DNA of 64,000 nt from a bacterium (GTDB lineage Bacteria > Krumholzibacteriota > Krumholzibacteriia > LZORAL124-64-63). The notes beneath the pieces were generated by a model, which was given only the letters and a program-made list of their open reading frames with translations, did no database searches and was not told the origin of the DNA. Location of the stretch: positions 1 to 64,000 of the forward strand of contig JANOEP010000010.1 in the NCBI GenBank assembly GCA_031441465.1, given 5' to 3'. Below, piece after piece: positions 1 to 64,000 of this stretch. A program made the translations under genes and the position numbers. Position 1 is the first letter of the stretch. Every line of letters starts with the position of its first letter.

Positions 1-390
1 GCCAAGGTGACGGAGCCGTTCGGTTACATCCTCAAGCCCTATCAGGAGCGGGAACTGCACGTCGTCATCGAGACGGCCCTGTACAAGCATTGCATGGAAC
101 GGCGTCAACACGAACTGGAAGACCAGTTCCGGCAAGCGATGAAGTTGAAAGCCGTGGGCCAGCTTGCGGGCGGTGTCGCCCATGCGTTCAACAACCTGCT
201 GACTGCGGCTCTCGGTCACTGCGAGATGATGCTCGACGGCATGAGACCCGACGACCCCTGCTTTGCAAGCGCCCAGGAAATCAAGAGGGCTGTTACCCGG
301 ACGGTGCTACTCACGCAAAAGCTGTTGGCCGTTGGCCGCAACCAGATGTTGACACTGCGCCCCCTGTACCTCACCGCCGTGCCCGGCTAG
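1..390 (+). pseudogene. Fragment of a hybrid receiver/histidine kinase (end of receiver domain plus HisKA), running into secA-like sequence; no HATPase domain
   Basis: [23 protein letters not shown] (receiver C-terminus) and [19 protein letters not shown] (HisKA H-box); frame ends at TAG 388-390; codon usage looks less GC-rich than the downstream genes. Confidence 0.7.
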
Positions 391-402
391 GGCGCCCACC
401 TG

Positions 403-3012
403 GTGTCGGTCAACGACTACCTGGCCCGCCGCGACGCCGAGTGGATGGGCGGCGTCCTGCGCTTCCTCGGCCTGCGCATCGGCTTCATCATCAACAACAT
501 GACGCCCGACGAGCGCCGCGAAGCCTACCTGTGCGACGTCACCTACGGCACGAACAACGAGTTCGGTTTCGACTACCTGCGCGACAACATGGCCGTGCGC
601 CGGGAGCACCTCGTCCAGCGCGGCTTCCACTTCGGCATCGTCGACGAGGTCGACTCCGTGCTGATCGACGAGGCGCGCACGCCGCTGATCATCTCCGGCG
701 CCGTCGACAAGTCGACCCACCGCTTCGAGGAGCTGCAGCCCCGGGTCGAGCAGCTCTTCCGGCGGCAGAACCGCCTGGTCAACGACTGGCTCAGCGAGGC
801 CGAGCGCTTCCTGCGCGACGTCAACGAGGACGGGGATCCCGTCGTCGTGGACCAGGACACCGGGCTGCTGCTGCTGCGCATCTCGCGCGGCGCCCCCAAG
901 AACAAGCGCTTCCGCCGGCTGGGCCAGCTGCCGGGCGTGCTGGACGCGGTCCGCCGCACCGAGGAATCCTACATGCGCGACAAGGCGCTCTGGGAGGCCG
1001 ACGAGCCGCTCTACTACGTGGTCGAGGAGAAGCACCACGGAGTCGACCTGACCGAGAAGGGCCGCGTGGTGCTTTCCGAGGACGAGCCGGACTTCTTCGT
1101 GCTGCCCGACCTCGCCCTGCGCGTCGGCGAGATCCAGCAGGACGAGGAGACCGACCGCGACGAGAAGACGCGCCGCATCGACGAGGTGGAACGCTTCTAC
1201 GCCGTCAAGAACGAGCAGATCAGCAACGTCGACCAGCTGCTGCGGGCCTACACCCTCTACGAGAAGGACGACGAGTACGTCGTCATGGAGGGCAAGATCC
1301 AGATCGTCGACGAATTCACCGGCCGCCTGATGCCGGGCCGCCGCTTCAGCGAGGGGCTGCACCAGGCGCTGGAGGCGAAGGAGGGGGTCAAGGTCGAGAA
1401 GGAGACCCAGACCCTGGCCACCGTGACCCTGCAGAACTTCTTCCGCATGTACGAGAAGCTCGCGGGCATGACCGGCACCGCGGTGACGGAGGAGGCCGAG
1501 TTCGGCGAGATCTACAAGCTGGACGTGGTGGAGATCCCCACCAACGAGCCGGTGCGCCGCGCCGACCAGGACGACATCGTGTTCCGCTCCAAGAAGGAGA
1601 AGTTCAACGCCATCGTCGAGGAGGTCGCGCGGCTGCACGAAGCCGGCCTGCCGGTGCTGGTCGGCACCACGACCGTCGAGGTCAGCGAGTTCCTCAGCCG
1701 GCTGCTGAAGCGCCGCGGCATCAACCACAACGTGCTGAACGCGAAGCACCACAAGAGCGAGGCCGAGATCGTGGCCGAGGCGGGCCGCCGCGGCGCGGTG
1801 ACCATCGCCACGAACATGGCCGGCCGCGGCACCGACATCAAGATCGACCTGCGCGACCTGATGCAGCTGCCCGCGGACGCGCCGTTCGACAAGACGACCG
1901 CCACCGTCGCGGACGAGCCGGCCGGCCTGCACATCATCGGCACCGAGCGCCACGAGAGCCGCCGCATCGACCGCCAGCTGCGCGGCCGCGCCGGCCGCCA
2001 GGGCGACCCCGGCTCCTCCATCTTCTTCCTGTCGCTCGAGGATGACCTGATGCGGCTGTTCAACTCCGATCAGCTCATCAAGATCATGGACCGGCTCGGC
2101 GTGAAGGAAGGCGAGGTCATCACCCACCCGATGGTGACCCGGGCCATCGAGAAGGCCGCGCAGCGCGTCGAGGGCCACAACTTCGGGATCCGCAAGCACC
2201 TGATCGAGTACGACGACGTCGTCAACAAGCAGCGCGAGGTCATCTACTCCCTGCGGCGCGAGATCCTGTTGGGCGAGGACATCTCCGAGCTGATGCGCGA
2301 GGACATCGCGGCCGTGGTCGAGGCCCTGCTGGCCGAACACACCGACCCCGACCGCGCCAACGACGACTGGAACTTCGACGAGCTGGAGCGCGAGTTCCAG
2401 TCGCTCTTCCTGACGCCGCTGCCGGTGGCCCGCACCGACCGCCTGACGGTCGGCCACGCGGCGCTCACCGAGGACATGCTCGCGGCGGCCCTCGCCCGCT
2501 ACGGCGACAAGGAGCTGCGCCTGACCCCCGAGGTCACCCGCCAGCTCGAACGCTACGTCAAGCTGCAGGTCATCGACGAGCACTGGAAGGACCACCTCAA
2601 CCAGCTCGTGATGCTGCGCAGCGGCATCGGGCTGCGCTCCTACGGCCAGCGCGACCCCCTGGTCGAGTACAAGGCAGAGTCCTACAAGATGTTCCAGGAG
2701 CTGATGGGGAACATCGAGCGCGACTCCGTGCGCCTGTTCTACCGCGCCGAACTCGTATCCCGGCCGGCGCCCCCGCCGGTGCCCGAGCCGTCCCGCCTGC
2801 AGGCGCGGCACGACGAGGTCGGCTACCTTGGCGCCGGGCACGCAGCGCCGGGCGTCCCGGTGGACGAGGCGGTCGGCGCGCCGGCTTCGGCGACGCCCCC
2901 GCCGGGATCGGCGCGACCCGTCCAGCGTCAGGAACCCCGCATCTCGCGCAACGACCCCTGCCCCTGCGGGAGCGGCAAGAAGTACAAGAAGTGCTGCGGC
3001 CGGCTCGAATAA
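403..3012 (+). CDS. secA: Preprotein translocase ATPase SecA, N-terminally truncated (Walker A region absent; homology begins about 361)
   Basis: VNDYLARRD, YGTNNEFGFDYLRDN, IVDEVDSVLIDEARTPLIISG, ATNMAGRGTDI, RQLRGRAGRQGDPG, C-terminal SEC-C RNDPCPCGSGKKYKKCC. Confidence 0.93.
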   Translation: MSVNDYLARRDAEWMGGVLRFLGLRIGFIINNMTPDERREAYLCDVTYGTNNEFGFDYLRDNMAVRREHLVQRGFHFGIVDEVDSVLIDEARTPLIISGAVDKSTHRFEELQPRVEQLFRRQNRLVNDWLSEAERFLRDVNEDGDPVVVDQDTGLLLLRISRGAPKNKRFRRLGQLPGVLDAVRRTEESYMRDKALWEADEPLYYVVEEKHHGVDLTEKGRVVLSEDEPDFFVLPDLALRVGEIQQDEETDRDEKTRRIDEVERFYAVKNEQISNVDQLLRAYTLYEKDDEYVVMEGKIQIVDEFTGRLMPGRRFSEGLHQALEAKEGVKVEKETQTLATVTLQNFFRMYEKLAGMTGTAVTEEAEFGEIYKLDVVEIPTNEPVRRADQDDIVFRSKKEKFNAIVEEVARLHEAGLPVLVGTTTVEVSEFLSRLLKRRGINHNVLNAKHHKSEAEIVAEAGRRGAVTIATNMAGRGTDIKIDLRDLMQLPADAPFDKTTATVADEPAGLHIIGTERHESRRIDRQLRGRAGRQGDPGSSIFFLSLEDDLMRLFNSDQLIKIMDRLGVKEGEVITHPMVTRAIEKAAQRVEGHNFGIRKHLIEYDDVVNKQREVIYSLRREILLGEDISELMREDIAAVVEALLAEHTDPDRANDDWNFDELEREFQSLFLTPLPVARTDRLTVGHAALTEDMLAAALARYGDKELRLTPEVTRQLERYVKLQVIDEHWKDHLNQLVMLRSGIGLRSYGQRDPLVEYKAESYKMFQELMGNIERDSVRLFYRAELVSRPAPPPVPEPSRLQARHDEVGYLGAGHAAPGVPVDEAVGAPASATPPPGSARPVQRQEPRISRNDPCPCGSGKKYKKCCGRLE

Positions 3013-3035
3013 ATGGGCCACGTGAGGAGACCTGA

Positions 3036-5867
3036 GTGAAGCTGATCATCGTCGAGTCCCCGGCCAAAGCCAGGACGATCGAGAAGTTCCTGGGGGAGGG
3101 CTACGCGGTGGCGGCGAGCTACGGCCACATCCGCGATCTGCCCGGCACCGCGGCCGAGATCCCCGCGTCCTGCCGCGACAAGCCCTGGGCGCGCCTGGGC
3201 GTGGACACTGACGACGGTTACCGGCCCGTCTACGTCGTGGCCAGCGAGAGCGCGAAGCACGTCGCCCAACTCAAGAAGCTGCTCAAGGGCGCCGACGAGC
3301 TGCTGCTGGCGACGGACGAGGACCGCGAGGGTGAAGCCATCAGCTGGCACGTGCTGGATGTCCTGCAGCCCAGCGTTCCGGTACGGCGCATCGCCTTTCA
3401 CGAGATCACGCGCCACGCCATCCTGGAGGCGCTGGCCCACCCGCGCGACCTGCACCTGGACCTTGTCCAGGCGCAGGAGGGCCGCCGCATCCTGGACCGG
3501 CTCTTCGGCTACACCCTGTCGCCGGTGCTCTGGAAGCGGGTGCGCACCAAGCTCAGCGCGGGGCGGGTGCAGAGCGCGGCCCTGCGCCTGCTCGTCGAGC
3601 TGGAAGAGGCCCGCCTGCGCTTCCGCAGCGCCGAGTACTGGGATCTCGAGGCGACCCTGGCCCCGGCCGCCGGCGACGCCTTCACAGCGCGCCTGACGAG
3701 CGTCGACGGGCAGCGCCTGGCCGGGAGCAAGGATTTCGACCCCGACACCGGCCTGCTCAAGCACCCCCGCCAGCGCCAGGGCGACGACGGCCCTTCGGGT
3801 GTGCTGCACCTCGACGGCGACCTGGCCCGCACCCTGGCCGCGGCGGCGTCCGCGGCGTTGCCCTGGCGGGTGGGGAACGTCGAGCGCAAGGAGTCGCGGC
3901 GTCGGCCCAAGCCGCCGCTGACCACCTCGACCCTGCAGCAGGCGGCGAGCAGCCAGCTGGGCTTCACGCCCCGGCGCACGATGCAGATCGCCCAGAAGCT
4001 CTACGAGGGCGTCGATCTCGGCGCCGGCGAGCGCGAGGGTCTGATCACCTACATGCGCACCGACTCGCTGACGCTCAGCGAGGAGGCCCTGCGTGGGGCC
4101 GCCGAGCTGATCCGCGCCGAGTACGGCCCGGACTACACGCAGGGTCCGCGTCGCTACAAGACGTCGGCGAAGTCGGCCCAGGAAGCCCACGAGGCCATCC
4201 GACCCACCGACCTGCGGCGCGCCCCGGACGCCGTCGCGCGCTGGCTGGACAAGGAAGAGCGCGCCCTCTACGACCTGATCTGGCGCCGCACCCTCGCCAG
4301 CCAGATGACCGACGCCGTGGTGGACAGCACCGCCGTGGATCTGACCGCCGTCGCCGACGGCCGCCGCCTGGTGCTGCGGGCCAACGGCTCGGTGGTGCGG
4401 TTCCCCGGCTTCCTCAAGGTCAGCGGCAAGGAAGACCAGGACACCTTGCTGCCACCGCTGGAGTCGGGCCAGCCGGTGGGGCGCCCCGGGGACGCCGCCG
4501 TCCTGCGCACGCTCGCGCCCACGCACCACGCGACGACCCCGCCGGCCCGGTTCACCGAGGCCTCGCTCATCAAGCGGCTCGAAGAGGAGGGGATCGGGCG
4601 GCCTTCGACGTACGCGCCCACCATCTCCACCATCGAGCAGCGCGAGTATGCCGTGAAGCGCAAGGGGGCGCTGGTGCCCACCTTCATCGGCATGGCGGTG
4701 ATCCACCTGCTGCGCAAGCACTTCGACCACTACGTCGACCTGAAGTTCACCGCCCGCATGGAGGAGGCGCTCGACGGCATCGCGGCGGGCGAGGTGAACC
4801 GCGCCGACTTCCTGGACGCGTTCTACCGCGGCAGCGCCGCGGAGGGTCGCGGCCTGGTGCGCGACGTCGACGAGCAGCTCCCGCTGATCGACTACCCGGC
4901 CATCGACATCGGCAACGATCCGGCGACCGGCGAACCGCTCCAGGTGCGCATCGGGCGGACCTACGTCTACGTCCAGGCCGGCAACGGCGAGGGCGCCCGT
5001 CGGGCCACCCTGCCGGTGGACCTGCTGATCGACGAGCTGACCCCCGAGCGGGCCGCCGATCTGCTGGCCGCGCGCGAGCGGGCCGACGAGCCCATCGGCC
5101 TGGATCCGGACAGCGGGTTGAACATCTACGTGCGCACCGGCCCGTTCGGCCCGTACCTCCAGCTGGGAGAGGTCGTCGAAGACCAACCCAAACCCAAGCG
5201 GGTGAGCCTGGGCCGCGCCGCCGATCCCGCCGCGGTCGACCTGCAGGCGGCGTTGCGCCTGCTGTCGTTGCCGCGGGTGATCGGCATCTGTCCGGAGACC
5301 GGGAAACCGGTGCACGCCGGGCTGGGCCGCTTCGGTCCCTACGTCGAGCGGGCGCGCGTCTTCGCGAGCATCGAGAGCACCGAGGCGCTGTTCACGATCA
5401 CGCTCGAGGAGGCGTTGAAGCGGATCCAGAACAAGAACCGCAAGCCGGTCCTCAAGGAGATCGGGCCCCATCCCGAGAGCGGGGCCCTGCTCCAGGTCAT
5501 CCAGGGCCGCTACGGACCCTACGTGAGCGACGGCAAGCACCACGCCACGCTCCGCGAGGGCGAGGATCCGCAGGCCGTGACCCTGGAACAGGCCGTCGTG
5601 ATGATCGCCGCCGCGGTGGTGAAGAAGGGCAGTCGCCCGGCCGGCCGCGCCCGGAAAGCCCCGGCGAAGAAGGCGGCGAGCAAGAAGAAGACGACGACCA
5701 AGAAGAAGACGACCAAGAAGGCGGCGGTGAAGAAGAGCACGACCAAGAAGGCGGCACCGAAACAGGCGATCCTCGACAAGGCCCCGGCCAAGAAAACGAC
5801 CGCCAAGAAAACGACAGCTAAGAAAGCGCCGTCCAAGAAGCCGACGCCCACCAAGTCCGAGCGATGA
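3036..5867 (+). CDS. topA: DNA topoisomerase I with C-terminal repeats and Lys-rich tail
   Basis: IVESPAKA, ATDEDREGEAI, SAGRVQS, ITYMRTDS (catalytic Tyr), GIGRPSTYA, GRFGPY-type repeats. Confidence 0.96.
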   Translation: MKLIIVESPAKARTIEKFLGEGYAVAASYGHIRDLPGTAAEIPASCRDKPWARLGVDTDDGYRPVYVVASESAKHVAQLKKLLKGADELLLATDEDREGEAISWHVLDVLQPSVPVRRIAFHEITRHAILEALAHPRDLHLDLVQAQEGRRILDRLFGYTLSPVLWKRVRTKLSAGRVQSAALRLLVELEEARLRFRSAEYWDLEATLAPAAGDAFTARLTSVDGQRLAGSKDFDPDTGLLKHPRQRQGDDGPSGVLHLDGDLARTLAAAASAALPWRVGNVERKESRRRPKPPLTTSTLQQAASSQLGFTPRRTMQIAQKLYEGVDLGAGEREGLITYMRTDSLTLSEEALRGAAELIRAEYGPDYTQGPRRYKTSAKSAQEAHEAIRPTDLRRAPDAVARWLDKEERALYDLIWRRTLASQMTDAVVDSTAVDLTAVADGRRLVLRANGSVVRFPGFLKVSGKEDQDTLLPPLESGQPVGRPGDAAVLRTLAPTHHATTPPARFTEASLIKRLEEEGIGRPSTYAPTISTIEQREYAVKRKGALVPTFIGMAVIHLLRKHFDHYVDLKFTARMEEALDGIAAGEVNRADFLDAFYRGSAAEGRGLVRDVDEQLPLIDYPAIDIGNDPATGEPLQVRIGRTYVYVQAGNGEGARRATLPVDLLIDELTPERAADLLAARERADEPIGLDPDSGLNIYVRTGPFGPYLQLGEVVEDQPKPKRVSLGRAADPAAVDLQAALRLLSLPRVIGICPETGKPVHAGLGRFGPYVERARVFASIESTEALFTITLEEALKRIQNKNRKPVLKEIGPHPESGALLQVIQGRYGPYVSDGKHHATLREGEDPQAVTLEQAVVMIAAAVVKKGSRPAGRARKAPAKKAASKKKTTTKKKTTKKAAVKKSTTKKAAPKQAILDKAPAKKTTAKKTTAKKAPSKKPTPTKSER
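5655..5860 (+). repeat. Low-complexity Lys/Ala/Thr repeats (AKKTT/KKAA) encoding a histone H1-like tail of TopA
   Basis: KAPAKKAASKKKTTTKKKTTKKAAVKKSTTKKAAPK...AKKTTAKKTTAKK; repeated aagaag units. Confidence 0.85.
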
Positions 5868-7231
5868 GCCGAGCCGACGTCCACGTGGTCGGCGGCGGAC
5901 TGGCCGGCTGCGAGGCGGCGCTCCAGCTGGCCCGGCTGGGCGTGCCCTGCACGTTGCACGAGATGCGCCCGGCCCGCACCACGCCCGCCCACCGCACCGC
6001 CGACCTGGCGGAGATCGTCTGTTCCAACTCGCTGAAGAGCAACGAACTCGCCACGGCCTCGGGCCTGCTCAAGGCCGAGCTGGATCTGGCGGGCTGCCGG
6101 CTGCTCGGCGCCGCTCGCGGCGCCGCCGTACCCGCCGGCGCGGCCCTGGCCGTGGATCGCGAACGCTTTTCCGCCGCCGTCGCCGCGCTGATCGCGGCCG
6201 AACCCCGCATCGCGCTGGTCCGGGACGAAGTCGTGGATTTCGACGATGACCCCGCCTCGCGCTGGATCGTCGCGACCGGCCCGCTGACCTCGCCGGACCT
6301 GCACGCGGCGATCGCGCGGCGCGCGGGCGGCGCCGGGCTGCATTTCTTCGACGCCGTCGCCCCGTCGGTGAGCCTGGACTCGCTGGACTGCGACCGGCTG
6401 TTCCGCGCCGCGCGCTACGACAAGGGCGAGGCCGACTACTGGAACGCCCCGCTGGACCGCGACGAGTACCACGCCTTCTGCCGGGAACTGGTCGCGGCCG
6501 AGCGCGCGGAAGTCCACGACTTCGAGAAGTCCCTGCTGTTCGACGGTTGCCAGCCGGTCGAGGAGATCGCCGACACCGGCCCCGAGACGCTCGCCCACGG
6601 ACCGCTGCGGCCGGTGGGTCTGCAGGATCCGCGGACGGGGAAACGGGCGTACGCCGTGGTGCAGCTGCGCCAGGAGAACGCCGCCGGGACCATCTTCGGG
6701 CTGGTGGGTTTCCAGACCCGGCTGAAACAGGGGGAACAGCGGCGTGTCTTCCGGCTGATCCCCGGCCTGGAACAGGCGGAGTTCGTGCGCTACGGGCAGC
6801 TGCACCGCAACCTCTACCTGGACGCGCCCCGCGTCCTGGACGCCAGTTTCGCCCTGCACGGCGACGCCCGGATCCGCTTCGCGGGCCAGATCACGGGTGT
6901 CGAGGGCTACGTCGAATCGATCGCCTCGGGCTTGACCACGGCCTGGCTGCTGGCGGCCGATCTGCGCGGCGTCGCTCTGCCGGACTGGCCCGGCGAGACG
7001 CTGCTGGGGGCGCTGCTCGACGGGTTCCTGCGCGACGGCACGAGCCGCCGATTCAGCCCGATGAACGCCAACTTCGGCCTGCTGCCGCCCGCGGCCGACG
7101 CCGCCCGCGGCCGACGCGGCCGGCAGGAGCGCAAGGAAGCCTTGGCCGCGCGCTCGCTCGCGGCCCTGCGCGCGCACCTGGCCGGCGCCGCGGCGACCGC
7201 GTTGCTGGAGCCGTCGCCGGGGCACGATTGA
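5864..7231 (+). CDS. trmFO: FAD/folate-dependent tRNA (uracil-5)-methyltransferase TrmFO (Gid)
   Basis: VVGGGLAGCEAA, EIVCSNSL, FAGQITGVEGY, PMNANFGL; topA-trmFO-xerC-hslVU synteny. Confidence 0.93.
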   Translation: MSRADVHVVGGGLAGCEAALQLARLGVPCTLHEMRPARTTPAHRTADLAEIVCSNSLKSNELATASGLLKAELDLAGCRLLGAARGAAVPAGAALAVDRERFSAAVAALIAAEPRIALVRDEVVDFDDDPASRWIVATGPLTSPDLHAAIARRAGGAGLHFFDAVAPSVSLDSLDCDRLFRAARYDKGEADYWNAPLDRDEYHAFCRELVAAERAEVHDFEKSLLFDGCQPVEEIADTGPETLAHGPLRPVGLQDPRTGKRAYAVVQLRQENAAGTIFGLVGFQTRLKQGEQRRVFRLIPGLEQAEFVRYGQLHRNLYLDAPRVLDASFALHGDARIRFAGQITGVEGYVESIASGLTTAWLLAADLRGVALPDWPGETLLGALLDGFLRDGTSRRFSPMNANFGLLPPAADAARGRRGRQERKEALAARSLAALRAHLAGAAATALLEPSPGHD

Positions 7232-7250
7232 CCGGTCGCCGTCGCCTTGC

Positions 7251-7279
7251 TTGCCGCTCCGGCGGGCCGATGGTAGATT
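7251..7279 (+). promoter_or_regulatory. Candidate sigma70 promoter for xerC-hslVU
   Basis: TTGCCG-17 nt-TAGATT followed by GGAGG RBS and ATG at 7296. Confidence 0.5.
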
Positions 7280-7295
7280 CGCGGGGGAGGTGACC

Positions 7296-8249
7296 ATGGA
7301 CCGCGTGCAGGAGTTCCGCCGCCATCTGGCGGGCGAAAAGGGGAGCAGCCCGCGGACCGTGTCCGCCTACGGCCGCGACCTCGACGACTTCGTCGGCGAC
7401 GCGCGCGCCGCCGGCCACCTGCCGGACGATCCCGCCGACGAGCACTGGCGCCGCCTGTTCGCCGAGCGCCCCGCTCTGCGCGACCACCTGGCCCAGATGC
7501 GCCGGCGCGGCCGCAGCAAGTCCACCATCGCCCGCCACCTGGCGGCGATCCGCGGCTTCGCCCGCTACCTGCACCTCGACGGGGTCCTGCCGGCCATGCC
7601 GCCGGCCCTGTCCGGCGGCCGCACGTCGGCGGGACGGGAGCGGCGCTTGCCGCGCGATCTCTCCGAGGAACTCGTCGAGTCCCTGCTGGCCCTGCCGGAC
7701 CTGGCGACCCCCCGCGGCCGCCGCGACCGGGCGATCCTGGAGTCCGTCTACGGCCTGGGCCTGCGCCTCGCCGAGGTCGTCGGCCTGGACCTGGGCGATC
7801 TGGACCTGCCGGGCGAGCGCGTGCGCGTGCGGGGCAAGGGCGACAAGGAACGCCTGCAGCCTCTGCTGGGCGCCACCACGGTGGCGCTGCTGCTGCACCT
7901 CGAAGGCGACCTCGACGACGAGGTCCTGCGGGCCGTGCGCGACGGCACGCTGCGCGGAACCGACCGCGCGCGCCCGGTGTTCGCCGGCCGTGTCGGTCGG
8001 CGGATCGCGCGCCGCACGGTGCAGGCGATGGTCGCGCGCCACGCCGGTGAACTGGCGGGATTGCGCGGCGTGTCGCCCCACACCCTGCGCCATTCCTTCG
8101 CCACGCACCTGCTCGACGGCGGCGCCGGCATCCGCGTGGTCCAGGAACTGCTCGGGCACGAGCACCTGGCCACGACACAGATCTACACCCACCTCTCCCG
8201 GGCCCGCCTGCGGGAGGAGTTCCGGAAAGCCCACCCGCGCTCCGAATGA
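7296..8249 (+). CDS. xerC: Tyrosine recombinase XerC
   Basis: RDRAILE..GLRLAE, GKGDKER, SPHTLRHSFATHLL, LLGHEHLATTQIY; position between trmFO and hslV. Confidence 0.88.
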   Translation: MDRVQEFRRHLAGEKGSSPRTVSAYGRDLDDFVGDARAAGHLPDDPADEHWRRLFAERPALRDHLAQMRRRGRSKSTIARHLAAIRGFARYLHLDGVLPAMPPALSGGRTSAGRERRLPRDLSEELVESLLALPDLATPRGRRDRAILESVYGLGLRLAEVVGLDLGDLDLPGERVRVRGKGDKERLQPLLGATTVALLLHLEGDLDDEVLRAVRDGTLRGTDRARPVFAGRVGRRIARRTVQAMVARHAGELAGLRGVSPHTLRHSFATHLLDGGAGIRVVQELLGHEHLATTQIYTHLSRARLREEFRKAHPRSE

Positions 8250-8287
8250 GCGGGCGCGTCGGGGATCCGGTCAGGACGGAGACGGGA

Positions 8288-8835
8288 ATGCGACGACGCA
8301 GCACGACGGTGCTGGCGGTGCTGCGCGACGGCGGCGCGGCGATCGCCAGCGACGGCCAGGTGACGCTCGGCGTCACGATCGTCAAGCACGGCGCGGTCAA
8401 GGTACGCCGGCTGTTCGGCGGCAAGGTCCTGGTGGGCTTCGCCGGCGGCGCCGCCGACGCGCTGACCCTGTTCGAAGCGATCGAGGGCCACCTCGAGCGC
8501 TCGCGGGGCAACCTGCGCCGCGCCGCCGTGGAGATGGCCCGCCACTGGCGCAGCGATCGGGTGCTGCGGCGTCTGGAGGCCATGCTGATCTGCACCGACG
8601 GCAGCGACCTCTACACGATTTCGGGAAACGGCGACGTCATCGAGGGCGAGGAAGGCTGCGCTGCGGTCGGCTCCGGCGCGCCCTACGCCCTGGCGGCGGC
8701 CCGGGCCCTGCGGCGCCACTCGTCGCTGACCGCGGCCGAGATCTGCCGCGAGTCCCTGCGCGTGGCGGGCGAGATCTGCATCTACACCAACGACCACGTC
8801 ACCCTGCTGGAACTCGGCAAGGGGGAGGACGACGC

Positions 8836-8839
<4 letters not shown>
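8288..8839 (+). CDS. hslV: ATP-dependent protease peptidase subunit HslV
   Basis: STTVLAV, SDGQVTLG, GFAGGAADA, AVGSG, ICIYTN. Confidence 0.95.
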
Positions 8840-10191
<1,352 letters not shown>

Positions 10192-10236
10192 CCCGACACG
10201 CGAGCGCGCCGGCGAGACCGGCCGCGAGGAGGCACG

Positions 10237-11154
10237 ATGAGTCTCGGACAGAAGGACTTCCTCTCGATCCCGCAGCACACCCCGGCGGACCTGCGGCGCA
10301 TCCTGGAGCTGGCGAAGCAGCAGAAGCCCCTGGCGCGCCGCCACGAGCTGCCCCACTCGCATCCCAACCGCACCCTGGCCTGCGTCTTCGCCAAGCCCAG
10401 CCTGCGCACGCGCGTCAGCTTCGAGACGGCCATGATGCAGCTGGGCGGCCGCTCCCTGTTCATCACCGACAAGGAGATCGGGATGGGCGTGCGGGAGTCC
10501 GTGCACGACGTCGCCAAGGTGATGAGCCGCTTCGTCGACGCGATCATGATCCGCTGGTTCGACCACGGCGAGGTCGTGGAGCTGGCGCGCCACGCCGACG
10601 TCCCGGTCATCAACGGCCTGACCGACCTGCTGCACCCCTGCCAGGTGATGGGGGACATCCTGACCGTCGAGGAGCACCTCGGGACCATCGAGAACAAGAC
10701 CGTGGTCATGGTGGGCGACGGCAACAACCTCGCCAACAGCTGGATCAACGCCGCCCGGCGCTTCCCCTTCAACTTCGTGCTGGCCTGCCCGCCGGGCTAC
10801 GAGCCGGACCAGGCGATCATGGACGCCGCCGAGCAGGACGGCGCCTCGTTCTGCATCACGCACGACCCCCGCGAGGCGGTCGAGGGCGCCCACGTCATCT
10901 ACAGCGACGCCTTCTACAGCATGGGCCAGGAGGCGGAGGCCGTGAAGCGCCGCGCCGACTTCGCGCCCTACCAGATCACCGCCGACCTGCTGTCCGCCGC
11001 CGACCCCAAGCACATCGTGATGCACTGCCTGCCCGCCCACCGCGGCGAGGAGATCACCGACGAGGTGATGGACGGGCCGCACTCGGTGGTCTTCGACGAG
11101 GCCGAGAACCGCCAGCACGCACAGCGGGCCATCATCGCCCTGCTGATGGCCTGA
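10237..11154 (+). CDS. argF: Ornithine carbamoyltransferase family protein
   Basis: PSLRTRVSF, HPCQ, DxxxSMG, HCLPAHRGEE, FDEAENR. Confidence 0.9.
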   Translation: MSLGQKDFLSIPQHTPADLRRILELAKQQKPLARRHELPHSHPNRTLACVFAKPSLRTRVSFETAMMQLGGRSLFITDKEIGMGVRESVHDVAKVMSRFVDAIMIRWFDHGEVVELARHADVPVINGLTDLLHPCQVMGDILTVEEHLGTIENKTVVMVGDGNNLANSWINAARRFPFNFVLACPPGYEPDQAIMDAAEQDGASFCITHDPREAVEGAHVIYSDAFYSMGQEAEAVKRRADFAPYQITADLLSAADPKHIVMHCLPAHRGEEITDEVMDGPHSVVFDEAENRQHAQRAIIALLMA

Positions 11155-11156
11155 CG

Positions 11157-12413
11157 ATGCCGCGCCGGCCGCACGCCGCCGCAACCCGGGCGGGGGCCCT
11201 GGCCCCCGCCCTGCTGGCGTGCCTGGCCGCGTCCTGCGCCCAGGTGGAGCCGCCGCGCGGCGGGCCCGAGGACCGCACGCCGCCGGTCCTGCTGACCGTC
11301 CGGCCGGATTCCGGCGCCGTCGGCCTGCGGGGCGTCGACCGCCTGGAGTTCACGTTCTCGGAGAAGGTCGACCCCCGTCCCGCCCAGCGGTTCTTGAAGC
11401 TGTACCCGCCGCTGGAGATCGCCAAGACGAAGTGGCACGGCCGGCGCCGCGCCGAGGTGCTGCTGCGCGACACCCTGCCGGCGGACACGGTCGTGGTGGT
11501 GGAGATCCCGCGCGGCCTGCCCGACGCCCACCGCGTCCCCTCCGACCGCACCCGCCGTTTCCCCGTCGCCACGGCCGACAGCCTGCCGCCTGGCAGGATC
11601 GTCCTCATGGCCGTCTACCACGACGGCGCGGCCCGCGACGCCGTGCTCGAGCTGTACCCCGCCGAGCCGGAGTCGCTGCCCTGGAACCGGCGAGAACTGG
11701 CGCGGCGCGCCGAGGCGGACACCACCGGACGCATCGAGGTGCCCTGGCTGCCGGCGCCCGGCGGGCCGTGGGTGGCCCGGCTCTTCCTGGATGAGAACCA
11801 CGACCTGCGCGTGGGGGAAAGCGAAGCCCAGCGCCTGCTGCCGGGCGACTACACCACGACCGGTGAGGCGCCGCGCACGAACCTCGGCACGGTCCGCCTC
11901 TTCGCGCCGCGCGATCCCGGCAGCGTGCTGGGTTTCTATCCGGCCCTGGCCGAGTCGGCGCGGGCCCTGTTCGGCTGGACCGCCAAGGTCGCCGAACTGG
12001 ACACGGGATTCGTGCCCGTCCACGCCGGCGCTTCCGACCCGCCACGACGGCGGGTCGCGGTCGGGGACACGACCGTCTGGGACCAGGCCGGGCCCGGGGC
12101 GGTCCGGATCGTCCTGTTCGCGGACCTCGACGGCGATAGCCTGCTGAGCGCGCTGCCTGATTCCACCGCGCTCGCCGACAGCGTGGTCTGGACCTGGGAA
12201 CCCTACGCCGTCGCCGATTCCCTGGCCGTCGAGCCGGGAATGCCCCTGACGCTCACGCTGCCGTGGGTGCCGACGCTGGGGACCCCCTGCCCGGCAGCGC
12301 CGCCGGTGCGCCCGACGGCGGCAACGGCGCCGTCCGACACGCTGGCCGCGGCGGTCGCGGACACGACCACGACCGCCCGCGAACCCGCCCCCGAGATCCA
12401 GGAGGAGCCGTGA
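11157..12413 (+). CDS. Lipoprotein with N-terminal Ig-like (Big_5-type) domain
   Basis: Lipobox-like LAASC followed by AQVEPPRGGPEDRTPP and FTFSEKVD. Confidence 0.65.
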   Translation: MPRRPHAAATRAGALAPALLACLAASCAQVEPPRGGPEDRTPPVLLTVRPDSGAVGLRGVDRLEFTFSEKVDPRPAQRFLKLYPPLEIAKTKWHGRRRAEVLLRDTLPADTVVVVEIPRGLPDAHRVPSDRTRRFPVATADSLPPGRIVLMAVYHDGAARDAVLELYPAEPESLPWNRRELARRAEADTTGRIEVPWLPAPGGPWVARLFLDENHDLRVGESEAQRLLPGDYTTTGEAPRTNLGTVRLFAPRDPGSVLGFYPALAESARALFGWTAKVAELDTGFVPVHAGASDPPRRRVAVGDTTVWDQAGPGAVRIVLFADLDGDSLLSALPDSTALADSVVWTWEPYAVADSLAVEPGMPLTLTLPWVPTLGTPCPAAPPVRPTAATAPSDTLAAAVADTTTTAREPAPEIQEEP

Positions 12414-13228
12414 CGCCGCGACTGCCCTTCGTGAAGATGCACGGCGCCGGCAACGACTTCATCATGGTCGCCGCCGCCGATCTCAGCCCCGGCAAACCGC
12501 TCGGACGTGACCGCGTCGCCGCGCTCTGCGACCGCCGGCGCGGGGTCGGCGCCGACGGCCTGATCGTGGTCGGGCCGGCCGCCGGCGCGGATTTCGGCAT
12601 GACGTATTACAACAGCGACGGCGGCGAGGCCTCGATGTGCGGCAACGGCGCCCGCTGCGCCTTCGCCTTCGCGCGTGCCCGCGGCCTCATCGACCGTGAA
12701 GGCACCTGCGCGTCGGCGAGCGGACCGCTCCGCGGCCGCTGCGAGGACGACGGCCTGGTGAGCGTGGACCTGACGCCGCCCCGCGGCCTGGCGCTCGGGG
12801 TCGCGGCCGCCGGCGGACACCCCTTCGACGAACTGCACCGCGCCGACACGGGCGTGCCGCACCTGGTGGTGCCGGTGGGCGACGTCGGCGACGTGGATGT
12901 GCCGCGCTGGGGTGCCGCGCTGCGTTTCGACGCGGCCTTCGCCCCCGACGGGACGAACGTCAACTTCGTCGCGCCCGCCGGCGCCGCTTGGCGCATCCGC
13001 ACCTACGAGAGGGGCGTGGAAGCCGAGACCCTGGCCTGCGGCACCGGCGCCTCGGCCACGGCCCTGGTGCTGTGGAAGCTGGGGCGCGCCGCGTCGCCGG
13101 TCGTCTTGTTGACACGTGGCGGCGATCGGCTGACCATTGCGGTCACGCCGGACGGAGATTCCGTGCGCCTGCGCTTGAACGGTCCCGCGGTCACGGCGTT
13201 TTGCGGGGAGGTCGAACGGGATGTCTGA
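12410..13228 (+). CDS. dapF: Diaminopimelate epimerase
   Basis: KMHGAGNDF, MCGNGARC, TGVPH, YERGVEAETLACGTG. Confidence 0.95.
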   Translation: MTPRLPFVKMHGAGNDFIMVAAADLSPGKPLGRDRVAALCDRRRGVGADGLIVVGPAAGADFGMTYYNSDGGEASMCGNGARCAFAFARARGLIDREGTCASASGPLRGRCEDDGLVSVDLTPPRGLALGVAAAGGHPFDELHRADTGVPHLVVPVGDVGDVDVPRWGAALRFDAAFAPDGTNVNFVAPAGAAWRIRTYERGVEAETLACGTGASATALVLWKLGRAASPVVLLTRGGDRLTIAVTPDGDSVRLRLNGPAVTAFCGEVERDV

Positions 13229-14126
13229 AAAGCGATTCCTGCCGCAGGGTGTCTACACCGCCCTGGTGACACCCTTCCGTGACGGCGATCTGGACAAACC
13301 GGCCTGGGAACGCCTGGTGGCGCGCCAGGTCGAGGCCGGCGTGGCGGGTCTGGTGCCGGTGGGCTGCACGGGGGAGGCGGCGGCCCTCGACCGCGCCGAG
13401 CGGGAGTGGCTCGTGCGGGCCTGCGTCGCGGCCGCGAAGGGCCGCTGCGTCGTGGTCGCCGGCGCCGGTTCCAACGTGACGCGGACCACGATCGCGCAGA
13501 CCCGCGACGCGGCCGCCTGGGGCGCCGACGCGGCCATGCTGATCTCCCCCTACTACAACAAGCCGCAGCAGCACGGACTGATCGCCCACTACGGCGCCGT
13601 GGCGCGCGAGGTGGACCTGCCCCTGATCCTGTACAACGTGCCCGGCCGCACGGCGGTCAACATCCTGCCGGCGACCGTCCGCACCCTCGCCGCGGAGAAC
13701 AACGTCGTGGCGGTGAAGGAGGCCAGCGGCAACCTGGAACAGATCGCCGAAGTCTGCGGAATCCCGGACCTGCAGGTCTTTTCCGGCGACGACGGCCTGA
13801 ACCTGGACGTGTACGCCCTCGGCGGCGCGGGCACCGTCTCGGTCGTCAGCAACCTGCTGCCGCGGACCCTGGTGCGAACCTGGACGGCCTGGCGCGCGGG
13901 GGAGACGGTGCGTGCCCGCGAACTCGCCGCGCGGACCCAACCGATCGTCGAGGCCTGCTTCCGGGAGACCAATCCCGTGCCGGTCAAGGAACTCCTCGCG
14001 CTCATGGGGCTCTGCACCCACGACCTGCGGCTGCCGCTGGTCCCGGCCCTGCCGGAGAACCGGGCTTGGCTGCAGCAGGTCCACGCGGGGCAGCTCGGCG
14101 AGTTGCTGGCCGGGGAGGGGTCATGA
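13221..14126 (+). CDS. dapA: 4-hydroxy-tetrahydrodipicolinate synthase
   Basis: TALVTPF, GCTGE, PYYNKP, YNVPGRT, KEASG, SGDD. Confidence 0.95.
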   Translation: MSEKRFLPQGVYTALVTPFRDGDLDKPAWERLVARQVEAGVAGLVPVGCTGEAAALDRAEREWLVRACVAAAKGRCVVVAGAGSNVTRTTIAQTRDAAAWGADAAMLISPYYNKPQQHGLIAHYGAVAREVDLPLILYNVPGRTAVNILPATVRTLAAENNVVAVKEASGNLEQIAEVCGIPDLQVFSGDDGLNLDVYALGGAGTVSVVSNLLPRTLVRTWTAWRAGETVRARELAARTQPIVEACFRETNPVPVKELLALMGLCTHDLRLPLVPALPENRAWLQQVHAGQLGELLAGEGS

Positions 14127-14872
14127 TCCACGTCAGCGTCCATGGCGCCGGGGGGCGCATGGGCCGGCTGGTCACCGAACTGATCGAGGGCACCGAAGGC
14201 TTCGGCCTGGCCGCCCTGGTGACTGAAGTCGGGCACGAGCAGCCGGCCGGGGTCTTCCACCCGCGTCTGCCGCTGACCCCCCAGGACCGCCTCGCCGCCG
14301 TCCACCCGCGCGGCGGCGTGATCGTCGACTTCTCGCTGGCGCCCGCGCTCGACGGGCTGCTGGAGGGCGCGGCGGCGACCGCGGCGCCCCTGGTGATCGG
14401 GACCACGGGTCACGACGAGGCACAGTTGGCCCGTCTCCGCGCCTACGCGCAGACCCACGCCGTGGTGCTGTCCAGCAACTTCAGCGTGGGGATCCCGACC
14501 TTGCGGCTGCTGCTGGAGAAACTGGCCGACGTGCTGCCCGAAGGTTTCATGCCGGCTCAGGTCGAGACGCACCACCGCCACAAGCAGGACCGGCCCAGCG
14601 GGACGGCACGGGCGCTGGCCCGCACCTGGGAAGACCGCCGCGGCGCCGGCACGGTGCCCACCAGCAGCCTGCGTATCGGTGGCGTGACCGGCGAGCACAC
14701 CTGGATCTTCAGCGACGACGAGGAGACGCTCGTCCTGACCCACCGGGCCCATTCGCGCCGGGCGTTCCTGCGCGGGCTCGTGCCCGCGGTGCGTTACGCG
14801 GCGCAGGCCGGTCCGGGTCTGGTCACCATGGAGGACGTGCTCGGCGTCCCGCGGCGCGGTTCGACGGCATAA
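14123..14872 (+). CDS. dapB: 4-hydroxy-tetrahydrodipicolinate reductase
   Basis: GAGGRMG, IGTTG, NFSVG, ETHHRHKQDRPSGTA. Confidence 0.93.
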   Translation: MIHVSVHGAGGRMGRLVTELIEGTEGFGLAALVTEVGHEQPAGVFHPRLPLTPQDRLAAVHPRGGVIVDFSLAPALDGLLEGAAATAAPLVIGTTGHDEAQLARLRAYAQTHAVVLSSNFSVGIPTLRLLLEKLADVLPEGFMPAQVETHHRHKQDRPSGTARALARTWEDRRGAGTVPTSSLRIGGVTGEHTWIFSDDEETLVLTHRAHSRRAFLRGLVPAVRYAAQAGPGLVTMEDVLGVPRRGSTA

Positions 14873-14878
14873 CGAAGG

Positions 14879-14901
14879 CGGGACCCCGTGACGGGGTCCC
14901 G
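14879..14901. terminator. GC-rich hairpin between convergent dapB and rpsT
   Basis: CGGGACCCCG-TGA-CGGGGTCCCG perfect inverted repeat; no clear U-tract. Confidence 0.55.
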
Positions 14902-14931
14902 TGAAGATGCGGTGCGGCGCCGGGCGGATCC

Positions 14932-15183
14932 CTACTTGGCGTAGAGGGCGGCCATGCGGGCCTTGAGGCGGGAAGCGCGCTGCTTCGGGATGACGCCCTT
15001 GCGGGCCTGGACATCCAGCAGGCTGTAGATGGCGCTGAGGGCTTCGGGCGTCTTCTCGGCCAAGTGGGCCGCGGCGCGGAAGTTCTTCAGCTCGGTGCGC
15101 ATCCCGCTGCGGTTCTGGCGGTTCACCAGGCGCTGGCGGGTGCTCGTCTTCAGGCGCTTCTTACAACTCTTGTGATGCGGCAA
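14932..15183 (-). CDS. rpsT: 30S ribosomal protein S20
   Basis: PHHKSCKKR...NRQNRSGMRT..K, KGVIPKQRASRLK; 83 aa, basic; GGAGG upstream of TTG start. Confidence 0.9.
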   Translation of the reverse strand: MPHHKSCKKRLKTSTRQRLVNRQNRSGMRTELKNFRAAAHLAEKTPEALSAIYSLLDVQARKGVIPKQRASRLKARMAALYAK

Positions 15184-15234
15184 CGTTGGACCTCCTTCAG
15201 GACAACCGTCAAAAACTAGCAGGGACCCTTGCCG

Positions 15235-17094
15235 ATGTCAAGCCTGGACCGGGAAATCGACGACCGCGACGCCCTGCGGGACCGCCTGGCGGGCCTGCCG
15301 GACTCCCCAGGCGTGTACCTCCACAAGGACGCCCGCGGCAAGGTGCTGTACGTGGGCAAGGCGGTGCGCCTGGCGTCCCGGGTCCGCTCCTATTTCCAGG
15401 ACACCGACAAGGACCCCAAGACCGCCCAGCTGGTGCGGCGGATCGCGGACGTCGACTACATCGTCACCCGCAGCGAAACCGAAGCCCTGGTGCTCGAGGA
15501 CCAGCTCATCAAGGAATACCGGCCCCGCTACAACATCCGCCTGAAGGACGACAAGCGGTACCCCTACCTGCGCATCACCCTGCAGGAACCCTTCCCGAGG
15601 GTCGAAGTGGTGCGGCGCCTCGCGGACGACGGCTCCCGTGTCTTCGGCCCCTACACCAGCGTGCGGGCCATGCGCGAGACGCTCCAGCACGCCCTACGGA
15701 TCTTCCAGGTGCGGACCTGCGAGCTGGACCTGCCGGAACAGACCGTGCCGCGCCCCTGCCTCGACTGGCAGATCGGCCGCTGCAGCGCGCCCTGTGTCGG
15801 CTACGACGGGGCGGCGTCGTACCGGCGCAAGGTAGAGGCCCTGGTCCGGTTCCTGGAGGGGGAGGACGCCTCCCTGGTCGCGGAGCTGAAGTCCGAGATG
15901 GCCGACCACGCCGCCGCTCGGCGCTACGAAGAGGCCGCCCACGTTCGCGACCGGCTGCGGGTGCTAGAAACGACGCTGGGCGCGCTCAGCCCCATCCTCG
16001 GTCTGACCGGCGACCTCGACGCCTGCGGCGTGGCCCGCGATGGTACGCGAGCCTGCGGCCTCGTGCTGCGGATCCGCCGGGGCCGGGTCCTGACCAGCCA
16101 CGAATTCCACCTCGAGGACCGGCTGGAGAGCGAGACGCCCGCCTTCCTGGTGCAGTTGCTGCGCGAGTACTACCCGCGCGCCGGCGACCTGCCGCCCCTG
16201 GTGCTGCTCGCGCACGACATCCCCGACCTGCAGGCCTGGACCGAGCGCCTGACGGACCTGCGCGGGCGCCCGGTGAAACTGGTCCGGCCGTTGCGCGGCC
16301 CCAAGCGCGACGTCGTCGCCATGGCCTCGGCCAACGCCCTGCACAAGCTGGAAGCGCGTCGGCTGAAGGACCTGTCCTCGCCGCGCCGCGCCGCGCCGGA
16401 AAGGACCGCGGCCCTGCAGGCGGCGCTCGGCCTGCGCGCCCTGCCCGAAACGATCGAGTGCTTCGACATCTCCAATTTCCAGGGACGTGAAACCGTCGCC
16501 TCCCTCGTTTACTTCCGCGGCGGCAGCCCGCTGAAGTCGCGTTACCGGCGCTTCCGCATCCGGACCGTCTCGGGGATCGACGATTTCGCCTCGATGCGCG
16601 AGGTGCTGCACCGCTACTACGCGCGCTTGCTCGAGAAGGGCTTGCCGCCGGCCGACCTGGTCCTGATCGACGGCGGCGCCGGTCAGCTGAGCGCCGCCCG
16701 CGCCGCGCTCACGGAGTTGGGCCTGCACGCCGTGGAGCTGATCGGCCTGGCCAAGCGCGAGGAGCTCATCGTGCGCGAGCGCGGCCTGCCGCCCCTGCGG
16801 CTGCCCCGCACCAGCGGGGCGCTGCAACTGCTGCAGCAGGTCCGCGACGAGGCGCACCGCTTCGCGATCACCTACCACCGCCTGCTGCGCGAGCAGCGCA
16901 CCACCGGTTCGGTCCTGGACGCCGTGCCGGGCATCGGCCGGGTGAAGAAGCTGTCCCTGCTGCACCATTTCGCGTCGGTCGACGAGATCCGGCGCGCGTC
17001 GGCGCAGCAGCTCACCGAGGTGCGCGGCCTCGGCGTCGCGGACGTCGAGCGCCTGCTCTCCTTCTTCGCCGCCGAACAGGAGGCCGGCTCATGA
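15235..17094 (+). CDS. uvrC: Excinuclease ABC subunit C
   Basis: PGVY..YVGKA (GIY-YIG), IECFDIS, LIDGGAGQL, RDEAHRFAI, HhH VPGIG. Confidence 0.96.
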   Translation: MSSLDREIDDRDALRDRLAGLPDSPGVYLHKDARGKVLYVGKAVRLASRVRSYFQDTDKDPKTAQLVRRIADVDYIVTRSETEALVLEDQLIKEYRPRYNIRLKDDKRYPYLRITLQEPFPRVEVVRRLADDGSRVFGPYTSVRAMRETLQHALRIFQVRTCELDLPEQTVPRPCLDWQIGRCSAPCVGYDGAASYRRKVEALVRFLEGEDASLVAELKSEMADHAAARRYEEAAHVRDRLRVLETTLGALSPILGLTGDLDACGVARDGTRACGLVLRIRRGRVLTSHEFHLEDRLESETPAFLVQLLREYYPRAGDLPPLVLLAHDIPDLQAWTERLTDLRGRPVKLVRPLRGPKRDVVAMASANALHKLEARRLKDLSSPRRAAPERTAALQAALGLRALPETIECFDISNFQGRETVASLVYFRGGSPLKSRYRRFRIRTVSGIDDFASMREVLHRYYARLLEKGLPPADLVLIDGGAGQLSAARAALTELGLHAVELIGLAKREELIVRERGLPPLRLPRTSGALQLLQQVRDEAHRFAITYHRLLREQRTTGSVLDAVPGIGRVKKLSLLHHFASVDEIRRASAQQLTEVRGLGVADVERLLSFFAAEQEAGS

Positions 17095-18002
17095 GCCGCG
17101 CCTGGGACGAGGCCCTCGCCGCCTTCCTGGCCCACGCTTCAGCGGAGAAGGGATTGGCCTCTGGCACGCTCGAAGCCTACGCCCGCGACCTGCAGTCCTG
17201 GCGCGCCTGGGCCTGCGCCCGCGAACTGGGAGACCCGGCGACAGCCGTCACGTCCGACCTGAGGGCGTTCCTGCTGGACGCCGCCGACCGCCTCGGCCCG
17301 CGCTCACGCGCCCGGCTGGTCTCGACCCTGCGCTCGTTCCACCGCTTCCTGGCGGCGGAGGGGCACGCCGTCGGCGACCCCACCCTGCTGATCCTGGCGC
17401 CGAAGATCGGGCGCAAGCTCCCGGTCGTCCTGTCGGGCGCCCAGGTCCGGGCGCTGCTGGAAGCCCCGCCCGCGAACGAGCCCGCGGGCCTGCGCGATCG
17501 GGCCGTGCTGGAAGTCCTCTACGGTTGTGGGCTGCGCGCGAGCGAACTGTGCGGGCTCGACGTCACGGATCTCGACCGCCGGGACGCTTCGCTGCGGGTG
17601 AGGGGCAAGGGGAGCAAGGAACGCCTGGTCCCGGTCGGCCGGCCGGCGCTCGCGGCCGTCGCCGCCTGGCTGGCGCGGGGGCGGCCGGAGATGCTCGGCA
17701 GCAAGCCCACGGCGGCCCTCTTCGTCAACGCGCGCGGCGGCCGCCTCTCTCGCGTGGCGGTCTGGGGGCTGGTCAAACGCTGGGGCGCGGCCAGCGGCGC
17801 GCCCGAGACGCTCACCCCCCACGTGCTGCGCCACACCTACGCCACGCACCTGCTGGAGGGCGGCGCCGACCTGCGCGTCGTGCAGGAACTGCTCGGCCAC
17901 GCCGCCATCACCACCACCGAGATCTACACCCACGTCGACCGGGCTTTCGTGGCCGAGGCCTACCGCAGCGCCCACCCGCGGGCGCGGCGGCGCCGGCTTT
18001 GA
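17091..18002 (+). CDS. xerD: Tyrosine recombinase XerD
   Basis: RDRAVLEVLYGCGLRASEL, GKGSKER, TPHVLRHTYATHLLEGGADLRVVQELLGH..TTEIYTHV. Confidence 0.88.
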   Translation: MSRAWDEALAAFLAHASAEKGLASGTLEAYARDLQSWRAWACARELGDPATAVTSDLRAFLLDAADRLGPRSRARLVSTLRSFHRFLAAEGHAVGDPTLLILAPKIGRKLPVVLSGAQVRALLEAPPANEPAGLRDRAVLEVLYGCGLRASELCGLDVTDLDRRDASLRVRGKGSKERLVPVGRPALAAVAAWLARGRPEMLGSKPTAALFVNARGGRLSRVAVWGLVKRWGAASGAPETLTPHVLRHTYATHLLEGGADLRVVQELLGHAAITTTEIYTHVDRAFVAEAYRSAHPRARRRRL

Positions 18003-18027
18003 CAGGCACCGCCGCCGATGGTACTGT
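17999..18027 (+). promoter_or_regulatory. sigma70 promoter upstream of trpS
   Basis: TTGACA-17 nt-TACTGT with TG in the extended -10 position. Confidence 0.6.
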
Positions 18028-18112
18028 AGCCCCTTGCTCGCCCGCACGCGGGCCGACCGGCCCGGCGGCAGCCGGGGCGCGATCCCTGACCACGTCCCCG
18101 AGGAACCCACCC

Positions 18113-19096
18113 GTGACCAAGAAGATCATCCTCAGCGGCAACCGTCCCACCGGGCGCCTGCACTGGGGCAACTACACCGGCGCGCTGGAGAACTGGATCC
18201 GGCTGCAGGACGAGTACGACTGCTATTTCATGGTGGCCGACTGGCACGTCCTGACCACGGCCCTGGACAAGTCGCACGAGATCCGTGACAACTCCCGCGA
18301 GATGATCCTGGACTGGCTCGGCGCCGGGTTGGACCCCGACCGTTCGGTGCTGTTCGTGCAGTCCTCCGTCAAGGAGCACGCCGAGCTGTACCTGGTGGCC
18401 TGCATGCTGATCTCCCTGGGGCGGCTGGAGCGCAACCCGACGTTCAAGGAGCAGGTCCGCGACCTCGATCTCGCCGGCGAGATCAGCTTCGGCCACCTGG
18501 GCTACCCCGTCCTGCAGGCGGCGGACATCCTGGCCTACCGCGCGCACGCCGTGCCGGTGGGGGAGGACCAGCTGCCGCACCTCGAGCTGTGCCGCGAGAT
18601 CGCGCGACGCTTCAACCACCACTTCGGCGACCTCTTCCCCGAGCCGGAAGGCCTGGTCACCAAGTTCGGGCGCTTCCCGGGCACCGACGGGCGCCGCATG
18701 AGCAAGTCCCTGGGCAACGCGGTGGAGATCGCCGCCCCGGCCGAGGAGATCCGCGCGAAGCTCAAGACCGCGTTCACCGACCCGCAGCGCCTGCGCCGTA
18801 GCGACCCCGGCAATCCCGACGTCTGCGCGGTCTACATTTGGTACCAGAAGTTCCTGCCCGCCGAGGTGGAGCAGACGGCGGCCGAGTGCCGCACAGCGCA
18901 GCGTGGCTGCGTCGACTGCAAGAAGCGCCTGGCCGACGGCGCCATCGCGTACTTCGCCCCCTTGCGCGAGCGGCGCGCCGAATTCGAGAGCCACCCGGAC
19001 CGCGTCGCCGAGATCGTGGACGCCGGTTGCGCCCGCGCCCGCGCCGTCGCCGCGGACACCCTGACGCGCGTGCGCGACGCCATGGGCGTCGGGTAG
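18113..19096 (+). CDS. trpS: Tryptophanyl-tRNA synthetase
   Basis: RPTGRLHWGNY (HIGH-like), YPVLQAADIL, VPVGEDQ, RMSKS. Confidence 0.95.
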   Translation: MTKKIILSGNRPTGRLHWGNYTGALENWIRLQDEYDCYFMVADWHVLTTALDKSHEIRDNSREMILDWLGAGLDPDRSVLFVQSSVKEHAELYLVACMLISLGRLERNPTFKEQVRDLDLAGEISFGHLGYPVLQAADILAYRAHAVPVGEDQLPHLELCREIARRFNHHFGDLFPEPEGLVTKFGRFPGTDGRRMSKSLGNAVEIAAPAEEIRAKLKTAFTDPQRLRRSDPGNPDVCAVYIWYQKFLPAEVEQTAAECRTAQRGCVDCKKRLADGAIAYFAPLRERRAEFESHPDRVAEIVDAGCARARAVAADTLTRVRDAMGVG

Positions 19097-19104
19097 GAGG
19101 CCCC

Positions 19105-20031
19105 GTGCAGGATACCGCGCCCACACCCGAAGTCCCGACACCGCCCGCCGGCACACCCATCTCCTGGGATCTGCCGCCGGAGCTGGAGTATTTCCAGGCG
19201 AGCGAGGCGTACCGCGTCGACCTGCCGGACTTCAACGGCCCTCTGGATCTGCTGCTCTATCTGATCCAGAAGGACGAGATCGACATCTACGACATCCCCA
19301 TCTCGCGGATCACCGAGCAGTTCCTGGCCTACCTCGAACTCATCCAGGCCCTCTCGCTCGACACCGCGGGCGACTTCCTGGTGATGGCGGCGACCCTGCT
19401 GCGGATCAAGGCCCGGTTGCTGCTGCCCTCCCCGCCGCAGGACGAGGAGATCGACGAGGAGGACCCGCGCGCCGAACTCGTCCGCCGGCTGCTGGAGTAC
19501 AAGCGCTACAAGGAGATGGCGGCCAGCCTGCAGGCGCTCGAGCACGAGCGCAGCCGCCTGCACCTGCGCCAGCAGCGCTACCCGTTCCTGCGCGAGAACG
19601 CCGAACCGCCGCCGTTGCGCCTCGGCATGTTCGAGCTGCTCAGCGCCCTGAGCGAGGTCTTCGACCGCGTCAGCAAGGAACTGGTCCACAACGTCGTGCG
19701 CGAAGTCTTCACGGTCGCGGACAAGGTGCGCCTGATCCGGCGCCGCCTGGCCGAGGAACGGACCGTGCGCTTCGACGACCTGTTCCGCGACGACGCCATC
19801 AAGATGGAAGTCGTGGTGACCTTCATCGCCATCCTGGAACTCGCCAAGCTCAACCTCGTGCGCATCGTGCAGACCGAGGTCAACGGCGCCATCTGGGTCC
19901 AGTCGGCGCCCGGCGTGGATTTCGGGTCCGACAAGGAGTCCTGGGACGAGCGGACCACGGAGGCCGACCTCGCACCGGCGGTCGGCAAGGCGACCGGCAC
20001 GGCGATCGACGCCGCGGAGGCAAGCGCATGA
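19105..20031 (+). CDS. scpA: Segregation and condensation protein A
   Basis: FNGPLDLLLYLIQKDEIDIYDIPI, FLVMAATLLRIK, VVTFIAILEL. Confidence 0.93.
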   Translation: MQDTAPTPEVPTPPAGTPISWDLPPELEYFQASEAYRVDLPDFNGPLDLLLYLIQKDEIDIYDIPISRITEQFLAYLELIQALSLDTAGDFLVMAATLLRIKARLLLPSPPQDEEIDEEDPRAELVRRLLEYKRYKEMAASLQALEHERSRLHLRQQRYPFLRENAEPPPLRLGMFELLSALSEVFDRVSKELVHNVVREVFTVADKVRLIRRRLAEERTVRFDDLFRDDAIKMEVVVTFIAILELAKLNLVRIVQTEVNGAIWVQSAPGVDFGSDKESWDERTTEADLAPAVGKATGTAIDAAEASA

Positions 20032-20771
20032 AGCAGGATCTCGAGGCCCTCCTGTTCGCCACGGACACGCCCCTGGGCGCGGCCCGGCTCAAGCCGCTGT
20101 TCCCCGGCGCCGAGGCGAAGGATTTCCGCGAGGCGGTCGACGCCCTCAACGCCGAGTACGAGCAGCAGGGCCGGTCGTTCACGGTCGTCGAGTTCGGCGG
20201 CGGCTGGCAGCTGGCCTCGCGTCCGGAGTACGCCGGCCTGATCCAGCAGCTCTACCGCGGTCGGCGTTTCGTGCGGCTCTCGCAGGCCGCGCTGGAAGTC
20301 CTGGCGGTCATCGCCTACCGCCAGCCGGTCACGCGGATGGAGATCGAAGAGATCCGCGGCGTCCAGGTCAGCGGCGTGCTCGCGACTTTGGCGGAGCGCG
20401 CCTTGATCACCGTGGCCGGCCGCAGCGACAGCGTCGGCAACCCCATCCTCTACGGCACGACCCGTGAATTCCTCAACCACATGGGGATCAAGGGTCTCCA
20501 CCAGCTGCCGCCCCTGCCCGAACTCGCCGGCATCATCGGCGACCGCGAGGAGATCAAACGCTTCGCGCAGCAGCTCGGCGAAGAGATCACCGACGAGGAC
20601 TTCGAGACCGTCGCCATCCGCGGCGACGAGATCCTCGTCGTGTCCGCGGAACCGGCGGCACCGGACGATCCCGTCGAACCGGCCACGTCGAACGGGGCAG
20701 ACGAGCCCGCGCCGACGTCCGGCGAACCCTACGAACTGGAAATTCCCGAGGCCCATGGCACCGACGCCTGA
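20028..20771 (+). CDS. scpB: Segregation and condensation protein B
   Basis: LEALLFA, LSQAALEVLAVIAYRQPVTR, GNPILYGTT..FL. Confidence 0.93.
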   Translation: MKQDLEALLFATDTPLGAARLKPLFPGAEAKDFREAVDALNAEYEQQGRSFTVVEFGGGWQLASRPEYAGLIQQLYRGRRFVRLSQAALEVLAVIAYRQPVTRMEIEEIRGVQVSGVLATLAERALITVAGRSDSVGNPILYGTTREFLNHMGIKGLHQLPPLPELAGIIGDREEIKRFAQQLGEEITDEDFETVAIRGDEILVVSAEPAAPDDPVEPATSNGADEPAPTSGEPYELEIPEAHGTDA

Positions 20772-21504
20772 CGCCGACTCCCTGCGCCTGAACCGGTTCC
20801 TGGCCCGTGCGGGATTCGGCTCCCGTCGTTCCGTTGAGGACCTGATCGCCGCCGGCCGCGTCCGCATCGACGGCGAGGTCGCCGCGAGCCCGGGCTGCCG
20901 CGTCGCGCCCGGATCCCGGGTCACGGTCGACGGGGGGGAGGCGACCTGGCCCACCACCTGGCGCGTGCTCGCCCATCACAAGACCCTCGGCGTCGTCACC
21001 AGCCTGCGCCAGCAGGGCCTCGCGCCCTGCCTCGCCGGCGTCGCCGCCGCCGCCGGCTTCGCCCCCGGGCTCGTCCCCGTCGGCCGCCTTGACGCCGACA
21101 CCACCGGCTTGCTCATTTGGACCGACGACGGCGAACTCGCGCAAGCCCTGCTGCGGCCGCGGCGGCAAGTCTGGAAGCGCTACGAGGTCCGGATCGGCGC
21201 GGCCCTGCCGGCGGCGGCGCGGCCCCGCCTGACCGACGGCGGGATCATGCTCGACGGGCGGCCTTGCCTGCCGGCCCGGCTGCAACCGTCCGGCCGCGAC
21301 CCGCGCCGCTGGGTCCTCGAGATCCAGGAGGGGCGCAACCGGCAGGTCCGGCGGATGTTCGGCGCCGTCGGGATGACGGTCCTGGGACTGCACCGCACCG
21401 CGATCGGTCCGGTGTCGCTCGGGGAACTGCCGCCGGGGAAGTTTCGGGAACTGACGACTGGGGAGATCGCGGCCCTGCGCAACGCCGCCGACGGCGGCGC
21501 CTGA
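20755..21504 (+). CDS. RsuA/RluB-family pseudouridine synthase with S4 domain
   Basis: RLNRFLARAG..SRR, VGRLDADTTGLL, EGRNRQVRRM. Confidence 0.9.
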   Translation: MAPTPDADSLRLNRFLARAGFGSRRSVEDLIAAGRVRIDGEVAASPGCRVAPGSRVTVDGGEATWPTTWRVLAHHKTLGVVTSLRQQGLAPCLAGVAAAAGFAPGLVPVGRLDADTTGLLIWTDDGELAQALLRPRRQVWKRYEVRIGAALPAAARPRLTDGGIMLDGRPCLPARLQPSGRDPRRWVLEIQEGRNRQVRRMFGAVGMTVLGLHRTAIGPVSLGELPPGKFRELTTGEIAALRNAADGGA

Positions 21505-21542
21505 GCGGGCCGGCCACGTCACGCTCGGACGAGGAGGAATTC

Positions 21543-22640
21543 ATGGACTACACGCGCCTGTTCCGCCCCGGGATCCTCGCCACCCGCCCCTACACGCCCG
21601 GCAAACCCATCAGCGAGGTCCAACGGGAACTCGGACTGGACAGCGTGATCAAGCTCGCCAGCAACGAGAACCCCGAGGGTCCCCTGCCCTCGGTCGTCGC
21701 CGCGGTCCACGCGGCCCTGGCGGATCTGAACCGCTACCCCGACGCGGCCTGCCACGAACTCGGCATGGCCCTGGGCGCGACGCTGGGCCGCGACCCCTCC
21801 TGGCTGCTGTTCGGCAACGGCTGCAACGAGATCATCGACATGTTCATCCGGGCCCTGGTCTCGCCCGGGGAAAACGTGGTCTTCGGCCACCCGAGCTTCA
21901 TCGTCTACCCGCTGACCTGCGCGGTGCACTTCGAGTGCGGCCGGCCGGTGCCCCTGCGCGACGATCGCCACGACCTGCCGGCGATGGCGCGCGCCGTCGA
22001 CGGCGCGACCAAGCTGGTCATCGTCTGCAACCCGAACAACCCGACGGGAACCTACAACACCGCGGCCGAGTTCCGGACCTTCCTGGCGGACATCCCGCCG
22101 GAGGTCATCGTCATGGTGGACGAGGCCTACGTCGAATTCGTCGTGGCGCCCGATTACCCGCGCACGCTGGAACTGCTCGACGCCCACCCGAACCTGGTGA
22201 TCAACCGCACCTTCTCGAAAATCCACTCGCTCGCCGGCTTGCGGGTCGGCTATGCTGTGGCCCATCCCGGCCTGATCGCCGAGCTGCACAAGACCCGGGA
22301 GCCGTTCAACGTGAACTCGCTGGCCCAGGTCGCGGCGATCGCGGCGCTGCACGAGAAGTCGGAAACCCTGGCCCGCGCCGCGCGCAACCGCGCGCAACTC
22401 GAGAACCTCGCCGCCGAACTCGCGGCCCTCGGCCTCGAAGTGACGCCGTCCCAGGCCAACTTCCTGCTGGTGCGGGTGCCGGGGAACGCGACGATCATCA
22501 CCCGGGAATTGATGGGCCGCGGGGTGATCGTGCGCCCGATGAACGCCTTCGGCCTGGGCGAGGGCGCGATCCGCATCAGCGTGGGCCTGCCCGACGAGAA
22601 CCGGCGCTGCCTGGAGGCGCTCAAGGAGATCCTGGCGTGA
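21543..22640 (+). CDS. hisC: Histidinol-phosphate aminotransferase
   Basis: IKLASNENP, LNRYPD, CNPNNPTG, DEAY, RTFSKIHSLAGLRVGY. Confidence 0.92.
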   Translation: MDYTRLFRPGILATRPYTPGKPISEVQRELGLDSVIKLASNENPEGPLPSVVAAVHAALADLNRYPDAACHELGMALGATLGRDPSWLLFGNGCNEIIDMFIRALVSPGENVVFGHPSFIVYPLTCAVHFECGRPVPLRDDRHDLPAMARAVDGATKLVIVCNPNNPTGTYNTAAEFRTFLADIPPEVIVMVDEAYVEFVVAPDYPRTLELLDAHPNLVINRTFSKIHSLAGLRVGYAVAHPGLIAELHKTREPFNVNSLAQVAAIAALHEKSETLARAARNRAQLENLAAELAALGLEVTPSQANFLLVRVPGNATIITRELMGRGVIVRPMNAFGLGEGAIRISVGLPDENRRCLEALKEILA

Positions 22641-23515
22641 GTTCCGATCCGCAGCTGAAACCCGAGCCGCAGCCGACGCCGGCGGCGCGCGTCGCCGACG
22701 AGCGGTACCCCCGCAGCGGGCGCGCGCCCGGACAGGACTCGACGCTCGTGCGCGTGGGCGCCGCCGTGTTCGGCGGTCCGCGACTGGTCGTGGCCGCGGG
22801 GCCCTGCGCCGTGGAACCGAGCGGGACGCTGCTGACCACCGCCCTGGCCGTGCGCGACGCCGGCGCCACGCTCCTGCGGGCCGGCGCCTACAAGCCGCGC
22901 ACGTCCCCGTACGACTTCCAGGGCCTCGGCCGCGAAGGGCTGGTTCTGCTGGCCGAAGCCCGGGCCGCGACCGGCCTGCCGGTGGTCACCGAGGTCCTCG
23001 ACCCGCGCGACGTCGAAGCCGTGGCCGCCGTCGCGGACATGCTGCAGATCGGCAGCCGCAGCGTGCAGAATGTGCCCCTGCTGCGCGAGGTCGGCCGCAG
23101 TGGCAAACCGGTCTTGCTCAAGCGCGGCATGATGACCACGGTGCACGAGTGGCTCAGCGCCGCCGAGTACGTCCTGTCGGCCGGCGGCCGCGACCTCGTG
23201 CTGTGCGAGCGGGGGATCCGCACCTTCGAGGACGCCACGCGCAACACCCTCGACCTGAACACCGTGGTGCTGCTGAAGCAGCGCACGCACCTGCCGGTGA
23301 TCGTCGATCCCAGCCACGCCTGCGGCGACGCGAACCTGGTCGCCGCCCTGTGCCGCGCCGCGGTCGCCGCGGGTGCCGACGGCCTGCTGATCGAAGTGCA
23401 CGTCGACCCCGGCCAGGCGCTGAGCGACGGCGCCCAGTCGCTGGATCCCGTCGCCTTCCGCGCCACGATGGACGCCTGCCGGGCCGTGGCCGCGGCCGTG
23501 GGCCGTGAAATCTGA
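22637..23515 (+). CDS. aroF: DAHP synthase (class I beta, catalytic domain only)
   Basis: AGPCAVE, GAYKPRTSPY, LLKRG, CERGIRTFE, VDPSH, ALSDG. Confidence 0.9.
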   Translation: MSSDPQLKPEPQPTPAARVADERYPRSGRAPGQDSTLVRVGAAVFGGPRLVVAAGPCAVEPSGTLLTTALAVRDAGATLLRAGAYKPRTSPYDFQGLGREGLVLLAEARAATGLPVVTEVLDPRDVEAVAAVADMLQIGSRSVQNVPLLREVGRSGKPVLLKRGMMTTVHEWLSAAEYVLSAGGRDLVLCERGIRTFEDATRNTLDLNTVVLLKQRTHLPVIVDPSHACGDANLVAALCRAAVAAGADGLLIEVHVDPGQALSDGAQSLDPVAFRATMDACRAVAAAVGREI

Positions 23516-25022
23516 CCCGGGGCGCGGCCCCGGCGACCCGGATCGCGGCACCCGCACCACCGACTCCTGCATCCTCGAGTCCTACGGTCCCGTGCCGCCC
23601 GACACCGTCGTCGCCATCGACGGCCCCGCCGGCTCCGGCAAGTCCACGACCGCCCGCACCCTGGCCGAGCGGCTCGGGCTGCTCTACGTGGATTCCGGCG
23701 CCATGTACCGCGCCCTGACCTGGGCTGCCGCCGCCGCCGGCGTCGATCCAGGCGACGAGGCGTCCCTGCTGCACCTGCTCGACCACGCCGATCTATCCCT
23801 GAGGGCGAACCGCGGGGAGACTGCGGTCTTCTGGAACGGGTGCGACATCTCCGCTGCGGTGCGCACGCCCGAGATCGAAGCCCAGGTCTCGGCCGTTTCG
23901 GCCCACGCGACGGTGAGGGAGCGGATGGTCGTCCGGCAGCGCGCCATGGGGCGGCGCCAAGGCGTGGTCATGGAAGGGCGCGACATCGGCACGGTGGTCT
24001 TCCCGCTGGCTTCGGCGAAGATCTATCTGGACGCCACCCTCGAGGCCCGTGCCGAGCGCCGCCTGCGCCAGCACCGCCGCCGCGGTCTGACGGTGGATCG
24101 GGGAGAGGTCCGGCGCGAGGTGGAGGCCCGCGACCGGCGCGACAGCGAGCGCGCCGCGAGTCCCCTGCGCATCCCGCCGGACGCGATGGTCATCGACAAC
24201 AGCACGCTGACGCTCGACGACCAGCTCGAGGCCACCGAGGCCGCGGTCCGGCGCCTGCTGGCCTACCAGCGTCCGGCGATCGGGCACCGGGAGGGCGAAC
24301 TGTCCCTGCGCTACCGGATGGCCTTCGCGGTCTTCGGGTCCGTGGGACGTTTCACCGGCCTGCGGCTCGTCGGCCGCGAGCATGCGGACCTGCACGGCTG
24401 CATCCTCGCGCCCAACCACGTCAGCCACTGGGATGCGCCCATCATCGGCGCGGCCCTGGCCGGCAAGAACCACATCCGCTCGATCGCGAAGGAAGAGCTG
24501 TTCCGGCTGCCGCCGTCGGCCCTGTTGTACCGCTTCCTCTACGCGATCCCCATCAAGCGCAACATCTACGACACGGCGGCCTTCGATCAGGCCGCCGGTT
24601 TCCTGGCCCGGGGCCAGAACCTGCTGTTCTTCCCGGAAGGGATGCGACGCATCTACGGCGAACCCGGTCCGGTCCGCAACGGGTTGGGCCTGCTCATGCA
24701 GCGCACCGGGGCGCCGGCCGTCCCGATCTACATGCGGGGGACCTTGGCGCCCGAGCCGGGCGGGAGCCCGCGGTCCCCCCTGGAAGTCTCGTTCGCCCCG
24801 GCCATTCGGCTGCACGCCCTGCCGGTGCTGAGCCGCCGCCTGGAGCCCAGAGCGCTCAGCCGCGAGATCGGCCGGCTTTTCGAAGCGATCTACTGGGAAC
24901 TCCAGGAACGGTCCGGCGACCGTCATCCGTTCACCGAGTGGGAGTTGGAGGCCACCGCGCGCGTCCGGGCCGGAATCATGCGGAAAGAGGCCCGCACTTT
25001 CCGCAACCGGCGCCCCCTGTGA
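23505..25022 (+). CDS. cmk: Cytidylate kinase fused to a PlsC-type acyltransferase
   Basis: AIDGPAGSGKST, DSGAMYR, EGRDIGTVVFP; C-terminal NHVSHWD and FFPEG motifs. Confidence 0.9.
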   Translation: MKSDPGRGPGDPDRGTRTTDSCILESYGPVPPDTVVAIDGPAGSGKSTTARTLAERLGLLYVDSGAMYRALTWAAAAAGVDPGDEASLLHLLDHADLSLRANRGETAVFWNGCDISAAVRTPEIEAQVSAVSAHATVRERMVVRQRAMGRRQGVVMEGRDIGTVVFPLASAKIYLDATLEARAERRLRQHRRRGLTVDRGEVRREVEARDRRDSERAASPLRIPPDAMVIDNSTLTLDDQLEATEAAVRRLLAYQRPAIGHREGELSLRYRMAFAVFGSVGRFTGLRLVGREHADLHGCILAPNHVSHWDAPIIGAALAGKNHIRSIAKEELFRLPPSALLYRFLYAIPIKRNIYDTAAFDQAAGFLARGQNLLFFPEGMRRIYGEPGPVRNGLGLLMQRTGAPAVPIYMRGTLAPEPGGSPRSPLEVSFAPAIRLHALPVLSRRLEPRALSREIGRLFEAIYWELQERSGDRHPFTEWELEATARVRAGIMRKEARTFRNRRPL

Positions 25023-25060
25023 AGGCGGACGGGACCTGACGTCCCGGCCCGCCGCCGTCC

Positions 25061-25089
25061 TTGCCAAAGCCGCCTTACTCGTGTATATT
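25061..25089 (+). promoter_or_regulatory. sigma70 promoter upstream of rpsA
   Basis: TTGCCA-17 nt-TATATT; AGGAGG RBS before ATG 25146. Confidence 0.6.
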
Positions 25090-25145
25090 CCGCCACATGC
25101 CCGGCCGATCGTCGGGTAAATCCGTCTTTTAGGAGGAACCACACA

Positions 25146-27080
25146 ATGAGTCCCAACCCCAACTCGGGGGGTTCGTCTGCACGCCATTCGAACTCTTCCG
25201 GATCCGACCGTCCCCTGCCGTCCCGCAAGTGGCGCGAGGAGCAGGACGACGACTACCCGGCTGCCCGGGTCCCGACCACGCCGAAGCTGACCACCGAATT
25301 CGACGCCTCGAGCATCGTCAACCGCGACTATGACGACGACGGCGACGCGGCCAACTTCGACATGCTGGCGCTGCTGAACCAGTACGAGCAGACGCTCAAC
25401 GAGATCCAGGAGGGGCAGATCCTCCAGGGCACCGTGGTCGAGGTGCGCGAGAACGAGGTCCTGCTCAACATCGGCTTCAAGAGCGAGGGCGTCATTCCCA
25501 TCGAGGAATTCGGCGCCACGCAGATCAAGGTCGGCGACACCTTCGACGTGTTCCTGGAACACCTCGAGGACCAGGACGGCCTGGTCGTGCTGTCGAAGGA
25601 GCGGGCGGACTTCCTGAAGGTCTGGGACAAGATCAAGCAGGCGCACGAAAACGGCGAGGTCGTCAAGGGCGTCGTGGACCGCCGCATCAAGGGCGGCCTC
25701 GTGGTGAAGCTGTGGGACGTCGACACGTTCCTGCCCGGCTCCCAGGTGGCCCTGCGGCAGGTGCCGGATCTGGACCAGCTGATCGGCAAGGAGATCGACT
25801 GCCAGATCATCAAGAAGAACAAGCGGCGCCGCAACGTCGTGGTCAGTCGCCGCATCGTGCTCGAGCGCGAGCGCGAGGAGAAGAAGAAGAACCTGATGTC
25901 CGAGCTCGACAAGGACCAGGTGCGCAAGGGAATCGTGAAGAACATCACGGATTTCGGCGCCTTCGTGGACCTCGGCGGGATCGACGGGCTGCTGCACATC
26001 ACCGACCTGTCCTGGGGCCGCGTCAAGCACCCCAGCGAGGTCGTCAACATCGGTGACGAGATCCAGGTCAAGATCCTGGACTTCGACCGCGACCGCGAGC
26101 GCATCTCCCTGGGTCTCAAGCAGCTGCAGAACTACCCGTGGGAGAACGTCGAGGCCAAGTACCCCGAGAAGGCCATCGTCCAGGGCAAGGTCGTTTCGAT
26201 CACCAACTACGGCGCCTTCGTGGAGCTGGAGGAGGGCATCGAGGGCCTGATCCACATCAGCGAGATGTCCTGGACCCGGCACATCAAGCACCCGAGCAAG
26301 ATCCTGTCCATCGGCGACGACGTCGAGGTCATGGTCCTGAAGATCGACAAGGGCAACGAGAAGATCTCCCTCGGCCTGAAGCAGACCGAGCAGGACCCCT
26401 GGCTGTCGCTCAACGAGCGCTACCCGGTGGGCACGATCATCGAAGGCCGCGTGCGCAACCTGACCGACTTCGGCGCCTTCGTCGAGGTCGAGGAAGGCAT
26501 CGACGGTCTGGTCCACATCTCCGACATGTCGTGGACCAAGCGGGTCCGCCACCCGAAGGAGATCGTGCGCAAGGGCGACCTGGTCCAGGTGCAGATCCTG
26601 GACATCGACGCCGACAAGCGCCGGATCAGCCTGGGCATCAAGCAGCTCCAGGACAACCCCTGGCCGACGCTCGCCGAGGACTACCCGGTGGGACGCCAGG
26701 TCGAGGGCAAGGTCATCCGCATGCTGGACCACGGCATGGTGGTGGAGATCGGCAACGACATCGAAGGGTTCGTGCCGGTCGGCCACCTGGCCATCCCGAA
26801 GCTGGACAAGCCGCAGTTCTTCTTCCACGAGGAGGAGGCGCTGCCGATGCACGTCATCAAGATGGACGCCGAGAACCGGCGCATCGTCCTGTCGGTGGCC
26901 GAGTTCTACAAGGACCAGCCGCGCGACACCCTCGAGGCCTACATCGCGGCCCACCCGCGTCGTGACGACGTGGTGGAGACCGAGATCGACCCCGAGGGCG
27001 CCGACGAGTACGCCGACGCCGCGGTGGACATCCCTGCGTCGCCGATCAGCGATCTGGAAGGCACGGGCGAAGACGCCTGA
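25146..27080 (+). CDS. rpsA: 30S ribosomal protein S1
   Basis: Multiple S1 repeats (ITDFGAFVDLGGIDGLLHI, ITNYGAFVEL, LTDFGAFVEV). Confidence 0.97.
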   Translation: MSPNPNSGGSSARHSNSSGSDRPLPSRKWREEQDDDYPAARVPTTPKLTTEFDASSIVNRDYDDDGDAANFDMLALLNQYEQTLNEIQEGQILQGTVVEVRENEVLLNIGFKSEGVIPIEEFGATQIKVGDTFDVFLEHLEDQDGLVVLSKERADFLKVWDKIKQAHENGEVVKGVVDRRIKGGLVVKLWDVDTFLPGSQVALRQVPDLDQLIGKEIDCQIIKKNKRRRNVVVSRRIVLEREREEKKKNLMSELDKDQVRKGIVKNITDFGAFVDLGGIDGLLHITDLSWGRVKHPSEVVNIGDEIQVKILDFDRDRERISLGLKQLQNYPWENVEAKYPEKAIVQGKVVSITNYGAFVELEEGIEGLIHISEMSWTRHIKHPSKILSIGDDVEVMVLKIDKGNEKISLGLKQTEQDPWLSLNERYPVGTIIEGRVRNLTDFGAFVEVEEGIDGLVHISDMSWTKRVRHPKEIVRKGDLVQVQILDIDADKRRISLGIKQLQDNPWPTLAEDYPVGRQVEGKVIRMLDHGMVVEIGNDIEGFVPVGHLAIPKLDKPQFFFHEEEALPMHVIKMDAENRRIVLSVAEFYKDQPRDTLEAYIAAHPRRDDVVETEIDPEGADEYADAAVDIPASPISDLEGTGEDA

Positions 27081-27114
27081 CCTTCCGCTCACCGATCCGG
27101 CGCAGGCAAGCGAT

Positions 27115-27141
27115 GGGGGTGGCGCCGAGCCACCCCCTTCT
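27115..27141 (+). terminator. Hairpin after rpsA, possible intrinsic terminator
   Basis: GGGGGTGGC-GCCGA-GCCACCCCC followed by TTCT. Confidence 0.5.
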
Positions 27142-27194
27142 CCCATCCGGCCGGAAGGCGCGCGCCGGAACCGACCGAAGGAGCGACGCAGGAC

Positions 27195-28586
27195 ATGGAC
27201 GGGCAGGACGGATCGCGTCGGCTCGTGCGCGTGGCGTTCCACACGCTCGGCTGCCGGCTCAACCGCTACGACACCGAGACGATGATGGCCGGCCTGCCAT
27301 GCGGAGCCGGCGGCGTCCTCGCGTGCGAGATCGTCGACTGGGAAGGGTCCGCCGACGTCTACGTCCTGAACAGCTGCACCGTCACCGCGCGCGCCGATCA
27401 GAAGGCCCGCCAGACCCTGCGCGAGGTGCGTCGCCGCAGCCCCGCGGCCAAGATCGTCGTCACCGGCTGTTACGCCCAGACCCAGCCCGCCGCCCTGTCC
27501 GCCCTCGCAGGCGTCGACGGCGTGTTCGGAGTCGGCGAACGCGACGCCATCGCGGACTGGCTGCCCCGCTTGCTGGCCGCCGACCAGCCCCTGGTCGAAG
27601 TCGGCCGTCCGGAGGGCGTCGCACCGCCACCCGGATCCCGCGCGCGCCTCGACCTCGCGGACCGCACCCGCGCCCACGTCAAGATCCAGGACGGTTGCGA
27701 CCTACGCTGCGCCTACTGCCTCGTCTGGCGCGCCCGGGGACGCTCGCGCTCCCGCGCACCCGGGTCCATCCTGGAGGAGATCGCCGCCCTGCAGGCCCGC
27801 GGCGCGCCCGAGGTCGTGCTCACCGGCGTCCACCTCGGGTCCTACGGCCGCGACGCCGAACCGCGGACCACCCTGGCGGACCTGCTGCGGGAAATCCTGA
27901 TCAGCTTCCCCGACCAGAAGGTGCGCCTGAGCAGCCTGCACCCCGACGACGTGGGGGACGACCTGCTGCGCCTGTTCGCGACGCACGCGAATCTGCAGCC
28001 CTACCTGCACGTCTCCCTGCAGAGCGGCGCCGACGCCGTGCTGGGCCGGATGCGGCGTCCCTACGCCGCCGCCGACATCGTCGGCGCGGTCGGGGCCGTG
28101 GCCGCCGCCCGGCCGGGGATCGGCATCGGCGCCGACGTGATCGCCGGCTTCCCCGGCGAGACCGAGGCGGATTTCCAGGCGACCCTCGACCTGGTCGGCT
28201 CGCTGCCCCTGGCCTACCTGCACGTGTTCCCGTTCTCGCCCCGTCCGGGCACGCCCGCCGCCACGATGGCGCCGGTGCCGCCGGCCCTGGTGCGCGACCG
28301 GGCCGCCCGACTGGTCGCCGCCGGCCGGGCGCTGCAGCAGCGCTTCGAAGCCGGCTTGCTCGACGTCTGGCAGGAGGCGATCGTGGAGTCCCCACGCCGA
28401 GCCGATGGCTGGCTCCCCGCCACGACGGGAAATTTCGCCACGGTCCTGGTGCCGGGCGTCTGGAAACAAGGGGACCACATCCTGGTACGCCCGAACGGGC
28501 GGCGCGGGGGGCTGCTGTGCGCCTCGGAAGTCCTTCGCCGCACAGCTTCCGCGACGACCGCCGACGGGGGAGGGGGGCGCCGATGA
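27195..28586 (+). CDS. mtaB: tRNA methylthiotransferase, MtaB-like
   Basis: TLGCRLN, NSCTVT..AD.K.RQ, VTGCYAQ, KIQDGCDLRCAYC. Confidence 0.85.
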   Translation: MDGQDGSRRLVRVAFHTLGCRLNRYDTETMMAGLPCGAGGVLACEIVDWEGSADVYVLNSCTVTARADQKARQTLREVRRRSPAAKIVVTGCYAQTQPAALSALAGVDGVFGVGERDAIADWLPRLLAADQPLVEVGRPEGVAPPPGSRARLDLADRTRAHVKIQDGCDLRCAYCLVWRARGRSRSRAPGSILEEIAALQARGAPEVVLTGVHLGSYGRDAEPRTTLADLLREILISFPDQKVRLSSLHPDDVGDDLLRLFATHANLQPYLHVSLQSGADAVLGRMRRPYAAADIVGAVGAVAAARPGIGIGADVIAGFPGETEADFQATLDLVGSLPLAYLHVFPFSPRPGTPAATMAPVPPALVRDRAARLVAAGRALQQRFEAGLLDVWQEAIVESPRRADGWLPATTGNFATVLVPGVWKQGDHILVRPNGRRGGLLCASEVLRRTASATTADGGGGRR

Positions 28587-29923
28587 CCGACGAGCACGCC
28601 GGCTTCCGGGTCCACATCGAGACCTACGGCTGCCAAATGAACGCCTACGATTCCGCGGCCATCCACGGCATCCTGGCGGCTCGCGGCTACGCCCGCGCGG
28701 ACTCGCCCCAGGAGGCCGACATCGTCCTGCTGAACACCTGCTCGGTCCGCGACCTGGCCGAGCACAAGATCTTCAGCCGCATCGGCGAACTGCGCAGCCT
28801 GCGCCGGCGCGGCCTGGCCGGCGCCGACATCATCGGCGTCTGCGGCTGCATGGCCGAACGCCTTCAAAACGGCCTGTTGGCGGGCGGGCGGGGCCCCGAC
28901 CTGGTGGCCGGCGTCGACCAGTACGACAAGCTGCCCGACCTGCTGGACGGCCTGCTGCGGGGAGGGACGGCCCCGGCCCCGGCGCCGGTGGCGGTCGGGC
29001 ACCGCGACGACGTCCACTACGTCGCACCGCCGGAGGCCTACCCGACCAACAACTCCCACCTGGTCACGATCCACAAGGGCTGCGACTACCGCTGCACCTA
29101 CTGCATCGTGCCGGAGACTCGCGGCCCCCAGCGCGAGAAGGCGCCCCTGCTCATCGAGGCGGAGATCCGCCGGATCGTCGAGCGGGGCGGCCGCGAGGTC
29201 ACCCTGCTGGGCCAGAACGTCACGGCCTACCGCAGCGGGGACCTGGATTTCGCCGGGCTGCTGCGCCGGCTCGAAACGATCGACGGCCTGGAGCGGATCC
29301 GCTTCCTGACGGGCCACCCCTGCGACATGACCGACGACCTGATCCGCACCATCGCCGACCTGGGCAAGACCTGCCCCTGGCTCCACGTGCCGGCCCAGAG
29401 CGGCAGCGACGCCGTCCTGCGCCGGATGAAGCGCCTCTACACCCATGAGCGGTACCTGGCGATGATCGCCGCCGCCCGGCGCTGGATCCCCGACGTGACC
29501 TTCAGCGGGGACATCATCGTGGGCTTCCCCGGAGAAACCAACGCGGACTTCCGACAGACGCTTGAGTTGGTGAGGGAGGTCCGCTACGATCTGCTCTTCA
29601 GCTTCAAGTACTCCGAGCGGCCGGGCACACCCGCAGCTAGGCTCACCGACGATGTGCCGCCCGAAGTGAAAAAAGAGCGTCTGGCCGAACTGATGGCGGT
29701 CCAGGACGGGATCTGGGATGATCTGGCAGCAGCCCAGACGGGCGCCGTCTGGGAGGCCGTCGTGGAAGCGGAGGCGCGTCGGCCCGCCGGCAGCTGGCGG
29801 GCGCGGACCCCGAACAACCGCAAGGTGCTGCTGCACGGCGGCAACCACCGGCCCGGCGACCTGGTCCGGGTCCGGGTGACCGGCTGCGCGGCGTCGACGT
29901 TCGAGGCGGAACCCATCAACTGA
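28583..29923 (+). CDS. miaB: tRNA-2-methylthio-N6-dimethylallyladenosine synthase
   Basis: TYGCQMNAYDS, NTCSVR, GCMAE, GCDYRCTYCIVP, TRAM-like C-terminus. Confidence 0.92.
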   Translation: MTDEHAGFRVHIETYGCQMNAYDSAAIHGILAARGYARADSPQEADIVLLNTCSVRDLAEHKIFSRIGELRSLRRRGLAGADIIGVCGCMAERLQNGLLAGGRGPDLVAGVDQYDKLPDLLDGLLRGGTAPAPAPVAVGHRDDVHYVAPPEAYPTNNSHLVTIHKGCDYRCTYCIVPETRGPQREKAPLLIEAEIRRIVERGGREVTLLGQNVTAYRSGDLDFAGLLRRLETIDGLERIRFLTGHPCDMTDDLIRTIADLGKTCPWLHVPAQSGSDAVLRRMKRLYTHERYLAMIAAARRWIPDVTFSGDIIVGFPGETNADFRQTLELVREVRYDLLFSFKYSERPGTPAARLTDDVPPEVKKERLAELMAVQDGIWDDLAAAQTGAVWEAVVEAEARRPAGSWRARTPNNRKVLLHGGNHRPGDLVRVRVTGCAASTFEAEPIN

Positions 29924-29929
29924 CGAGGT

Positions 29930-30250
29930 GTGGCCGTGTGGATCTTCAAGGGGATCATCATCCTGCTGGCCGTGATCACGCTGGCCGTCTTCTTCGCGCA
30001 GAACAGCTCCCAGAGCGTGGACCTGCGCCTGCTGCACTGGCAGTGGTTGCAGATCCCCCTGTACATGGTGCTGGTCGGCTCGTTCCTGGGGGGAATCCTG
30101 GTGAGCCTGGTCGTCGGCGGCGTGCGCGAACTGGGGCTGCGCGCGCGCATGCACCGCCTCGGCCGCGAGTTGAAGAACCGCGACAAGGAGATCGCCGAGC
30201 TGCGCACGATGCCCCTGCAGGACATGGATCTGTTCAAGGAGGAGGACTGA
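29930..30250 (+). CDS. lapA: LapA family membrane protein
   Basis: Two hydrophobic segments, F.AQN.Q.V, coiled C-terminus; directly upstream of lapB-like gene. Confidence 0.7.
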   Translation: MAVWIFKGIIILLAVITLAVFFAQNSSQSVDLRLLHWQWLQIPLYMVLVGSFLGGILVSLVVGGVRELGLRARMHRLGRELKNRDKEIAELRTMPLQDMDLFKEED

Positions 30251-30251
30251 C

Positions 30252-31484
30252 ATGGGCAACGCCGAACCCCTGCTGCTGGGCATCGCCCTGCTGGCCCTGG
30301 TGGCCGCGGCGCTGGGTCTGATCTGGCGCGGACGCCGCGCCAAGCCCGAGCAGGAGGACAGCTACACGCGCGGTCTCGAGTTGTGGCTGGCCGGCGACCT
30401 GCCGGCGGCGACCGAGGCCCTGCGCGACGCCATCGCCCGCGATCCCGACTCGGTCGATCCCTACCTGCAACTCGGCAACCTGCTGCGCCGGCGCGGGGAG
30501 GCCCAGCGGGCCATGGCCCTGCACCGCGGCCTCGCGGCGCGCCCCGCCCTGAGCCCGCAGAAGCGCGTCTCGGTGACGCTCGCCCTGGTCGAGGACCTGC
30601 TCGTCCTGAAGCGCTGGCAGGAGGCCGGCGAACTCCTGGACGAACTGCAGCGCCACAACCTGACGTCGGCGCGCTACTGGACCGCCCGCTTCCGCCAGGC
30701 CCTGGGTCGCGGCGACGAGTCGACCGCGGCCCGCACCCTGCGTGAGGCCGCGCGCCGCACCGCCCCGAACGAGCGCCAGCTGTTCCGGGACCGCCACGAG
30801 TCCTTCCAGCTCGACCGCGGCGTGCGCGCCGCCCTGCGCGGCGATTTCAGCGATGCCCGCCGCTACGCCCGCAACGTCGCCGACGGCAGCCCCCGCGCCG
30901 CGGCCTCGATGTTCGTCCAGGCCCTGTCGCGGTTGGGCGAGCAGGAGCACGAGCGCGCGGCCGAAGTCGCCACCGAGGGGCTGCTGAAGGCGCCCGAACT
31001 GGTGCACCTGTTCCTCCCGGTGCTGCAGCGCTCCCTGCTGGCCACCGGCCAGTACAGCCGCGTCGTGCCCATCCTGGAGTCGGCCTGCCGCAACCCGGCC
31101 GCGCCGCCGGAGCTGTGGATCGCCCTGGCCCAGCTGCACGAGAAGATGGGCGACCGCGAGATGGCCGTGCAGGTCTTCGAGGAAAAGGCGGGCGACGCAC
31201 GCCTGACGCCGGCGGTTGCCTCGCCGCTGTTGCGCGTCCTGGTGAACGACCTGCCGGACAGCGATTTCACCCGCATCTGGAACACGCTGGCCAAGCCCGA
31301 GGCCGCCACGGCCTGGGCCTGCCGCAGCTGCGGGGCGGCCCACGACGGGATGCGCTGGTACTGCCCCGAGTGCGGGTCCTTCGAAACCGTGGGACCGGCC
31401 GCGCCCCGCCAGGCCGAACCCGCCCAGCCGCGGCCGAAGTCGCCGCGACTGCTGATCGAGGCCCCGGAAGCCGCCGCGCCATGA
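30252..31484 (+). CDS. lapB: LapB-like TPR protein with C-terminal rubredoxin-type metal site
   Basis: N-terminal TM, YLQLGNLLRRRGE..RA..LH, CRSCG...WYCPECG. Confidence 0.8.
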   Translation: MGNAEPLLLGIALLALVAAALGLIWRGRRAKPEQEDSYTRGLELWLAGDLPAATEALRDAIARDPDSVDPYLQLGNLLRRRGEAQRAMALHRGLAARPALSPQKRVSVTLALVEDLLVLKRWQEAGELLDELQRHNLTSARYWTARFRQALGRGDESTAARTLREAARRTAPNERQLFRDRHESFQLDRGVRAALRGDFSDARRYARNVADGSPRAAASMFVQALSRLGEQEHERAAEVATEGLLKAPELVHLFLPVLQRSLLATGQYSRVVPILESACRNPAAPPELWIALAQLHEKMGDREMAVQVFEEKAGDARLTPAVASPLLRVLVNDLPDSDFTRIWNTLAKPEAATAWACRSCGAAHDGMRWYCPECGSFETVGPAAPRQAEPAQPRPKSPRLLIEAPEAAAP

Positions 31485-32524
31485 TCCGGCTCGCCGGCGC
31501 GCTCCTGCTGCTGCTCGGTGCGGTCCTGCCCGCCCGCGGCGAGGATTGGACGGCCGTCGAGAGCCTGTTCCGCGAAGGCGACTACACGACGGCGCGCAGC
31601 CTGGCGGGCTCCCTCGCCGCGGGGGCCCCGCGCTCCCTCGACGGCCTGCTCTGGAACTACCGTCTCGCCACGGACCCCGTGCAGGCGGCCATGCTGCGCG
31701 AGAAGCTGCTCGCCCGCGACGACCTGGACCCGTCGGTGAATCGCGCCCTGCGGCTGGACGCCGCCTGGACTTCCTACGCCCAGGGCGAACCCAGTCAGGG
31801 CTTTGCGTACCTCCCGCCGAAGGCTGCCGACGCCAAACGATCCCCGCCGGTGTCGCCGTTGCTGACGGGGTTGCTGTACCGGGCGGCGCGCGACGAGGCG
31901 ATGACCGAGACTACCTTCGCCAAGGCGGCGGACGACGACCCCGAGTTGCCCTGGATCATGCTGCTGCGTGGGCGCCGGGCGGCGGCCTTCGGCGATCCGG
32001 GCCTGGCCCGGCGCTGCCTCGGCGCCGACGAGGGCAACAACGGCACGCCCACCGACGCGGACCTGCTGGCCGCCCGCTGGCAGCTCGAACGCGACCAGGA
32101 TTCCCGGCTCGCCGACCGGATCGTCCGGGAACTGGAGCGCGCGTACCCGCTCTCGCCGGCGCTCGATCTCGTCCGCGGCCTGCAGCGGCAGCGCCTCGAA
32201 CTGGCGCTGATGGACGCGGCGTCCTCGAGCCCGTCGCCGCCGCCCTCGGCGACGGCGGAGACCGACGACACCCCGACCGCCCGCTTCGTCCTGCAGCTCG
32301 GCGCCTTCGGCGACCGCGGCCGGGCCCTGGCTTTCGTGGACCGCTGGCGGTCCTCGGTTCCCGGCCTGCACCTGGTGCAGTCGCACGATGCCCGCGGGCA
32401 GCTCCTGCACAAGGTGCGCGCCGAATCCTACAGCGACCAGCCGGAGGCCGCCGCTCGCGCCACCGCTTTGAGCGCGTCGTTCGGCCTGCCGGTGATCGTG
32501 GTCGACACCGCGGAGTCGCCGTGA
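31481..32524 (+). CDS. Exported helical-repeat protein with C-terminal SPOR domain
   Basis: Signal peptide; FVLQLGAF..RA and HKVR..SY SPOR-like motifs. Confidence 0.7.
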   Translation: MIRLAGALLLLLGAVLPARGEDWTAVESLFREGDYTTARSLAGSLAAGAPRSLDGLLWNYRLATDPVQAAMLREKLLARDDLDPSVNRALRLDAAWTSYAQGEPSQGFAYLPPKAADAKRSPPVSPLLTGLLYRAARDEAMTETTFAKAADDDPELPWIMLLRGRRAAAFGDPGLARRCLGADEGNNGTPTDADLLAARWQLERDQDSRLADRIVRELERAYPLSPALDLVRGLQRQRLELALMDAASSSPSPPPSATAETDDTPTARFVLQLGAFGDRGRALAFVDRWRSSVPGLHLVQSHDARGQLLHKVRAESYSDQPEAAARATALSASFGLPVIVVDTAESP

Positions 32525-35181
32525 CCGGCAAGGCCGTTCCGGCCAAGACGACGACCAGGTTGACGCCCATGCTGGCGCAATACCTGGAGATCAAGGCCGC
32601 CCACCCCGGCGCCCTGCTGCTGTTCCGCATGGGCGACTTCTTCGAGACGTTCTTCGACGACGCCAAGATCCTGGCCGACGTCTGCAACGTCACCCTCACG
32701 ACCCGCGACCGCAACAGCGACCATCCGGTGCCCCTGGCCGGCGTGCCGCACCACGCCCTGGACGTCTACCTGGCGCGCCTGCTGGCCGCCGGCCTCACCG
32801 TCGCGATCTGCGAGCAGACCGAGGATCCGGCCCAGGCCAAGGGCCTGGTCCGGCGCGAGGTCGTCGAGGTGATCAGCCCCGGCACCGCCACCGCGCCCGA
32901 ACTGCTGCCCGGTCCCGGCGGCATGGTCTGCCTCGCCTACCACCGCGGCGCCGCTGGCGAGGCGGGCTGGGCGACCCTGGACGCTTCCACGGGCGAGTTC
33001 CGCTGCGGCCAGGAAGACGTCACGCTCCCGTCGCTCTGCGAGCGTTGCGCCGTGCGGGAGGTGATCACGGCCGAGACCGTCGACGCCGAGGAATTCCGGC
33101 GCTGGCGCGCGGGGCTGCCCGAGACCGTCCTGAGCGCCGTCAGCGCCGCCTGGTTCCATCCCGCGCTGGCCGCCGACACCCTGCGCGAGCACTTCGGCGT
33201 GCGCGACCTGGATGCGTTCGGCCTGACGCACGAGCGGGCTTCCCTGGCCGTCAGCGCCGCGGGCGCGTTGCTGCGTTACCTGACCTCGCTGAATCTGAAG
33301 CGCCCCGTCCAGATCGTCAGCCTGCAGTTCGCGGCGCGCGGGGACCACATGCTGCTGGACGAGGAGACGCTGCGCAACCTGGAGGTCTTCCGCACCCTGC
33401 GCGGCGAGCGCGGGGAGGGGACGCTCGTCCATCACCTCGACCGCACCGCGACTCCGGCCGGCCGCCGTCTGCTCGAGCGTCGCCTGGCCGAACCCCTGAC
33501 CGACCTGAACGCGCTCGCCGACTGGCACCGCGGCGTGGCTGGCGCCCTGGACGACCGCGACTGGCGCGAGGAAGTGCGGCGGCGGCTGCGGGGCGTGGGC
33601 GATCTGGATCGCGGGGCCGTGCGGGCCGCGTCCGGCCGCATCGGTCCGGCCGCGCTGCGCCAACTGGGCGAGTCCCTGCGCGCCGCGGGGGAGGCCCTGG
33701 CCGCGGTCCGCAGCGCAGGCCACGAAGCCCATCCGGCGGCCGCGTGGGTGCGGGATGTTCCCGATCCGGCACCGCTGGCGACGCGCCTGCTGGACACGCT
33801 CGCCGAGCAGCCGCCGGCGGTGATGCGCCCCGGCGAGGTCGTGCGCACCGGCGTGTCGGCGGAACTGGACGCCGCCTTGGCCGTGGCCAGCGACACGCGC
33901 GGCTTCCTGGCGGCGCTGCAGGCCCGCGAGCGCGAACGCACCGGCATCTCCACGCTCAAGATCGGCTACAACCGGGTCTTCGGTTACTACTATGAGATCT
34001 CCAACAAGCACCTCGACAAGGTCCCGCCCGAGTTCGCGCAGAAGCAGACCCTCGTCAACGCCGCGCGCTTCCGCACCGACGAGCTGTCGGCCGCCGAGCA
34101 GACCATCCTGGACGCGGAAGAGCGCATGGGCCGGCTCGAAGCCGAGATCTTCGCCGCCCTGGTCGCCGACGTGGCGGCGGCCCTGGAGCGGATCCGCACC
34201 TTGTCCGCCCGCGTGGCCGAGGTCGACCTGCTGTTCGCCTTCGCCGAGCTGGCCGAGCGGCACCGTTACGTGCGGCCGGTCTGCGACGACTCGCTGGTGC
34301 TGGACATCGTCGACGGCCGCCATCCGGTCGTCGAGCAACTGCTGGACGGGGAATTCATCCCCAACGACGCTCTGCTGGACGGCGACGTGCGTCAGGTGCT
34401 GCTGCTCACGGGCCCCAACATGGGCGGCAAGAGCACCTACCTGCGCCAGGTCGCGCTGCTGGTCCTGATGGCGCAGGCGGGCAGTTTCGTGCCGGCCGCC
34501 CGTGCCCGCATCGGCGTCGCCGACCGGATCTTCACGCGGGTCGGCGCCGGCGACAACGTGGCCCGCGGGCAGTCGACCTTCTACGCGGAGATGAGCGAAA
34601 CGGCGCGCATCCTGCACCAGATGTCCCGCCGCAGCCTGGTCGTCCTGGACGAGGTCGGGCGCGGCACCTCCACCTACGACGGCCTGTCCCTGGCCTGGGC
34701 CATCACCGAGTTCCTCCACCACGACGACGGCCCGCGCCCGCGCACGATCTTCGCCACCCACTACCACGAACTCACCGGGCTGGAGAAGACGCTGCCGCGC
34801 CTGGTCAACCTGCGGCTCGAGGTGCGGGAGTGGCAGGGGAGCATCATCTTCCTGCACGCGGTCAAGCCGGGCTGCAGCGACAAGAGCTACGGGATCCACG
34901 TCGCCCGCCTCGCCGGCGTGCCCGAGCCGGTGCTGCGGCGCGCCGAAGAGCTGCTGGCCCTTTTCAGCAGCGAGGACGCCCGCACCCTCGCGCCCGAGCG
35001 CCTGTCCGGGACGCCCGGCTTCTCCCTGGCGGCGGACCGCCCGGCCGCGGCGACGCGGCAGCTCTCGCTGTTCTCCGACGGCGAGCGCGACGCCCTGGAC
35101 GCCCTGCGCGACTTGGACCTCGAGGGCATCAGCCCCATGGACGCCTTCCTCTGGCTCGCCCGCATCAAGAGGCAGCTCTGA
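32521..35181 (+). CDS. mutS: DNA mismatch repair protein MutS
   Basis: TPMLAQY..K, FRMGDFFE, TGPNMGGKSTYLRQ, LDEVGRGTST, SYGIHVA. Confidence 0.97.
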   Translation: MTGKAVPAKTTTRLTPMLAQYLEIKAAHPGALLLFRMGDFFETFFDDAKILADVCNVTLTTRDRNSDHPVPLAGVPHHALDVYLARLLAAGLTVAICEQTEDPAQAKGLVRREVVEVISPGTATAPELLPGPGGMVCLAYHRGAAGEAGWATLDASTGEFRCGQEDVTLPSLCERCAVREVITAETVDAEEFRRWRAGLPETVLSAVSAAWFHPALAADTLREHFGVRDLDAFGLTHERASLAVSAAGALLRYLTSLNLKRPVQIVSLQFAARGDHMLLDEETLRNLEVFRTLRGERGEGTLVHHLDRTATPAGRRLLERRLAEPLTDLNALADWHRGVAGALDDRDWREEVRRRLRGVGDLDRGAVRAASGRIGPAALRQLGESLRAAGEALAAVRSAGHEAHPAAAWVRDVPDPAPLATRLLDTLAEQPPAVMRPGEVVRTGVSAELDAALAVASDTRGFLAALQARERERTGISTLKIGYNRVFGYYYEISNKHLDKVPPEFAQKQTLVNAARFRTDELSAAEQTILDAEERMGRLEAEIFAALVADVAAALERIRTLSARVAEVDLLFAFAELAERHRYVRPVCDDSLVLDIVDGRHPVVEQLLDGEFIPNDALLDGDVRQVLLLTGPNMGGKSTYLRQVALLVLMAQAGSFVPAARARIGVADRIFTRVGAGDNVARGQSTFYAEMSETARILHQMSRRSLVVLDEVGRGTSTYDGLSLAWAITEFLHHDDGPRPRTIFATHYHELTGLEKTLPRLVNLRLEVREWQGSIIFLHAVKPGCSDKSYGIHVARLAGVPEPVLRRAEELLALFSSEDARTLAPERLSGTPGFSLAADRPAAATRQLSLFSDGERDALDALRDLDLEGISPMDAFLWLARIKRQL

Positions 35182-35228
35182 GCCGTTTTTCTTCAGCGGC
35201 GCCTCCAGCCGCCGATGTATAATCCGCC

Positions 35229-36920
35229 ATGCGTACCCCAACCGGACGGCCCGCTATCTGGAACGTCGCTTTTTTCATGCCCGCGGAGCGGGATGTGCCG
35301 TTGCTCGCCGAGGCCACGCAGCACGCCGACGTGCGCGTGCTCGGCGTGATCGCTCCCGATCGCTCGGCGCCGGCGGCCGCCCTGGCCGAGGTGATGGGGC
35401 TGACGATCTGGTCCGACCCGGCCGAGGCTCCGTTCCCGCGCGGCACCTTGCTGGTCGAACTGGCGGCCGCCGAGGCGCCGGCGCTGCAGGCTGCGGCGAC
35501 GTCGCGCGGTTGGCGGCGCCTGGGCGGCGAGGACTTCCGCGGCCTGCTGCACCCGGCCCCAACGTCACCGGTCCCGTCCTCCGCCGCCGACAGCGCCGTG
35601 CCGCCCCCAGCCGACGGGAGGGCCGACGCCGAGGCGTTCGTCCGGTCCCTGGATCGCGACCTCGCCGATCTCGCCGGCGGGGCGCAGGACCTGCCGGGGG
35701 TCCTGGCCGCCTGGACCTCGACCCTGGCCCTGCGCCTCGACGCGCGCCACGCCACGCTGGCGCTGCTGCGCGAGGACGGGTCGCTCCTGCTGGCCGAAGG
35801 CACGCCCGCCGGCGAAACCCGGCTCGAGGACGGCGACGCCGGCGCGTCCCCCTGGCGGGAGGTCTTCGCCGCCTCGCGACAGTTCGTGGCGGTCGAGCAG
35901 GGTGCCGATGACGGCCTGCACCTGACCGCCTGGCCGCTGACGTCCCTGGACGACGAACCGTCGGCCCGGACCCCACGCGCCGCTCTGGCCGCCGGGCACG
36001 TCGGCGCCGCGGCGGCCGCCCGCTTCCAGGCGCTGGGCGAAGTCCTGGCGCCCGTGCTGGGCCTGCGTTGCGAACTGCTGCGCCGTCAGACGGAACACGC
36101 GGCCCTCGCCGCCCGCTTCGAAGAACTGACGACGGCGGCGGCGTCGCTGGCCGCCGTGCCGGGCGACGCGGAACTCGCGCTGGCCGCCACGCTGCGGCGC
36201 TGCTGCGGCGCCCTCGCGGCCGAGCGGCGACCGGCGGACGCCGACCCCGTCTTCGACGGGATCGCTCCCGGTCAGTGGCTGGCCTTCGCGACACCCGGCT
36301 GCTTGCCGCGCTTGATCCTGCGCGTGGGGGCGTCCTGTTGGGACCTGCAGGGCAAGCAACGCCGCCACCCCTGGGACGCCGCCCATTTCACCGGCGACGA
36401 CGCCGCCGCGGCCGGATTGCTGCTGGCCGCGTCGCACCGCCGCCCGTCCGCGCCGCCGCCCGCGGCGCCCGCCGCCCACGTTCCCGCGCCGATCGTGGCG
36501 CGCGCGACGTCGCCCACGTCCGACCCCCCAGCCTCGGCTCCCGCGGTTCCGGAAGCGCTCCTGGACCTGCTCGCGCGGGAGATGGACCGCGCCGACCGCT
36601 ACCACGGCGCCTTTTCCCTGTCGGCCTTCCGCTCGCCGGCGGCTCTGGGACCCCTGCTGAGCGCCCTGGCCGCCCGGCTGCGCTCCTCCGACCGCGTGTT
36701 CGGCCACGACCCCTCCACGCTGCTGGTCTTCGCGCCCGACGAGAACCATGCCGTCGCCCAGCTGGAACAGCGGGTGCGCGACGCCCTGCCCGACCTGACC
36801 GGCATCGCGGAACTGCGCGTGAAGGCCGGGCGGGCGCTCTACCCCGGTCGCTTCACCTCGCCCGCCGAACTGGTGGCGGCCGCCCTGGCCGGCATCGACA
36901 CCGACACTCACGGCGATTGA
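35229..36920 (+). CDS. Hypothetical protein with a degenerate C-terminal GGDEF-like domain
   Basis: Fills the mutS-mutL gap; LLAREMDRADRY..FSL and LRSSDRVFG resemble the GGDEF fold but the signature is lost. Confidence 0.6.
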   Translation: MRTPTGRPAIWNVAFFMPAERDVPLLAEATQHADVRVLGVIAPDRSAPAAALAEVMGLTIWSDPAEAPFPRGTLLVELAAAEAPALQAAATSRGWRRLGGEDFRGLLHPAPTSPVPSSAADSAVPPPADGRADAEAFVRSLDRDLADLAGGAQDLPGVLAAWTSTLALRLDARHATLALLREDGSLLLAEGTPAGETRLEDGDAGASPWREVFAASRQFVAVEQGADDGLHLTAWPLTSLDDEPSARTPRAALAAGHVGAAAAARFQALGEVLAPVLGLRCELLRRQTEHAALAARFEELTTAAASLAAVPGDAELALAATLRRCCGALAAERRPADADPVFDGIAPGQWLAFATPGCLPRLILRVGASCWDLQGKQRRHPWDAAHFTGDDAAAAGLLLAASHRRPSAPPPAAPAAHVPAPIVARATSPTSDPPASAPAVPEALLDLLAREMDRADRYHGAFSLSAFRSPAALGPLLSALAARLRSSDRVFGHDPSTLLVFAPDENHAVAQLEQRVRDALPDLTGIAELRVKAGRALYPGRFTSPAELVAAALAGIDTDTHGD

Positions 36921-36946
36921 CGCTACGGCTCCCTGCCCGTTATCTT
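36917..36946 (+). promoter_or_regulatory. Candidate sigma70 promoter for mutL-miaA
   Basis: TTGACG-18 nt-TATCTT. Confidence 0.5.
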
Positions 36947-36988
36947 GTCCTGCCACACCCCGCGAGGCCCGCAACCCGACAGGACGCC

Positions 36989-38815
36989 ATGGCCGTCATG
37001 CAGCGCAAGCCCATCCGCGTGCTCGACAGCGCGTCGGTCGACCGCATCGCCGCCGGCGAAGTGATCGAACGCCCGGCTTCGGTGGTCAAGGAACTCGTCG
37101 AGAACGCGCTGGACGCGGGCGCGCGCATCGTCCGGATCAACGTGGAGGACGGGGGCCTGGCCTCCATCAGCGTCGACGACGACGGGTCCGGCATCCCGTT
37201 CCGCGAACTGCCCCTGGTCTGCGAGCGCCACGCCACGAGCAAGATCGTCTCGTCCGCGGACATCGTGCAGGTCGCCTCCTTCGGCTTCCGCGGCGAGGCG
37301 ATGGCGAGCATCGCCTCGGTCAGCCGCACGACCATCCTCTCCCGCACCGAGGACGAGGACGTCGGCGGGATGATCCGCATCATCGGCGGCACCATCGAGC
37401 GGCGCGAGCCGGCGCCGCGCAACCGCGGCACCACCATCACAGTCGAGGACCTGTTCTACAACACGCCCGCCCGGCGCAAGTACCTCAAGCTGCCCCAGGC
37501 CGAGAAGCGGGCCGTCCTGCAGACGGTGCAGTCCCTGGCCCTGGCCTACCCCGAGGTGCGCTGGCGGTTCACGGCCGACGGCGTCCTGCTGCTGGACCTG
37601 CTGCCGGCCGACTCGCTGCCGGCCCGCGCCCGGGAGATCCTCGGCGCGGCCTGCCTCGAGCACATGGCCCGCTTCGAGGCGCAGGAGGGGGGCGTCGTCG
37701 TCGGCGGCCTCGCCTCGCGCCCCACCTGGACGCGCCCCACGCGCGCCGACCAGTACGTCTTCGTCAACCGGCGGCCCGTCGAGAGCGCGCCGCTGTTCCA
37801 GGCCATCCGCGTGGCCTTCAAGGATGTGATCCCACCGGGCCGCTTCCCGTCGGTACTGCTGTTCCTGCAGGTGCCCTACGGCGACGTCGACGTCAACGTC
37901 CACCCCGCCAAGACCGAGGTGCGCCTGATGCTCGAGCGCCACATCTTCGGCATGGTGGTGCACGCGCTGCGCGAGGCGTTGGACCTGCGAACCGACCCCG
38001 CGTTCCGGCCCGTCGCGGGCGATGAACTGCCGGCGCCGGGCACGGCGCGCGGTCCCCTGCAGAGCATCGTCGAGGCGCAGGAGGACTACCTGCGCCGGCA
38101 TTTCACCGGTTCGGCGTCCACCGCCCCCGCCGCGTCCGGGCAGCCCGGCCTCTTCGACGCGTCGCGCCAGGCGCCCGCGTCCGAAGCCGGAGAACCGGCG
38201 CCCCCCACCCAGGCGGAGGACGACAGCACCGCGATCGCGCCGCGACAGGCGCCCTTCTGGCAACTCCACCGCACCTACATCTGCACCCAGACCAAGGGCG
38301 GGCTGTTGCTGATCGACCAGCACAACAGCCACGAGCGCATCCTCTACAACGAGGCCCAGAAATCCCTGGCCGCCGGCCAGCTGCGCTTTCCCGTCCAGCA
38401 GCTGCTCTTCCCCGTCACGCTGGACCTGACCCCGCTGCAGTTGCAGAGCTACCAGGCGGCGAGCGTCGACCTGGAGAAGCTCGGTTTCATCATCCAGCCC
38501 TTCGGCGGCCGCTCGGTGCTCGTGCAGGGCGTCCCAACCTCGCTGAAGAACTGGAACGAGGGCCAACTGCTGCTGGACATCCTGGATGACCTCGCCGGCG
38601 CCTCGCGCACCGGCCACGCGGCGCACGACGACCTGCTGGCCAGCTTCGCCTGCCACGGCGCGGTGCGCGCCGGCGCGCTGCTGACCATCCCCGAAATGCA
38701 AAACCTGCTGGACCTGCTGTTCGCCACCGACACGCCGCTGAGCTGCCCCCACGGCCGTCCCACGATGATCCAGTACCCGATCGAGGAACTCGAGAAGCGC
38801 TTCGGGAGACGCTGA
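36989..38815 (+). CDS. mutL: DNA mismatch repair protein MutL
   Basis: IAAGEVIERPASVVKELVEN, GFRGEA, DVNVHPAK; endonuclease motifs DQHNSHER, ACH, CPHGRP. Confidence 0.97.
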   Translation: MAVMQRKPIRVLDSASVDRIAAGEVIERPASVVKELVENALDAGARIVRINVEDGGLASISVDDDGSGIPFRELPLVCERHATSKIVSSADIVQVASFGFRGEAMASIASVSRTTILSRTEDEDVGGMIRIIGGTIERREPAPRNRGTTITVEDLFYNTPARRKYLKLPQAEKRAVLQTVQSLALAYPEVRWRFTADGVLLLDLLPADSLPARAREILGAACLEHMARFEAQEGGVVVGGLASRPTWTRPTRADQYVFVNRRPVESAPLFQAIRVAFKDVIPPGRFPSVLLFLQVPYGDVDVNVHPAKTEVRLMLERHIFGMVVHALREALDLRTDPAFRPVAGDELPAPGTARGPLQSIVEAQEDYLRRHFTGSASTAPAASGQPGLFDASRQAPASEAGEPAPPTQAEDDSTAIAPRQAPFWQLHRTYICTQTKGGLLLIDQHNSHERILYNEAQKSLAAGQLRFPVQQLLFPVTLDLTPLQLQSYQAASVDLEKLGFIIQPFGGRSVLVQGVPTSLKNWNEGQLLLDILDDLAGASRTGHAAHDDLLASFACHGAVRAGALLTIPEMQNLLDLLFATDTPLSCPHGRPTMIQYPIEELEKRFGRR

Positions 38816-38816
38816 C

Positions 38817-39758
38817 GTGGGCGGCGAGGCGCCCCGCCCCACCTGTCCGGTGATCGCCGGCCCCACCGCCGTCGGCAAGACCGGGTTGGTGGTCGAGTTG
38901 GCCGCGCGTTTCCCGATCGAGGTCATTTCGCTCGACAGCCGGCAGATTTATCGCGGACTGCGGCTCGGCACCGCCCAGCCCGACGCGGCCGAACTCGCCG
39001 CCTGCCCCCACCACCTCGTGGACTTCCTGCCCCCACAGGCGCGCTATTCGGCGCGCCGCTTCCGCGACGATGTTCAGCGCGTCGCGGCGGAGATCCGCGC
39101 CCGCGGCCGCTGCCCGGTGCTCGTCGGCGGGGCGGGGCTCTACCTGACCGCGATGCGCGACGGGTTGTTCCAGCTGCCGGCCGACCCCGCCGCCCTGGCT
39201 GCGATCCGCGACGAGTTGGGCGCGCTGCCCGACGAGCAGATCCGCGACCGCCTGCGCGCCGAGGATCCCGCGAGCTGGGAGCGCATCCACGCGCGCGACC
39301 GCTACCGTAGCCAGCGCGCCCTGGAGATCCGACGGCTGGCGGGGGAGTCCATGAGCGACCTGATGGCCGCGCGCCGTCCGGATCCCGCCTTGGGCTGGGA
39401 CTACCCGCTGGTGGTGCTCGATCGCGATCGAGGCGACCTGCGCGCGCGCATCGCCCGACGTCTGCAGTCCATGCTGGACGCGGGATGGCTCGCCGAAACG
39501 GCCGAGCTGATGGAGCGTCACGACCACGCTTGCCCGGGCCTGCTGACGCTGGGTTACCGGGAACTGGTCGCGCACCTGCGGGGGGAGACGGACCTGGCGG
39601 CGGCGCTCGCGCAGGTGACCCTGCGCACCGGACAGTACGCCAAGCGCCAGCAGACCTGGTTCCGCGCCCAGCCTCACCGGTACCGCGGAGCCCCCGACGA
39701 CCCGGCCTTGCGGGAGGCCCTGGTTCGCCTGCTGGAACTCGCCTGCGAGGGCGCCTGA
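38817..39758 (+). CDS. miaA: tRNA dimethylallyltransferase
   Basis: GPTAVGKT, DSRQIY, VGGAGLY, YAKRQ.TWFR. Confidence 0.95.
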   Translation: MGGEAPRPTCPVIAGPTAVGKTGLVVELAARFPIEVISLDSRQIYRGLRLGTAQPDAAELAACPHHLVDFLPPQARYSARRFRDDVQRVAAEIRARGRCPVLVGGAGLYLTAMRDGLFQLPADPAALAAIRDELGALPDEQIRDRLRAEDPASWERIHARDRYRSQRALEIRRLAGESMSDLMAARRPDPALGWDYPLVVLDRDRGDLRARIARRLQSMLDAGWLAETAELMERHDHACPGLLTLGYRELVAHLRGETDLAAALAQVTLRTGQYAKRQQTWFRAQPHRYRGAPDDPALREALVRLLELACEGA

Positions 39759-39774
39759 AGCCCGCGCGGCGCGC

Positions 39775-39804
39775 TTGACAGCGACCGTGAAGCCGGGCTA
39801 TCTT
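39775..39804 (+). promoter_or_regulatory. sigma70 promoter for tRNA-Gly
   Basis: TTGACA-18 nt-TATCTT just upstream of the tRNA. Confidence 0.6.
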
Positions 39805-39816
39805 GCCTGTCCTGGA

Positions 39817-39892
39817 GCGGGCTTAGCTCAGTTGGTAGAGCATCAGCTTCCCAAGCTGAGGGTCGCGGGTCCGAGTCCCGTAGCCCGCTCCA
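39817..39892 (+). tRNA. tRNA-Gly (CCC)
   Basis: GCGGGCT/AGCCCGC acceptor stem, anticodon arm TCAGC-TTCCCAA-GCTGA, encoded CCA. Confidence 0.93.
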
Positions 39893-39908
39893 ACAAGCTC
39901 GGAAAAAG

Positions 39909-39940
39909 GAACGGGTTGCGGAGACGCAGCCCGTTTTCCT
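39909..39940 (+). terminator. Intrinsic terminator after tRNA-Gly
   Basis: AACGGGTTGCG-GAGA-CGCAGCCCGTT followed by TTCCT. Confidence 0.65.
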
Positions 39941-39985
39941 ATCCTGCACGGATGATCTCGCCGCCACCCGAGCCGGACGGACGCC

Positions 39986-41287
39986 ATGATCCAGCTGATC
40001 CAGCCCTTCCCCTCGCCCCTGGACCGCGCCCATGCCTGGCGCGAGGGCGATGCGGTGACCGAGGTCGACGGCACGCCCGTCGAGGACATGCTCGACCTCT
40101 ACTACTACATGCCCCACGGCGAGAAGATGACCCTGACCATCGCCAGCCGCGACGGCGCCGTGAACAGCGTGGCCTTCGAGCCCTACGCGCTGGACAAGGT
40201 CATGAGCTGCTTCGCCGCCATGGAGTTCAAGACCTGCGCCTGCGACTGCGTCTTCTGCTTCATCGACCAGAACCCCCAGGGCATGCGCTCGAGCGTCTAC
40301 GTCAAGGACGAGGACTACCGGCTCAGCTTCCTTTACGGCAACTACATCACCCTGACCTCGCTGGGCCGACGCGGCCTGGAACGCGTCATCCGCCAGAAGA
40401 TGACCCCGCTGTTCGTCTCGGTCCACGCCACCGACATCGACGTGCGCACGCGCATGCTGGGCATCAAGCGCCGCATCGATGTGCTGGCGATCCTGAGGCA
40501 GCTGGTCGAGGGCGGCATCACCATCCACGCGCAGGTCGTGCTGTGCCCGGGCTGGAACGACGGGCCCGTGCTGGAGCAGTCGATCGCCGACCTGTTCGCG
40601 CTGTACCCGGGGGTGGAAACCCTGGCCGTGGTGCCGGTCGGCCTGTCGGCCCACCGCGAGGGCCTGACGAAGCTCGACCCGGTCACGCCGCGGATCGCCG
40701 CCGACACCATCGACCTGGTGGGCGTCTGGCAGGAACGCTGCCGCGCGCAGACCGATTCGACGTTCGTCCACCTCAGCGACGAGTTCTACCTGCTGACCGG
40801 CCGCCCCTTCCCCCCGCAGGACCAGTACGGGGACTTCGCCCAGCTCGACAACGGCATCGGGCTGACCCGCGGTCTGGAGCAGGCCTGGCGCGAGGCCCTG
40901 CAGGAACGCGCGGCCCACGGCAAACTGCCGATCCGCCCGGTGACGGTGCTGACCGGGAAGCTCGGCGAGCTGGCCTTCTCGCAGCGCCTGTTGCCGGCGC
41001 TGGACCGGCCCGGCCTGCCCGCGATCGAGGTGGTGGGGGTGGAGAACCGCTTCTACGGCGCGAGCGTGACGGTGGCCGGCCTGCTCTCCGGCGGCGACAT
41101 CCGGCGCGCCCTGGCCGAGCTGCCCGCCGCGCCCGTGCGCGACGTGCTGCTGCCGCCGCGGATGTTCAACAGCGACAACCTCACCCTCGACGGCCTCGAC
41201 CTCGACGCCGTCGCCGCGGGCCAGCCCCATCGCCTCCACATCCCCGACGAGGAAGGTCTCATTGACTTCTGGTCGGCGATGGGCTAA
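39986..41287 (+). CDS. DUF512 family radical SAM-like Fe-S protein with N-terminal PDZ-like region
   Basis: CACDCVFCFIDQNP (CxxxCxxC), KDEDYRLSFLYGNY.TLT, QLDNGIG, VTVAGLL; upstream of der. Confidence 0.85.
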   Translation: MIQLIQPFPSPLDRAHAWREGDAVTEVDGTPVEDMLDLYYYMPHGEKMTLTIASRDGAVNSVAFEPYALDKVMSCFAAMEFKTCACDCVFCFIDQNPQGMRSSVYVKDEDYRLSFLYGNYITLTSLGRRGLERVIRQKMTPLFVSVHATDIDVRTRMLGIKRRIDVLAILRQLVEGGITIHAQVVLCPGWNDGPVLEQSIADLFALYPGVETLAVVPVGLSAHREGLTKLDPVTPRIAADTIDLVGVWQERCRAQTDSTFVHLSDEFYLLTGRPFPPQDQYGDFAQLDNGIGLTRGLEQAWREALQERAAHGKLPIRPVTVLTGKLGELAFSQRLLPALDRPGLPAIEVVGVENRFYGASVTVAGLLSGGDIRRALAELPAAPVRDVLLPPRMFNSDNLTLDGLDLDAVAAGQPHRLHIPDEEGLIDFWSAMG

Positions 41288-41290
41288 CGT
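41262..41290 (+). promoter_or_regulatory. Candidate sigma70 promoter for der-plsY-gpsA
   Basis: TTGACT-17 nt-TAACGT. Confidence 0.5.
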
Positions 41291-41383
41291 CCCGCCCAGC
41301 AACGCGCGCCTTTTCCTGGCACGCGTCATCTTCTTGTTTGAAAAGTGATTGCAGGCCTCGCTTCAAGTGCGGAAGGATGGGAC

Positions 41384-42694
41384 GTGGCGACCAGAACCGT
41401 GGTCATCGTCGGCCGCCCGAACGTGGGCAAGTCGACCCTGTTCAACAGGGTCATCGGCGAGCGCAGGTCGGTCGTCCACGAGACGCCCGGCGTGACGCGC
41501 GACCGCATCGCCGAACTGACCGACTGGGCCGGCCATTCCTTCCAACTGCTGGACACCGGCGGCATCATCCCGTTCGGCGAGGAAGCCACGCGCTTCGACA
41601 GCCTGGTGACCGAGATCGCCCACCTCGCGATCGCCGAGGCCGACGTGGTCATCTTCATGGTCGACGGCTCGGGCGGACTCTCCACCTGGGACGACAGCAT
41701 CGCCGTGCACCTGCGCCGCAGCGGCAAGCCGGTGGTGCTGGCCGTCAACAAGGTCGAGAAGGATCACCAGCGTTACGGCGCCGCGGACTTCTACCGGCTG
41801 GGCCTGGGCGAACCCCACTGCATCAGCGCCCTGCACGGCCTCGGCGTGGGGGACCTGCTCGACATGGTCGTGGCGGACTTCCCGGTCGGCCCCGAGCCCG
41901 AGCCCTGCGACATGAAGATCGCGATCCTCGGTCGCCCCAACGTCGGCAAGTCCAGCCTGCTCAATCTGCTGGTCGGGCGCCAGGAGGCCCTGGTCAGCGA
42001 GATCTCCGGCACCACGCGCGACGCCATCCACACCGACCTGCACTGGCACGGCCGCACCCTGCGCCTGATCGACACCGCGGGCCTGCGCCGCAAGTCGCGC
42101 GTCGAGGAGGCGATCGAGGTCTTCAGCAACATGCGCACCGTGCGCGCGCTGGAGGAGTGCGACGTCGCGGTGCTGATGGTCGACGCCACCGAGGGCACCG
42201 TCACCCAGGACGCCAAGATCGCCGGCCTGATCCACGACGCGGCCAAGGGGGTCGTGGTCGTCTTCAACAAGTGGGACCTGGTCGAGAAGGACCAGGCCAC
42301 GCACCTGAAGGTCTGGGACGACTTCTGCCAGGAAGTCCCCTTCCTCACCTACGCGCCGTGGTTCACGCTGTCGTCCCTGACGAAGCAGCGCTCGGGCCGC
42401 GTGCTGGAAATGGTGTGGGAGGTGTTCGAGCAGCGCTCCCTGCGCATCGACACCAGCGAGTTGAACACGTTCCTCGAGGGCATCATCCACAAGCAGCCGC
42501 CGCACTTCCACGGCGGCGGGACCGGCAAGGTCTACTTCGCGACCCAGGCTGAATCCTCGCCGCCGGCCATCGTGCTGTCGGTCAACAACCCGAAGTTCTT
42601 CGACCGCAGCTACCTGCGGTTCCTGAACAACCAGGTCCGTGAAGCCTACGGGTTCAAGGGCAACCGGATCTTCATCAAGACCAAGCGTCACTGA
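41384..42694 (+). CDS. der: Ribosome biogenesis GTPase Der (EngA)
   Basis: Two GRPNVGKS P-loops, TRD, DTGG/DTAG, NKVE/NKWD. Confidence 0.97.
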   Translation: MATRTVVIVGRPNVGKSTLFNRVIGERRSVVHETPGVTRDRIAELTDWAGHSFQLLDTGGIIPFGEEATRFDSLVTEIAHLAIAEADVVIFMVDGSGGLSTWDDSIAVHLRRSGKPVVLAVNKVEKDHQRYGAADFYRLGLGEPHCISALHGLGVGDLLDMVVADFPVGPEPEPCDMKIAILGRPNVGKSSLLNLLVGRQEALVSEISGTTRDAIHTDLHWHGRTLRLIDTAGLRRKSRVEEAIEVFSNMRTVRALEECDVAVLMVDATEGTVTQDAKIAGLIHDAAKGVVVVFNKWDLVEKDQATHLKVWDDFCQEVPFLTYAPWFTLSSLTKQRSGRVLEMVWEVFEQRSLRIDTSELNTFLEGIIHKQPPHFHGGGTGKVYFATQAESSPPAIVLSVNNPKFFDRSYLRFLNNQVREAYGFKGNRIFIKTKRH

Positions 42695-42707
42695 GGCGAG
42701 GGCGCCC

Positions 42708-43400
42708 ATGCTGCTGCTGCTGAGCCTGTTGCTGGCCTACCTGCTGGGCGCGGTGCCCTTCAGCTTCATCGTGGCGCGCGCCGTCCGCGGGATCGACCTG
42801 CGCCGGTACGGCAGCGGAAACCTCGGCGCCACGAACGTGTTCCGCGCCGTGGGGCCGCGCTGGGGCGTGCTGGTGTTCCTGCTGGACTTGGCCAAGGGCG
42901 CCGGCGCGGTGCTGATCATGTCGGCGGTGGCCGCCGGCTGGCCGCCGGACCAGGCGACGCCGCTGCACCTGTCGCCGGACCTGTGGCGCATCTTTGCCGG
43001 TTTCGTCGCTTCGCTCGGGCACACCCTGTCGCCCTTCGTGAGTTGGCACGGCGGCAAGGGCGTGGCCACGACCTGCGGGGCGTTCTTCGTGCTGGCGCCT
43101 TATCCCACGCTCATCGCCCTGGGCGTCTTTTTCCTGGTGCTGGCGCTGCGCCGCATCATTTCGCTGGCCAGCATCAGCGCGGCGGTGGTCCTGCCGTTCA
43201 CCGTCACCTTTTTCGAGTGGCGCTCGGAGCATTTCTCACGCACCATCACCGTCTTCGCCTTTCTGATCTGCACCTGGGTTGTGTTCCGCCACCGCACGAA
43301 CATCCGCCGCCTGCGCGCCGGCACCGAAGCGGCCATCGGCGCCAAGCCCCGTCAGGATTCGGACCAGGCGTCCGGCAGCGCGGCGAAGGAGCAGCCGTGA
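42708..43400 (+). CDS. plsY: Glycerol-3-phosphate acyltransferase PlsY
   Basis: YLLGAVP, GSGNLGATNVFR, GGKGVAT, HRTNIRRL..G.E. Confidence 0.95.
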   Translation: MLLLLSLLLAYLLGAVPFSFIVARAVRGIDLRRYGSGNLGATNVFRAVGPRWGVLVFLLDLAKGAGAVLIMSAVAAGWPPDQATPLHLSPDLWRIFAGFVASLGHTLSPFVSWHGGKGVATTCGAFFVLAPYPTLIALGVFFLVLALRRIISLASISAAVVLPFTVTFFEWRSEHFSRTITVFAFLICTWVVFRHRTNIRRLRAGTEAAIGAKPRQDSDQASGSAAKEQP

Positions 43401-44410
43401 AGGCGGCCATCCTGGGCACCGGCAGCTGGGGGACGGGCTTCGGTCGCCACCTGGCCTCGCTGTGGGACGACGTCGTGCTGTGGGGCGTCGAGCCGGCGCA
43501 GGTCGACGCCATCGCCACGACCCACACCAACCCCGATTATTTCCCCGGCCTGCTGTTGCCGGCGAACCTGACGGCCACCTTGGACCTCACCGCGGCGGTC
43601 GCCGGGGCCGACGCGGTCTTCATCGTGCTGCCCAGCCAGGCGGTGCGCCCCACGGCGGCCCGGCTGCGCGCCTGCAACCTGCGCTCGGGCTGCCCGATCG
43701 TGTGCCTGAGCAAGGGCCTGGAACTCGATACGCTCAAGCGCCTCAGCACGGTCCTGGAAGAGGAACTCGGCCACGACGCCGCCGGCGAGCCGCACCAGAT
43801 CGGCGTGCTGCTCGGCCCTAGTCACGCCGAGGAGGTCGTGTTGGGCATGCCCACGGCCCTGGTGCTGGCGGGCCGCGGCGATGGCTGGCACGCCCTGCAG
43901 AACCGATTGGCCGGCCCCACGCTGCGTGTCTACACGAACCACGACCTGATCGGGGTGGAGATCGCCGCCGCCTTCAAGAACGTCATCGCCATCGCGGTGG
44001 GCATGTGCGACGGGCTGGGGTACGGCGACAACACGCGCGGCGCGGTCATGACCCGCGGCCTGAAGGAGCTGGCCCGCCTGGGCATCGCCCTGGGAGGTCG
44101 CTTCGAGACCTTCTACGGTCTGTCCGGGATCGGCGACCTCATCACCACCTGCACGAGCCGCCACTCCCGCAATCGGAACTTCGGCGAGGCGGTGGCCCGC
44201 GGCGACCAGGACCCGCAGGAGATCCTGCGCGACGCCAAGCAGGTCGTCGAGGGCGCCGTGATGACGCAGGCCGCATTGAAGTTGAGCACGAAGCATCAGA
44301 TAGAACTTCCTATCACACAGGAAGTTCACCGTGTGCTATATTCCGGGAAGACCGCCGCCCAGGCCATGCAGGACCTGATGGAGCGGACCCTGCGTTCCGA
44401 GTTGGAGTGA
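43397..44410 (+). CDS. gpsA: NAD(P)H-dependent glycerol-3-phosphate dehydrogenase
   Basis: GTGSWGT, SKGLE, GPSHAEEV, KNVIAIA, GIGDLITTCTS.HSRN. Confidence 0.95.
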   Translation: MKAAILGTGSWGTGFGRHLASLWDDVVLWGVEPAQVDAIATTHTNPDYFPGLLLPANLTATLDLTAAVAGADAVFIVLPSQAVRPTAARLRACNLRSGCPIVCLSKGLELDTLKRLSTVLEEELGHDAAGEPHQIGVLLGPSHAEEVVLGMPTALVLAGRGDGWHALQNRLAGPTLRVYTNHDLIGVEIAAAFKNVIAIAVGMCDGLGYGDNTRGAVMTRGLKELARLGIALGGRFETFYGLSGIGDLITTCTSRHSRNRNFGEAVARGDQDPQEILRDAKQVVEGAVMTQAALKLSTKHQIELPITQEVHRVLYSGKTAAQAMQDLMERTLRSELE

Positions 44411-44423
44411 CTGCACGGGGGGG

Positions 44424-44819
44424 ATGATCGTGGCCGATCTGCCCGACAAGCTCTACTACTCGATCCGCGAGATCGCCGAACATACCGGCGTCGAGCCGCA
44501 CGTCCTGCGCTACTGGGAGACCGAATTCCCCACGCTGCGCCCCAAGCGGGCCCGTTCCGGCGCACGCACCTACCGGCGCCGCGACGTCGAGGAAATCCAG
44601 CTGATCCGTCGTCTCCTGCACGAGCAGGGCTACCGGATCGAGGGCGCGCGCAAGTTCCTGCGCGAGCGTCGCCAGCCCCAGGAATCGCCGGCCCCCGATC
44701 AGATCCGCGACGACATGTTCGTCGCCCAGGAACGCGCCGCCCGGTTGCAGGGGGTGCGCGCGGGACTGCGCGACGTGCTGGTCCTGCTGGCGGCGATGAA
44801 GGAACCCGCGAAGCCCTGA
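44424..44819 (+). CDS. MerR family transcriptional regulator
   Basis: YYSIREIAEHTGVEPHVLRYWETEFP, R.Y, LLHEQGYRIEGA. Confidence 0.9.
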   Translation: MIVADLPDKLYYSIREIAEHTGVEPHVLRYWETEFPTLRPKRARSGARTYRRRDVEEIQLIRRLLHEQGYRIEGARKFLRERRQPQESPAPDQIRDDMFVAQERAARLQGVRAGLRDVLVLLAAMKEPAKP

Positions 44820-44850
44820 AGACCGCAGATTTCCCGCGGCGCAATCAGCC

Positions 44851-44879
44851 TTGTTCCGGCCGGAGTCCCGTATTAGATT
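44851..44879 (+). promoter_or_regulatory. Candidate promoter for tRNA-Pro(GGG)
   Basis: TTGTTC-17 nt-TAGATT. Confidence 0.45.
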
Positions 44880-44920
44880 GTCCGTTCGCCCGGGCCGGTT
44901 CCCGGGTCCGTTTTCTCGGT

Positions 44921-44997
44921 CGGGCCGTAGCGCAGCCCGGTAGCGCACTTGCATGGGGGGCAAGGGGTCGGCGGTTCAAATCCGCCCGGCCCGACCA
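44921..44997 (+). tRNA. tRNA-Pro (GGG)
   Basis: CGGGCCG/CGGCCCG acceptor stem, CTTGC-ATGGGGG-GCAAG anticodon arm, GGTTCAAATCC, CCA. Confidence 0.95.
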
Positions 44998-45036
44998 GTT
45001 TTCTCGGACGATGTCGACCCCCGGGTTTTCGTCAAG

Positions 45037-45075
45037 AGCAGGGGTTTCGGGTCTACCCGGAACCCCTGCTTTGTC
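45037..45075 (+). terminator. Long hairpin after tRNA-Pro(GGG)
   Basis: AGCAGGGGTTTCGGG-TCTA-CCCGGAACCCCTGCT followed by T-rich sequence. Confidence 0.6.
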
Positions 45076-45150
45076 ATCTCTTCGCTTTTCCCGTCGCCCG
45101 CGGGGTGCCATCATGCACCCGCCACCGATCCCCGAACCGGAGAAAGCCCG

Positions 45151-46056
45151 TTGCACGACCCGCGGCCACCACGCGTTCCCTTCGGCTACCGCACCAGCGC
45201 GTTCTGGTACGCGCTCGGGGCGCGCATCGCCGTCAGCGCGCCGCGCGGCGGCGTCCGCTGGGCGGCGAGGCGGGTGGGGGACTGGTACGGTTGGACCCAC
45301 CCCGGCGTGCGGCGGACCGTGGCCCGGCAGCTGGCGCTGGCGGACCGGTCCCGCGGGGACGGCCGGCACACCTCGGTGCAACGGCCGTTCCGGGAGTTCA
45401 GCGAGACGGTCGCGGATTTCCTGCGCCTGGCCGGCGGCCGCGGCGAGCAGATCGTCGCGGAGATCGAGGTGACCGGCCTCGAACACCTGCAGCGCTGCCA
45501 GCAGAGCGGCACCGGCGTCATCTTCCTCAGCGCCCACATGGGCAACTGGGAAGCGATCGGCGCCTGGGGCGCGTCGCAGGGTCTGCGCGTGCTGGGCGTG
45601 GCGCGCCCGCACCCGAGCCCGCGCGTGGACGACTTCTTCAACGCGGCCAGGCGCCGCTTCGGCCTGGCGGTGTTCCCCTTGGGCGGCGACCCGCTCCTGC
45701 TCGCCGAGCACCTGCAGAGCGGCGGCGTGGTGGCCATCGTCGGGGATCGCGACTTCACCGGCCGCGGCGCCGAGGTCCCCTTCCTGGGCGCCCGCACGCG
45801 GCTGCCTCAGGGCTGGACCCGCCTCGCGCAGTCGACCGGCGCCTGGGTCCTGCCGGGTCGCCACCGTCGCCATTCCGAAAACGGTCGTCGCGTCTCGAGG
45901 TTGGAATTCTGGGAACCCTGGCGCGTCGCGCCGGGGGAGGCGGGCGCCGCCGAAGCCTTCCACCGCGGGGCGGCGTTCCTCGAGGAGCTGATCCGTGAGG
46001 ACCCCGGCGCCTGGACCGTCTTCGACCCCGTGCTGCTGGGAGGTCGCCCGCAGTGA
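45151..46056 (+). CDS. Lipid A lauroyl-/PatA-type lysophospholipid acyltransferase (start uncertain)
   Basis: GLEHL, LSAHMGNWE, IVGDRD, VPFLG. Confidence 0.8.
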   Translation: MHDPRPPRVPFGYRTSAFWYALGARIAVSAPRGGVRWAARRVGDWYGWTHPGVRRTVARQLALADRSRGDGRHTSVQRPFREFSETVADFLRLAGGRGEQIVAEIEVTGLEHLQRCQQSGTGVIFLSAHMGNWEAIGAWGASQGLRVLGVARPHPSPRVDDFFNAARRRFGLAVFPLGGDPLLLAEHLQSGGVVAIVGDRDFTGRGAEVPFLGARTRLPQGWTRLAQSTGAWVLPGRHRRHSENGRRVSRLEFWEPWRVAPGEAGAAEAFHRGAAFLEELIREDPGAWTVFDPVLLGGRPQ

Positions 46057-46742
46057 ACGACGTCGGCGTGATCCTGCCCGCGTTGAACGCGGCGCGTTTC
46101 TTGGGCCCGTTGATCGCGGAGATCCGCGCCCTGCACCCGTTGCTGCAGCTGCTCGTGGTCGACGACGGCAGCAGCGACGGCACGGCCCAGGCCGCGCGCG
46201 ACGCCGGCGCCGAGGTCGCGGTCCATCCCGAGAATCGCGGCAAGGGCGCCGCCCTGCAGACCGGCTTCGCCTGGGCCCGCGACCACGGCTGGGAGTGGGC
46301 CTTCACCATGGACGCCGACGGCCAGCACCTGCCCCGCGAGATGCAGGCCTTCCTCGACGCCGCGCAGGCCCAGGGCCTGGACGTTGTGGTCGGCACGCGC
46401 ATGGACCGCACCGCGGACATGCCCTGGCTCCGCAAGGCGACCAACGTCGTCACCAGCAGGGTCGTGAGCCGCCTCGCGGGCGTGCGCATCCCCGACTCCC
46501 AGAACGGCTTTCGCCTGTTCCGGGTCGCGGCGCTGCGGGACCTGCGCGTCACGACCAGCCGCTACGATTTCGAGAGCGAGGTGCTGGTGCGCCTGGCCCG
46601 GCGCGGCGCCCGCCTCGGCTCGGTCCCGACCACCACGGTCTACGGCGAGGAACGCAGCGCCATCCACCCCCTGCGCGACACCGTGCGGTTCTTCCGCCTG
46701 GTGCGTCGCCTGAGCCGCACCCGCGAACAGGAGCGTCCATGA
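46053..46742 (+). CDS. Glycosyltransferase family 2 (DPM synthase-like)
   Basis: ILPALN, VDDGSSDGT, NRGKGAA, MDADGQH, DSQNGFR. Confidence 0.9.
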   Translation: MNDVGVILPALNAARFLGPLIAEIRALHPLLQLLVVDDGSSDGTAQAARDAGAEVAVHPENRGKGAALQTGFAWARDHGWEWAFTMDADGQHLPREMQAFLDAAQAQGLDVVVGTRMDRTADMPWLRKATNVVTSRVVSRLAGVRIPDSQNGFRLFRVAALRDLRVTTSRYDFESEVLVRLARRGARLGSVPTTTVYGEERSAIHPLRDTVRFFRLVRRLSRTREQERP

Positions 46743-47524
46743 CCCGCCACATCCTGCTGAGCAACGACGACGGCATCGAGGCCCACGGCCTGAATCTCCT
46801 GGCCCGCGTCCTGGCCGAACGCCACGACGTGCGCGTGAGCATCGTGGCGCCCTCGGAGCAGCAAAGCGCCTCGAGCCACTCGCTGACCATCCGCAACCCG
46901 ATCCGCGTGCTCGACTGCGGGCCGGGACGCTGGGCGGTCACCGGCACGCCCACCGACAGCGTGCTGATCGCGATCGAGCACATCCTGCGCGACGACCCGC
47001 CCGACCTGGTCATCAGCGGCATCAACCATGGTGCGAACATGGGGGAGGACGTCACCTACTCCGGCACCGTGGCCGCCGCCCTCGAGGGTGCGATCCTGGG
47101 CTTCCCCAGCTACGCCCTGTCCTGCGCCTCCTGGCACCCGCGCGACTGGGGCGCGGCGGAAGCCTTCGTGCGCCACCATCTGGACGACCTGCTGGCGGCC
47201 CCCCTGCCGAGCAACGCCCTGCTGAACGTGAACATCCCGGACCTCCCGGCCGCCGAGGTGCGCGGCATCCGCACCTGCCCGCTGGGCAGTCGCCGCTACA
47301 AGGACGTCATCACCGAGCAGACCGACCCGCGCGGCCGCCCCTACCTGTGGATCGGCGGGCGCGGCCCCACCTGGGAGCAGATCCCCGACACCGACGCCGT
47401 GCTGCTGCAGCAGGGGTACGTGGTGATCACCCCGCTGCGCGTCGACCTGACGCACGCCGAGCTGCTGGCCGGGCTGGGCGGACTGGACCGCGCCGGGCCG
47501 CTCGGAGCGGCGGCGGGGGCGTGA
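46739..47524 (+). CDS. surE: 5'/3'-nucleotidase SurE
   Basis: LLSNDDG, GTPTD, SGINHGAN, YSGTVAAA. Confidence 0.95.
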   Translation: MTRHILLSNDDGIEAHGLNLLARVLAERHDVRVSIVAPSEQQSASSHSLTIRNPIRVLDCGPGRWAVTGTPTDSVLIAIEHILRDDPPDLVISGINHGANMGEDVTYSGTVAAALEGAILGFPSYALSCASWHPRDWGAAEAFVRHHLDDLLAAPLPSNALLNVNIPDLPAAEVRGIRTCPLGSRRYKDVITEQTDPRGRPYLWIGGRGPTWEQIPDTDAVLLQQGYVVITPLRVDLTHAELLAGLGGLDRAGPLGAAAGA

Positions 47525-48174
47525 TGAAGGACTACGCCGTCGCCCGCCGACGCATGGTCGACGAGCAGATCCGCGACGCCGGCATCACCGACCCGGCCGT
47601 CCTGGCCGCGATGCGCGCGGTGCCCCGCCACCGCTTCGTGCCCCGCCTGCTGCACCACCGCGCCTACCAGGGCTGCGCCCTGCCCATCGGCCACGGCCAG
47701 ACCATCAGCCAGCCCTTCATCGTGGGCCTGATGACCGCCTTGCTGGAACTCAAGGGCGACGAACGGGTCCTGGAGGTGGGCACCGGTTCGGGCTACCAGG
47801 CGGCGATCCTGTCCCGCCTGGCCCGCGAGGTGGTCAGCGTCGAACGCATCGAGGCCCTGGCCCTGCGGGCCGCCAGGACGCTGGAGGACCTGGGTTGCAC
47901 CAACGTCGCGATCCGGGCCGCCGACGGCGGCTCCGGCCAACCCGAGGCCGGCCCCTTCGACGCCGTCATGGTGACGGCCTGCCCGCCGCGCTTGCCGTCC
48001 CTGCTCTTCCACGAGCTGCGCGAAGGCGGGGTCCTGGTCCTGCCGATCGGGGACGACGACGAGCAGATCCTGTACCGGTACCGCAAAGTGGGTGGGGAGC
48101 CGATCGTGGAACGCTCGGTGGCCTGCCGGTTCGTGCCGATGCTGGCCGGGGTGCAGAGGCTCGACGGGGAATGA
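47524..48174 (+). CDS. pcm: Protein-L-isoaspartate O-methyltransferase
   Basis: VPRHRFV, GQTISQP, VLEVGTGSGYQAA, FVPM. Confidence 0.95.
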   Translation: MKDYAVARRRMVDEQIRDAGITDPAVLAAMRAVPRHRFVPRLLHHRAYQGCALPIGHGQTISQPFIVGLMTALLELKGDERVLEVGTGSGYQAAILSRLAREVVSVERIEALALRAARTLEDLGCTNVAIRAADGGSGQPEAGPFDAVMVTACPPRLPSLLFHELREGGVLVLPIGDDDEQILYRYRKVGGEPIVERSVACRFVPMLAGVQRLDGE

Positions 48175-48279
48175 GGCGGGAACCTCTCCTTGCGTTTCCG
48201 GGGCCGGTGGTGCATCTTGTGCGTCTGTTTCGCGGGTCGCCGACCGAGATCGGCTGTGGCCGCGGACCGCAGATCAGGT

Positions 48280-48356
<77 letters not shown>

Positions 48357-48372
48357 CTAACTAATGAAAAAG

Positions 48373-48410
48373 AAACGGGTTGCTGATCTGGTGGCCCGTT
48401 TTTTTTATTT
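48373..48410 (+). terminator. Intrinsic terminator after tRNA-Pro(CGG)
   Basis: AAACGGGTTGC...GTGGCCCGTTT stem (several G-U pairs) plus a long T-run. Confidence 0.7.
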
Positions 48411-48768
48411 CACCTTGTGTCAGTAAGTCACCATTAAGTCTACCCAATGATCTCACTGTTGAACGGTGCCGTTCCCTCGGGTTGCTAGCTGCAGGCGATG
48501 GACAACTGCGACTATTCAAACGACGGGACGAATGATATTCTCGCAAGGCGCTACAGTTGCATGGAATTGGTCCTGCATCGCGAGGGCCGCCATTCATGTC
48601 CCAGGTTGTTACCGTGCCATATGTCGTGAATTCATCCAAGTCCCCGGACAACGCGACCATGGTATCTCTGATGCCGGGCGAAGTCGACGCGATGGAGCCA
48701 CTCCACGCAACCGACGTCGGCGATGCCTCCGCCGATGACTTCGACACCAGCACCGAGGCTACCGACAC

Positions 48769-50439
48769 ATGAGCAGTGGAGAGTACATTTCCCTCATCGA
48801 CAATCTCCGCGCGTCGCCCACGGAAACGGAGTGGCTCGAGTTCAAATGCAGCCGCTGCGAACCACAAGAGCTCGGCGAGTATATATCTGCCCTCGCCAAT
48901 ACCGCCTGTCTCGAGAACCGGCCTCGCGCTTATCTGGTGTTCGGCATCGACAACGTGTCACATGCAGTCGTCGGCACCAGCTACGATCCCTATACAACCA
49001 AAGGCAAAGGCAACCAGGATCTGCTTCCCTGGCTCAGCGCAGGATTACGCCCTAACACAGGTTTCGAAATGCACATCGTCGAACATCCGGATGGGCGGGT
49101 CGTCCTATTTGAGATCGGTCCAGCTAAGAACCAACCGGTCGTCTTCCAAGGCACAGCACATATACGCATCGGAACTAGCAAAACCGAACTCCGTAAGCAT
49201 CCTGAAAAGGAGCGTGCGCTTTGGACACGAGGAATCGACTGGTCGGCAGAAGTGTGCAGGAAGGCCTCGCTGGAGGATCTCGACCCGGAGGCCGTGGCCA
49301 AGGCACGCGAACAGTTTGTCGTCAAGCATCCCAGCCAAACTGCTGCTGTAACCGACTGGGACGATCGCACGTTCCTCAACAAGGCACGGATCCTGAAACA
49401 AGGCGCCGTGTCGCATGCCGCGCTCCTGCTGCTCGGCCGCACCGAATCGGCATCGCTCCTGTCGCCGGTGGTGGCCAAAATATCATGGATTCTCAAGGAC
49501 GCTGAGAACCGAGAACTCGACTATGAACACATCGGCCCGCCGTTTCTGCTCGTCGGTGACCGCCTTCTCAGACGAATTCGCAATCTCAATGTGCGCGCAC
49601 TGCCGAGCGGTACTCTGTTCCCCCATGAGATTGCGCAATACGACCCCTGGGTGATCCGCGAGGCCTTGCACAATGCTATTGCGCACCAGGACTACCACAA
49701 GCATGGTCGCATCGTTGTGGTCGAGTTTCCGGATCGGGTGCTTGTGACCAACGAAGGGGATTTTCTTCCGGGTGACGTCGAGACCGTCATCCGACAAGAC
49801 GCACCGCAGGCACTTTACCGCAACCCGTTTCTGGCTGACGCGATGGTCGAACTGAACCTGATCGACACCCAGGGCGGCGGGATCAAGCGTATGTTCGAGA
49901 CACAGCGACGGCGCTCGTTCCCGCTGCCGGACTACGACCTGAGCGTGCCGAGTCACATAGTTGTGAGCGTTACCGGACGGATCCTCAATGAGCGCTACAC
50001 CCGACTATTGATGGAACGTACGGATCTTGATCTGTGGCAGGTCATGTTGCTCGACCGTGTGCAGAAAGGGCTTTCCATCAGCCGGGATCAGCATCGCCAG
50101 TTGAAGTCTACTGGGCTAGTCGAGGGCCGCTTTCCTAACCTCATCGTGGCCGCGGCAGTCGCGAAAGCGACGGGCGAGGCGGGCCGGCACATCCGCGAAC
50201 GGGGACTCGACAAGCAATACTATCTGGACCTGATACTGGCGTTGATCGCAGGGCACGGTCCTGTCGACCGCAGAGACGTCGATGAAGTTTTGGTATCGAA
50301 ACTCCCGGATCGACTCACTCCGGAGCAGAAACGCCGAAAGGTGAGGAATCTCCTCCAGGAGCTTAGACGAACCGATAAGATCCTCAATCTGGGGAGCCGT
50401 TCCCGTCCCCGGTGGTCCGTTCCGAAGCCCCGGCCTTGA
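48769..50439 (+). CDS. Schlafen/AlbA_2 domain + HATPase_c_4 (RecG C-terminal-like) + wHTH protein
   Basis: ETEWLEFK, YISALAN, LVFGIDN; REALHNAIAHQDY; YRNPFLA..M..LNLIDTQGGGI. Confidence 0.85.
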   Translation: MSSGEYISLIDNLRASPTETEWLEFKCSRCEPQELGEYISALANTACLENRPRAYLVFGIDNVSHAVVGTSYDPYTTKGKGNQDLLPWLSAGLRPNTGFEMHIVEHPDGRVVLFEIGPAKNQPVVFQGTAHIRIGTSKTELRKHPEKERALWTRGIDWSAEVCRKASLEDLDPEAVAKAREQFVVKHPSQTAAVTDWDDRTFLNKARILKQGAVSHAALLLLGRTESASLLSPVVAKISWILKDAENRELDYEHIGPPFLLVGDRLLRRIRNLNVRALPSGTLFPHEIAQYDPWVIREALHNAIAHQDYHKHGRIVVVEFPDRVLVTNEGDFLPGDVETVIRQDAPQALYRNPFLADAMVELNLIDTQGGGIKRMFETQRRRSFPLPDYDLSVPSHIVVSVTGRILNERYTRLLMERTDLDLWQVMLLDRVQKGLSISRDQHRQLKSTGLVEGRFPNLIVAAAVAKATGEAGRHIRERGLDKQYYLDLILALIAGHGPVDRRDVDEVLVSKLPDRLTPEQKRRKVRNLLQELRRTDKILNLGSRSRPRWSVPKPRP

Positions 50440-50775
50440 TCGAGACAAGAATTCAGCCGGCCAAGACAAGCCATGGATGCCAACGAACATTGCAACAATT
50501 TGGTACACATAAAGTTACGTTATCCAGGCGGGCGCAGATATTCATGTGATTAAGACAAGACTGTTGGCAAGCCCCGGCTTCGTTTGATGTATGGGCCGCG
50601 TATAGGGGTGCTCTTGACCAGGATAGTGGAGATGATGTTCAATTTTCGATTCACGGGCATGGTTGTCGGGTGTTGCTCATTTAGCGTGATTTCCGGTGCC
50701 ATCTGACCGGGTGTGTCGGATTAGTGATCGGGCCAACAATCCAGAACGGACCTTGACCCAAGGAAAGCTATTGCA

Positions 50776-51504
50776 ATGATCCATCTCAACTCCCTGACCC
50801 GCCGTTTCGCCGCCCTGACCGCCGTGGACTCTCTCACCGCCGCCATCCCAGCCGGCGCCATCACCGCGCTGCTCGGGCCCAACGGCGCCGGCAAGACCAC
50901 CACCCTGAATATGCTGACCACTCTGCTCGACCCCAGCGAGGGAACCGCGACGGTGGCCGGTCACGACATCCGCACCGACGGCCCCGCCGTCCGCCGCGCC
51001 ATCGGTTACGTGCCGGAGCACGGCGCGGTCTACGAAGGCCTGTCGGCCGACGAGTACCTCGACCTGTCCGGCCGCATCCGCGGCCTGTCGTCCGACGAGA
51101 TCCACCACCGCGCCACCCCCTTGCTTGATCGCTTCGACGTCGCTGAAGCCCGCAGCCGTCGCCTGGGCACCTTCAGCAAGGGCATGCTGCGCAAGATCCT
51201 GGTCACCGCCGCCCTGCTGCATCGACCCGCCGTGCTGTTCCTGGACGAGCCCATGGACGGCCTGGATGTCCGCAGCCAGAAGGAGCTGGCCGACCTGCTC
51301 GCGGAACTGGCGGCCGGCGGTACGTGCATCGTCTACTCCAGCCACGTCCTGCAGCAGGTCGAGGAGGTCTGCTCGCGCGTGCTGCTGATCCACGCGGGGC
51401 GGCTGCGCTGGGAGGGTTCGCTGGCGGATCTCCAGGCGGCCCACGCCGGTCATGACCTGCGCGACATCTTCCTCGAGCTGACCGCCGACGGGACCGCCCC
51501 GTGA
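50776..51504 (+). CDS. ABC transporter ATP-binding protein (exporter type)
   Basis: GPNGAGKTT, FSKGM, LFLDEP.DGLD, SSH. Confidence 0.92.
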   Translation: MIHLNSLTRRFAALTAVDSLTAAIPAGAITALLGPNGAGKTTTLNMLTTLLDPSEGTATVAGHDIRTDGPAVRRAIGYVPEHGAVYEGLSADEYLDLSGRIRGLSSDEIHHRATPLLDRFDVAEARSRRLGTFSKGMLRKILVTAALLHRPAVLFLDEPMDGLDVRSQKELADLLAELAAGGTCIVYSSHVLQQVEEVCSRVLLIHAGRLRWEGSLADLQAAHAGHDLRDIFLELTADGTAP

Positions 51505-53123
51505 GCGCGTTCCTGGACCGCCTGATCCGCTTGGCCGGGGGAGAGCCCGGCGCCGTGCGGCCCCTGACGCGGGCCCTGCGGCTGAACGCGAAGGGGCAGC
51601 ACTTGCTGCTGCGCGAGAAGAGCCGTCGCCAGAGCGTCATGTCGGCCGAAACCGTGCACCTGCTCGGTCTGGTTCTGGCCGGCTTGACGTCCGTGGTCCT
51701 GGTGCTGGTGATGGTCATGCTCCGCGACCTCGGCGAGCCGCCGCTGGCGGCGGTCGTCTTGTGCGGCGCCCACCTGCTGTTCCTGTTCACGTCCGTGGTC
51801 GGGCAGATCGTGCCGGCGCTGCTCTGCGACGAGGACGCGCGCGTGCTCGGCTGGTGGCCCCTGAAGCGCCGCGACGTGCTGCTGGCGCGTCTGGCCACCG
51901 TGCTGGTGCCCGCCCTCCAGACCACCCTGGCGCTGACTGCGGCGCCCCTGTTGGCCTTCCTGTTCACGGGACGCCCGCCCGTGGCGGCGATGCTGCTGCT
52001 GGCCCTGGCCGTCCTGCTGCAGACCCTGGTCGTGACCTTTGGGACCGCCGCCTTCACCGCCGGCGCGTCGCGCTCGCTGGGGCAGCGTCGCGCCCGTCGT
52101 CTGGCCGCCCTGGTCGTCGACAACAACCTCGCGATGCTGCCCTTTCTGGTGATGCCCTTCCTCCAACCCCTGGGGCGCTGGTTCAAGCTTCATCCCGGTG
52201 TGCTGGACTGGCTGCCCCCCGTCTGGTTCGCGGCCTTCGCCGCGCCGACCGGCGGCCTGCCGGCCCTCAGGGGCGTGGCGCTCGCGCTGTCGCTGTGCGT
52301 GATCGTCGGGGTGATCGGCTGGCGTTTCGCGAGCGGGGGGGGAGGCTCGCCGGCGACGGTCCCCAGCCAGGTGGCGAAGGTGCGTCGCCATCCGGCCGAT
52401 CTGCTGCCGTGGCTGCTGCGTCCCTGGATGCGCGGCCGCGAGGGCTGGGTCGTGCGCCGTCTGCTGGCCGCGCACCTGCGCGAGGACTGGCGTTTCGCCG
52501 GCAACCTGCTGATGATCGTCGTCGTGGACGCCGCCATGCTGTGGTACGCGACCCGGGCCCGCCACGCCGACCGGGACGTCGCCGAAACCATGCTGATGGG
52601 CGGCAGCCAGGTCCTGCTGCTGCTCGTCATGTCGTTGCCGTACTTGTCCACGTTCAGCAGCACGCCGCGCGCCCTGTGGATCGTGGCCTTGGCGGACCTG
52701 GATCCGGCTCGACTGCTGGCCGCCCAGCGCGGCATGGTACGGGGACTGGCCGTCGTGCCGGTCCTGGCGGTGTTCAGCGTGCGCTCCCTGCACTACGGCC
52801 TGGGACCGGAGTTCCTCGCGGTGGCGCTGCTTCTGCTGATCAGCGAAACCGAAGTGCTGCTGCTGATCTTCCAGTGGTTCCAGCCCGAGATGGCCTTCTC
52901 GCGCGAGTTCACGCGCGACCAGTCGTCCCAGGCCATCGTGCGCTGGTTCGCGCTGGCGGGCGTGATGGCGGCCACCATGATCGTCAACCTGCTGGCGGTC
53001 TCTTACCTGCCGGTCAGGTTCGGGCTGGTGGCGGGTTTCCCACTGCTGTTCTGGTTCCTGAGACGCCGCCTCGCCCGCAAGGTCGCCGGTGGGCGACTCA
53101 ACCTCGCCGAGATCTCCTGCTGA
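51501..53123 (+). CDS. Putative ABC exporter permease (multi-TM)
   Basis: Many hydrophobic segments in two halves; GTGA overlap with the ATPase gene. Confidence 0.7.
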   Translation: MSAFLDRLIRLAGGEPGAVRPLTRALRLNAKGQHLLLREKSRRQSVMSAETVHLLGLVLAGLTSVVLVLVMVMLRDLGEPPLAAVVLCGAHLLFLFTSVVGQIVPALLCDEDARVLGWWPLKRRDVLLARLATVLVPALQTTLALTAAPLLAFLFTGRPPVAAMLLLALAVLLQTLVVTFGTAAFTAGASRSLGQRRARRLAALVVDNNLAMLPFLVMPFLQPLGRWFKLHPGVLDWLPPVWFAAFAAPTGGLPALRGVALALSLCVIVGVIGWRFASGGGGSPATVPSQVAKVRRHPADLLPWLLRPWMRGREGWVVRRLLAAHLREDWRFAGNLLMIVVVDAAMLWYATRARHADRDVAETMLMGGSQVLLLLVMSLPYLSTFSSTPRALWIVALADLDPARLLAAQRGMVRGLAVVPVLAVFSVRSLHYGLGPEFLAVALLLLISETEVLLLIFQWFQPEMAFSREFTRDQSSQAIVRWFALAGVMAATMIVNLLAVSYLPVRFGLVAGFPLLFWFLRRRLARKVAGGRLNLAEISC

Positions 53124-53159
53124 TCGTCGCCCGGCCGCTTCGCCGACACCGGCGCACCG

Positions 53160-53915
53160 TCACTTCATCCCGACCCAGCGCCGCCAGCGCGGCCGTGCCT
53201 GCAACGCGATCTCATGCTCCACGCGCAGCAGCCCGCCGCCGGGCTCCAGCAACGCGTAGCCCTGCCAACTCTGCGGAAGTCCGAGGTAGCGGGTCCCGTC
53301 GCGTTCGCATTCGTGCCAGCGGTGATGATGCCCGAAGATCCACCAGCGCGGCTGTAGGTGCGCCGCCACGCGGGCCAGACCCGCCACGCCGGGAGAGCCC
53401 AGGTGCGCGAAGTCGACATCGCTGGTCACCCCGATGCCCGTGGGGCAGTCGTGGCTGATCACGATGTCGATGCTGCCCGGCGCGTGCTCCAGGCAGGCGC
53501 CGATGTCGCGGTCGCGGATCTCGCTGCCGCTCGGGGTCGACCAGGCGTCCATGTAGCGGGCGCCGCCGATGCACAGGAAGTTCCGTCCACCCAGACACTG
53601 CACGGTGGAACGCGGCAAGTGGGTGATGACGTCCGCGTAGTCGCGCACCAGGCGGTCGAAGGCGACGAAGTCCTCGTGGTTGCCCTCGATGAAGGCCACC
53701 GGGCGCGCGAATCTTCGGCGGTCTTGTCGGAAATGACGGTGCAGGTCGGCGCCGAACAGGCCGAAGTCGCCCAGGACCAGCACACGCTCGACGGAGCGGC
53801 CCAGCACCTCCTGGGCGTGCGCGATCTGGGCGTCGACGACGCCGAAGCGTCCGTGGACGTCGCTGATCAGCAGGAGGGAGTCCGCATCCCGGCCGGGACC
53901 TTCGGCGGCGTGCAT
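53160..53915 (-). CDS. Calcineurin-like metallophosphoesterase
   Basis: ISDVHG, LGDFG, EGNHED, ISHDCP, FGHHH. Confidence 0.9.
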   Translation of the reverse strand: MHAAEGPGRDADSLLLISDVHGRFGVVDAQIAHAQEVLGRSVERVLVLGDFGLFGADLHRHFRQDRRRFARPVAFIEGNHEDFVAFDRLVRDYADVITHLPRSTVQCLGGRNFLCIGGARYMDAWSTPSGSEIRDRDIGACLEHAPGSIDIVISHDCPTGIGVTSDVDFAHLGSPGVAGLARVAAHLQPRWWIFGHHHRWHECERDGTRYLGLPQSWQGYALLEPGGGLLRVEHEIALQARPRWRRWVGMK

Positions 53916-53920
53916 CGCGC

Positions 53921-55987
53921 TCAGGCCCCCTTGAACTCGTGGTCCAGCAAGGTCTGCAGCGTCTTGAGGTGCGTGAACACGGCCTTCAGGGTCTTGCGGG
54001 TCGCCGGATCGAGCGCGTCGGGTTCGAGCCGGTTGTCCGGCTCGAGGCGCCCGAGGATCCGCCGCGCCTGGTGCTGGAGACGGAGGTCCATCAGGAAACG
54101 GAAGGCTTCGCTGAGTTCGTCGGCGGTCTCGGCGCGCAGTTTGCCTGCTTCCGCCAGGGCGATCAATCGGTCGGCCGTGCCGGTGGCGGCGATCCCGTGC
54201 TGCAGGGCGCGCAACCGCACGTAGTCGACGATCTGCGCCATGACGCCCTTGACGTCGAAGGTCGCGCGGTCCGCTTCGCCCTTCTCAAGCGCGAAACCCC
54301 CGAATGTCCTGAGCGGCGGCTCGTACTGCAGCACGCTGCGCGCCAGCAGGTGCAGGAAGCGGGGCTCGCTCGCGATCTCGGTCGCCAGGTGCTCGCGCAG
54401 CGCGGCGGTGAGCCCGCCCTCGTCCAGGGCGCTGCGGAAGTCGAAGAAGATCGCCGCCTGCAGGAGATCCTCGGCTTCCAGGGTGTGGATCCAGCCGCCG
54501 AAGGTGTGCCGCCAGCCGGTGAGCGACTGGCAGCAGCGGGTCTCCCCGGACATGATGCCGCCCCGGCAGAAGGGGTAGCCTGCGGCGTCCAGGATCTCGG
54601 AGAGCCTGGCGCCCAAGCGCAGGAAGTAGGGCCGGGCCGCGGCTTCCGCGTCGGCGTCGAGGTCCGGGTAGATCAGGGCGTGGTCCTGGTCGGCCAACAA
54701 GCTCACTTCGGCCCGCCCCAGGCTCCCCATGAGCATGATGTCGAAGGCCGTGGGCGGCGGGCCCAGCTCGGCGACCGCCAGCTCGACGCCCTTGCGCACG
54801 GCCGCGTCGGCGTTCTGCGAGAGCATGCGGCTGACCTGCAGGGCGTCGGCCCCGTGGCTCATCATGAGGCTGGCCATGGTCGCCATGCGCCGGTTCGCCG
54901 CCGCCAGGTCCTCGCTGCTCTGCGCCGCGCGCAGGTCGAGTTCGCGCGGCTTGGCCAGACGGGTGGCCACGGCCATGAAGCCCGGCCGGCCCTGCAGGAC
55001 GACGCGCGACAGCGACAGCATGACCCGGACGGTGCCGCCGTCGCGGGTGATCAGTTCTGCCTCGTAACGGGTCGGCGCGCGCTCGCCGGCGGCCACCGCC
55101 TGCCAGTAGCGCCGACCGCTCTCCAGCTCCGCGGCCGTGGGCCGCACCAGGTCGCCGGCGTCCAGACCGGCGAGATCCGCTTGCTCGTAGCCCACGAGCT
55201 TCAACATGCTCGCGTTGGCGAAGAGCCCCTCGTCGCCGACGGACATGAAGATCGACTCGCCGGCCGACTCCACCAGCGAGCGGTACTTCTCCTCGGAAGC
55301 CAGCAGGGCCGCCGCCGTGCGCAGCCGGCCGCGCTCGGCCACGAAACTGGTCCGCAGCAGGAAGACCAGCAGCAGCGTCACCGCGGCCAGGATCAGCAGG
55401 GCCGCGGCCTGCAGGCGGCCGGTCACCGCCGCCACCTCGCGGTCGACGTCGTCGGTGTACACGCCGGTGCCGATGATCCAGCCCCAGGGCGCGAAGCCCT
55501 TGACGAAGGACAGCTTGGGCACGATGCGCGCGGGGTCGTCCTTCCACTGCCACATGTAGTCGACGTAACCGGCGCCGTCGCGGCGCACGAGGTCGACCAT
55601 CGCGACGAAGATCAGCTTGCCGTGCGGGTCGGCGAAGCCGGACAGGTCTTCGCCCTCGAGGTCGGGACGGTAGGGGTGGACGATCATCCGCGGCTGCAGG
55701 TCGTTGATCCAGAAGTAGTCCTTGCCCTCCTGGCCGTAATGGAGGCTGCGCACCTGCAGGACCGCGCCGGCCTGCGCCTGCTCCCGCGTCAGGCGGCCGG
55801 CGCGTTCCTCGGCCTCGAAGCGGGCCAGGATGTTCCAGGACGACTCGGTCAACTCGCGGATCATGAGCCGTTTCTGGTCCATCACCGCGCGGCTCAACGT
55901 GGGCAGGAAGTGGAAGAAGACGACCCCGGAGAACAGGCTGATGGCCAGCAGGGCGGGCAGGCCCGTGCGCAGCGCGAGACGCTTCAT
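53921..55987 (-). CDS. Membrane sensor: TM-sCache_2-TM-PAS-DUF294 nucleotidyltransferase-DUF294_C
   Basis: DYFWIND..MIVHP..DLEG..D..GK...YVDYMW..PKLSFV..WGWIIGTGVY (Cache); EEKYRSLVE..FAN...VGY (PAS); MGSLGRAE....DQD, GYPFCRGGIM, IFFDFR, FDVKG (DUF294/DUF294_C). Confidence 0.85.
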   Translation of the reverse strand: MKRLALRTGLPALLAISLFSGVVFFHFLPTLSRAVMDQKRLMIRELTESSWNILARFEAEERAGRLTREQAQAGAVLQVRSLHYGQEGKDYFWINDLQPRMIVHPYRPDLEGEDLSGFADPHGKLIFVAMVDLVRRDGAGYVDYMWQWKDDPARIVPKLSFVKGFAPWGWIIGTGVYTDDVDREVAAVTGRLQAAALLILAAVTLLLVFLLRTSFVAERGRLRTAAALLASEEKYRSLVESAGESIFMSVGDEGLFANASMLKLVGYEQADLAGLDAGDLVRPTAAELESGRRYWQAVAAGERAPTRYEAELITRDGGTVRVMLSLSRVVLQGRPGFMAVATRLAKPRELDLRAAQSSEDLAAANRRMATMASLMMSHGADALQVSRMLSQNADAAVRKGVELAVAELGPPPTAFDIMLMGSLGRAEVSLLADQDHALIYPDLDADAEAAARPYFLRLGARLSEILDAAGYPFCRGGIMSGETRCCQSLTGWRHTFGGWIHTLEAEDLLQAAIFFDFRSALDEGGLTAALREHLATEIASEPRFLHLLARSVLQYEPPLRTFGGFALEKGEADRATFDVKGVMAQIVDYVRLRALQHGIAATGTADRLIALAEAGKLRAETADELSEAFRFLMDLRLQHQARRILGRLEPDNRLEPDALDPATRKTLKAVFTHLKTLQTLLDHEFKGA

Positions 55988-56035
55988 CGCCGTGACCTGA
56001 CCGTCGACCTCATGCCGATGCCTCCGCGCCGGAGC

Positions 56036-57094
56036 CTACAGCAGGAACTGCACGCCCGCCAGCAGCTGGTTGGGACTGTCGCCGGTGCTGAATTCCACCC
56101 CGTAGCGGACTTTGTGCTTCAACCGGTAGTAGTGCAGGCCCGCCGTCAGGTCGGACGTCACGGCTCCGGAGTCGTGATCGATGACGGCGAACTTGCCCGT
56201 CACCTGCACGCGATCGCGGCGCAATCCCGACTCGACGAACCAGGTGTTGCCGTGAAAATTGATGTTGTCCCAGTCGTACCAGCCGGCATTGAGCGTGCCG
56301 AACATCCCACCCGTGACGAACCCGGATTGCATGTCGAGCACGAACGCCCGGCTGTCGATCGTCCAGCCGGGATTCGTGAGCGGCACGTAACCGGCGCGGT
56401 TGGCCCGCCTCTGGTAGTCGATCCCGGTGCCCAGCAGCAGGTACGGATCGCCGCCCAGGCGTTCCTGGCCGTGGAACCAAGCCGTGGGCGCGGTGCCCAC
56501 GGCCGCGAATTCCAGATGTCCGGTGAAGCGCGGCGCGGCCTCGGGATTCTTCGTCGTCCCGACCTCATACCCGTCGAACACGCCCGCACGGTAGGCGAAC
56601 CGCGGGCTGCACGAGCCGTGCAGCATCAGGCCCTGGTCGCGCCAGACGAAGGTGTTGGCCAGCTTGATCACCTCGGCGTTGTAGTCCAGCCCCAGCAGAC
56701 TCGCGGCCGAGGATGTGCTCTCGAAGGACAGCGGCAGCAGGATCAGCCCCGCCTCCAGCCAGTGGTCCCCCCGCAGGCGCAGGTCGACGAAGATGTCCTG
56801 CAGGTCGGTGGACACGCCGCCGGCGCTGGAGCGTCCGGCGTTGTCGTTGTCCGTCTCGGCGAAGACCTTCACGCCGTCGGCGATCTGGCCGCTGAAGATC
56901 AACCGTCCCCGGCGCAGGTACATGTCGTGGTCGACCTCGGCGCCCGCCACCGTCACGGCGTGGAACTGCCCCAGCAGGCTGAACTGCAGGTTGGCCCCGT
57001 CGTCGAAGTCCCAGCGGGGGCCGGCGAGCGCGGGCGCCGCCGCGACCGTCAGCAGCACCAGCATCGCCCGCAGCAGGAAGTCCGTCCTGGTCAT
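56036..57094 (-). CDS. Outer-membrane porin (OprO/OprP-like beta-barrel)
   Basis: Signal peptide, YLRRGRLIFSG, RDQGLMLHG, YRAGVFDG, alternating beta-strand pattern, C-terminal AGVQFLL. Confidence 0.7.
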   Translation of the reverse strand: MTRTDFLLRAMLVLLTVAAAPALAGPRWDFDDGANLQFSLLGQFHAVTVAGAEVDHDMYLRRGRLIFSGQIADGVKVFAETDNDNAGRSSAGGVSTDLQDIFVDLRLRGDHWLEAGLILLPLSFESTSSAASLLGLDYNAEVIKLANTFVWRDQGLMLHGSCSPRFAYRAGVFDGYEVGTTKNPEAAPRFTGHLEFAAVGTAPTAWFHGQERLGGDPYLLLGTGIDYQRRANRAGYVPLTNPGWTIDSRAFVLDMQSGFVTGGMFGTLNAGWYDWDNINFHGNTWFVESGLRRDRVQVTGKFAVIDHDSGAVTSDLTAGLHYYRLKHKVRYGVEFSTGDSPNQLLAGVQFLL

Positions 57095-57153
57095 CGCGCA
57101 CTCCTTATTCAGGAAGGAAGGGGGAACGCGGGCCGGCGAACCGGCCCGCGCCA

Positions 57154-59028
57154 TCAAGCTTCGACGGCGACCCGCCGGTTCTTCGTCGTCAGCGACACCA
57201 CGATCAGCGCCAGGAAGCTCAGCGGGATCGAGATGATCCCCGGCTGGCCCAGGGGGTGCCACGCCTGTTCGGCGGTCAGTCCGTACGGGCCCGCGAACAT
57301 CTCGGGCCCGGTCAGGATGATCCCGAGCGAGGAGACGATGCCCACGGTGATCGAGGCGACGATGCCCGCCGCGGTCGTCCGCTTCCAGAACAGCAGCATG
57401 AGGATCGCCGGCAGGTTGGCCGACGCCGCCACGGCGAAGGCCCAGCCGACCAGGAAGCTCACGTTGACCCCGCGGAACACGATGCCCAGCACGATCGCCA
57501 CGATGCCCACCGCGAACGCGGCCACCTTGCCGGCGCGCACCTTCTTCTCGTCGCTCAGGTGCATGCCGCCGTAGCGGTCCATCAGGTCGTGGGCCACCGC
57601 ACCCGAGGCGGCCACGATCAGACCGGCCACGGTGCCCAGCACGGTCGCGAACGCGATGGCCGAGATGATCGCGAACAGCACGCCGCCGAAGGACATCGCC
57701 AGCAGCGGCGCCGACATGTTGTTGTCCGCCGGGTTCACCGTGCCGTTGGTCGCCGCGCCGAGCCCCAGGAACAGGGTCAGGACGTAGAAGAAACCGATGG
57801 CGGCGATGGCCACGATGGTCGACTTGCGGGCGCACGCCGGGCTCGGCACGGTGTAGTAGCGGATCAGGATGTGCGGCAGGGCCGCGGTCCCGAAGAACAG
57901 GGCCAGCATCAGCGACACGAAGTTCAGCTTCTCGGTCGTGGTGTGCACCTTGAACTTCACGCCCGGTTTCATCTCGTCGGTACCCGAGACGGTCTTCGGG
58001 TAGTAGACCGCGAACTTGGCGCCGGTCTCGTCGGTCACGGCCTGCTTCTGCCACTGCTCGATGCGGGTGTCGGGATGGGTCAGGTGGGCGAGGAACGCCA
58101 GGGGACCCACCGGTCCCGTGCCGGCGGCGGCTTCCGCGGCGCTCAACCCGCCGATCTGCCGCAGGCGGCCGACGGGTGCCAGGACCCCGCCCGCCACGCC
58201 GTTGACCTGCCCCACGCCCGTCCACTGCGCCTGCCAGAGCGTGCCGTCGGCCTCGCGCTTCCACCAGCTGGCTGATCCGTCGCGGCCGTACTTCTGCAGG
58301 CTGCCGGCGGTGTGCATCAGCGCGAACCCCTGCTCCAGGAGCTGGCTTTCGGTGGTCTGCATGGTCGCGTCGCCGCCGGGGGCGCCGCCGTCGAGCCCCA
58401 CAGGCTCGGTGCTCAGCCCGCGCACGAGCACGAAACCGACCAGGATGGTCGAGAAGATCAGCAGCAGGCCGCCCTTGAGGAACTGCACGTACGTCGTGGA
58501 GGTCATGCCGGCGGCCGACACGATGACGATCACGATGACGCCCACCAGGATCACGCCCACCCAGTGGGGCAGGCCGAGCAGCGGTTCCACAAGCGAGCCG
58601 GCGCCGTTCATCTGCGGGATGAGGTAGCAGATCGACACCACCAGCGTGGAGATGGCCGCGGCCAGCTTGATGCCGCGGCTGTCGAACTTGGCGTCCAGGG
58701 CGTCGGTGAAGGTGAACTTGCCCATGCGCTTCATGGGTTCGGCCACCACGAACAGCGCCACGACCCAGCCGGCCAGGTAGCCGATGGAATAGAGGAAACC
58801 GTCGTAGCCGAGGGTGGCGATCATGCCGCAGATGCCCAGGAACGACGCGGCCGACAGGTAGTCGCCGGCGAAGCTGATGCCGTTGACCGCCCAGTGGATC
58901 TGCCCGCCGGCGGCGTAGTAGCCGGCGGCCGACTTCGCCTTGCGCGCGAAGAAGAAGCTCAGGAACAGCACCGCCGCGACGAACAGCGCGAAGATGACGA
59001 TGGACAGGGGAGTGCCGTGCAGGTTCAT
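57154..59028 (-). CDS. actP: Cation/acetate symporter (ActP-type, SSS family)
   Basis: YYAAGG.I...NG...AGDYLSAASFLG, TTYVQ..K, GTAALPHILIRYYTVP, AVAASANLP. Confidence 0.9.
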   Translation of the reverse strand: MNLHGTPLSIVIFALFVAAVLFLSFFFARKAKSAAGYYAAGGQIHWAVNGISFAGDYLSAASFLGICGMIATLGYDGFLYSIGYLAGWVVALFVVAEPMKRMGKFTFTDALDAKFDSRGIKLAAAISTLVVSICYLIPQMNGAGSLVEPLLGLPHWVGVILVGVIVIVIVSAAGMTSTTYVQFLKGGLLLIFSTILVGFVLVRGLSTEPVGLDGGAPGGDATMQTTESQLLEQGFALMHTAGSLQKYGRDGSASWWKREADGTLWQAQWTGVGQVNGVAGGVLAPVGRLRQIGGLSAAEAAAGTGPVGPLAFLAHLTHPDTRIEQWQKQAVTDETGAKFAVYYPKTVSGTDEMKPGVKFKVHTTTEKLNFVSLMLALFFGTAALPHILIRYYTVPSPACARKSTIVAIAAIGFFYVLTLFLGLGAATNGTVNPADNNMSAPLLAMSFGGVLFAIISAIAFATVLGTVAGLIVAASGAVAHDLMDRYGGMHLSDEKKVRAGKVAAFAVGIVAIVLGIVFRGVNVSFLVGWAFAVAASANLPAILMLLFWKRTTAAGIVASITVGIVSSLGIILTGPEMFAGPYGLTAEQAWHPLGQPGIISIPLSFLALIVVSLTTKNRRVAVEA

Positions 59029-59324
59029 GCTCCGGCCCCCTTCCCGCCGTGCCCGCCGGACATTTCACGTTCCTTGCGGGTGCAGAGGTGGTTGTAGAGG
59101 AGGGCCTGGGCCAGGGCGAAGACGATCAGCCCGAGACCGTAGACCACGGCGAGGTTGAGCCCGGCGAACACGATGGTCTGCATCGCGCGGCCTTCGGCGA
59201 CGACGCTCGTCAGGACGAACCCGGCGTAGACGACGCAGTAGATGATGAACATCACGACGCCCAGCCGGGTCTTGTAACCGCTGGCGGGATCCGGTCCGGA
59301 AGAGCGGGCTGGTCCGTGGAGCAT
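59025..59324 (-). CDS. DUF485 (YjcH-like) small membrane protein
   Basis: Two TM helices, YAGFV, GLNLAVVYG; ATGA overlap with actP. Confidence 0.85.
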   Translation of the reverse strand: MLHGPARSSGPDPASGYKTRLGVVMFIIYCVVYAGFVLTSVVAEGRAMQTIVFAGLNLAVVYGLGLIVFALAQALLYNHLCTRKEREMSGGHGGKGAGA

Positions 59325-59487
59325 CTTCCCTCCTAGGGTGATAGCGGAAGGCAGGGGAGGGGGCGCCGGATGCCGCCGGGCGCCACCCTTCGGTGCGCAA
59401 TTCGCGGAAACCTAACATGCTGTGAAAATATACACAATGAATTCGACGCAAGAACGTATCCGACCGGATCAGTGAACAGAGGTGACA

Positions 59488-59523
59488 ATACCGAGATCGG
59501 TATACAAAGACTAATTTAGTCTT
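59488..59523. promoter_or_regulatory. Two adjacent palindromes in an AT-rich divergent intergenic region (candidate operators)
   Basis: ATACCGA-GA-TCGGTAT (59488-59503) and AAGACTAA-T-TTAGTCTT (59507-59523). Confidence 0.5.
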
Positions 59524-59665
59524 GTTATATCGTCAGTGACGTGCTCCAATGACGGGCCATCCGATGTCTAGGCGTGATCCACCCGCTTCAACCGCACATC
59601 GGCCGGGAGGGCTCTGCGAAGCCCGGTCCTGCGATCCTGTATCCGCACGATGAAGGAGTACCTCG

Positions 59666-60328
59666 ATGAACAAACTACACTCGATCTTGTGTTGCTGTGC
59701 CGTCGTCACCGTCCTGGCCGGCGGCGCCCAGGCCCAGAACGGGACCTGCCTCAACAACCTCGTCACCAACGGCGACTACACCGCCGGGCTGGTCTACGGG
59801 TCGATGCCGTCAGCGTCCGTGACCGGCTGGTCGCTGCTGACCCAATCCCCGCAGGTCACCGACGACGGCTGCAACGACCTCGGTTCGATCCAGATGTGGG
59901 GCAACCTGGTCGTCGGCGAGTCGGTCAAGCAGAACCTGCCCGGTGTCGGCATCGAGGCCGGCAAGCAGTACCGGGTCACGGTCTGCTACCGCTGGCTCGA
60001 CACCGGCAACACGATCATCCCCGCGTACGTGCGGTTCCGGTTGACGGTCGCCGGCGCCACGCCGACCACTTACCCGCCCACTTCCGGCTACGACCTGATC
60101 GGCTCCACGCCGAACACGTCGTCGGCCAACTGGACGACCTACACGTTCCCGATCTGGACGGCGCCGAACAATGCTTCCTGGCTCACCATCAATCCGGAGA
60201 ACGACGAGTCGCTGAACCACGGCGACCACGTCTCCTGGGGTCGCATCGACAACGTCTGCATCGAGCTCGTGGATCCCGTCGCGTCCGAGAATGCGGACTG
60301 GGGCACGATCAAGGGCACCTACCGGTAG
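59666..60328 (+). CDS. Secreted beta-sandwich (CBM-like) protein with a C-terminal WGxIK-type tail
   Basis: Signal peptide ending AQA; NLVTNGD, WTTYTF, IDNV; ends VASENADWGTIKGTYR; AAGGAG RBS. Confidence 0.7.
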   Translation: MNKLHSILCCCAVVTVLAGGAQAQNGTCLNNLVTNGDYTAGLVYGSMPSASVTGWSLLTQSPQVTDDGCNDLGSIQMWGNLVVGESVKQNLPGVGIEAGKQYRVTVCYRWLDTGNTIIPAYVRFRLTVAGATPTTYPPTSGYDLIGSTPNTSSANWTTYTFPIWTAPNNASWLTINPENDESLNHGDHVSWGRIDNVCIELVDPVASENADWGTIKGTYR

Positions 60329-60346
60329 ATCCCGTGCCGGTCTGTG

Positions 60347-60378
60347 CGGCCGCCTTCCCCGGGGGAGGCGGCCGTTTT
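60347..60378 (+). terminator. Intrinsic terminator
   Basis: CGGCCGCCTTCC...GGGAGGCGGCCG followed by TTTT. Confidence 0.7.
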
Positions 60379-60498
60379 CGTGCTCGCCGGTCTCATGCGT
60401 GATCGTTCCCGCCCCGCCGCCTGCGGAAACCTCTTGCCCCCTGAGGTGTTCACGGCCATCATCCGCTCAGGACGACCAGCCACGGAGGACTGCCGCCC

Positions 60499-61179
60499 AT
60501 GCACCTGCCCACGTCGCGCGCGGCGCCGTCATGCCGCTTATCCCGATGCCTCCTGACCCGGCGCATCCCGTTCGCGCTCCTGATCATCCTGCTGTCGGCC
60601 GGCTCCCTGGCGGCGGCGACCGATGGCTGCTACGTCGTGCGCGACGGCGATTCGCTGGGCCGGATCGCGACGCGCTGCGGCACCTCGGTGGCCGAGATCA
60701 GCCGCCACAACGATCTTTCCGGCGACATCGTCCACGTCGGCCAGATCCTGCGGATCACCGCCCCCTTCCAGCAGATTCACCCGGACAAGATTTCTTGGCG
60801 CCACCCGTACGAAGGCCGGCTCGGGCGCGTCCTGCGTTCCTTCGGCGCCCAGGCGGGTGCGATCGTGGCGCGCCGTACCGGCACCGACATCGCGTACCCC
60901 GCCGGGGGAGCGGTCCTGGCCCCCGCCAACGGACTCGTGCGCTACGTGGGTGAGCAGGCCGGGTACGGCACCCTGGCCATCATCGACCACGGCGGCGGCT
61001 TCACGACGGTCTTCGCGCCCCTGGATCCCGCAGGGCTCGAGATCGAGACGGGCCGGATCGTCCTGAAGGGGGAGTCCCTGGGACGTTGCGGCTCGCCGGT
61101 CGAGGGCCGGGAGCCCTACCTGCACGTCGAGTTGAGGGTCAAGAGCGAGGCGGTCGACCCGTCGCGCCTGCTGCGCTGA
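60499..61179 (+). CDS. LysM + M23 (NlpD-like) protein with degenerate zinc site
   Basis: YVVRDGDSL..IA...N.L...I.VGQ.L (LysM); GTDI, V.YVG...GYG..IIDH, LHVELR, VDP. Confidence 0.85.
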   Translation: MHLPTSRAAPSCRLSRCLLTRRIPFALLIILLSAGSLAAATDGCYVVRDGDSLGRIATRCGTSVAEISRHNDLSGDIVHVGQILRITAPFQQIHPDKISWRHPYEGRLGRVLRSFGAQAGAIVARRTGTDIAYPAGGAVLAPANGLVRYVGEQAGYGTLAIIDHGGGFTTVFAPLDPAGLEIETGRIVLKGESLGRCGSPVEGREPYLHVELRVKSEAVDPSRLLR

Positions 61180-61220
61180 CCTGGAGTCCCAACCCACGAC
61201 GGCCGGATCGGAGACCTCCC

Positions 61221-61745
61221 GTGGACCTCAGCAACGTCATCCGCGCCGTGCCCGACTTCCCCAAGCCGGGCATCCTGTTCCGCGACATCACGCCGGTCCT
61301 GAACGATCCTGCGGCCTTTCGCGCCGCGCTGGACGGGATGGCCGCCCTGGTGCGCGACGTGCCCAGCGACCGCCTGGCCGCTTTGGAATCCCGCGGCTTC
61401 CTCTTCGCCGCGCCTCTGGCCCGGCAGTGGGGGAAGGGCCTGGTCGCGATGCGCAAACCCGGCAAGCTGCCCGCAGACACGATCTCCGAGTGCTACGCGC
61501 TGGAATACGGCACCGCCACCCTGGAGGTCCACCGCGACGCGATCCAGCCGGGCGAGCGCGTGCTGATCGTCGACGATCTGCTGGCGACCGGCGGCACCGC
61601 CGCGGCGGCCGCCGCGCTGGTGCGGCGTTTGGGCGGCGCTGTGGCTGGTCACCTGTTCCTGGTCGAACTGGAGGGGCTGGGCGGTCGCGCGCGGTTGGCC
61701 GGCGATCAGGTGTTTTCGCTTGTCAAATTTCCGGAGCACGGCTAG
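61221..61745 (+). CDS. apt: Adenine phosphoribosyltransferase
   Basis: VPDFPKPGILFRDIT, ESRGF, RKPGKLP, YALEYG, VDDLLATGGT. Confidence 0.96.
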   Translation: MDLSNVIRAVPDFPKPGILFRDITPVLNDPAAFRAALDGMAALVRDVPSDRLAALESRGFLFAAPLARQWGKGLVAMRKPGKLPADTISECYALEYGTATLEVHRDAIQPGERVLIVDDLLATGGTAAAAAALVRRLGGAVAGHLFLVELEGLGGRARLAGDQVFSLVKFPEHG

Positions 61746-61748
61746 TTT
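61720..61748 (+). promoter_or_regulatory. Candidate promoter for tRNA-Arg
   Basis: TTGTCA-17 nt-TAGTTT. Confidence 0.5.
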
Positions 61749-61840
61749 GCCGTTTCCGGCCTTCACCGGTGCGATGGAACGGTCTCGCCCGCCCGGGACC
61801 GGTTCCAGATCAGATGCACTCGCCCTGGATCAGCCCGGGT

Positions 61841-61917
61841 GCCCCAGTAGCTCAGCTGGATAGAGCACCGGTTTCCTAAACCGGGGGTCGCAGGTTCGAG
61901 CCCTGTCTGGGGTACCA
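61841..61917 (+). tRNA. tRNA-Arg (CCT)
   Basis: GCCCCAG/CTGGGGT acceptor stem, CCGGT-TTCCTAA-ACCGG anticodon arm, GGTTCGAGCCC, CCA. Confidence 0.95.
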
Positions 61918-61944
61918 ATCGCTCGGCGCTTCCTCGCGCGTCAG

Positions 61945-61972
61945 AAACCCCGGGACGTCTCGGGGTTTTTTT
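61945..61972. terminator. Terminator between tRNA-Arg and the convergent PqqD-like gene
   Basis: AAACCCCGGGA-CG-TCTCGGGGTTT plus T-run. Confidence 0.7.
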
Positions 61973-62411
61973 ACCTGTTGATCCCCATCGCCGCCGCGGT
62001 CGGGTGCGGATCCCGCAGCCGCACGAAACCGTGCCTTTCCAGTTCCATCAGGAATAGCCAGACGCGCTCGCTCGCCTGATCGGCTTGATCCGGGTGCGCA
62101 GCCACGAACCCGCGCATGAGATCGGCGACGTTGCGGCGGCCATCCAGCTGTCGCCAGATCGTGCTGCCGAAAACCTCGAGACGCACCTCGACGTGCGCCC
62201 GCCGGGCCGGCAACCGCGCCTGGAGCCAGCGCGCCGCGGGCCCGCTGCGGAATCGGGGCACCAGCAGCACGAGCCTCGAGCCGTCGCCATCGGTGGCCGG
62301 ATCCTCGCGGGAGGCGACCAGTGGCTGCGGCACCAATTCCAGGATCCGGGCACCTTCGTCCCAGGATCGTCGCGCGCCGCCGCGCGCCCAGGTCCGGACC
62401 CGATCCCACAT
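61971..62411 (-). CDS. PqqD/RRE-like protein
   Basis: VRLEVFGSTIWRQLDGRRNVADL...F....ER...FL.EL...GFV; GGAGG RBS. Confidence 0.75.
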   Translation of the reverse strand: MWDRVRTWARGGARRSWDEGARILELVPQPLVASREDPATDGDGSRLVLLVPRFRSGPAARWLQARLPARRAHVEVRLEVFGSTIWRQLDGRRNVADLMRGFVAAHPDQADQASERVWLFLMELERHGFVRLRDPHPTAAAMGINR

Positions 62412-62636
62412 GCGTTCCCGCCTCCGGTGTCATGCCATTTTCCACCGTCATCCACGCCGCCGCCGCGACGCTAACACCGCCGACGCCAACGGACAAGCTC
62501 GGTCGTCGGCAGGCGCCGCCTCAGCCGCGCACGATCCGTTCTGCGCTTTCCAACTTCTCGGCGATCCGTTACACTGCCGTTGTCGCCGATCATCGGCACG
62601 ACCCCGAACCGCCGCCGCGCAGAGGAAAGGACCGCC

Positions 62637-62990
62637 ATGAACGAGCCGACCGCCACGGAACGCTGGTGGGCCGCCTCCTGCTACGTCAGTGCTCTGGTCG
62701 TGCTGCCCATCCTGATGGTGGAGCACAAGGGGGAGTACCTGGCCCGGCACTGCCGCCAGGGATTCACCTTGCTCGCGGCCGAAGTCGTCCTGTTGTTGGT
62801 GCTCGGGATCATCGACGCCAGCCTCGGGCGCATCCCACTGCTCGGCATGCTGCTGTCCATCGTCCTGCACCTGGTCGGCCTGCTGACCTGCCTGGGCATC
62901 TCCGCGCTCGGATTCGCCCGCGCCCTGGCCGGCGAGTCCTGGAACCTGCCGTTCCTCGAGGACTTCGCCCAGCAGGTCCCGATCCACTGA
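62637..62990 (+). CDS. Small membrane protein (DUF4870/Tic20-like)
   Basis: AASCY, Y.RHCRQG, three hydrophobic helices, ALAGE.WNLP. Confidence 0.7.
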   Translation: MNEPTATERWWAASCYVSALVVLPILMVEHKGEYLARHCRQGFTLLAAEVVLLLVLGIIDASLGRIPLLGMLLSIVLHLVGLLTCLGISALGFARALAGESWNLPFLEDFAQQVPIH

Positions 62991-63061
62991 ATAGAAACCC
63001 ATTGCTACGAGGGGAGCGACGTCACGCTGAACCGGCGTCTCTCATAACGCCGACTTCATTG

Positions 63062-63089
63062 ATTGCGCATAATGTATATTATGTTAAGT
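63062..63089 (+). other. dif: dif site (XerC/XerD chromosome dimer resolution site)
   Basis: ATTGCGCATAA-TGTATA-TTATGTTAAGT; 25/28 identical to E. coli dif GGTGCGCATAA-TGTATA-TTATGTTAAAT; intergenic between convergent genes. Confidence 0.92.
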
Positions 63090-63104
63090 CAGCACTTGGC
63101 GTGA

Positions 63105-64000
63105 TCAAGAAGCGCAGATCTCCAGGATCGCCCTCTCAAGGATCATCTCAGGCTCCAACGGACTGCTCTTCATGGCAGCCTCACAGCGATGGCAAGCCCG
63201 CAACGCCCGTTCCACCGTGGCGTCGCCCCACAGACGCGCCGTCTCGCCGGATTGGCGGGCGGCGAACGGCGTGATGCCCAACAGACCCGGCACCGATTTC
63301 TCCGGTTGCCCATCGGCATGCAACGCAGCCACCTGGACCACTTGCTTGATCCGCCAGATGAGCAACGGCGCCAGTTCGAACGCCGACCGTCCCTCGGACA
63401 GGAACCGGTGGAACGCCGCCAGTCCTTCGCGCTCGCGCCCAGGACCGAGCTGCTTGACCAGTTCGAAGGGATCAATCGCCCGCTGCTCCAGGATCACGGC
63501 CCTCAACGCCGCCTCGTCCAGACCGTCTTTCGCTTCACCGGCGATCAGGGCCAACTTGTCGAGTTCGCCGTCCAGGGCGTGCAGGTCGTCGCCGACGAGC
63601 TCGACCAGCATTTCGGCCAGATCCAGAGCCAGAGGCAGTTTCTTGTCCTTGGCGCGACGGACAGTCCAATCCACGAGATCACGCCCGCTCGGCGGCGCCA
63701 TTTCGTAAAAATACCCGGCGGTCTTGCAGGCCTTGACCCAGGATTTCCGGCCGTCCACCTTTTCGGACATCAGGACGAGGGTCGTGGCCGCGACCGGGTC
63801 GGCCAGGTAGCGCTGCAAGGCCAGTTCGGAGGCCGCGTCCCCGACCATCTGTTCGGCCCGCTTGACCCAGATCACCTGGCGGTCGCCGAACATCGGGTAG
63901 CTGCGGGCTTGCTGGAGGATACGGTCGCAACCCGCCTGGTCACCGTCGAATACGTGGGAATTGAAGGCGGAGCCCGAAGCGCCGAGCAGCTTGTTCACGA
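63105..64000 (-). CDS. holA: DNA polymerase III subunit delta (5' end beyond the window)
   Basis: FN...FDG, PMFGDRQVIWVK, VDGRK, VGDDL..L..ELDKL. Confidence 0.88.
   Translation of the reverse strand, partial: VNKLLGASGSAFNSHVFDGDQAGCDRILQQARSYPMFGDRQVIWVKRAEQMVGDAASELALQRYLADPVAATTLVLMSEKVDGRKSWVKACKTAGYFYEMAPPSGRDLVDWTVRRAKDKKLPLALDLAEMLVELVGDDLHALDGELDKLALIAGEAKDGLDEAALRAVILEQRAIDPFELVKQLGPGREREGLAAFHRFLSEGRSAFELAPLLIWRIKQVVQVAALHADGQPEKSVPGLLGITPFAARQSGETARLWGDATVERALRACHRCEAAMKSSPLEPEMILERAILEICAS

Follow-up and report, generated by a model that had tools for sequence, protein, structure and literature searches.

Five genes lie on the minus strand of the window, the 64,000-nt stretch of bacterial DNA analysed here, in the order DUF485, ActP/MctC-like symporter, porin-like protein, sensor and metallophosphoesterase (hereafter PE). 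The first encodes a small YjcH-like membrane protein of 99 aa (59025..59324; Pfam DUF485, 35.3 bits), and the second a 624-aa sodium:solute (SSS) symporter resembling ActP and MctC (57154..59028; Pfam SSF, 221 bits in two stretches). They are followed by a 352-aa porin-like protein of the outer membrane whose N-terminus looks like a signal peptide (56036..57094), a 688-aa transmembrane sensor nucleotidyltransferase (53921..55987) and PE, a cytoplasmic calcineurin-like enzyme of 251 aa (53160..53915; Pfam Metallophos, 40.9 bits). We read the junctions directly: the DUF485 stop and the ActP start overlap in an ATGA, the later gaps measure 59, 48 and 5 nt, the last between the sensor stop and PE, and an AAGGAG ribosome-binding site stands ahead of the porin ATG. 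GC3 greatly exceeds GC2 in the five genes, as it should in coding frames, with the porin frame merged into a longer ORF and not separated from it. The ORF calls and the junctions bear out the gene positions and spacings of the original prediction.

The uptake genes are assigned with differing precision. The symporter carries an extra segment of ~145 aa (residues ~207-350) between its two SSF-matched blocks, and it scores below every curated NCBIfam equivalog cut-off to which it was compared (MctC, 449.7 vs 670; ActP, 388 vs 750 and 310.6 vs 1099). For the porin, the matches are weak (Porin_O_P, 20.0 bits vs a cut-off of 20.9; NCBIfam ExtI, E 1.6e-10, well under the model cut-off), and the gene is confined to the five closest loci (L001-L004 and L007) plus three more distant ones, L048, L057 and L080, where it is 29-31% identical. 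The DUF485 protein has a conserved N-terminal tail, MLHxPA..GPD.A..YK.RLG (alignment A5).

The DUF485-ActP pair adjoins the sensor-PE pair in 34/39 close loci. The five-gene co-directional operon described originally is limited to this lineage and a few others: DUF485-ActP runs in the same direction as sensor-PE in six of the close loci and is divergent from it in 28 of the 39. Two of the 39 (L025 and L033) have no ActP within 7 kb. Among 17 distant loci, an SSS transporter is adjacent in all except L043.

A CRP/FNR-like palindrome, TTGTGTATATTTTCACA, lies 97-113 nt upstream of the DUF485 start (59421..59437, minus strand). Alignment with L001-L004 and L007 shows it as an invariant block; the exact pattern occurs only at this place, and divergent loci carry a TGTTA-N6-TAACA type motif at the equivalent position, ~100 nt upstream of DUF485. 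We regard TTGTGTATATTTTCACA as a candidate activator site for the uptake genes. The genome encodes a class III cyclase and three cNMP-binding proteins that score over cut-off. No Rfam element was detected in the locus, where two matches both fell below gathering scores.

Domain architecture of the sensor

Pfam and the predicted model together give the sensor the order TM1-sCache_2-TM2-PAS-DUF294-DUF294_C, all on the minus strand. Two hydrophobic helices in the sequence (residues ~9-29 and ~195-215) stand on either side of an sCache_2 domain (residues 36-187, 55427..55882; Pfam, 129 bits), and the model has long helices at 2-62 and 178-230. A cytoplasmic PAS domain follows (residues 233-340, 54968..55291; TIGR00229, 48.5 bits; PAS_9, 27.4 bits). 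The C-terminal half consists of a DUF294 pol-beta-type nucleotidyltransferase core (residues 367-504, 54476..54889; Pfam, 123.2 bits) and DUF294_C, a helical "substrate-binding" domain (residues 542-685, 53933..54364; Pfam, 130.3 bits), both above the gathering cut-offs of 21 and 22.5 bits, respectively. Pfam searches at E ≤ 0.01 found no kinase, MCP, GGDEF/EAL or class III cyclase output in the sensor, and NCBIfam matches to MctS and CtpM are confined to the Cache region (residues 30-210). Domain matches and helices agree with the architecture first proposed, an sCache_2 domain between two TM helices with PAS and DUF294/DUF294_C and without a kinase, MCP or cyclase domain.

In phmmer searches, the Cache domain aligned to the acetate-bound structure of Adeh_3718 (4K08; E 1e-40) and to PscD (5G4Y; E 3.8e-37), and the sensor model fold-matches both structures with ~40-43% identity in the structural alignment. 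The ligand contacts of PscD, as listed in the accessible part of PMC5062169, are Y90, W92, H103, F126, Y143, W145 and K156. All seven are kept in the sensor, as Y91, W93, H104, F127, Y144, W146 and K158; across a 14-sequence alignment (A1), six of the seven positions are invariant and W93 is nearly so. The match at 7/7 contact residues of that published list points to a C2/C3-carboxylate type of pocket, in line with the carboxylate-sensing Cache domain of the original prediction, and suggests that the sensor probably detects extracellular acids resembling acetate. The same sCache_2 type occurs in PscD (P. syringae), McpP (P. putida) and Adeh_3718; their output is an MCP, whereas here it is a nucleotidyltransferase and the ligand is a predicted one.

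The pol-beta signature is defined as G-[SG]-x(9-13)-D-x-[DE] plus a third carboxylate. In the sensor it reads GSLGRAEVSLLADQDHA, and G421, S422, D433 and D435, together with D516 as the third carboxylate, are invariant in the 14 sequences of A1. Outside Cache and PAS, the best structural matches of the sensor model are DrrA (6yx5_B; E 1.6e-8, TM-target 0.67, 338 columns) and the GlnE domains (1v4a, E 4.4e-8; 3k7d, E 1.0e-7), with an aligned region that covers the core and DUF294_C. Sequence likeness to GlnE is marginal (Pfam GlnE, 21.8 bits, below the cut-off of 24; NCBIfam PRK11072, 16.6 bits vs a cut-off of 487). Pfam, the intact motif and the GlnE/DrrA-like model concur with the DUF294/DUF294_C half and GlnD/GlnE-like pol-beta fold that had been claimed. 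As described in the accessible text of PMC3710099, a pol-beta core followed by a helical C-terminal domain of one Pfam clan is common to the GlnD/GlnE/DrrA group and DUF294.

Pfam places neither a cNMP-binding domain nor a CBS pair in the 688-aa sensor. Distant membrane relatives retain a CBS pair, and soluble paralogues carry cNMP-binding and CBS domains. Literature searches for DUF294 returned no characterisation, no biochemical activity and no nucleotidylylated protein for any member.

The phosphoesterase and its pairing with the sensor

PE contains all of the motifs DxH, GD, GNH[DE], H and GHxH, and D19, H21, G49, D50, G78, N79, H80, H155, G195, H196 and H198 are invariant in 24 sequences. 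The nearest structures to its predicted model (pLDDT 91.7) are Dbr1, Rv0805, GpdQ, MPPED2 and PptH, at TM 0.5-0.67 and only 17-18% identity; with Rv0805/CpdA, Dbr1 and PptH it has in common the fold and the same five metal-binding motifs. Dbr1, an RNA debranching enzyme, is the best match both by sequence (E 5e-4) and by fold (E 6e-12), and a PDB sequence search with PE returned nothing besides it at E 5e-4. The match to Rv0805 (2hy1; E 2.6e-9, 18% identity, TM-target 0.65) does not surpass those to Dbr1, LpxH and GpdQ, and no NCBIfam model matches PE. These nearest structures are phosphodiesterases, which we count in favour of a phosphodiester-eraser role; PptH takes a phosphodiester-linked group off a protein.

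PE follows the sensor in 38/38 close relatives with at least 760 nt of downstream DNA. A scripted count gave 37, to which we added L027, where the sensor and PE matches abut; in the 39th close locus (L011), the PE start falls at the contig end. We scored PE presence at E ≤ 1e-105 in a 121-genome sample of the phylum, and 21/21 PE-bearing genomes have a DUF294 match ~1 kb off on the same contig and strand. The other 100 genomes are without PE, with one weak match at E 1e-25. PE is therefore co-conserved with this sensor type, as anticipated, and the sensor-PE pair is the conserved core of the locus.

Beyond these relatives, the hydrolase changes fold. Seventeen distant full-length sensors have an in-frame N-terminal PHP domain (seven), a PHP ORF directly upstream (three), a Metallophos gene directly downstream (four) or after ActP (one), or a convergent AP_endonuc_2 ORF as the sole candidate (one); the contig was too short in the remaining case. 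When fusions were surveyed in the best 150 clusters at 50% identity, at least 42 had an N-terminal extension of ≥220 aa: 29 with PHP, 2 with RNase_T, 2 with AP_endonuc_2 and 9 without a Pfam match at 1e-7. Around 13 distant sensor loci, the ORFs of ≥110 aa within 3.5 kb include no RNase_T. RNase_T does neighbour the soluble cNMP-CBS-DUF294 paralogues, in 3/4 loci examined from the same phylum and in 3/4 annotated plasmid examples.

A phosphoesterase had been expected in the place of the usual exonuclease, and this holds: soluble paralogues carry RNase_T, and sensor types carry PE, PHP, an endonuclease-IV-like enzyme or a fused RNase_T. The hydrolase partner is obligatory but interchangeable in fold. 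The nucleotidyltransferase always occurs with a phosphodiester hydrolase, in many lineages fused to it, and we therefore infer that the two activities form one cycle.

Relation to known systems

The locus is a membrane-receptor version of an already known DUF294-hydrolase-symporter module. The COG2905 cNMP-CBS-DUF294 module (Pflu5625; PA3232-PA3235, of which we take PA3233 to be the DUF294 protein) shares the DUF294 and DUF294_C output, the obligatory pairing with a phosphodiester hydrolase and the linkage to a monocarboxylate symporter. Its neighbours are an RNase T-like exonuclease, ActP/DUF485 or DUF4212/SSS symporters, and acs. The two differ in input, which here is extracytoplasmic (sCache_2 between TMs, plus PAS, with no CBS pair), whereas COG2905 proteins have cytoplasmic cNMP-binding and CBS domains; they also differ in the hydrolase, a calcineurin-like metallophosphoesterase here and a DEDDh exonuclease there. 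According to the accessible parts of PMC5715377, Pflu5625 of P. fluorescens belongs to the acetate CrbS/R regulon, and its deletion changes growth on acetate negligibly. The available portion of PMC9765439 reports that P. aeruginosa PA3232-PA3235 are co-induced on propionate. Price et al., in the accessible text of 10.1101/072470, speculate that expression of the symporter, not its gating, depends on the COG2905 neighbour.

A second comparison is with GlnD-like logic, in which a nucleotidyltransferase and a metal-dependent hydrolase are combined with a ligand sensor; the locus may resemble it by analogy. GlnD itself joins a nucleotidyltransferase and a metal-dependent hydrolase that are opposed under the control of ligand-sensing domains. 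Unlike GlnD, GlnE and DrrA, the present protein is membrane-anchored with an external sensor, its hydrolase is not of the HD type, and the locus encodes no PII- or GS-like target.

Models for the output of the locus

We hypothesize that the locus encodes a writer/eraser switch of the GlnD kind that external C2/C3 carboxylates would set and that would act on carboxylate uptake, a reading that we favour tentatively and consider possible rather than probable. The 688-aa protein would be a one-component transmembrane receptor whose ligand, bound at the periplasmic sCache_2 domain, would be a C2/C3 monocarboxylate (acetate, propionate, pyruvate or glycolate). From there, the signal would pass through TM2 and PAS to the cytoplasmic GlnE/DrrA-like nucleotidyltransferase (DUF294 plus DUF294_C), which would put AMP or UMP on a protein. 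PE would cut the protein-nucleotide phosphodiester again, so that the pair may work like GlnD. The process most likely controlled would be carboxylate uptake by DUF485/ActP (with the porin upstream in this lineage), through fast post-translational gating, and transcription of the uptake genes would probably be handled separately via the conserved CRP-like site.

Several observations count against such a switch. The GlnE match lies under cut-off, L025 and L033 lack ActP within 7 kb and L043 lacks an adjacent SSS transporter, deletion of the soluble relative Pflu5625 had a negligible effect on growth on acetate in the accessible account, Price et al. speculated about symporter expression and not gating, and the literature search yielded no nucleotidylylated protein from the DUF294 family. 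Four folds serve as partners (DEDDh, PHP, endonuclease-IV-like TIM barrel and Mre11/Dbr1-like metallophosphoesterase); they are best known for cleaving nucleic acids and nucleotides, and we know of no DEDDh enzyme that strips a nucleotide from protein; we count both against it as well.

The proposed switch would have consequences beyond this locus. DUF294/COG2905 proteins are widespread and, in Pseudomonas and Vibrio-type bacteria, belong to the acetate regulon, and the membrane variant offers what the soluble proteins lack: a predictable C2/C3 ligand, a strictly co-inherited enzyme and few candidate targets in the locus. Its architecture gives an enzyme family for which our search found no prior characterisation a testable role. 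If the output is protein nucleotidylylation, it would be a new output type for bacterial transmembrane signalling and a new control of short-chain-acid uptake in sediment and groundwater bacteria. A more specific version seems unlikely to us: a distinct receptor class, the "receptor nucleotidyltransferase", that would convert external acetate or propionate into reversible nucleotidylylation of the uptake machinery, with the conserved cytoplasmic N-terminal tail of DUF485 (Tyr17) as candidate target. The eraser would be a phosphodiesterase dedicated to the task but interchangeable in fold (metallophosphoesterase, PHP, DEDDh or endonuclease-IV-like). Were this version right, DUF294/COG2905 proteins as a family, among them the CrbS/R-regulated PA3233/Pflu5625 type, would be explained as gating SSS symporters post-translationally.

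We doubt, but take seriously, that the two enzymes instead handle a second messenger. Here, DUF294 with an occupied Cache domain would make a soluble cyclic, linear or oligonucleotide signal, and PE, or the PHP, RNase_T or endonuclease-IV-like enzyme of relatives, would degrade it, akin to RelA/SpoT and GGDEF/EAL pairs; a CRP/FNR-type reader at the palindrome upstream of DUF485-actP could sense the signal. Pol-beta-fold enzymes can produce messengers (cGAS/DncV, RelA), every partner hydrolase fold acts on nucleotide phosphodiesters, and PE resembles in fold the cyclic-nucleotide phosphodiesterases Rv0805 (E 2.6e-9) and MPPED2. The presence of the CRP-like palindrome ~100 nt upstream of DUF485 in both co-directional and divergent loci, the cNMP-binding domain of the soluble paralogues and the fit of a fused hydrolase-sensor-nucleotidyltransferase to a bifunctional synthase/hydrolase are likewise consistent with a messenger. 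However, the nearest structures in fold are not cGAS- or RelA-like but protein AMPylases that share the helical C-terminal domain, and the locus encodes no receptor for such a signal. CRP/FNR sites require no dedicated new messenger, and the genome's own class III cyclase and three cNMP-binding proteins could serve the site.

A different idea is an RNA 3′-end switch, in which untemplated nucleotides added by the nucleotidyltransferase to a tRNA, small RNA or uptake mRNA would be trimmed by the hydrolase and symporter expression tuned thereby. The Dbr1 match, the best for PE by sequence and by fold, speaks for it. DEDDh (RNase T-like), PHP, endonuclease-IV-like and Mre11/Dbr1-like enzymes include 3′-end-processing nucleases and diesterases, and the expression speculation of Price et al. 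for the COG2905 neighbour, as far as its accessible text goes, leans the same way. We consider this quite improbable: Pfam finds no RNA-binding domain in the sensor or PE, no Rfam element in the locus scores above gathering, the folds matched are those of protein-modifying nucleotidyltransferases, not of CCA-adding enzymes or poly(A) polymerases, and membrane anchoring is unusual for RNA tailing.

Very improbable is a coincidental pairing in which the DUF294 half would serve as an inert scaffold or bind a ligand, and PE would be an unrelated co-transcribed housekeeping enzyme: the lack of any biochemical activity for DUF294 proteins in our literature search and of a clear phenotype for the Pflu5625 deletion in the accessible part of PMC5715377 would fit it, but relatives of 55-87% identity, and others beyond them, share the catalytic G-S...D-x-D residues and the PE metal ligands without change, the pairing holds at 38/38 and 21/21, and in other lineages the same sensor has in-frame fusions to hydrolase domains of three folds.

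Sensor and phosphoesterase in a symporter gene cluster

The five minus-strand frames between 53160 and 59324 were found at exactly the coordinates claimed for them in the original prediction: DUF485 (59025-59324), an ActP/MctC-like symporter (57154-59028), a porin-like gene (56036-57094), the 688-aa sensor (53921-55987) and a 251-aa calcineurin-like metallophosphoesterase (PE, 53160-53915). Read directly on this strand, DUF485 and the symporter share an ATGA overlap, the porin-like ATG, with an AAGGAG before it, comes 59 nt past the end of the symporter, 48 nt separate the porin-like gene from the sensor, and 5 nt lie between the sensor stop and the PE start. On its downstream side the unit is bounded by a pair of convergent ABC transporter genes (50776-51504 and 51501-53123). 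Pfam recovered every domain that had been named (DUF485, SSF, sCache_2, PAS, DUF294, DUF294_C and Metallophos), placing sCache_2 at sensor residues 36-187, PAS at 233-340, DUF294 at 367-504 and DUF294_C at 542-685, and, as predicted, no kinase, MCP, GGDEF or cyclase family in the sensor. Only the porin claim is weak: the gene frame itself stands, but its Porin_O_P match of 20.0 bits falls short of the 20.9-bit cut-off, and that to the ExtI porin model (E 1.6e-10) is far below the cut-off of that model.

Judged by sequence, the periplasmic domain of the sensor is closely related to two carboxylate sensors of known structure, Adeh_3718 (4K08; E 1e-40) and PscD (5G4Y; E 3.8e-37), for which PMC5062169 describes bound acetate and bound propionate, respectively. 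The PscD ligand contacts listed in that source (Y90, W92, H103, F126, Y143, W145 and K156) correspond in the HMMER alignment to Y91, W93, H104, F127, Y144, W146 and K158 of the window sensor, with 7/7 identical; the same source describes PscD as binding glycolate, acetate, propionate and pyruvate but no larger acids. Among 14 relatives (56-87% identity), six of the pocket residues are invariant and W93 is nearly so. The symporter scores best against the monocarboxylate transporter MctC and then ActP, both below curated cut-offs. With a pocket of the C2/C3-carboxylate type and an MctC/ActP-like symporter, the predicted ligand and the predicted substrate coincide.

In the cytoplasmic half, G421-S422, D433-x-D435 (GSLGRAEVSLLADQDHA) and D516 are invariant in the sensor alignment (A1, 14 relatives), and this G-S...D-x-D pattern is the signature of pol-beta nucleotidyltransferases (NTases). 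A fold search with the AlphaFold model of the sensor (pLDDT 78.8 on average, with most blocks of the NTase half at 80-95) ranked the two Cache structures first, followed, over the C-terminal 340-390 residues, by Legionella DrrA (6yx5_B; E 1.6e-8, TM-target 0.67) and by two GlnE domains, N- and C-terminal (1v4a, 3k7d). The GlnD/GlnE-like fold proposed for the DUF294 half is borne out for GlnE by these alignments; DrrA and GlnE are enzymes that attach AMP to proteins, and the NTase half of the sensor folds alike. In sequence the relationship is marginal, with Pfam GlnE scoring the sensor at 21.8 bits, below its cut-off of 24, so the sensor resembles these enzymes but is not a member of their families. 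A HEPN survey groups DUF294_C with the C-terminal domains of GlnD and GlnE (PMC3710099).

The calcineurin-like metal-binding motifs of PE are all invariant across 24 sequences, and its model has a pLDDT of 91.7. The nearest structures are phosphodiesterases (Dbr1, Rv0805, LpxH, GpdQ, MPPED2 and PptH), with no PPP-type protein phosphatase among the structure matches listed; because identities are 14-20% and TM scores 0.42-0.67, a subfamily assignment is not possible, and an ESM Atlas look-up returned generic metallophosphoesterase clusters only. The PE sequence contains neither a signal peptide nor a membrane segment, which puts it on the cytoplasmic side together with the NTase domain. Complex prediction with sensor residues 345-688 (A1) and PE (alignment A2) scored 0.00 in both runs, which lacked control folds and are uninformative on binding. 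We also noticed that the C-terminal ~12 residues of PE (53160-53200) form a basic/aromatic tail, RPxW..RW.G..K/R, in almost all orthologues. This tail follows the catalytic domain with low model confidence and may be a docking or membrane-binding peptide.

Pairing of the sensor with partner hydrolases

To define close relatives, the best 80 of 320 contig stretches encoding relatives were kept, of which 42 carry a sensor with at least 55% identity, 39 of these at full length; the relatives that have a name are MAGs labelled Krumholzibacteriia or Latescibacterota. PE directly follows the sensor in 38/38 full-length close loci with at least 760 nt downstream, a count that includes L027, where the sensor and PE matches abut; in L011, the PE start is present at the contig end. 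As an independent phyletic test, we searched 121 genomes drawn from the phylum with a PE profile, which detected PE in 21 at E ≤ 1e-105 and in one more at 1e-25. A DUF294 domain lies ~1 kb from PE on the same contig and strand in 21/21 genomes. The predicted co-conservation of PE with this sensor type therefore holds in both sets.

DUF485 and ActP adjoin the pair in 34 of the 39 close loci (6 upstream on the same strand, 28 divergent); they are absent within 7 kb in L025 and L033, and three further close loci have short flanks. Clustering of neighboring ORFs, which picked antisense frames in these GC-rich loci and was used for this point only, gives no other gene common to many loci: the next clusters occur in 9, 7 and 6. 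These lesser clusters include a CHASE hybrid kinase in L013 and one without a Pfam match.

Fifteen DUF294 matches on other contigs or at other places in the 121-genome sample represent a second paralogue. Four genomes of the same family (G045, G074, G087 and G101) carry this paralogue with no PE match at E ≤ 1e-20. At the four loci examined (L086 4394-6562; L087 4499-8779; L088 2654-10310; L089 4260-6667), it is a soluble cNMP-binding/CBS/DUF294 protein in 4/4, adjoined by an RNase_T exonuclease in 3/4, and L088 has the order SSS, DUF294, exonuclease, acs. Annotated plasmids pair a soluble DUF294 protein with an exonuclease in three of four cases (Hymenobacter, Vibrio pelagius and Paracoccus denitrificans), the Paracoccus locus reading acs-DUF4212-SSS-DUF294-...-exonuclease. 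The background assumed earlier, a soluble cNMP-CBS-DUF294 protein with an exonuclease at symporter loci, is thus correct in the examples looked at. As PE accompanies the Cache sensor and RNase_T the soluble paralogue, hydrolase type tracks sensor type, even within one genome. The window's own genome (3.49 Mb, 96.8% complete) has one DUF294 gene only and no soluble cNMP-CBS-DUF294 paralogue.

Outside the phylum, 17 distant full-length sensors share 37-45% identity with the window sensor; their MAGs are labelled Elusimicrobia, Spirochaetaceae, Anaerolineae, Verrucomicrobiia, Lentisphaeria and others. They run from sCache_2 through one or two PAS domains and, in most, a CBS pair to DUF294 and DUF294_C, and an SSS transporter lies beside the sensor in 16/17, one of DUF4212 type. 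A Metallophos gene directly follows the sensor in L042, L044, L073 and L080, the last with the same five-gene order as the window, including a porin-like gene between ActP and sensor; in L052, it follows ActP. A PHP ORF directly precedes the sensor in L048, L057 and L062, and seven further sensors carry an in-frame N-terminal PHP domain (L043, L045, L046, L050, L061, L069 and L075), their ORFs starting about 235-280 codons upstream of the matched region. The only hydrolase in L071 is a convergent AP_endonuc_2 ORF (9856-10692, minus strand), and the partner in L049 is not readable because the contig ends inside ActP. A search of five of these distant genomes for RNase_T turned up exonucleases, most on contigs longer than the sensor contigs; an RNase_T candidate near L048 proved to be a methyltransferase ORF by Pfam.

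We then considered a sensor profile search of 1.84 billion representatives, with 44 of the best 150 clusters scanned with Pfam. At least 42 of the best 150 have an N-terminal extension of at least 220 residues, and these extensions (E ≤ 1e-7) comprise PHP (29), RNase_T (2), AP_endonuc_2 (2) and no match (9). The AP_endonuc_2 domain, a xylose-isomerase-like TIM barrel fused N-terminally in sensor clusters P0231 and P0256, would bring the partner folds to four. Where hydrolase and sensor are fused, the two enzymatic domains lie in the cytoplasm, one on each side of the periplasmic sensor domain. Separately, both Elusimicrobia loci have a 123-aa protein consisting of PAS alone, encoded upstream of the sensor and on the other strand from it (L049 6232-6603 and L052 4687-5058, both minus strand).

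A proposed reversible modification cycle and its alternatives

The NTase always occurs with a metal-dependent phosphoesterase, often fused and drawn from four unrelated folds, which argues that both activities form one cycle; this cycle would act on one phosphodiester-containing product. An NTase fold followed by a helical C-terminal domain, as in GlnE, GlnD and DrrA, points to a macromolecular acceptor. GlnD carries transferase and hydrolase on one chain, switched by ligand-binding domains, and the sensor-PE logic resembles this switching. Taking these points together, we tentatively favor a switch that reversibly nucleotidylylates a protein and that external C2/C3 carboxylates set. Because of its near-constant neighborhood, the DUF485/ActP uptake system would most likely be the object of control. 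Within the reach of sequence, structure prediction and comparative genomics, the interpretation originally offered stands.

That the pair makes and destroys a nucleotide messenger seems unlikely to us: all partner folds cleave nucleotides, PE resembles Rv0805, and a CRP-like site lies upstream of DUF485, but the NTase fold evidence speaks against it, and so does the fact that the genome encodes a standard class III cyclase and cNMP-binding proteins at other places. Still less probable is the addition and trimming of nucleotides on an RNA 3′ end, which would suit the exonuclease-type partners and the Dbr1 match of PE, given no RNA-binding domain by Pfam and no Rfam element at the locus (52500-60500). 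The invariant active sites make a non-catalytic arrangement very improbable.

We found no characterization in the literature of DUF294/PF03445/COG2905/PF10335 proteins, and nothing further through DUF4212 or the domain combination. Price et al. (10.1101/072470) describe DUF4212 symporters as cofit with a COG2905 gene close by and speculate that this gene is needed for symporter expression. Pflu5625 is placed in the CrbS/R acetate regulon by Sepulveda and Lupas (PMC5715377), who note a deletion without growth phenotype and call it a predicted nucleotidylating regulator; co-induction of PA3232-PA3235 on propionate is described in PMC9765439. The locus shows a known module in a new form, set apart by its predicted external carboxylate input, its lack of a CBS pair and its metallophosphoesterase partner; the soluble cNMP-CBS-DUF294 module has an RNase_T partner. 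This would overturn nothing, but by offering a specific predicted ligand, a fixed partner enzyme and only a few candidate targets it makes the long-open DUF294 question directly testable.

Uptake genes, control region and surroundings

Symporter residues about 207-350 form a ~145-aa segment that splits the ActP/MctC match in two and, by the positive-inside rule applied by eye, faces the periplasm. Coverage of residues 1-624 by tblastn in distant partner symporters, at 50-65% identity, suggests that the insert co-occurs with sensor linkage among ActPs.

The cytoplasmic N-terminus of DUF485, MLHxPA..SGPD.A..YK.RLG, is kept from Krumholzibacteriia to Elusimicrobia- and Spirochaetaceae-labelled MAGs, with Tyr17 in 13/15 sequences (DUF485 alignment, A5). 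On this comparison, its conservation is unusually strong for the tail of a small membrane protein, and the tail including Tyr17 is, by inference only, a candidate modification site. Directly upstream of DUF485, we observed, as single cases, a small Fic/DOC-domain ORF (L061 12442-12831, minus strand; Spirochaetaceae) and a SpoIIE (PP2C) phosphatase (L062 12091-13377, minus strand; Eisenbacteria), both of families that act on protein modifications.

A CRP/FNR-like palindrome, TTGTGTATATTTTCACA, lies at 59421-59437 (minus strand), 97-113 nt before DUF485 begins. It belongs to a block that is invariant in all six co-directional loci, the other five being the closest ones, L001-L004 and L007, each with the block at about 3544-3600. 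Divergent loci have TGTTA-N6-TAACA or TGTGA-N6-TCACA in the corresponding place, the TGTTA type in most of 16 divergent intergenic regions aligned. Transcription of the uptake genes is probably under its own control, with a candidate CRP/FNR-like site. A perfect palindrome, AAGACTAATTTAGTCTT (59507-59523), sits in the leader of DUF485, which is richer in AT. It has no second copy in the window and occurs 0 times in 100 shuffles; it is absent from all 85 loci compared and was rejected as a conserved element. Scanning for sigma-70 promoters and terminators was uninformative, with 0 promoter-like (shuffle mean 0.5) and 2 terminator-like (mean 2.7) hits, and Rfam matches to ASdes and an IRES (52500-60500, E ≤ 1) fell far below gathering scores and were taken as chance.

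The whole window stretch is present in two freshwater-sediment DNA runs, which may be where it came from, all other runs containing ≤0.11 of sampled words. An aquifer RNA library gives, at 85% likeness, 19 contig pieces from relatives that match the sensor, its junction with the porin gene, and ActP; such contigs are no proof of transcription, and uncovered parts carry no meaning. The rest of the window is ordinary chromosome (MutS, MutL, MiaA, Der, GpsA and HolA). The segment at 48200-50700 has a lower G+C of 0.58-0.60, compared to about 0.70, contains a 556-aa ORF (48769-50439) with Schlafen AlbA_2 and HATPase_c_4 domains, and looks like an acquired islet.
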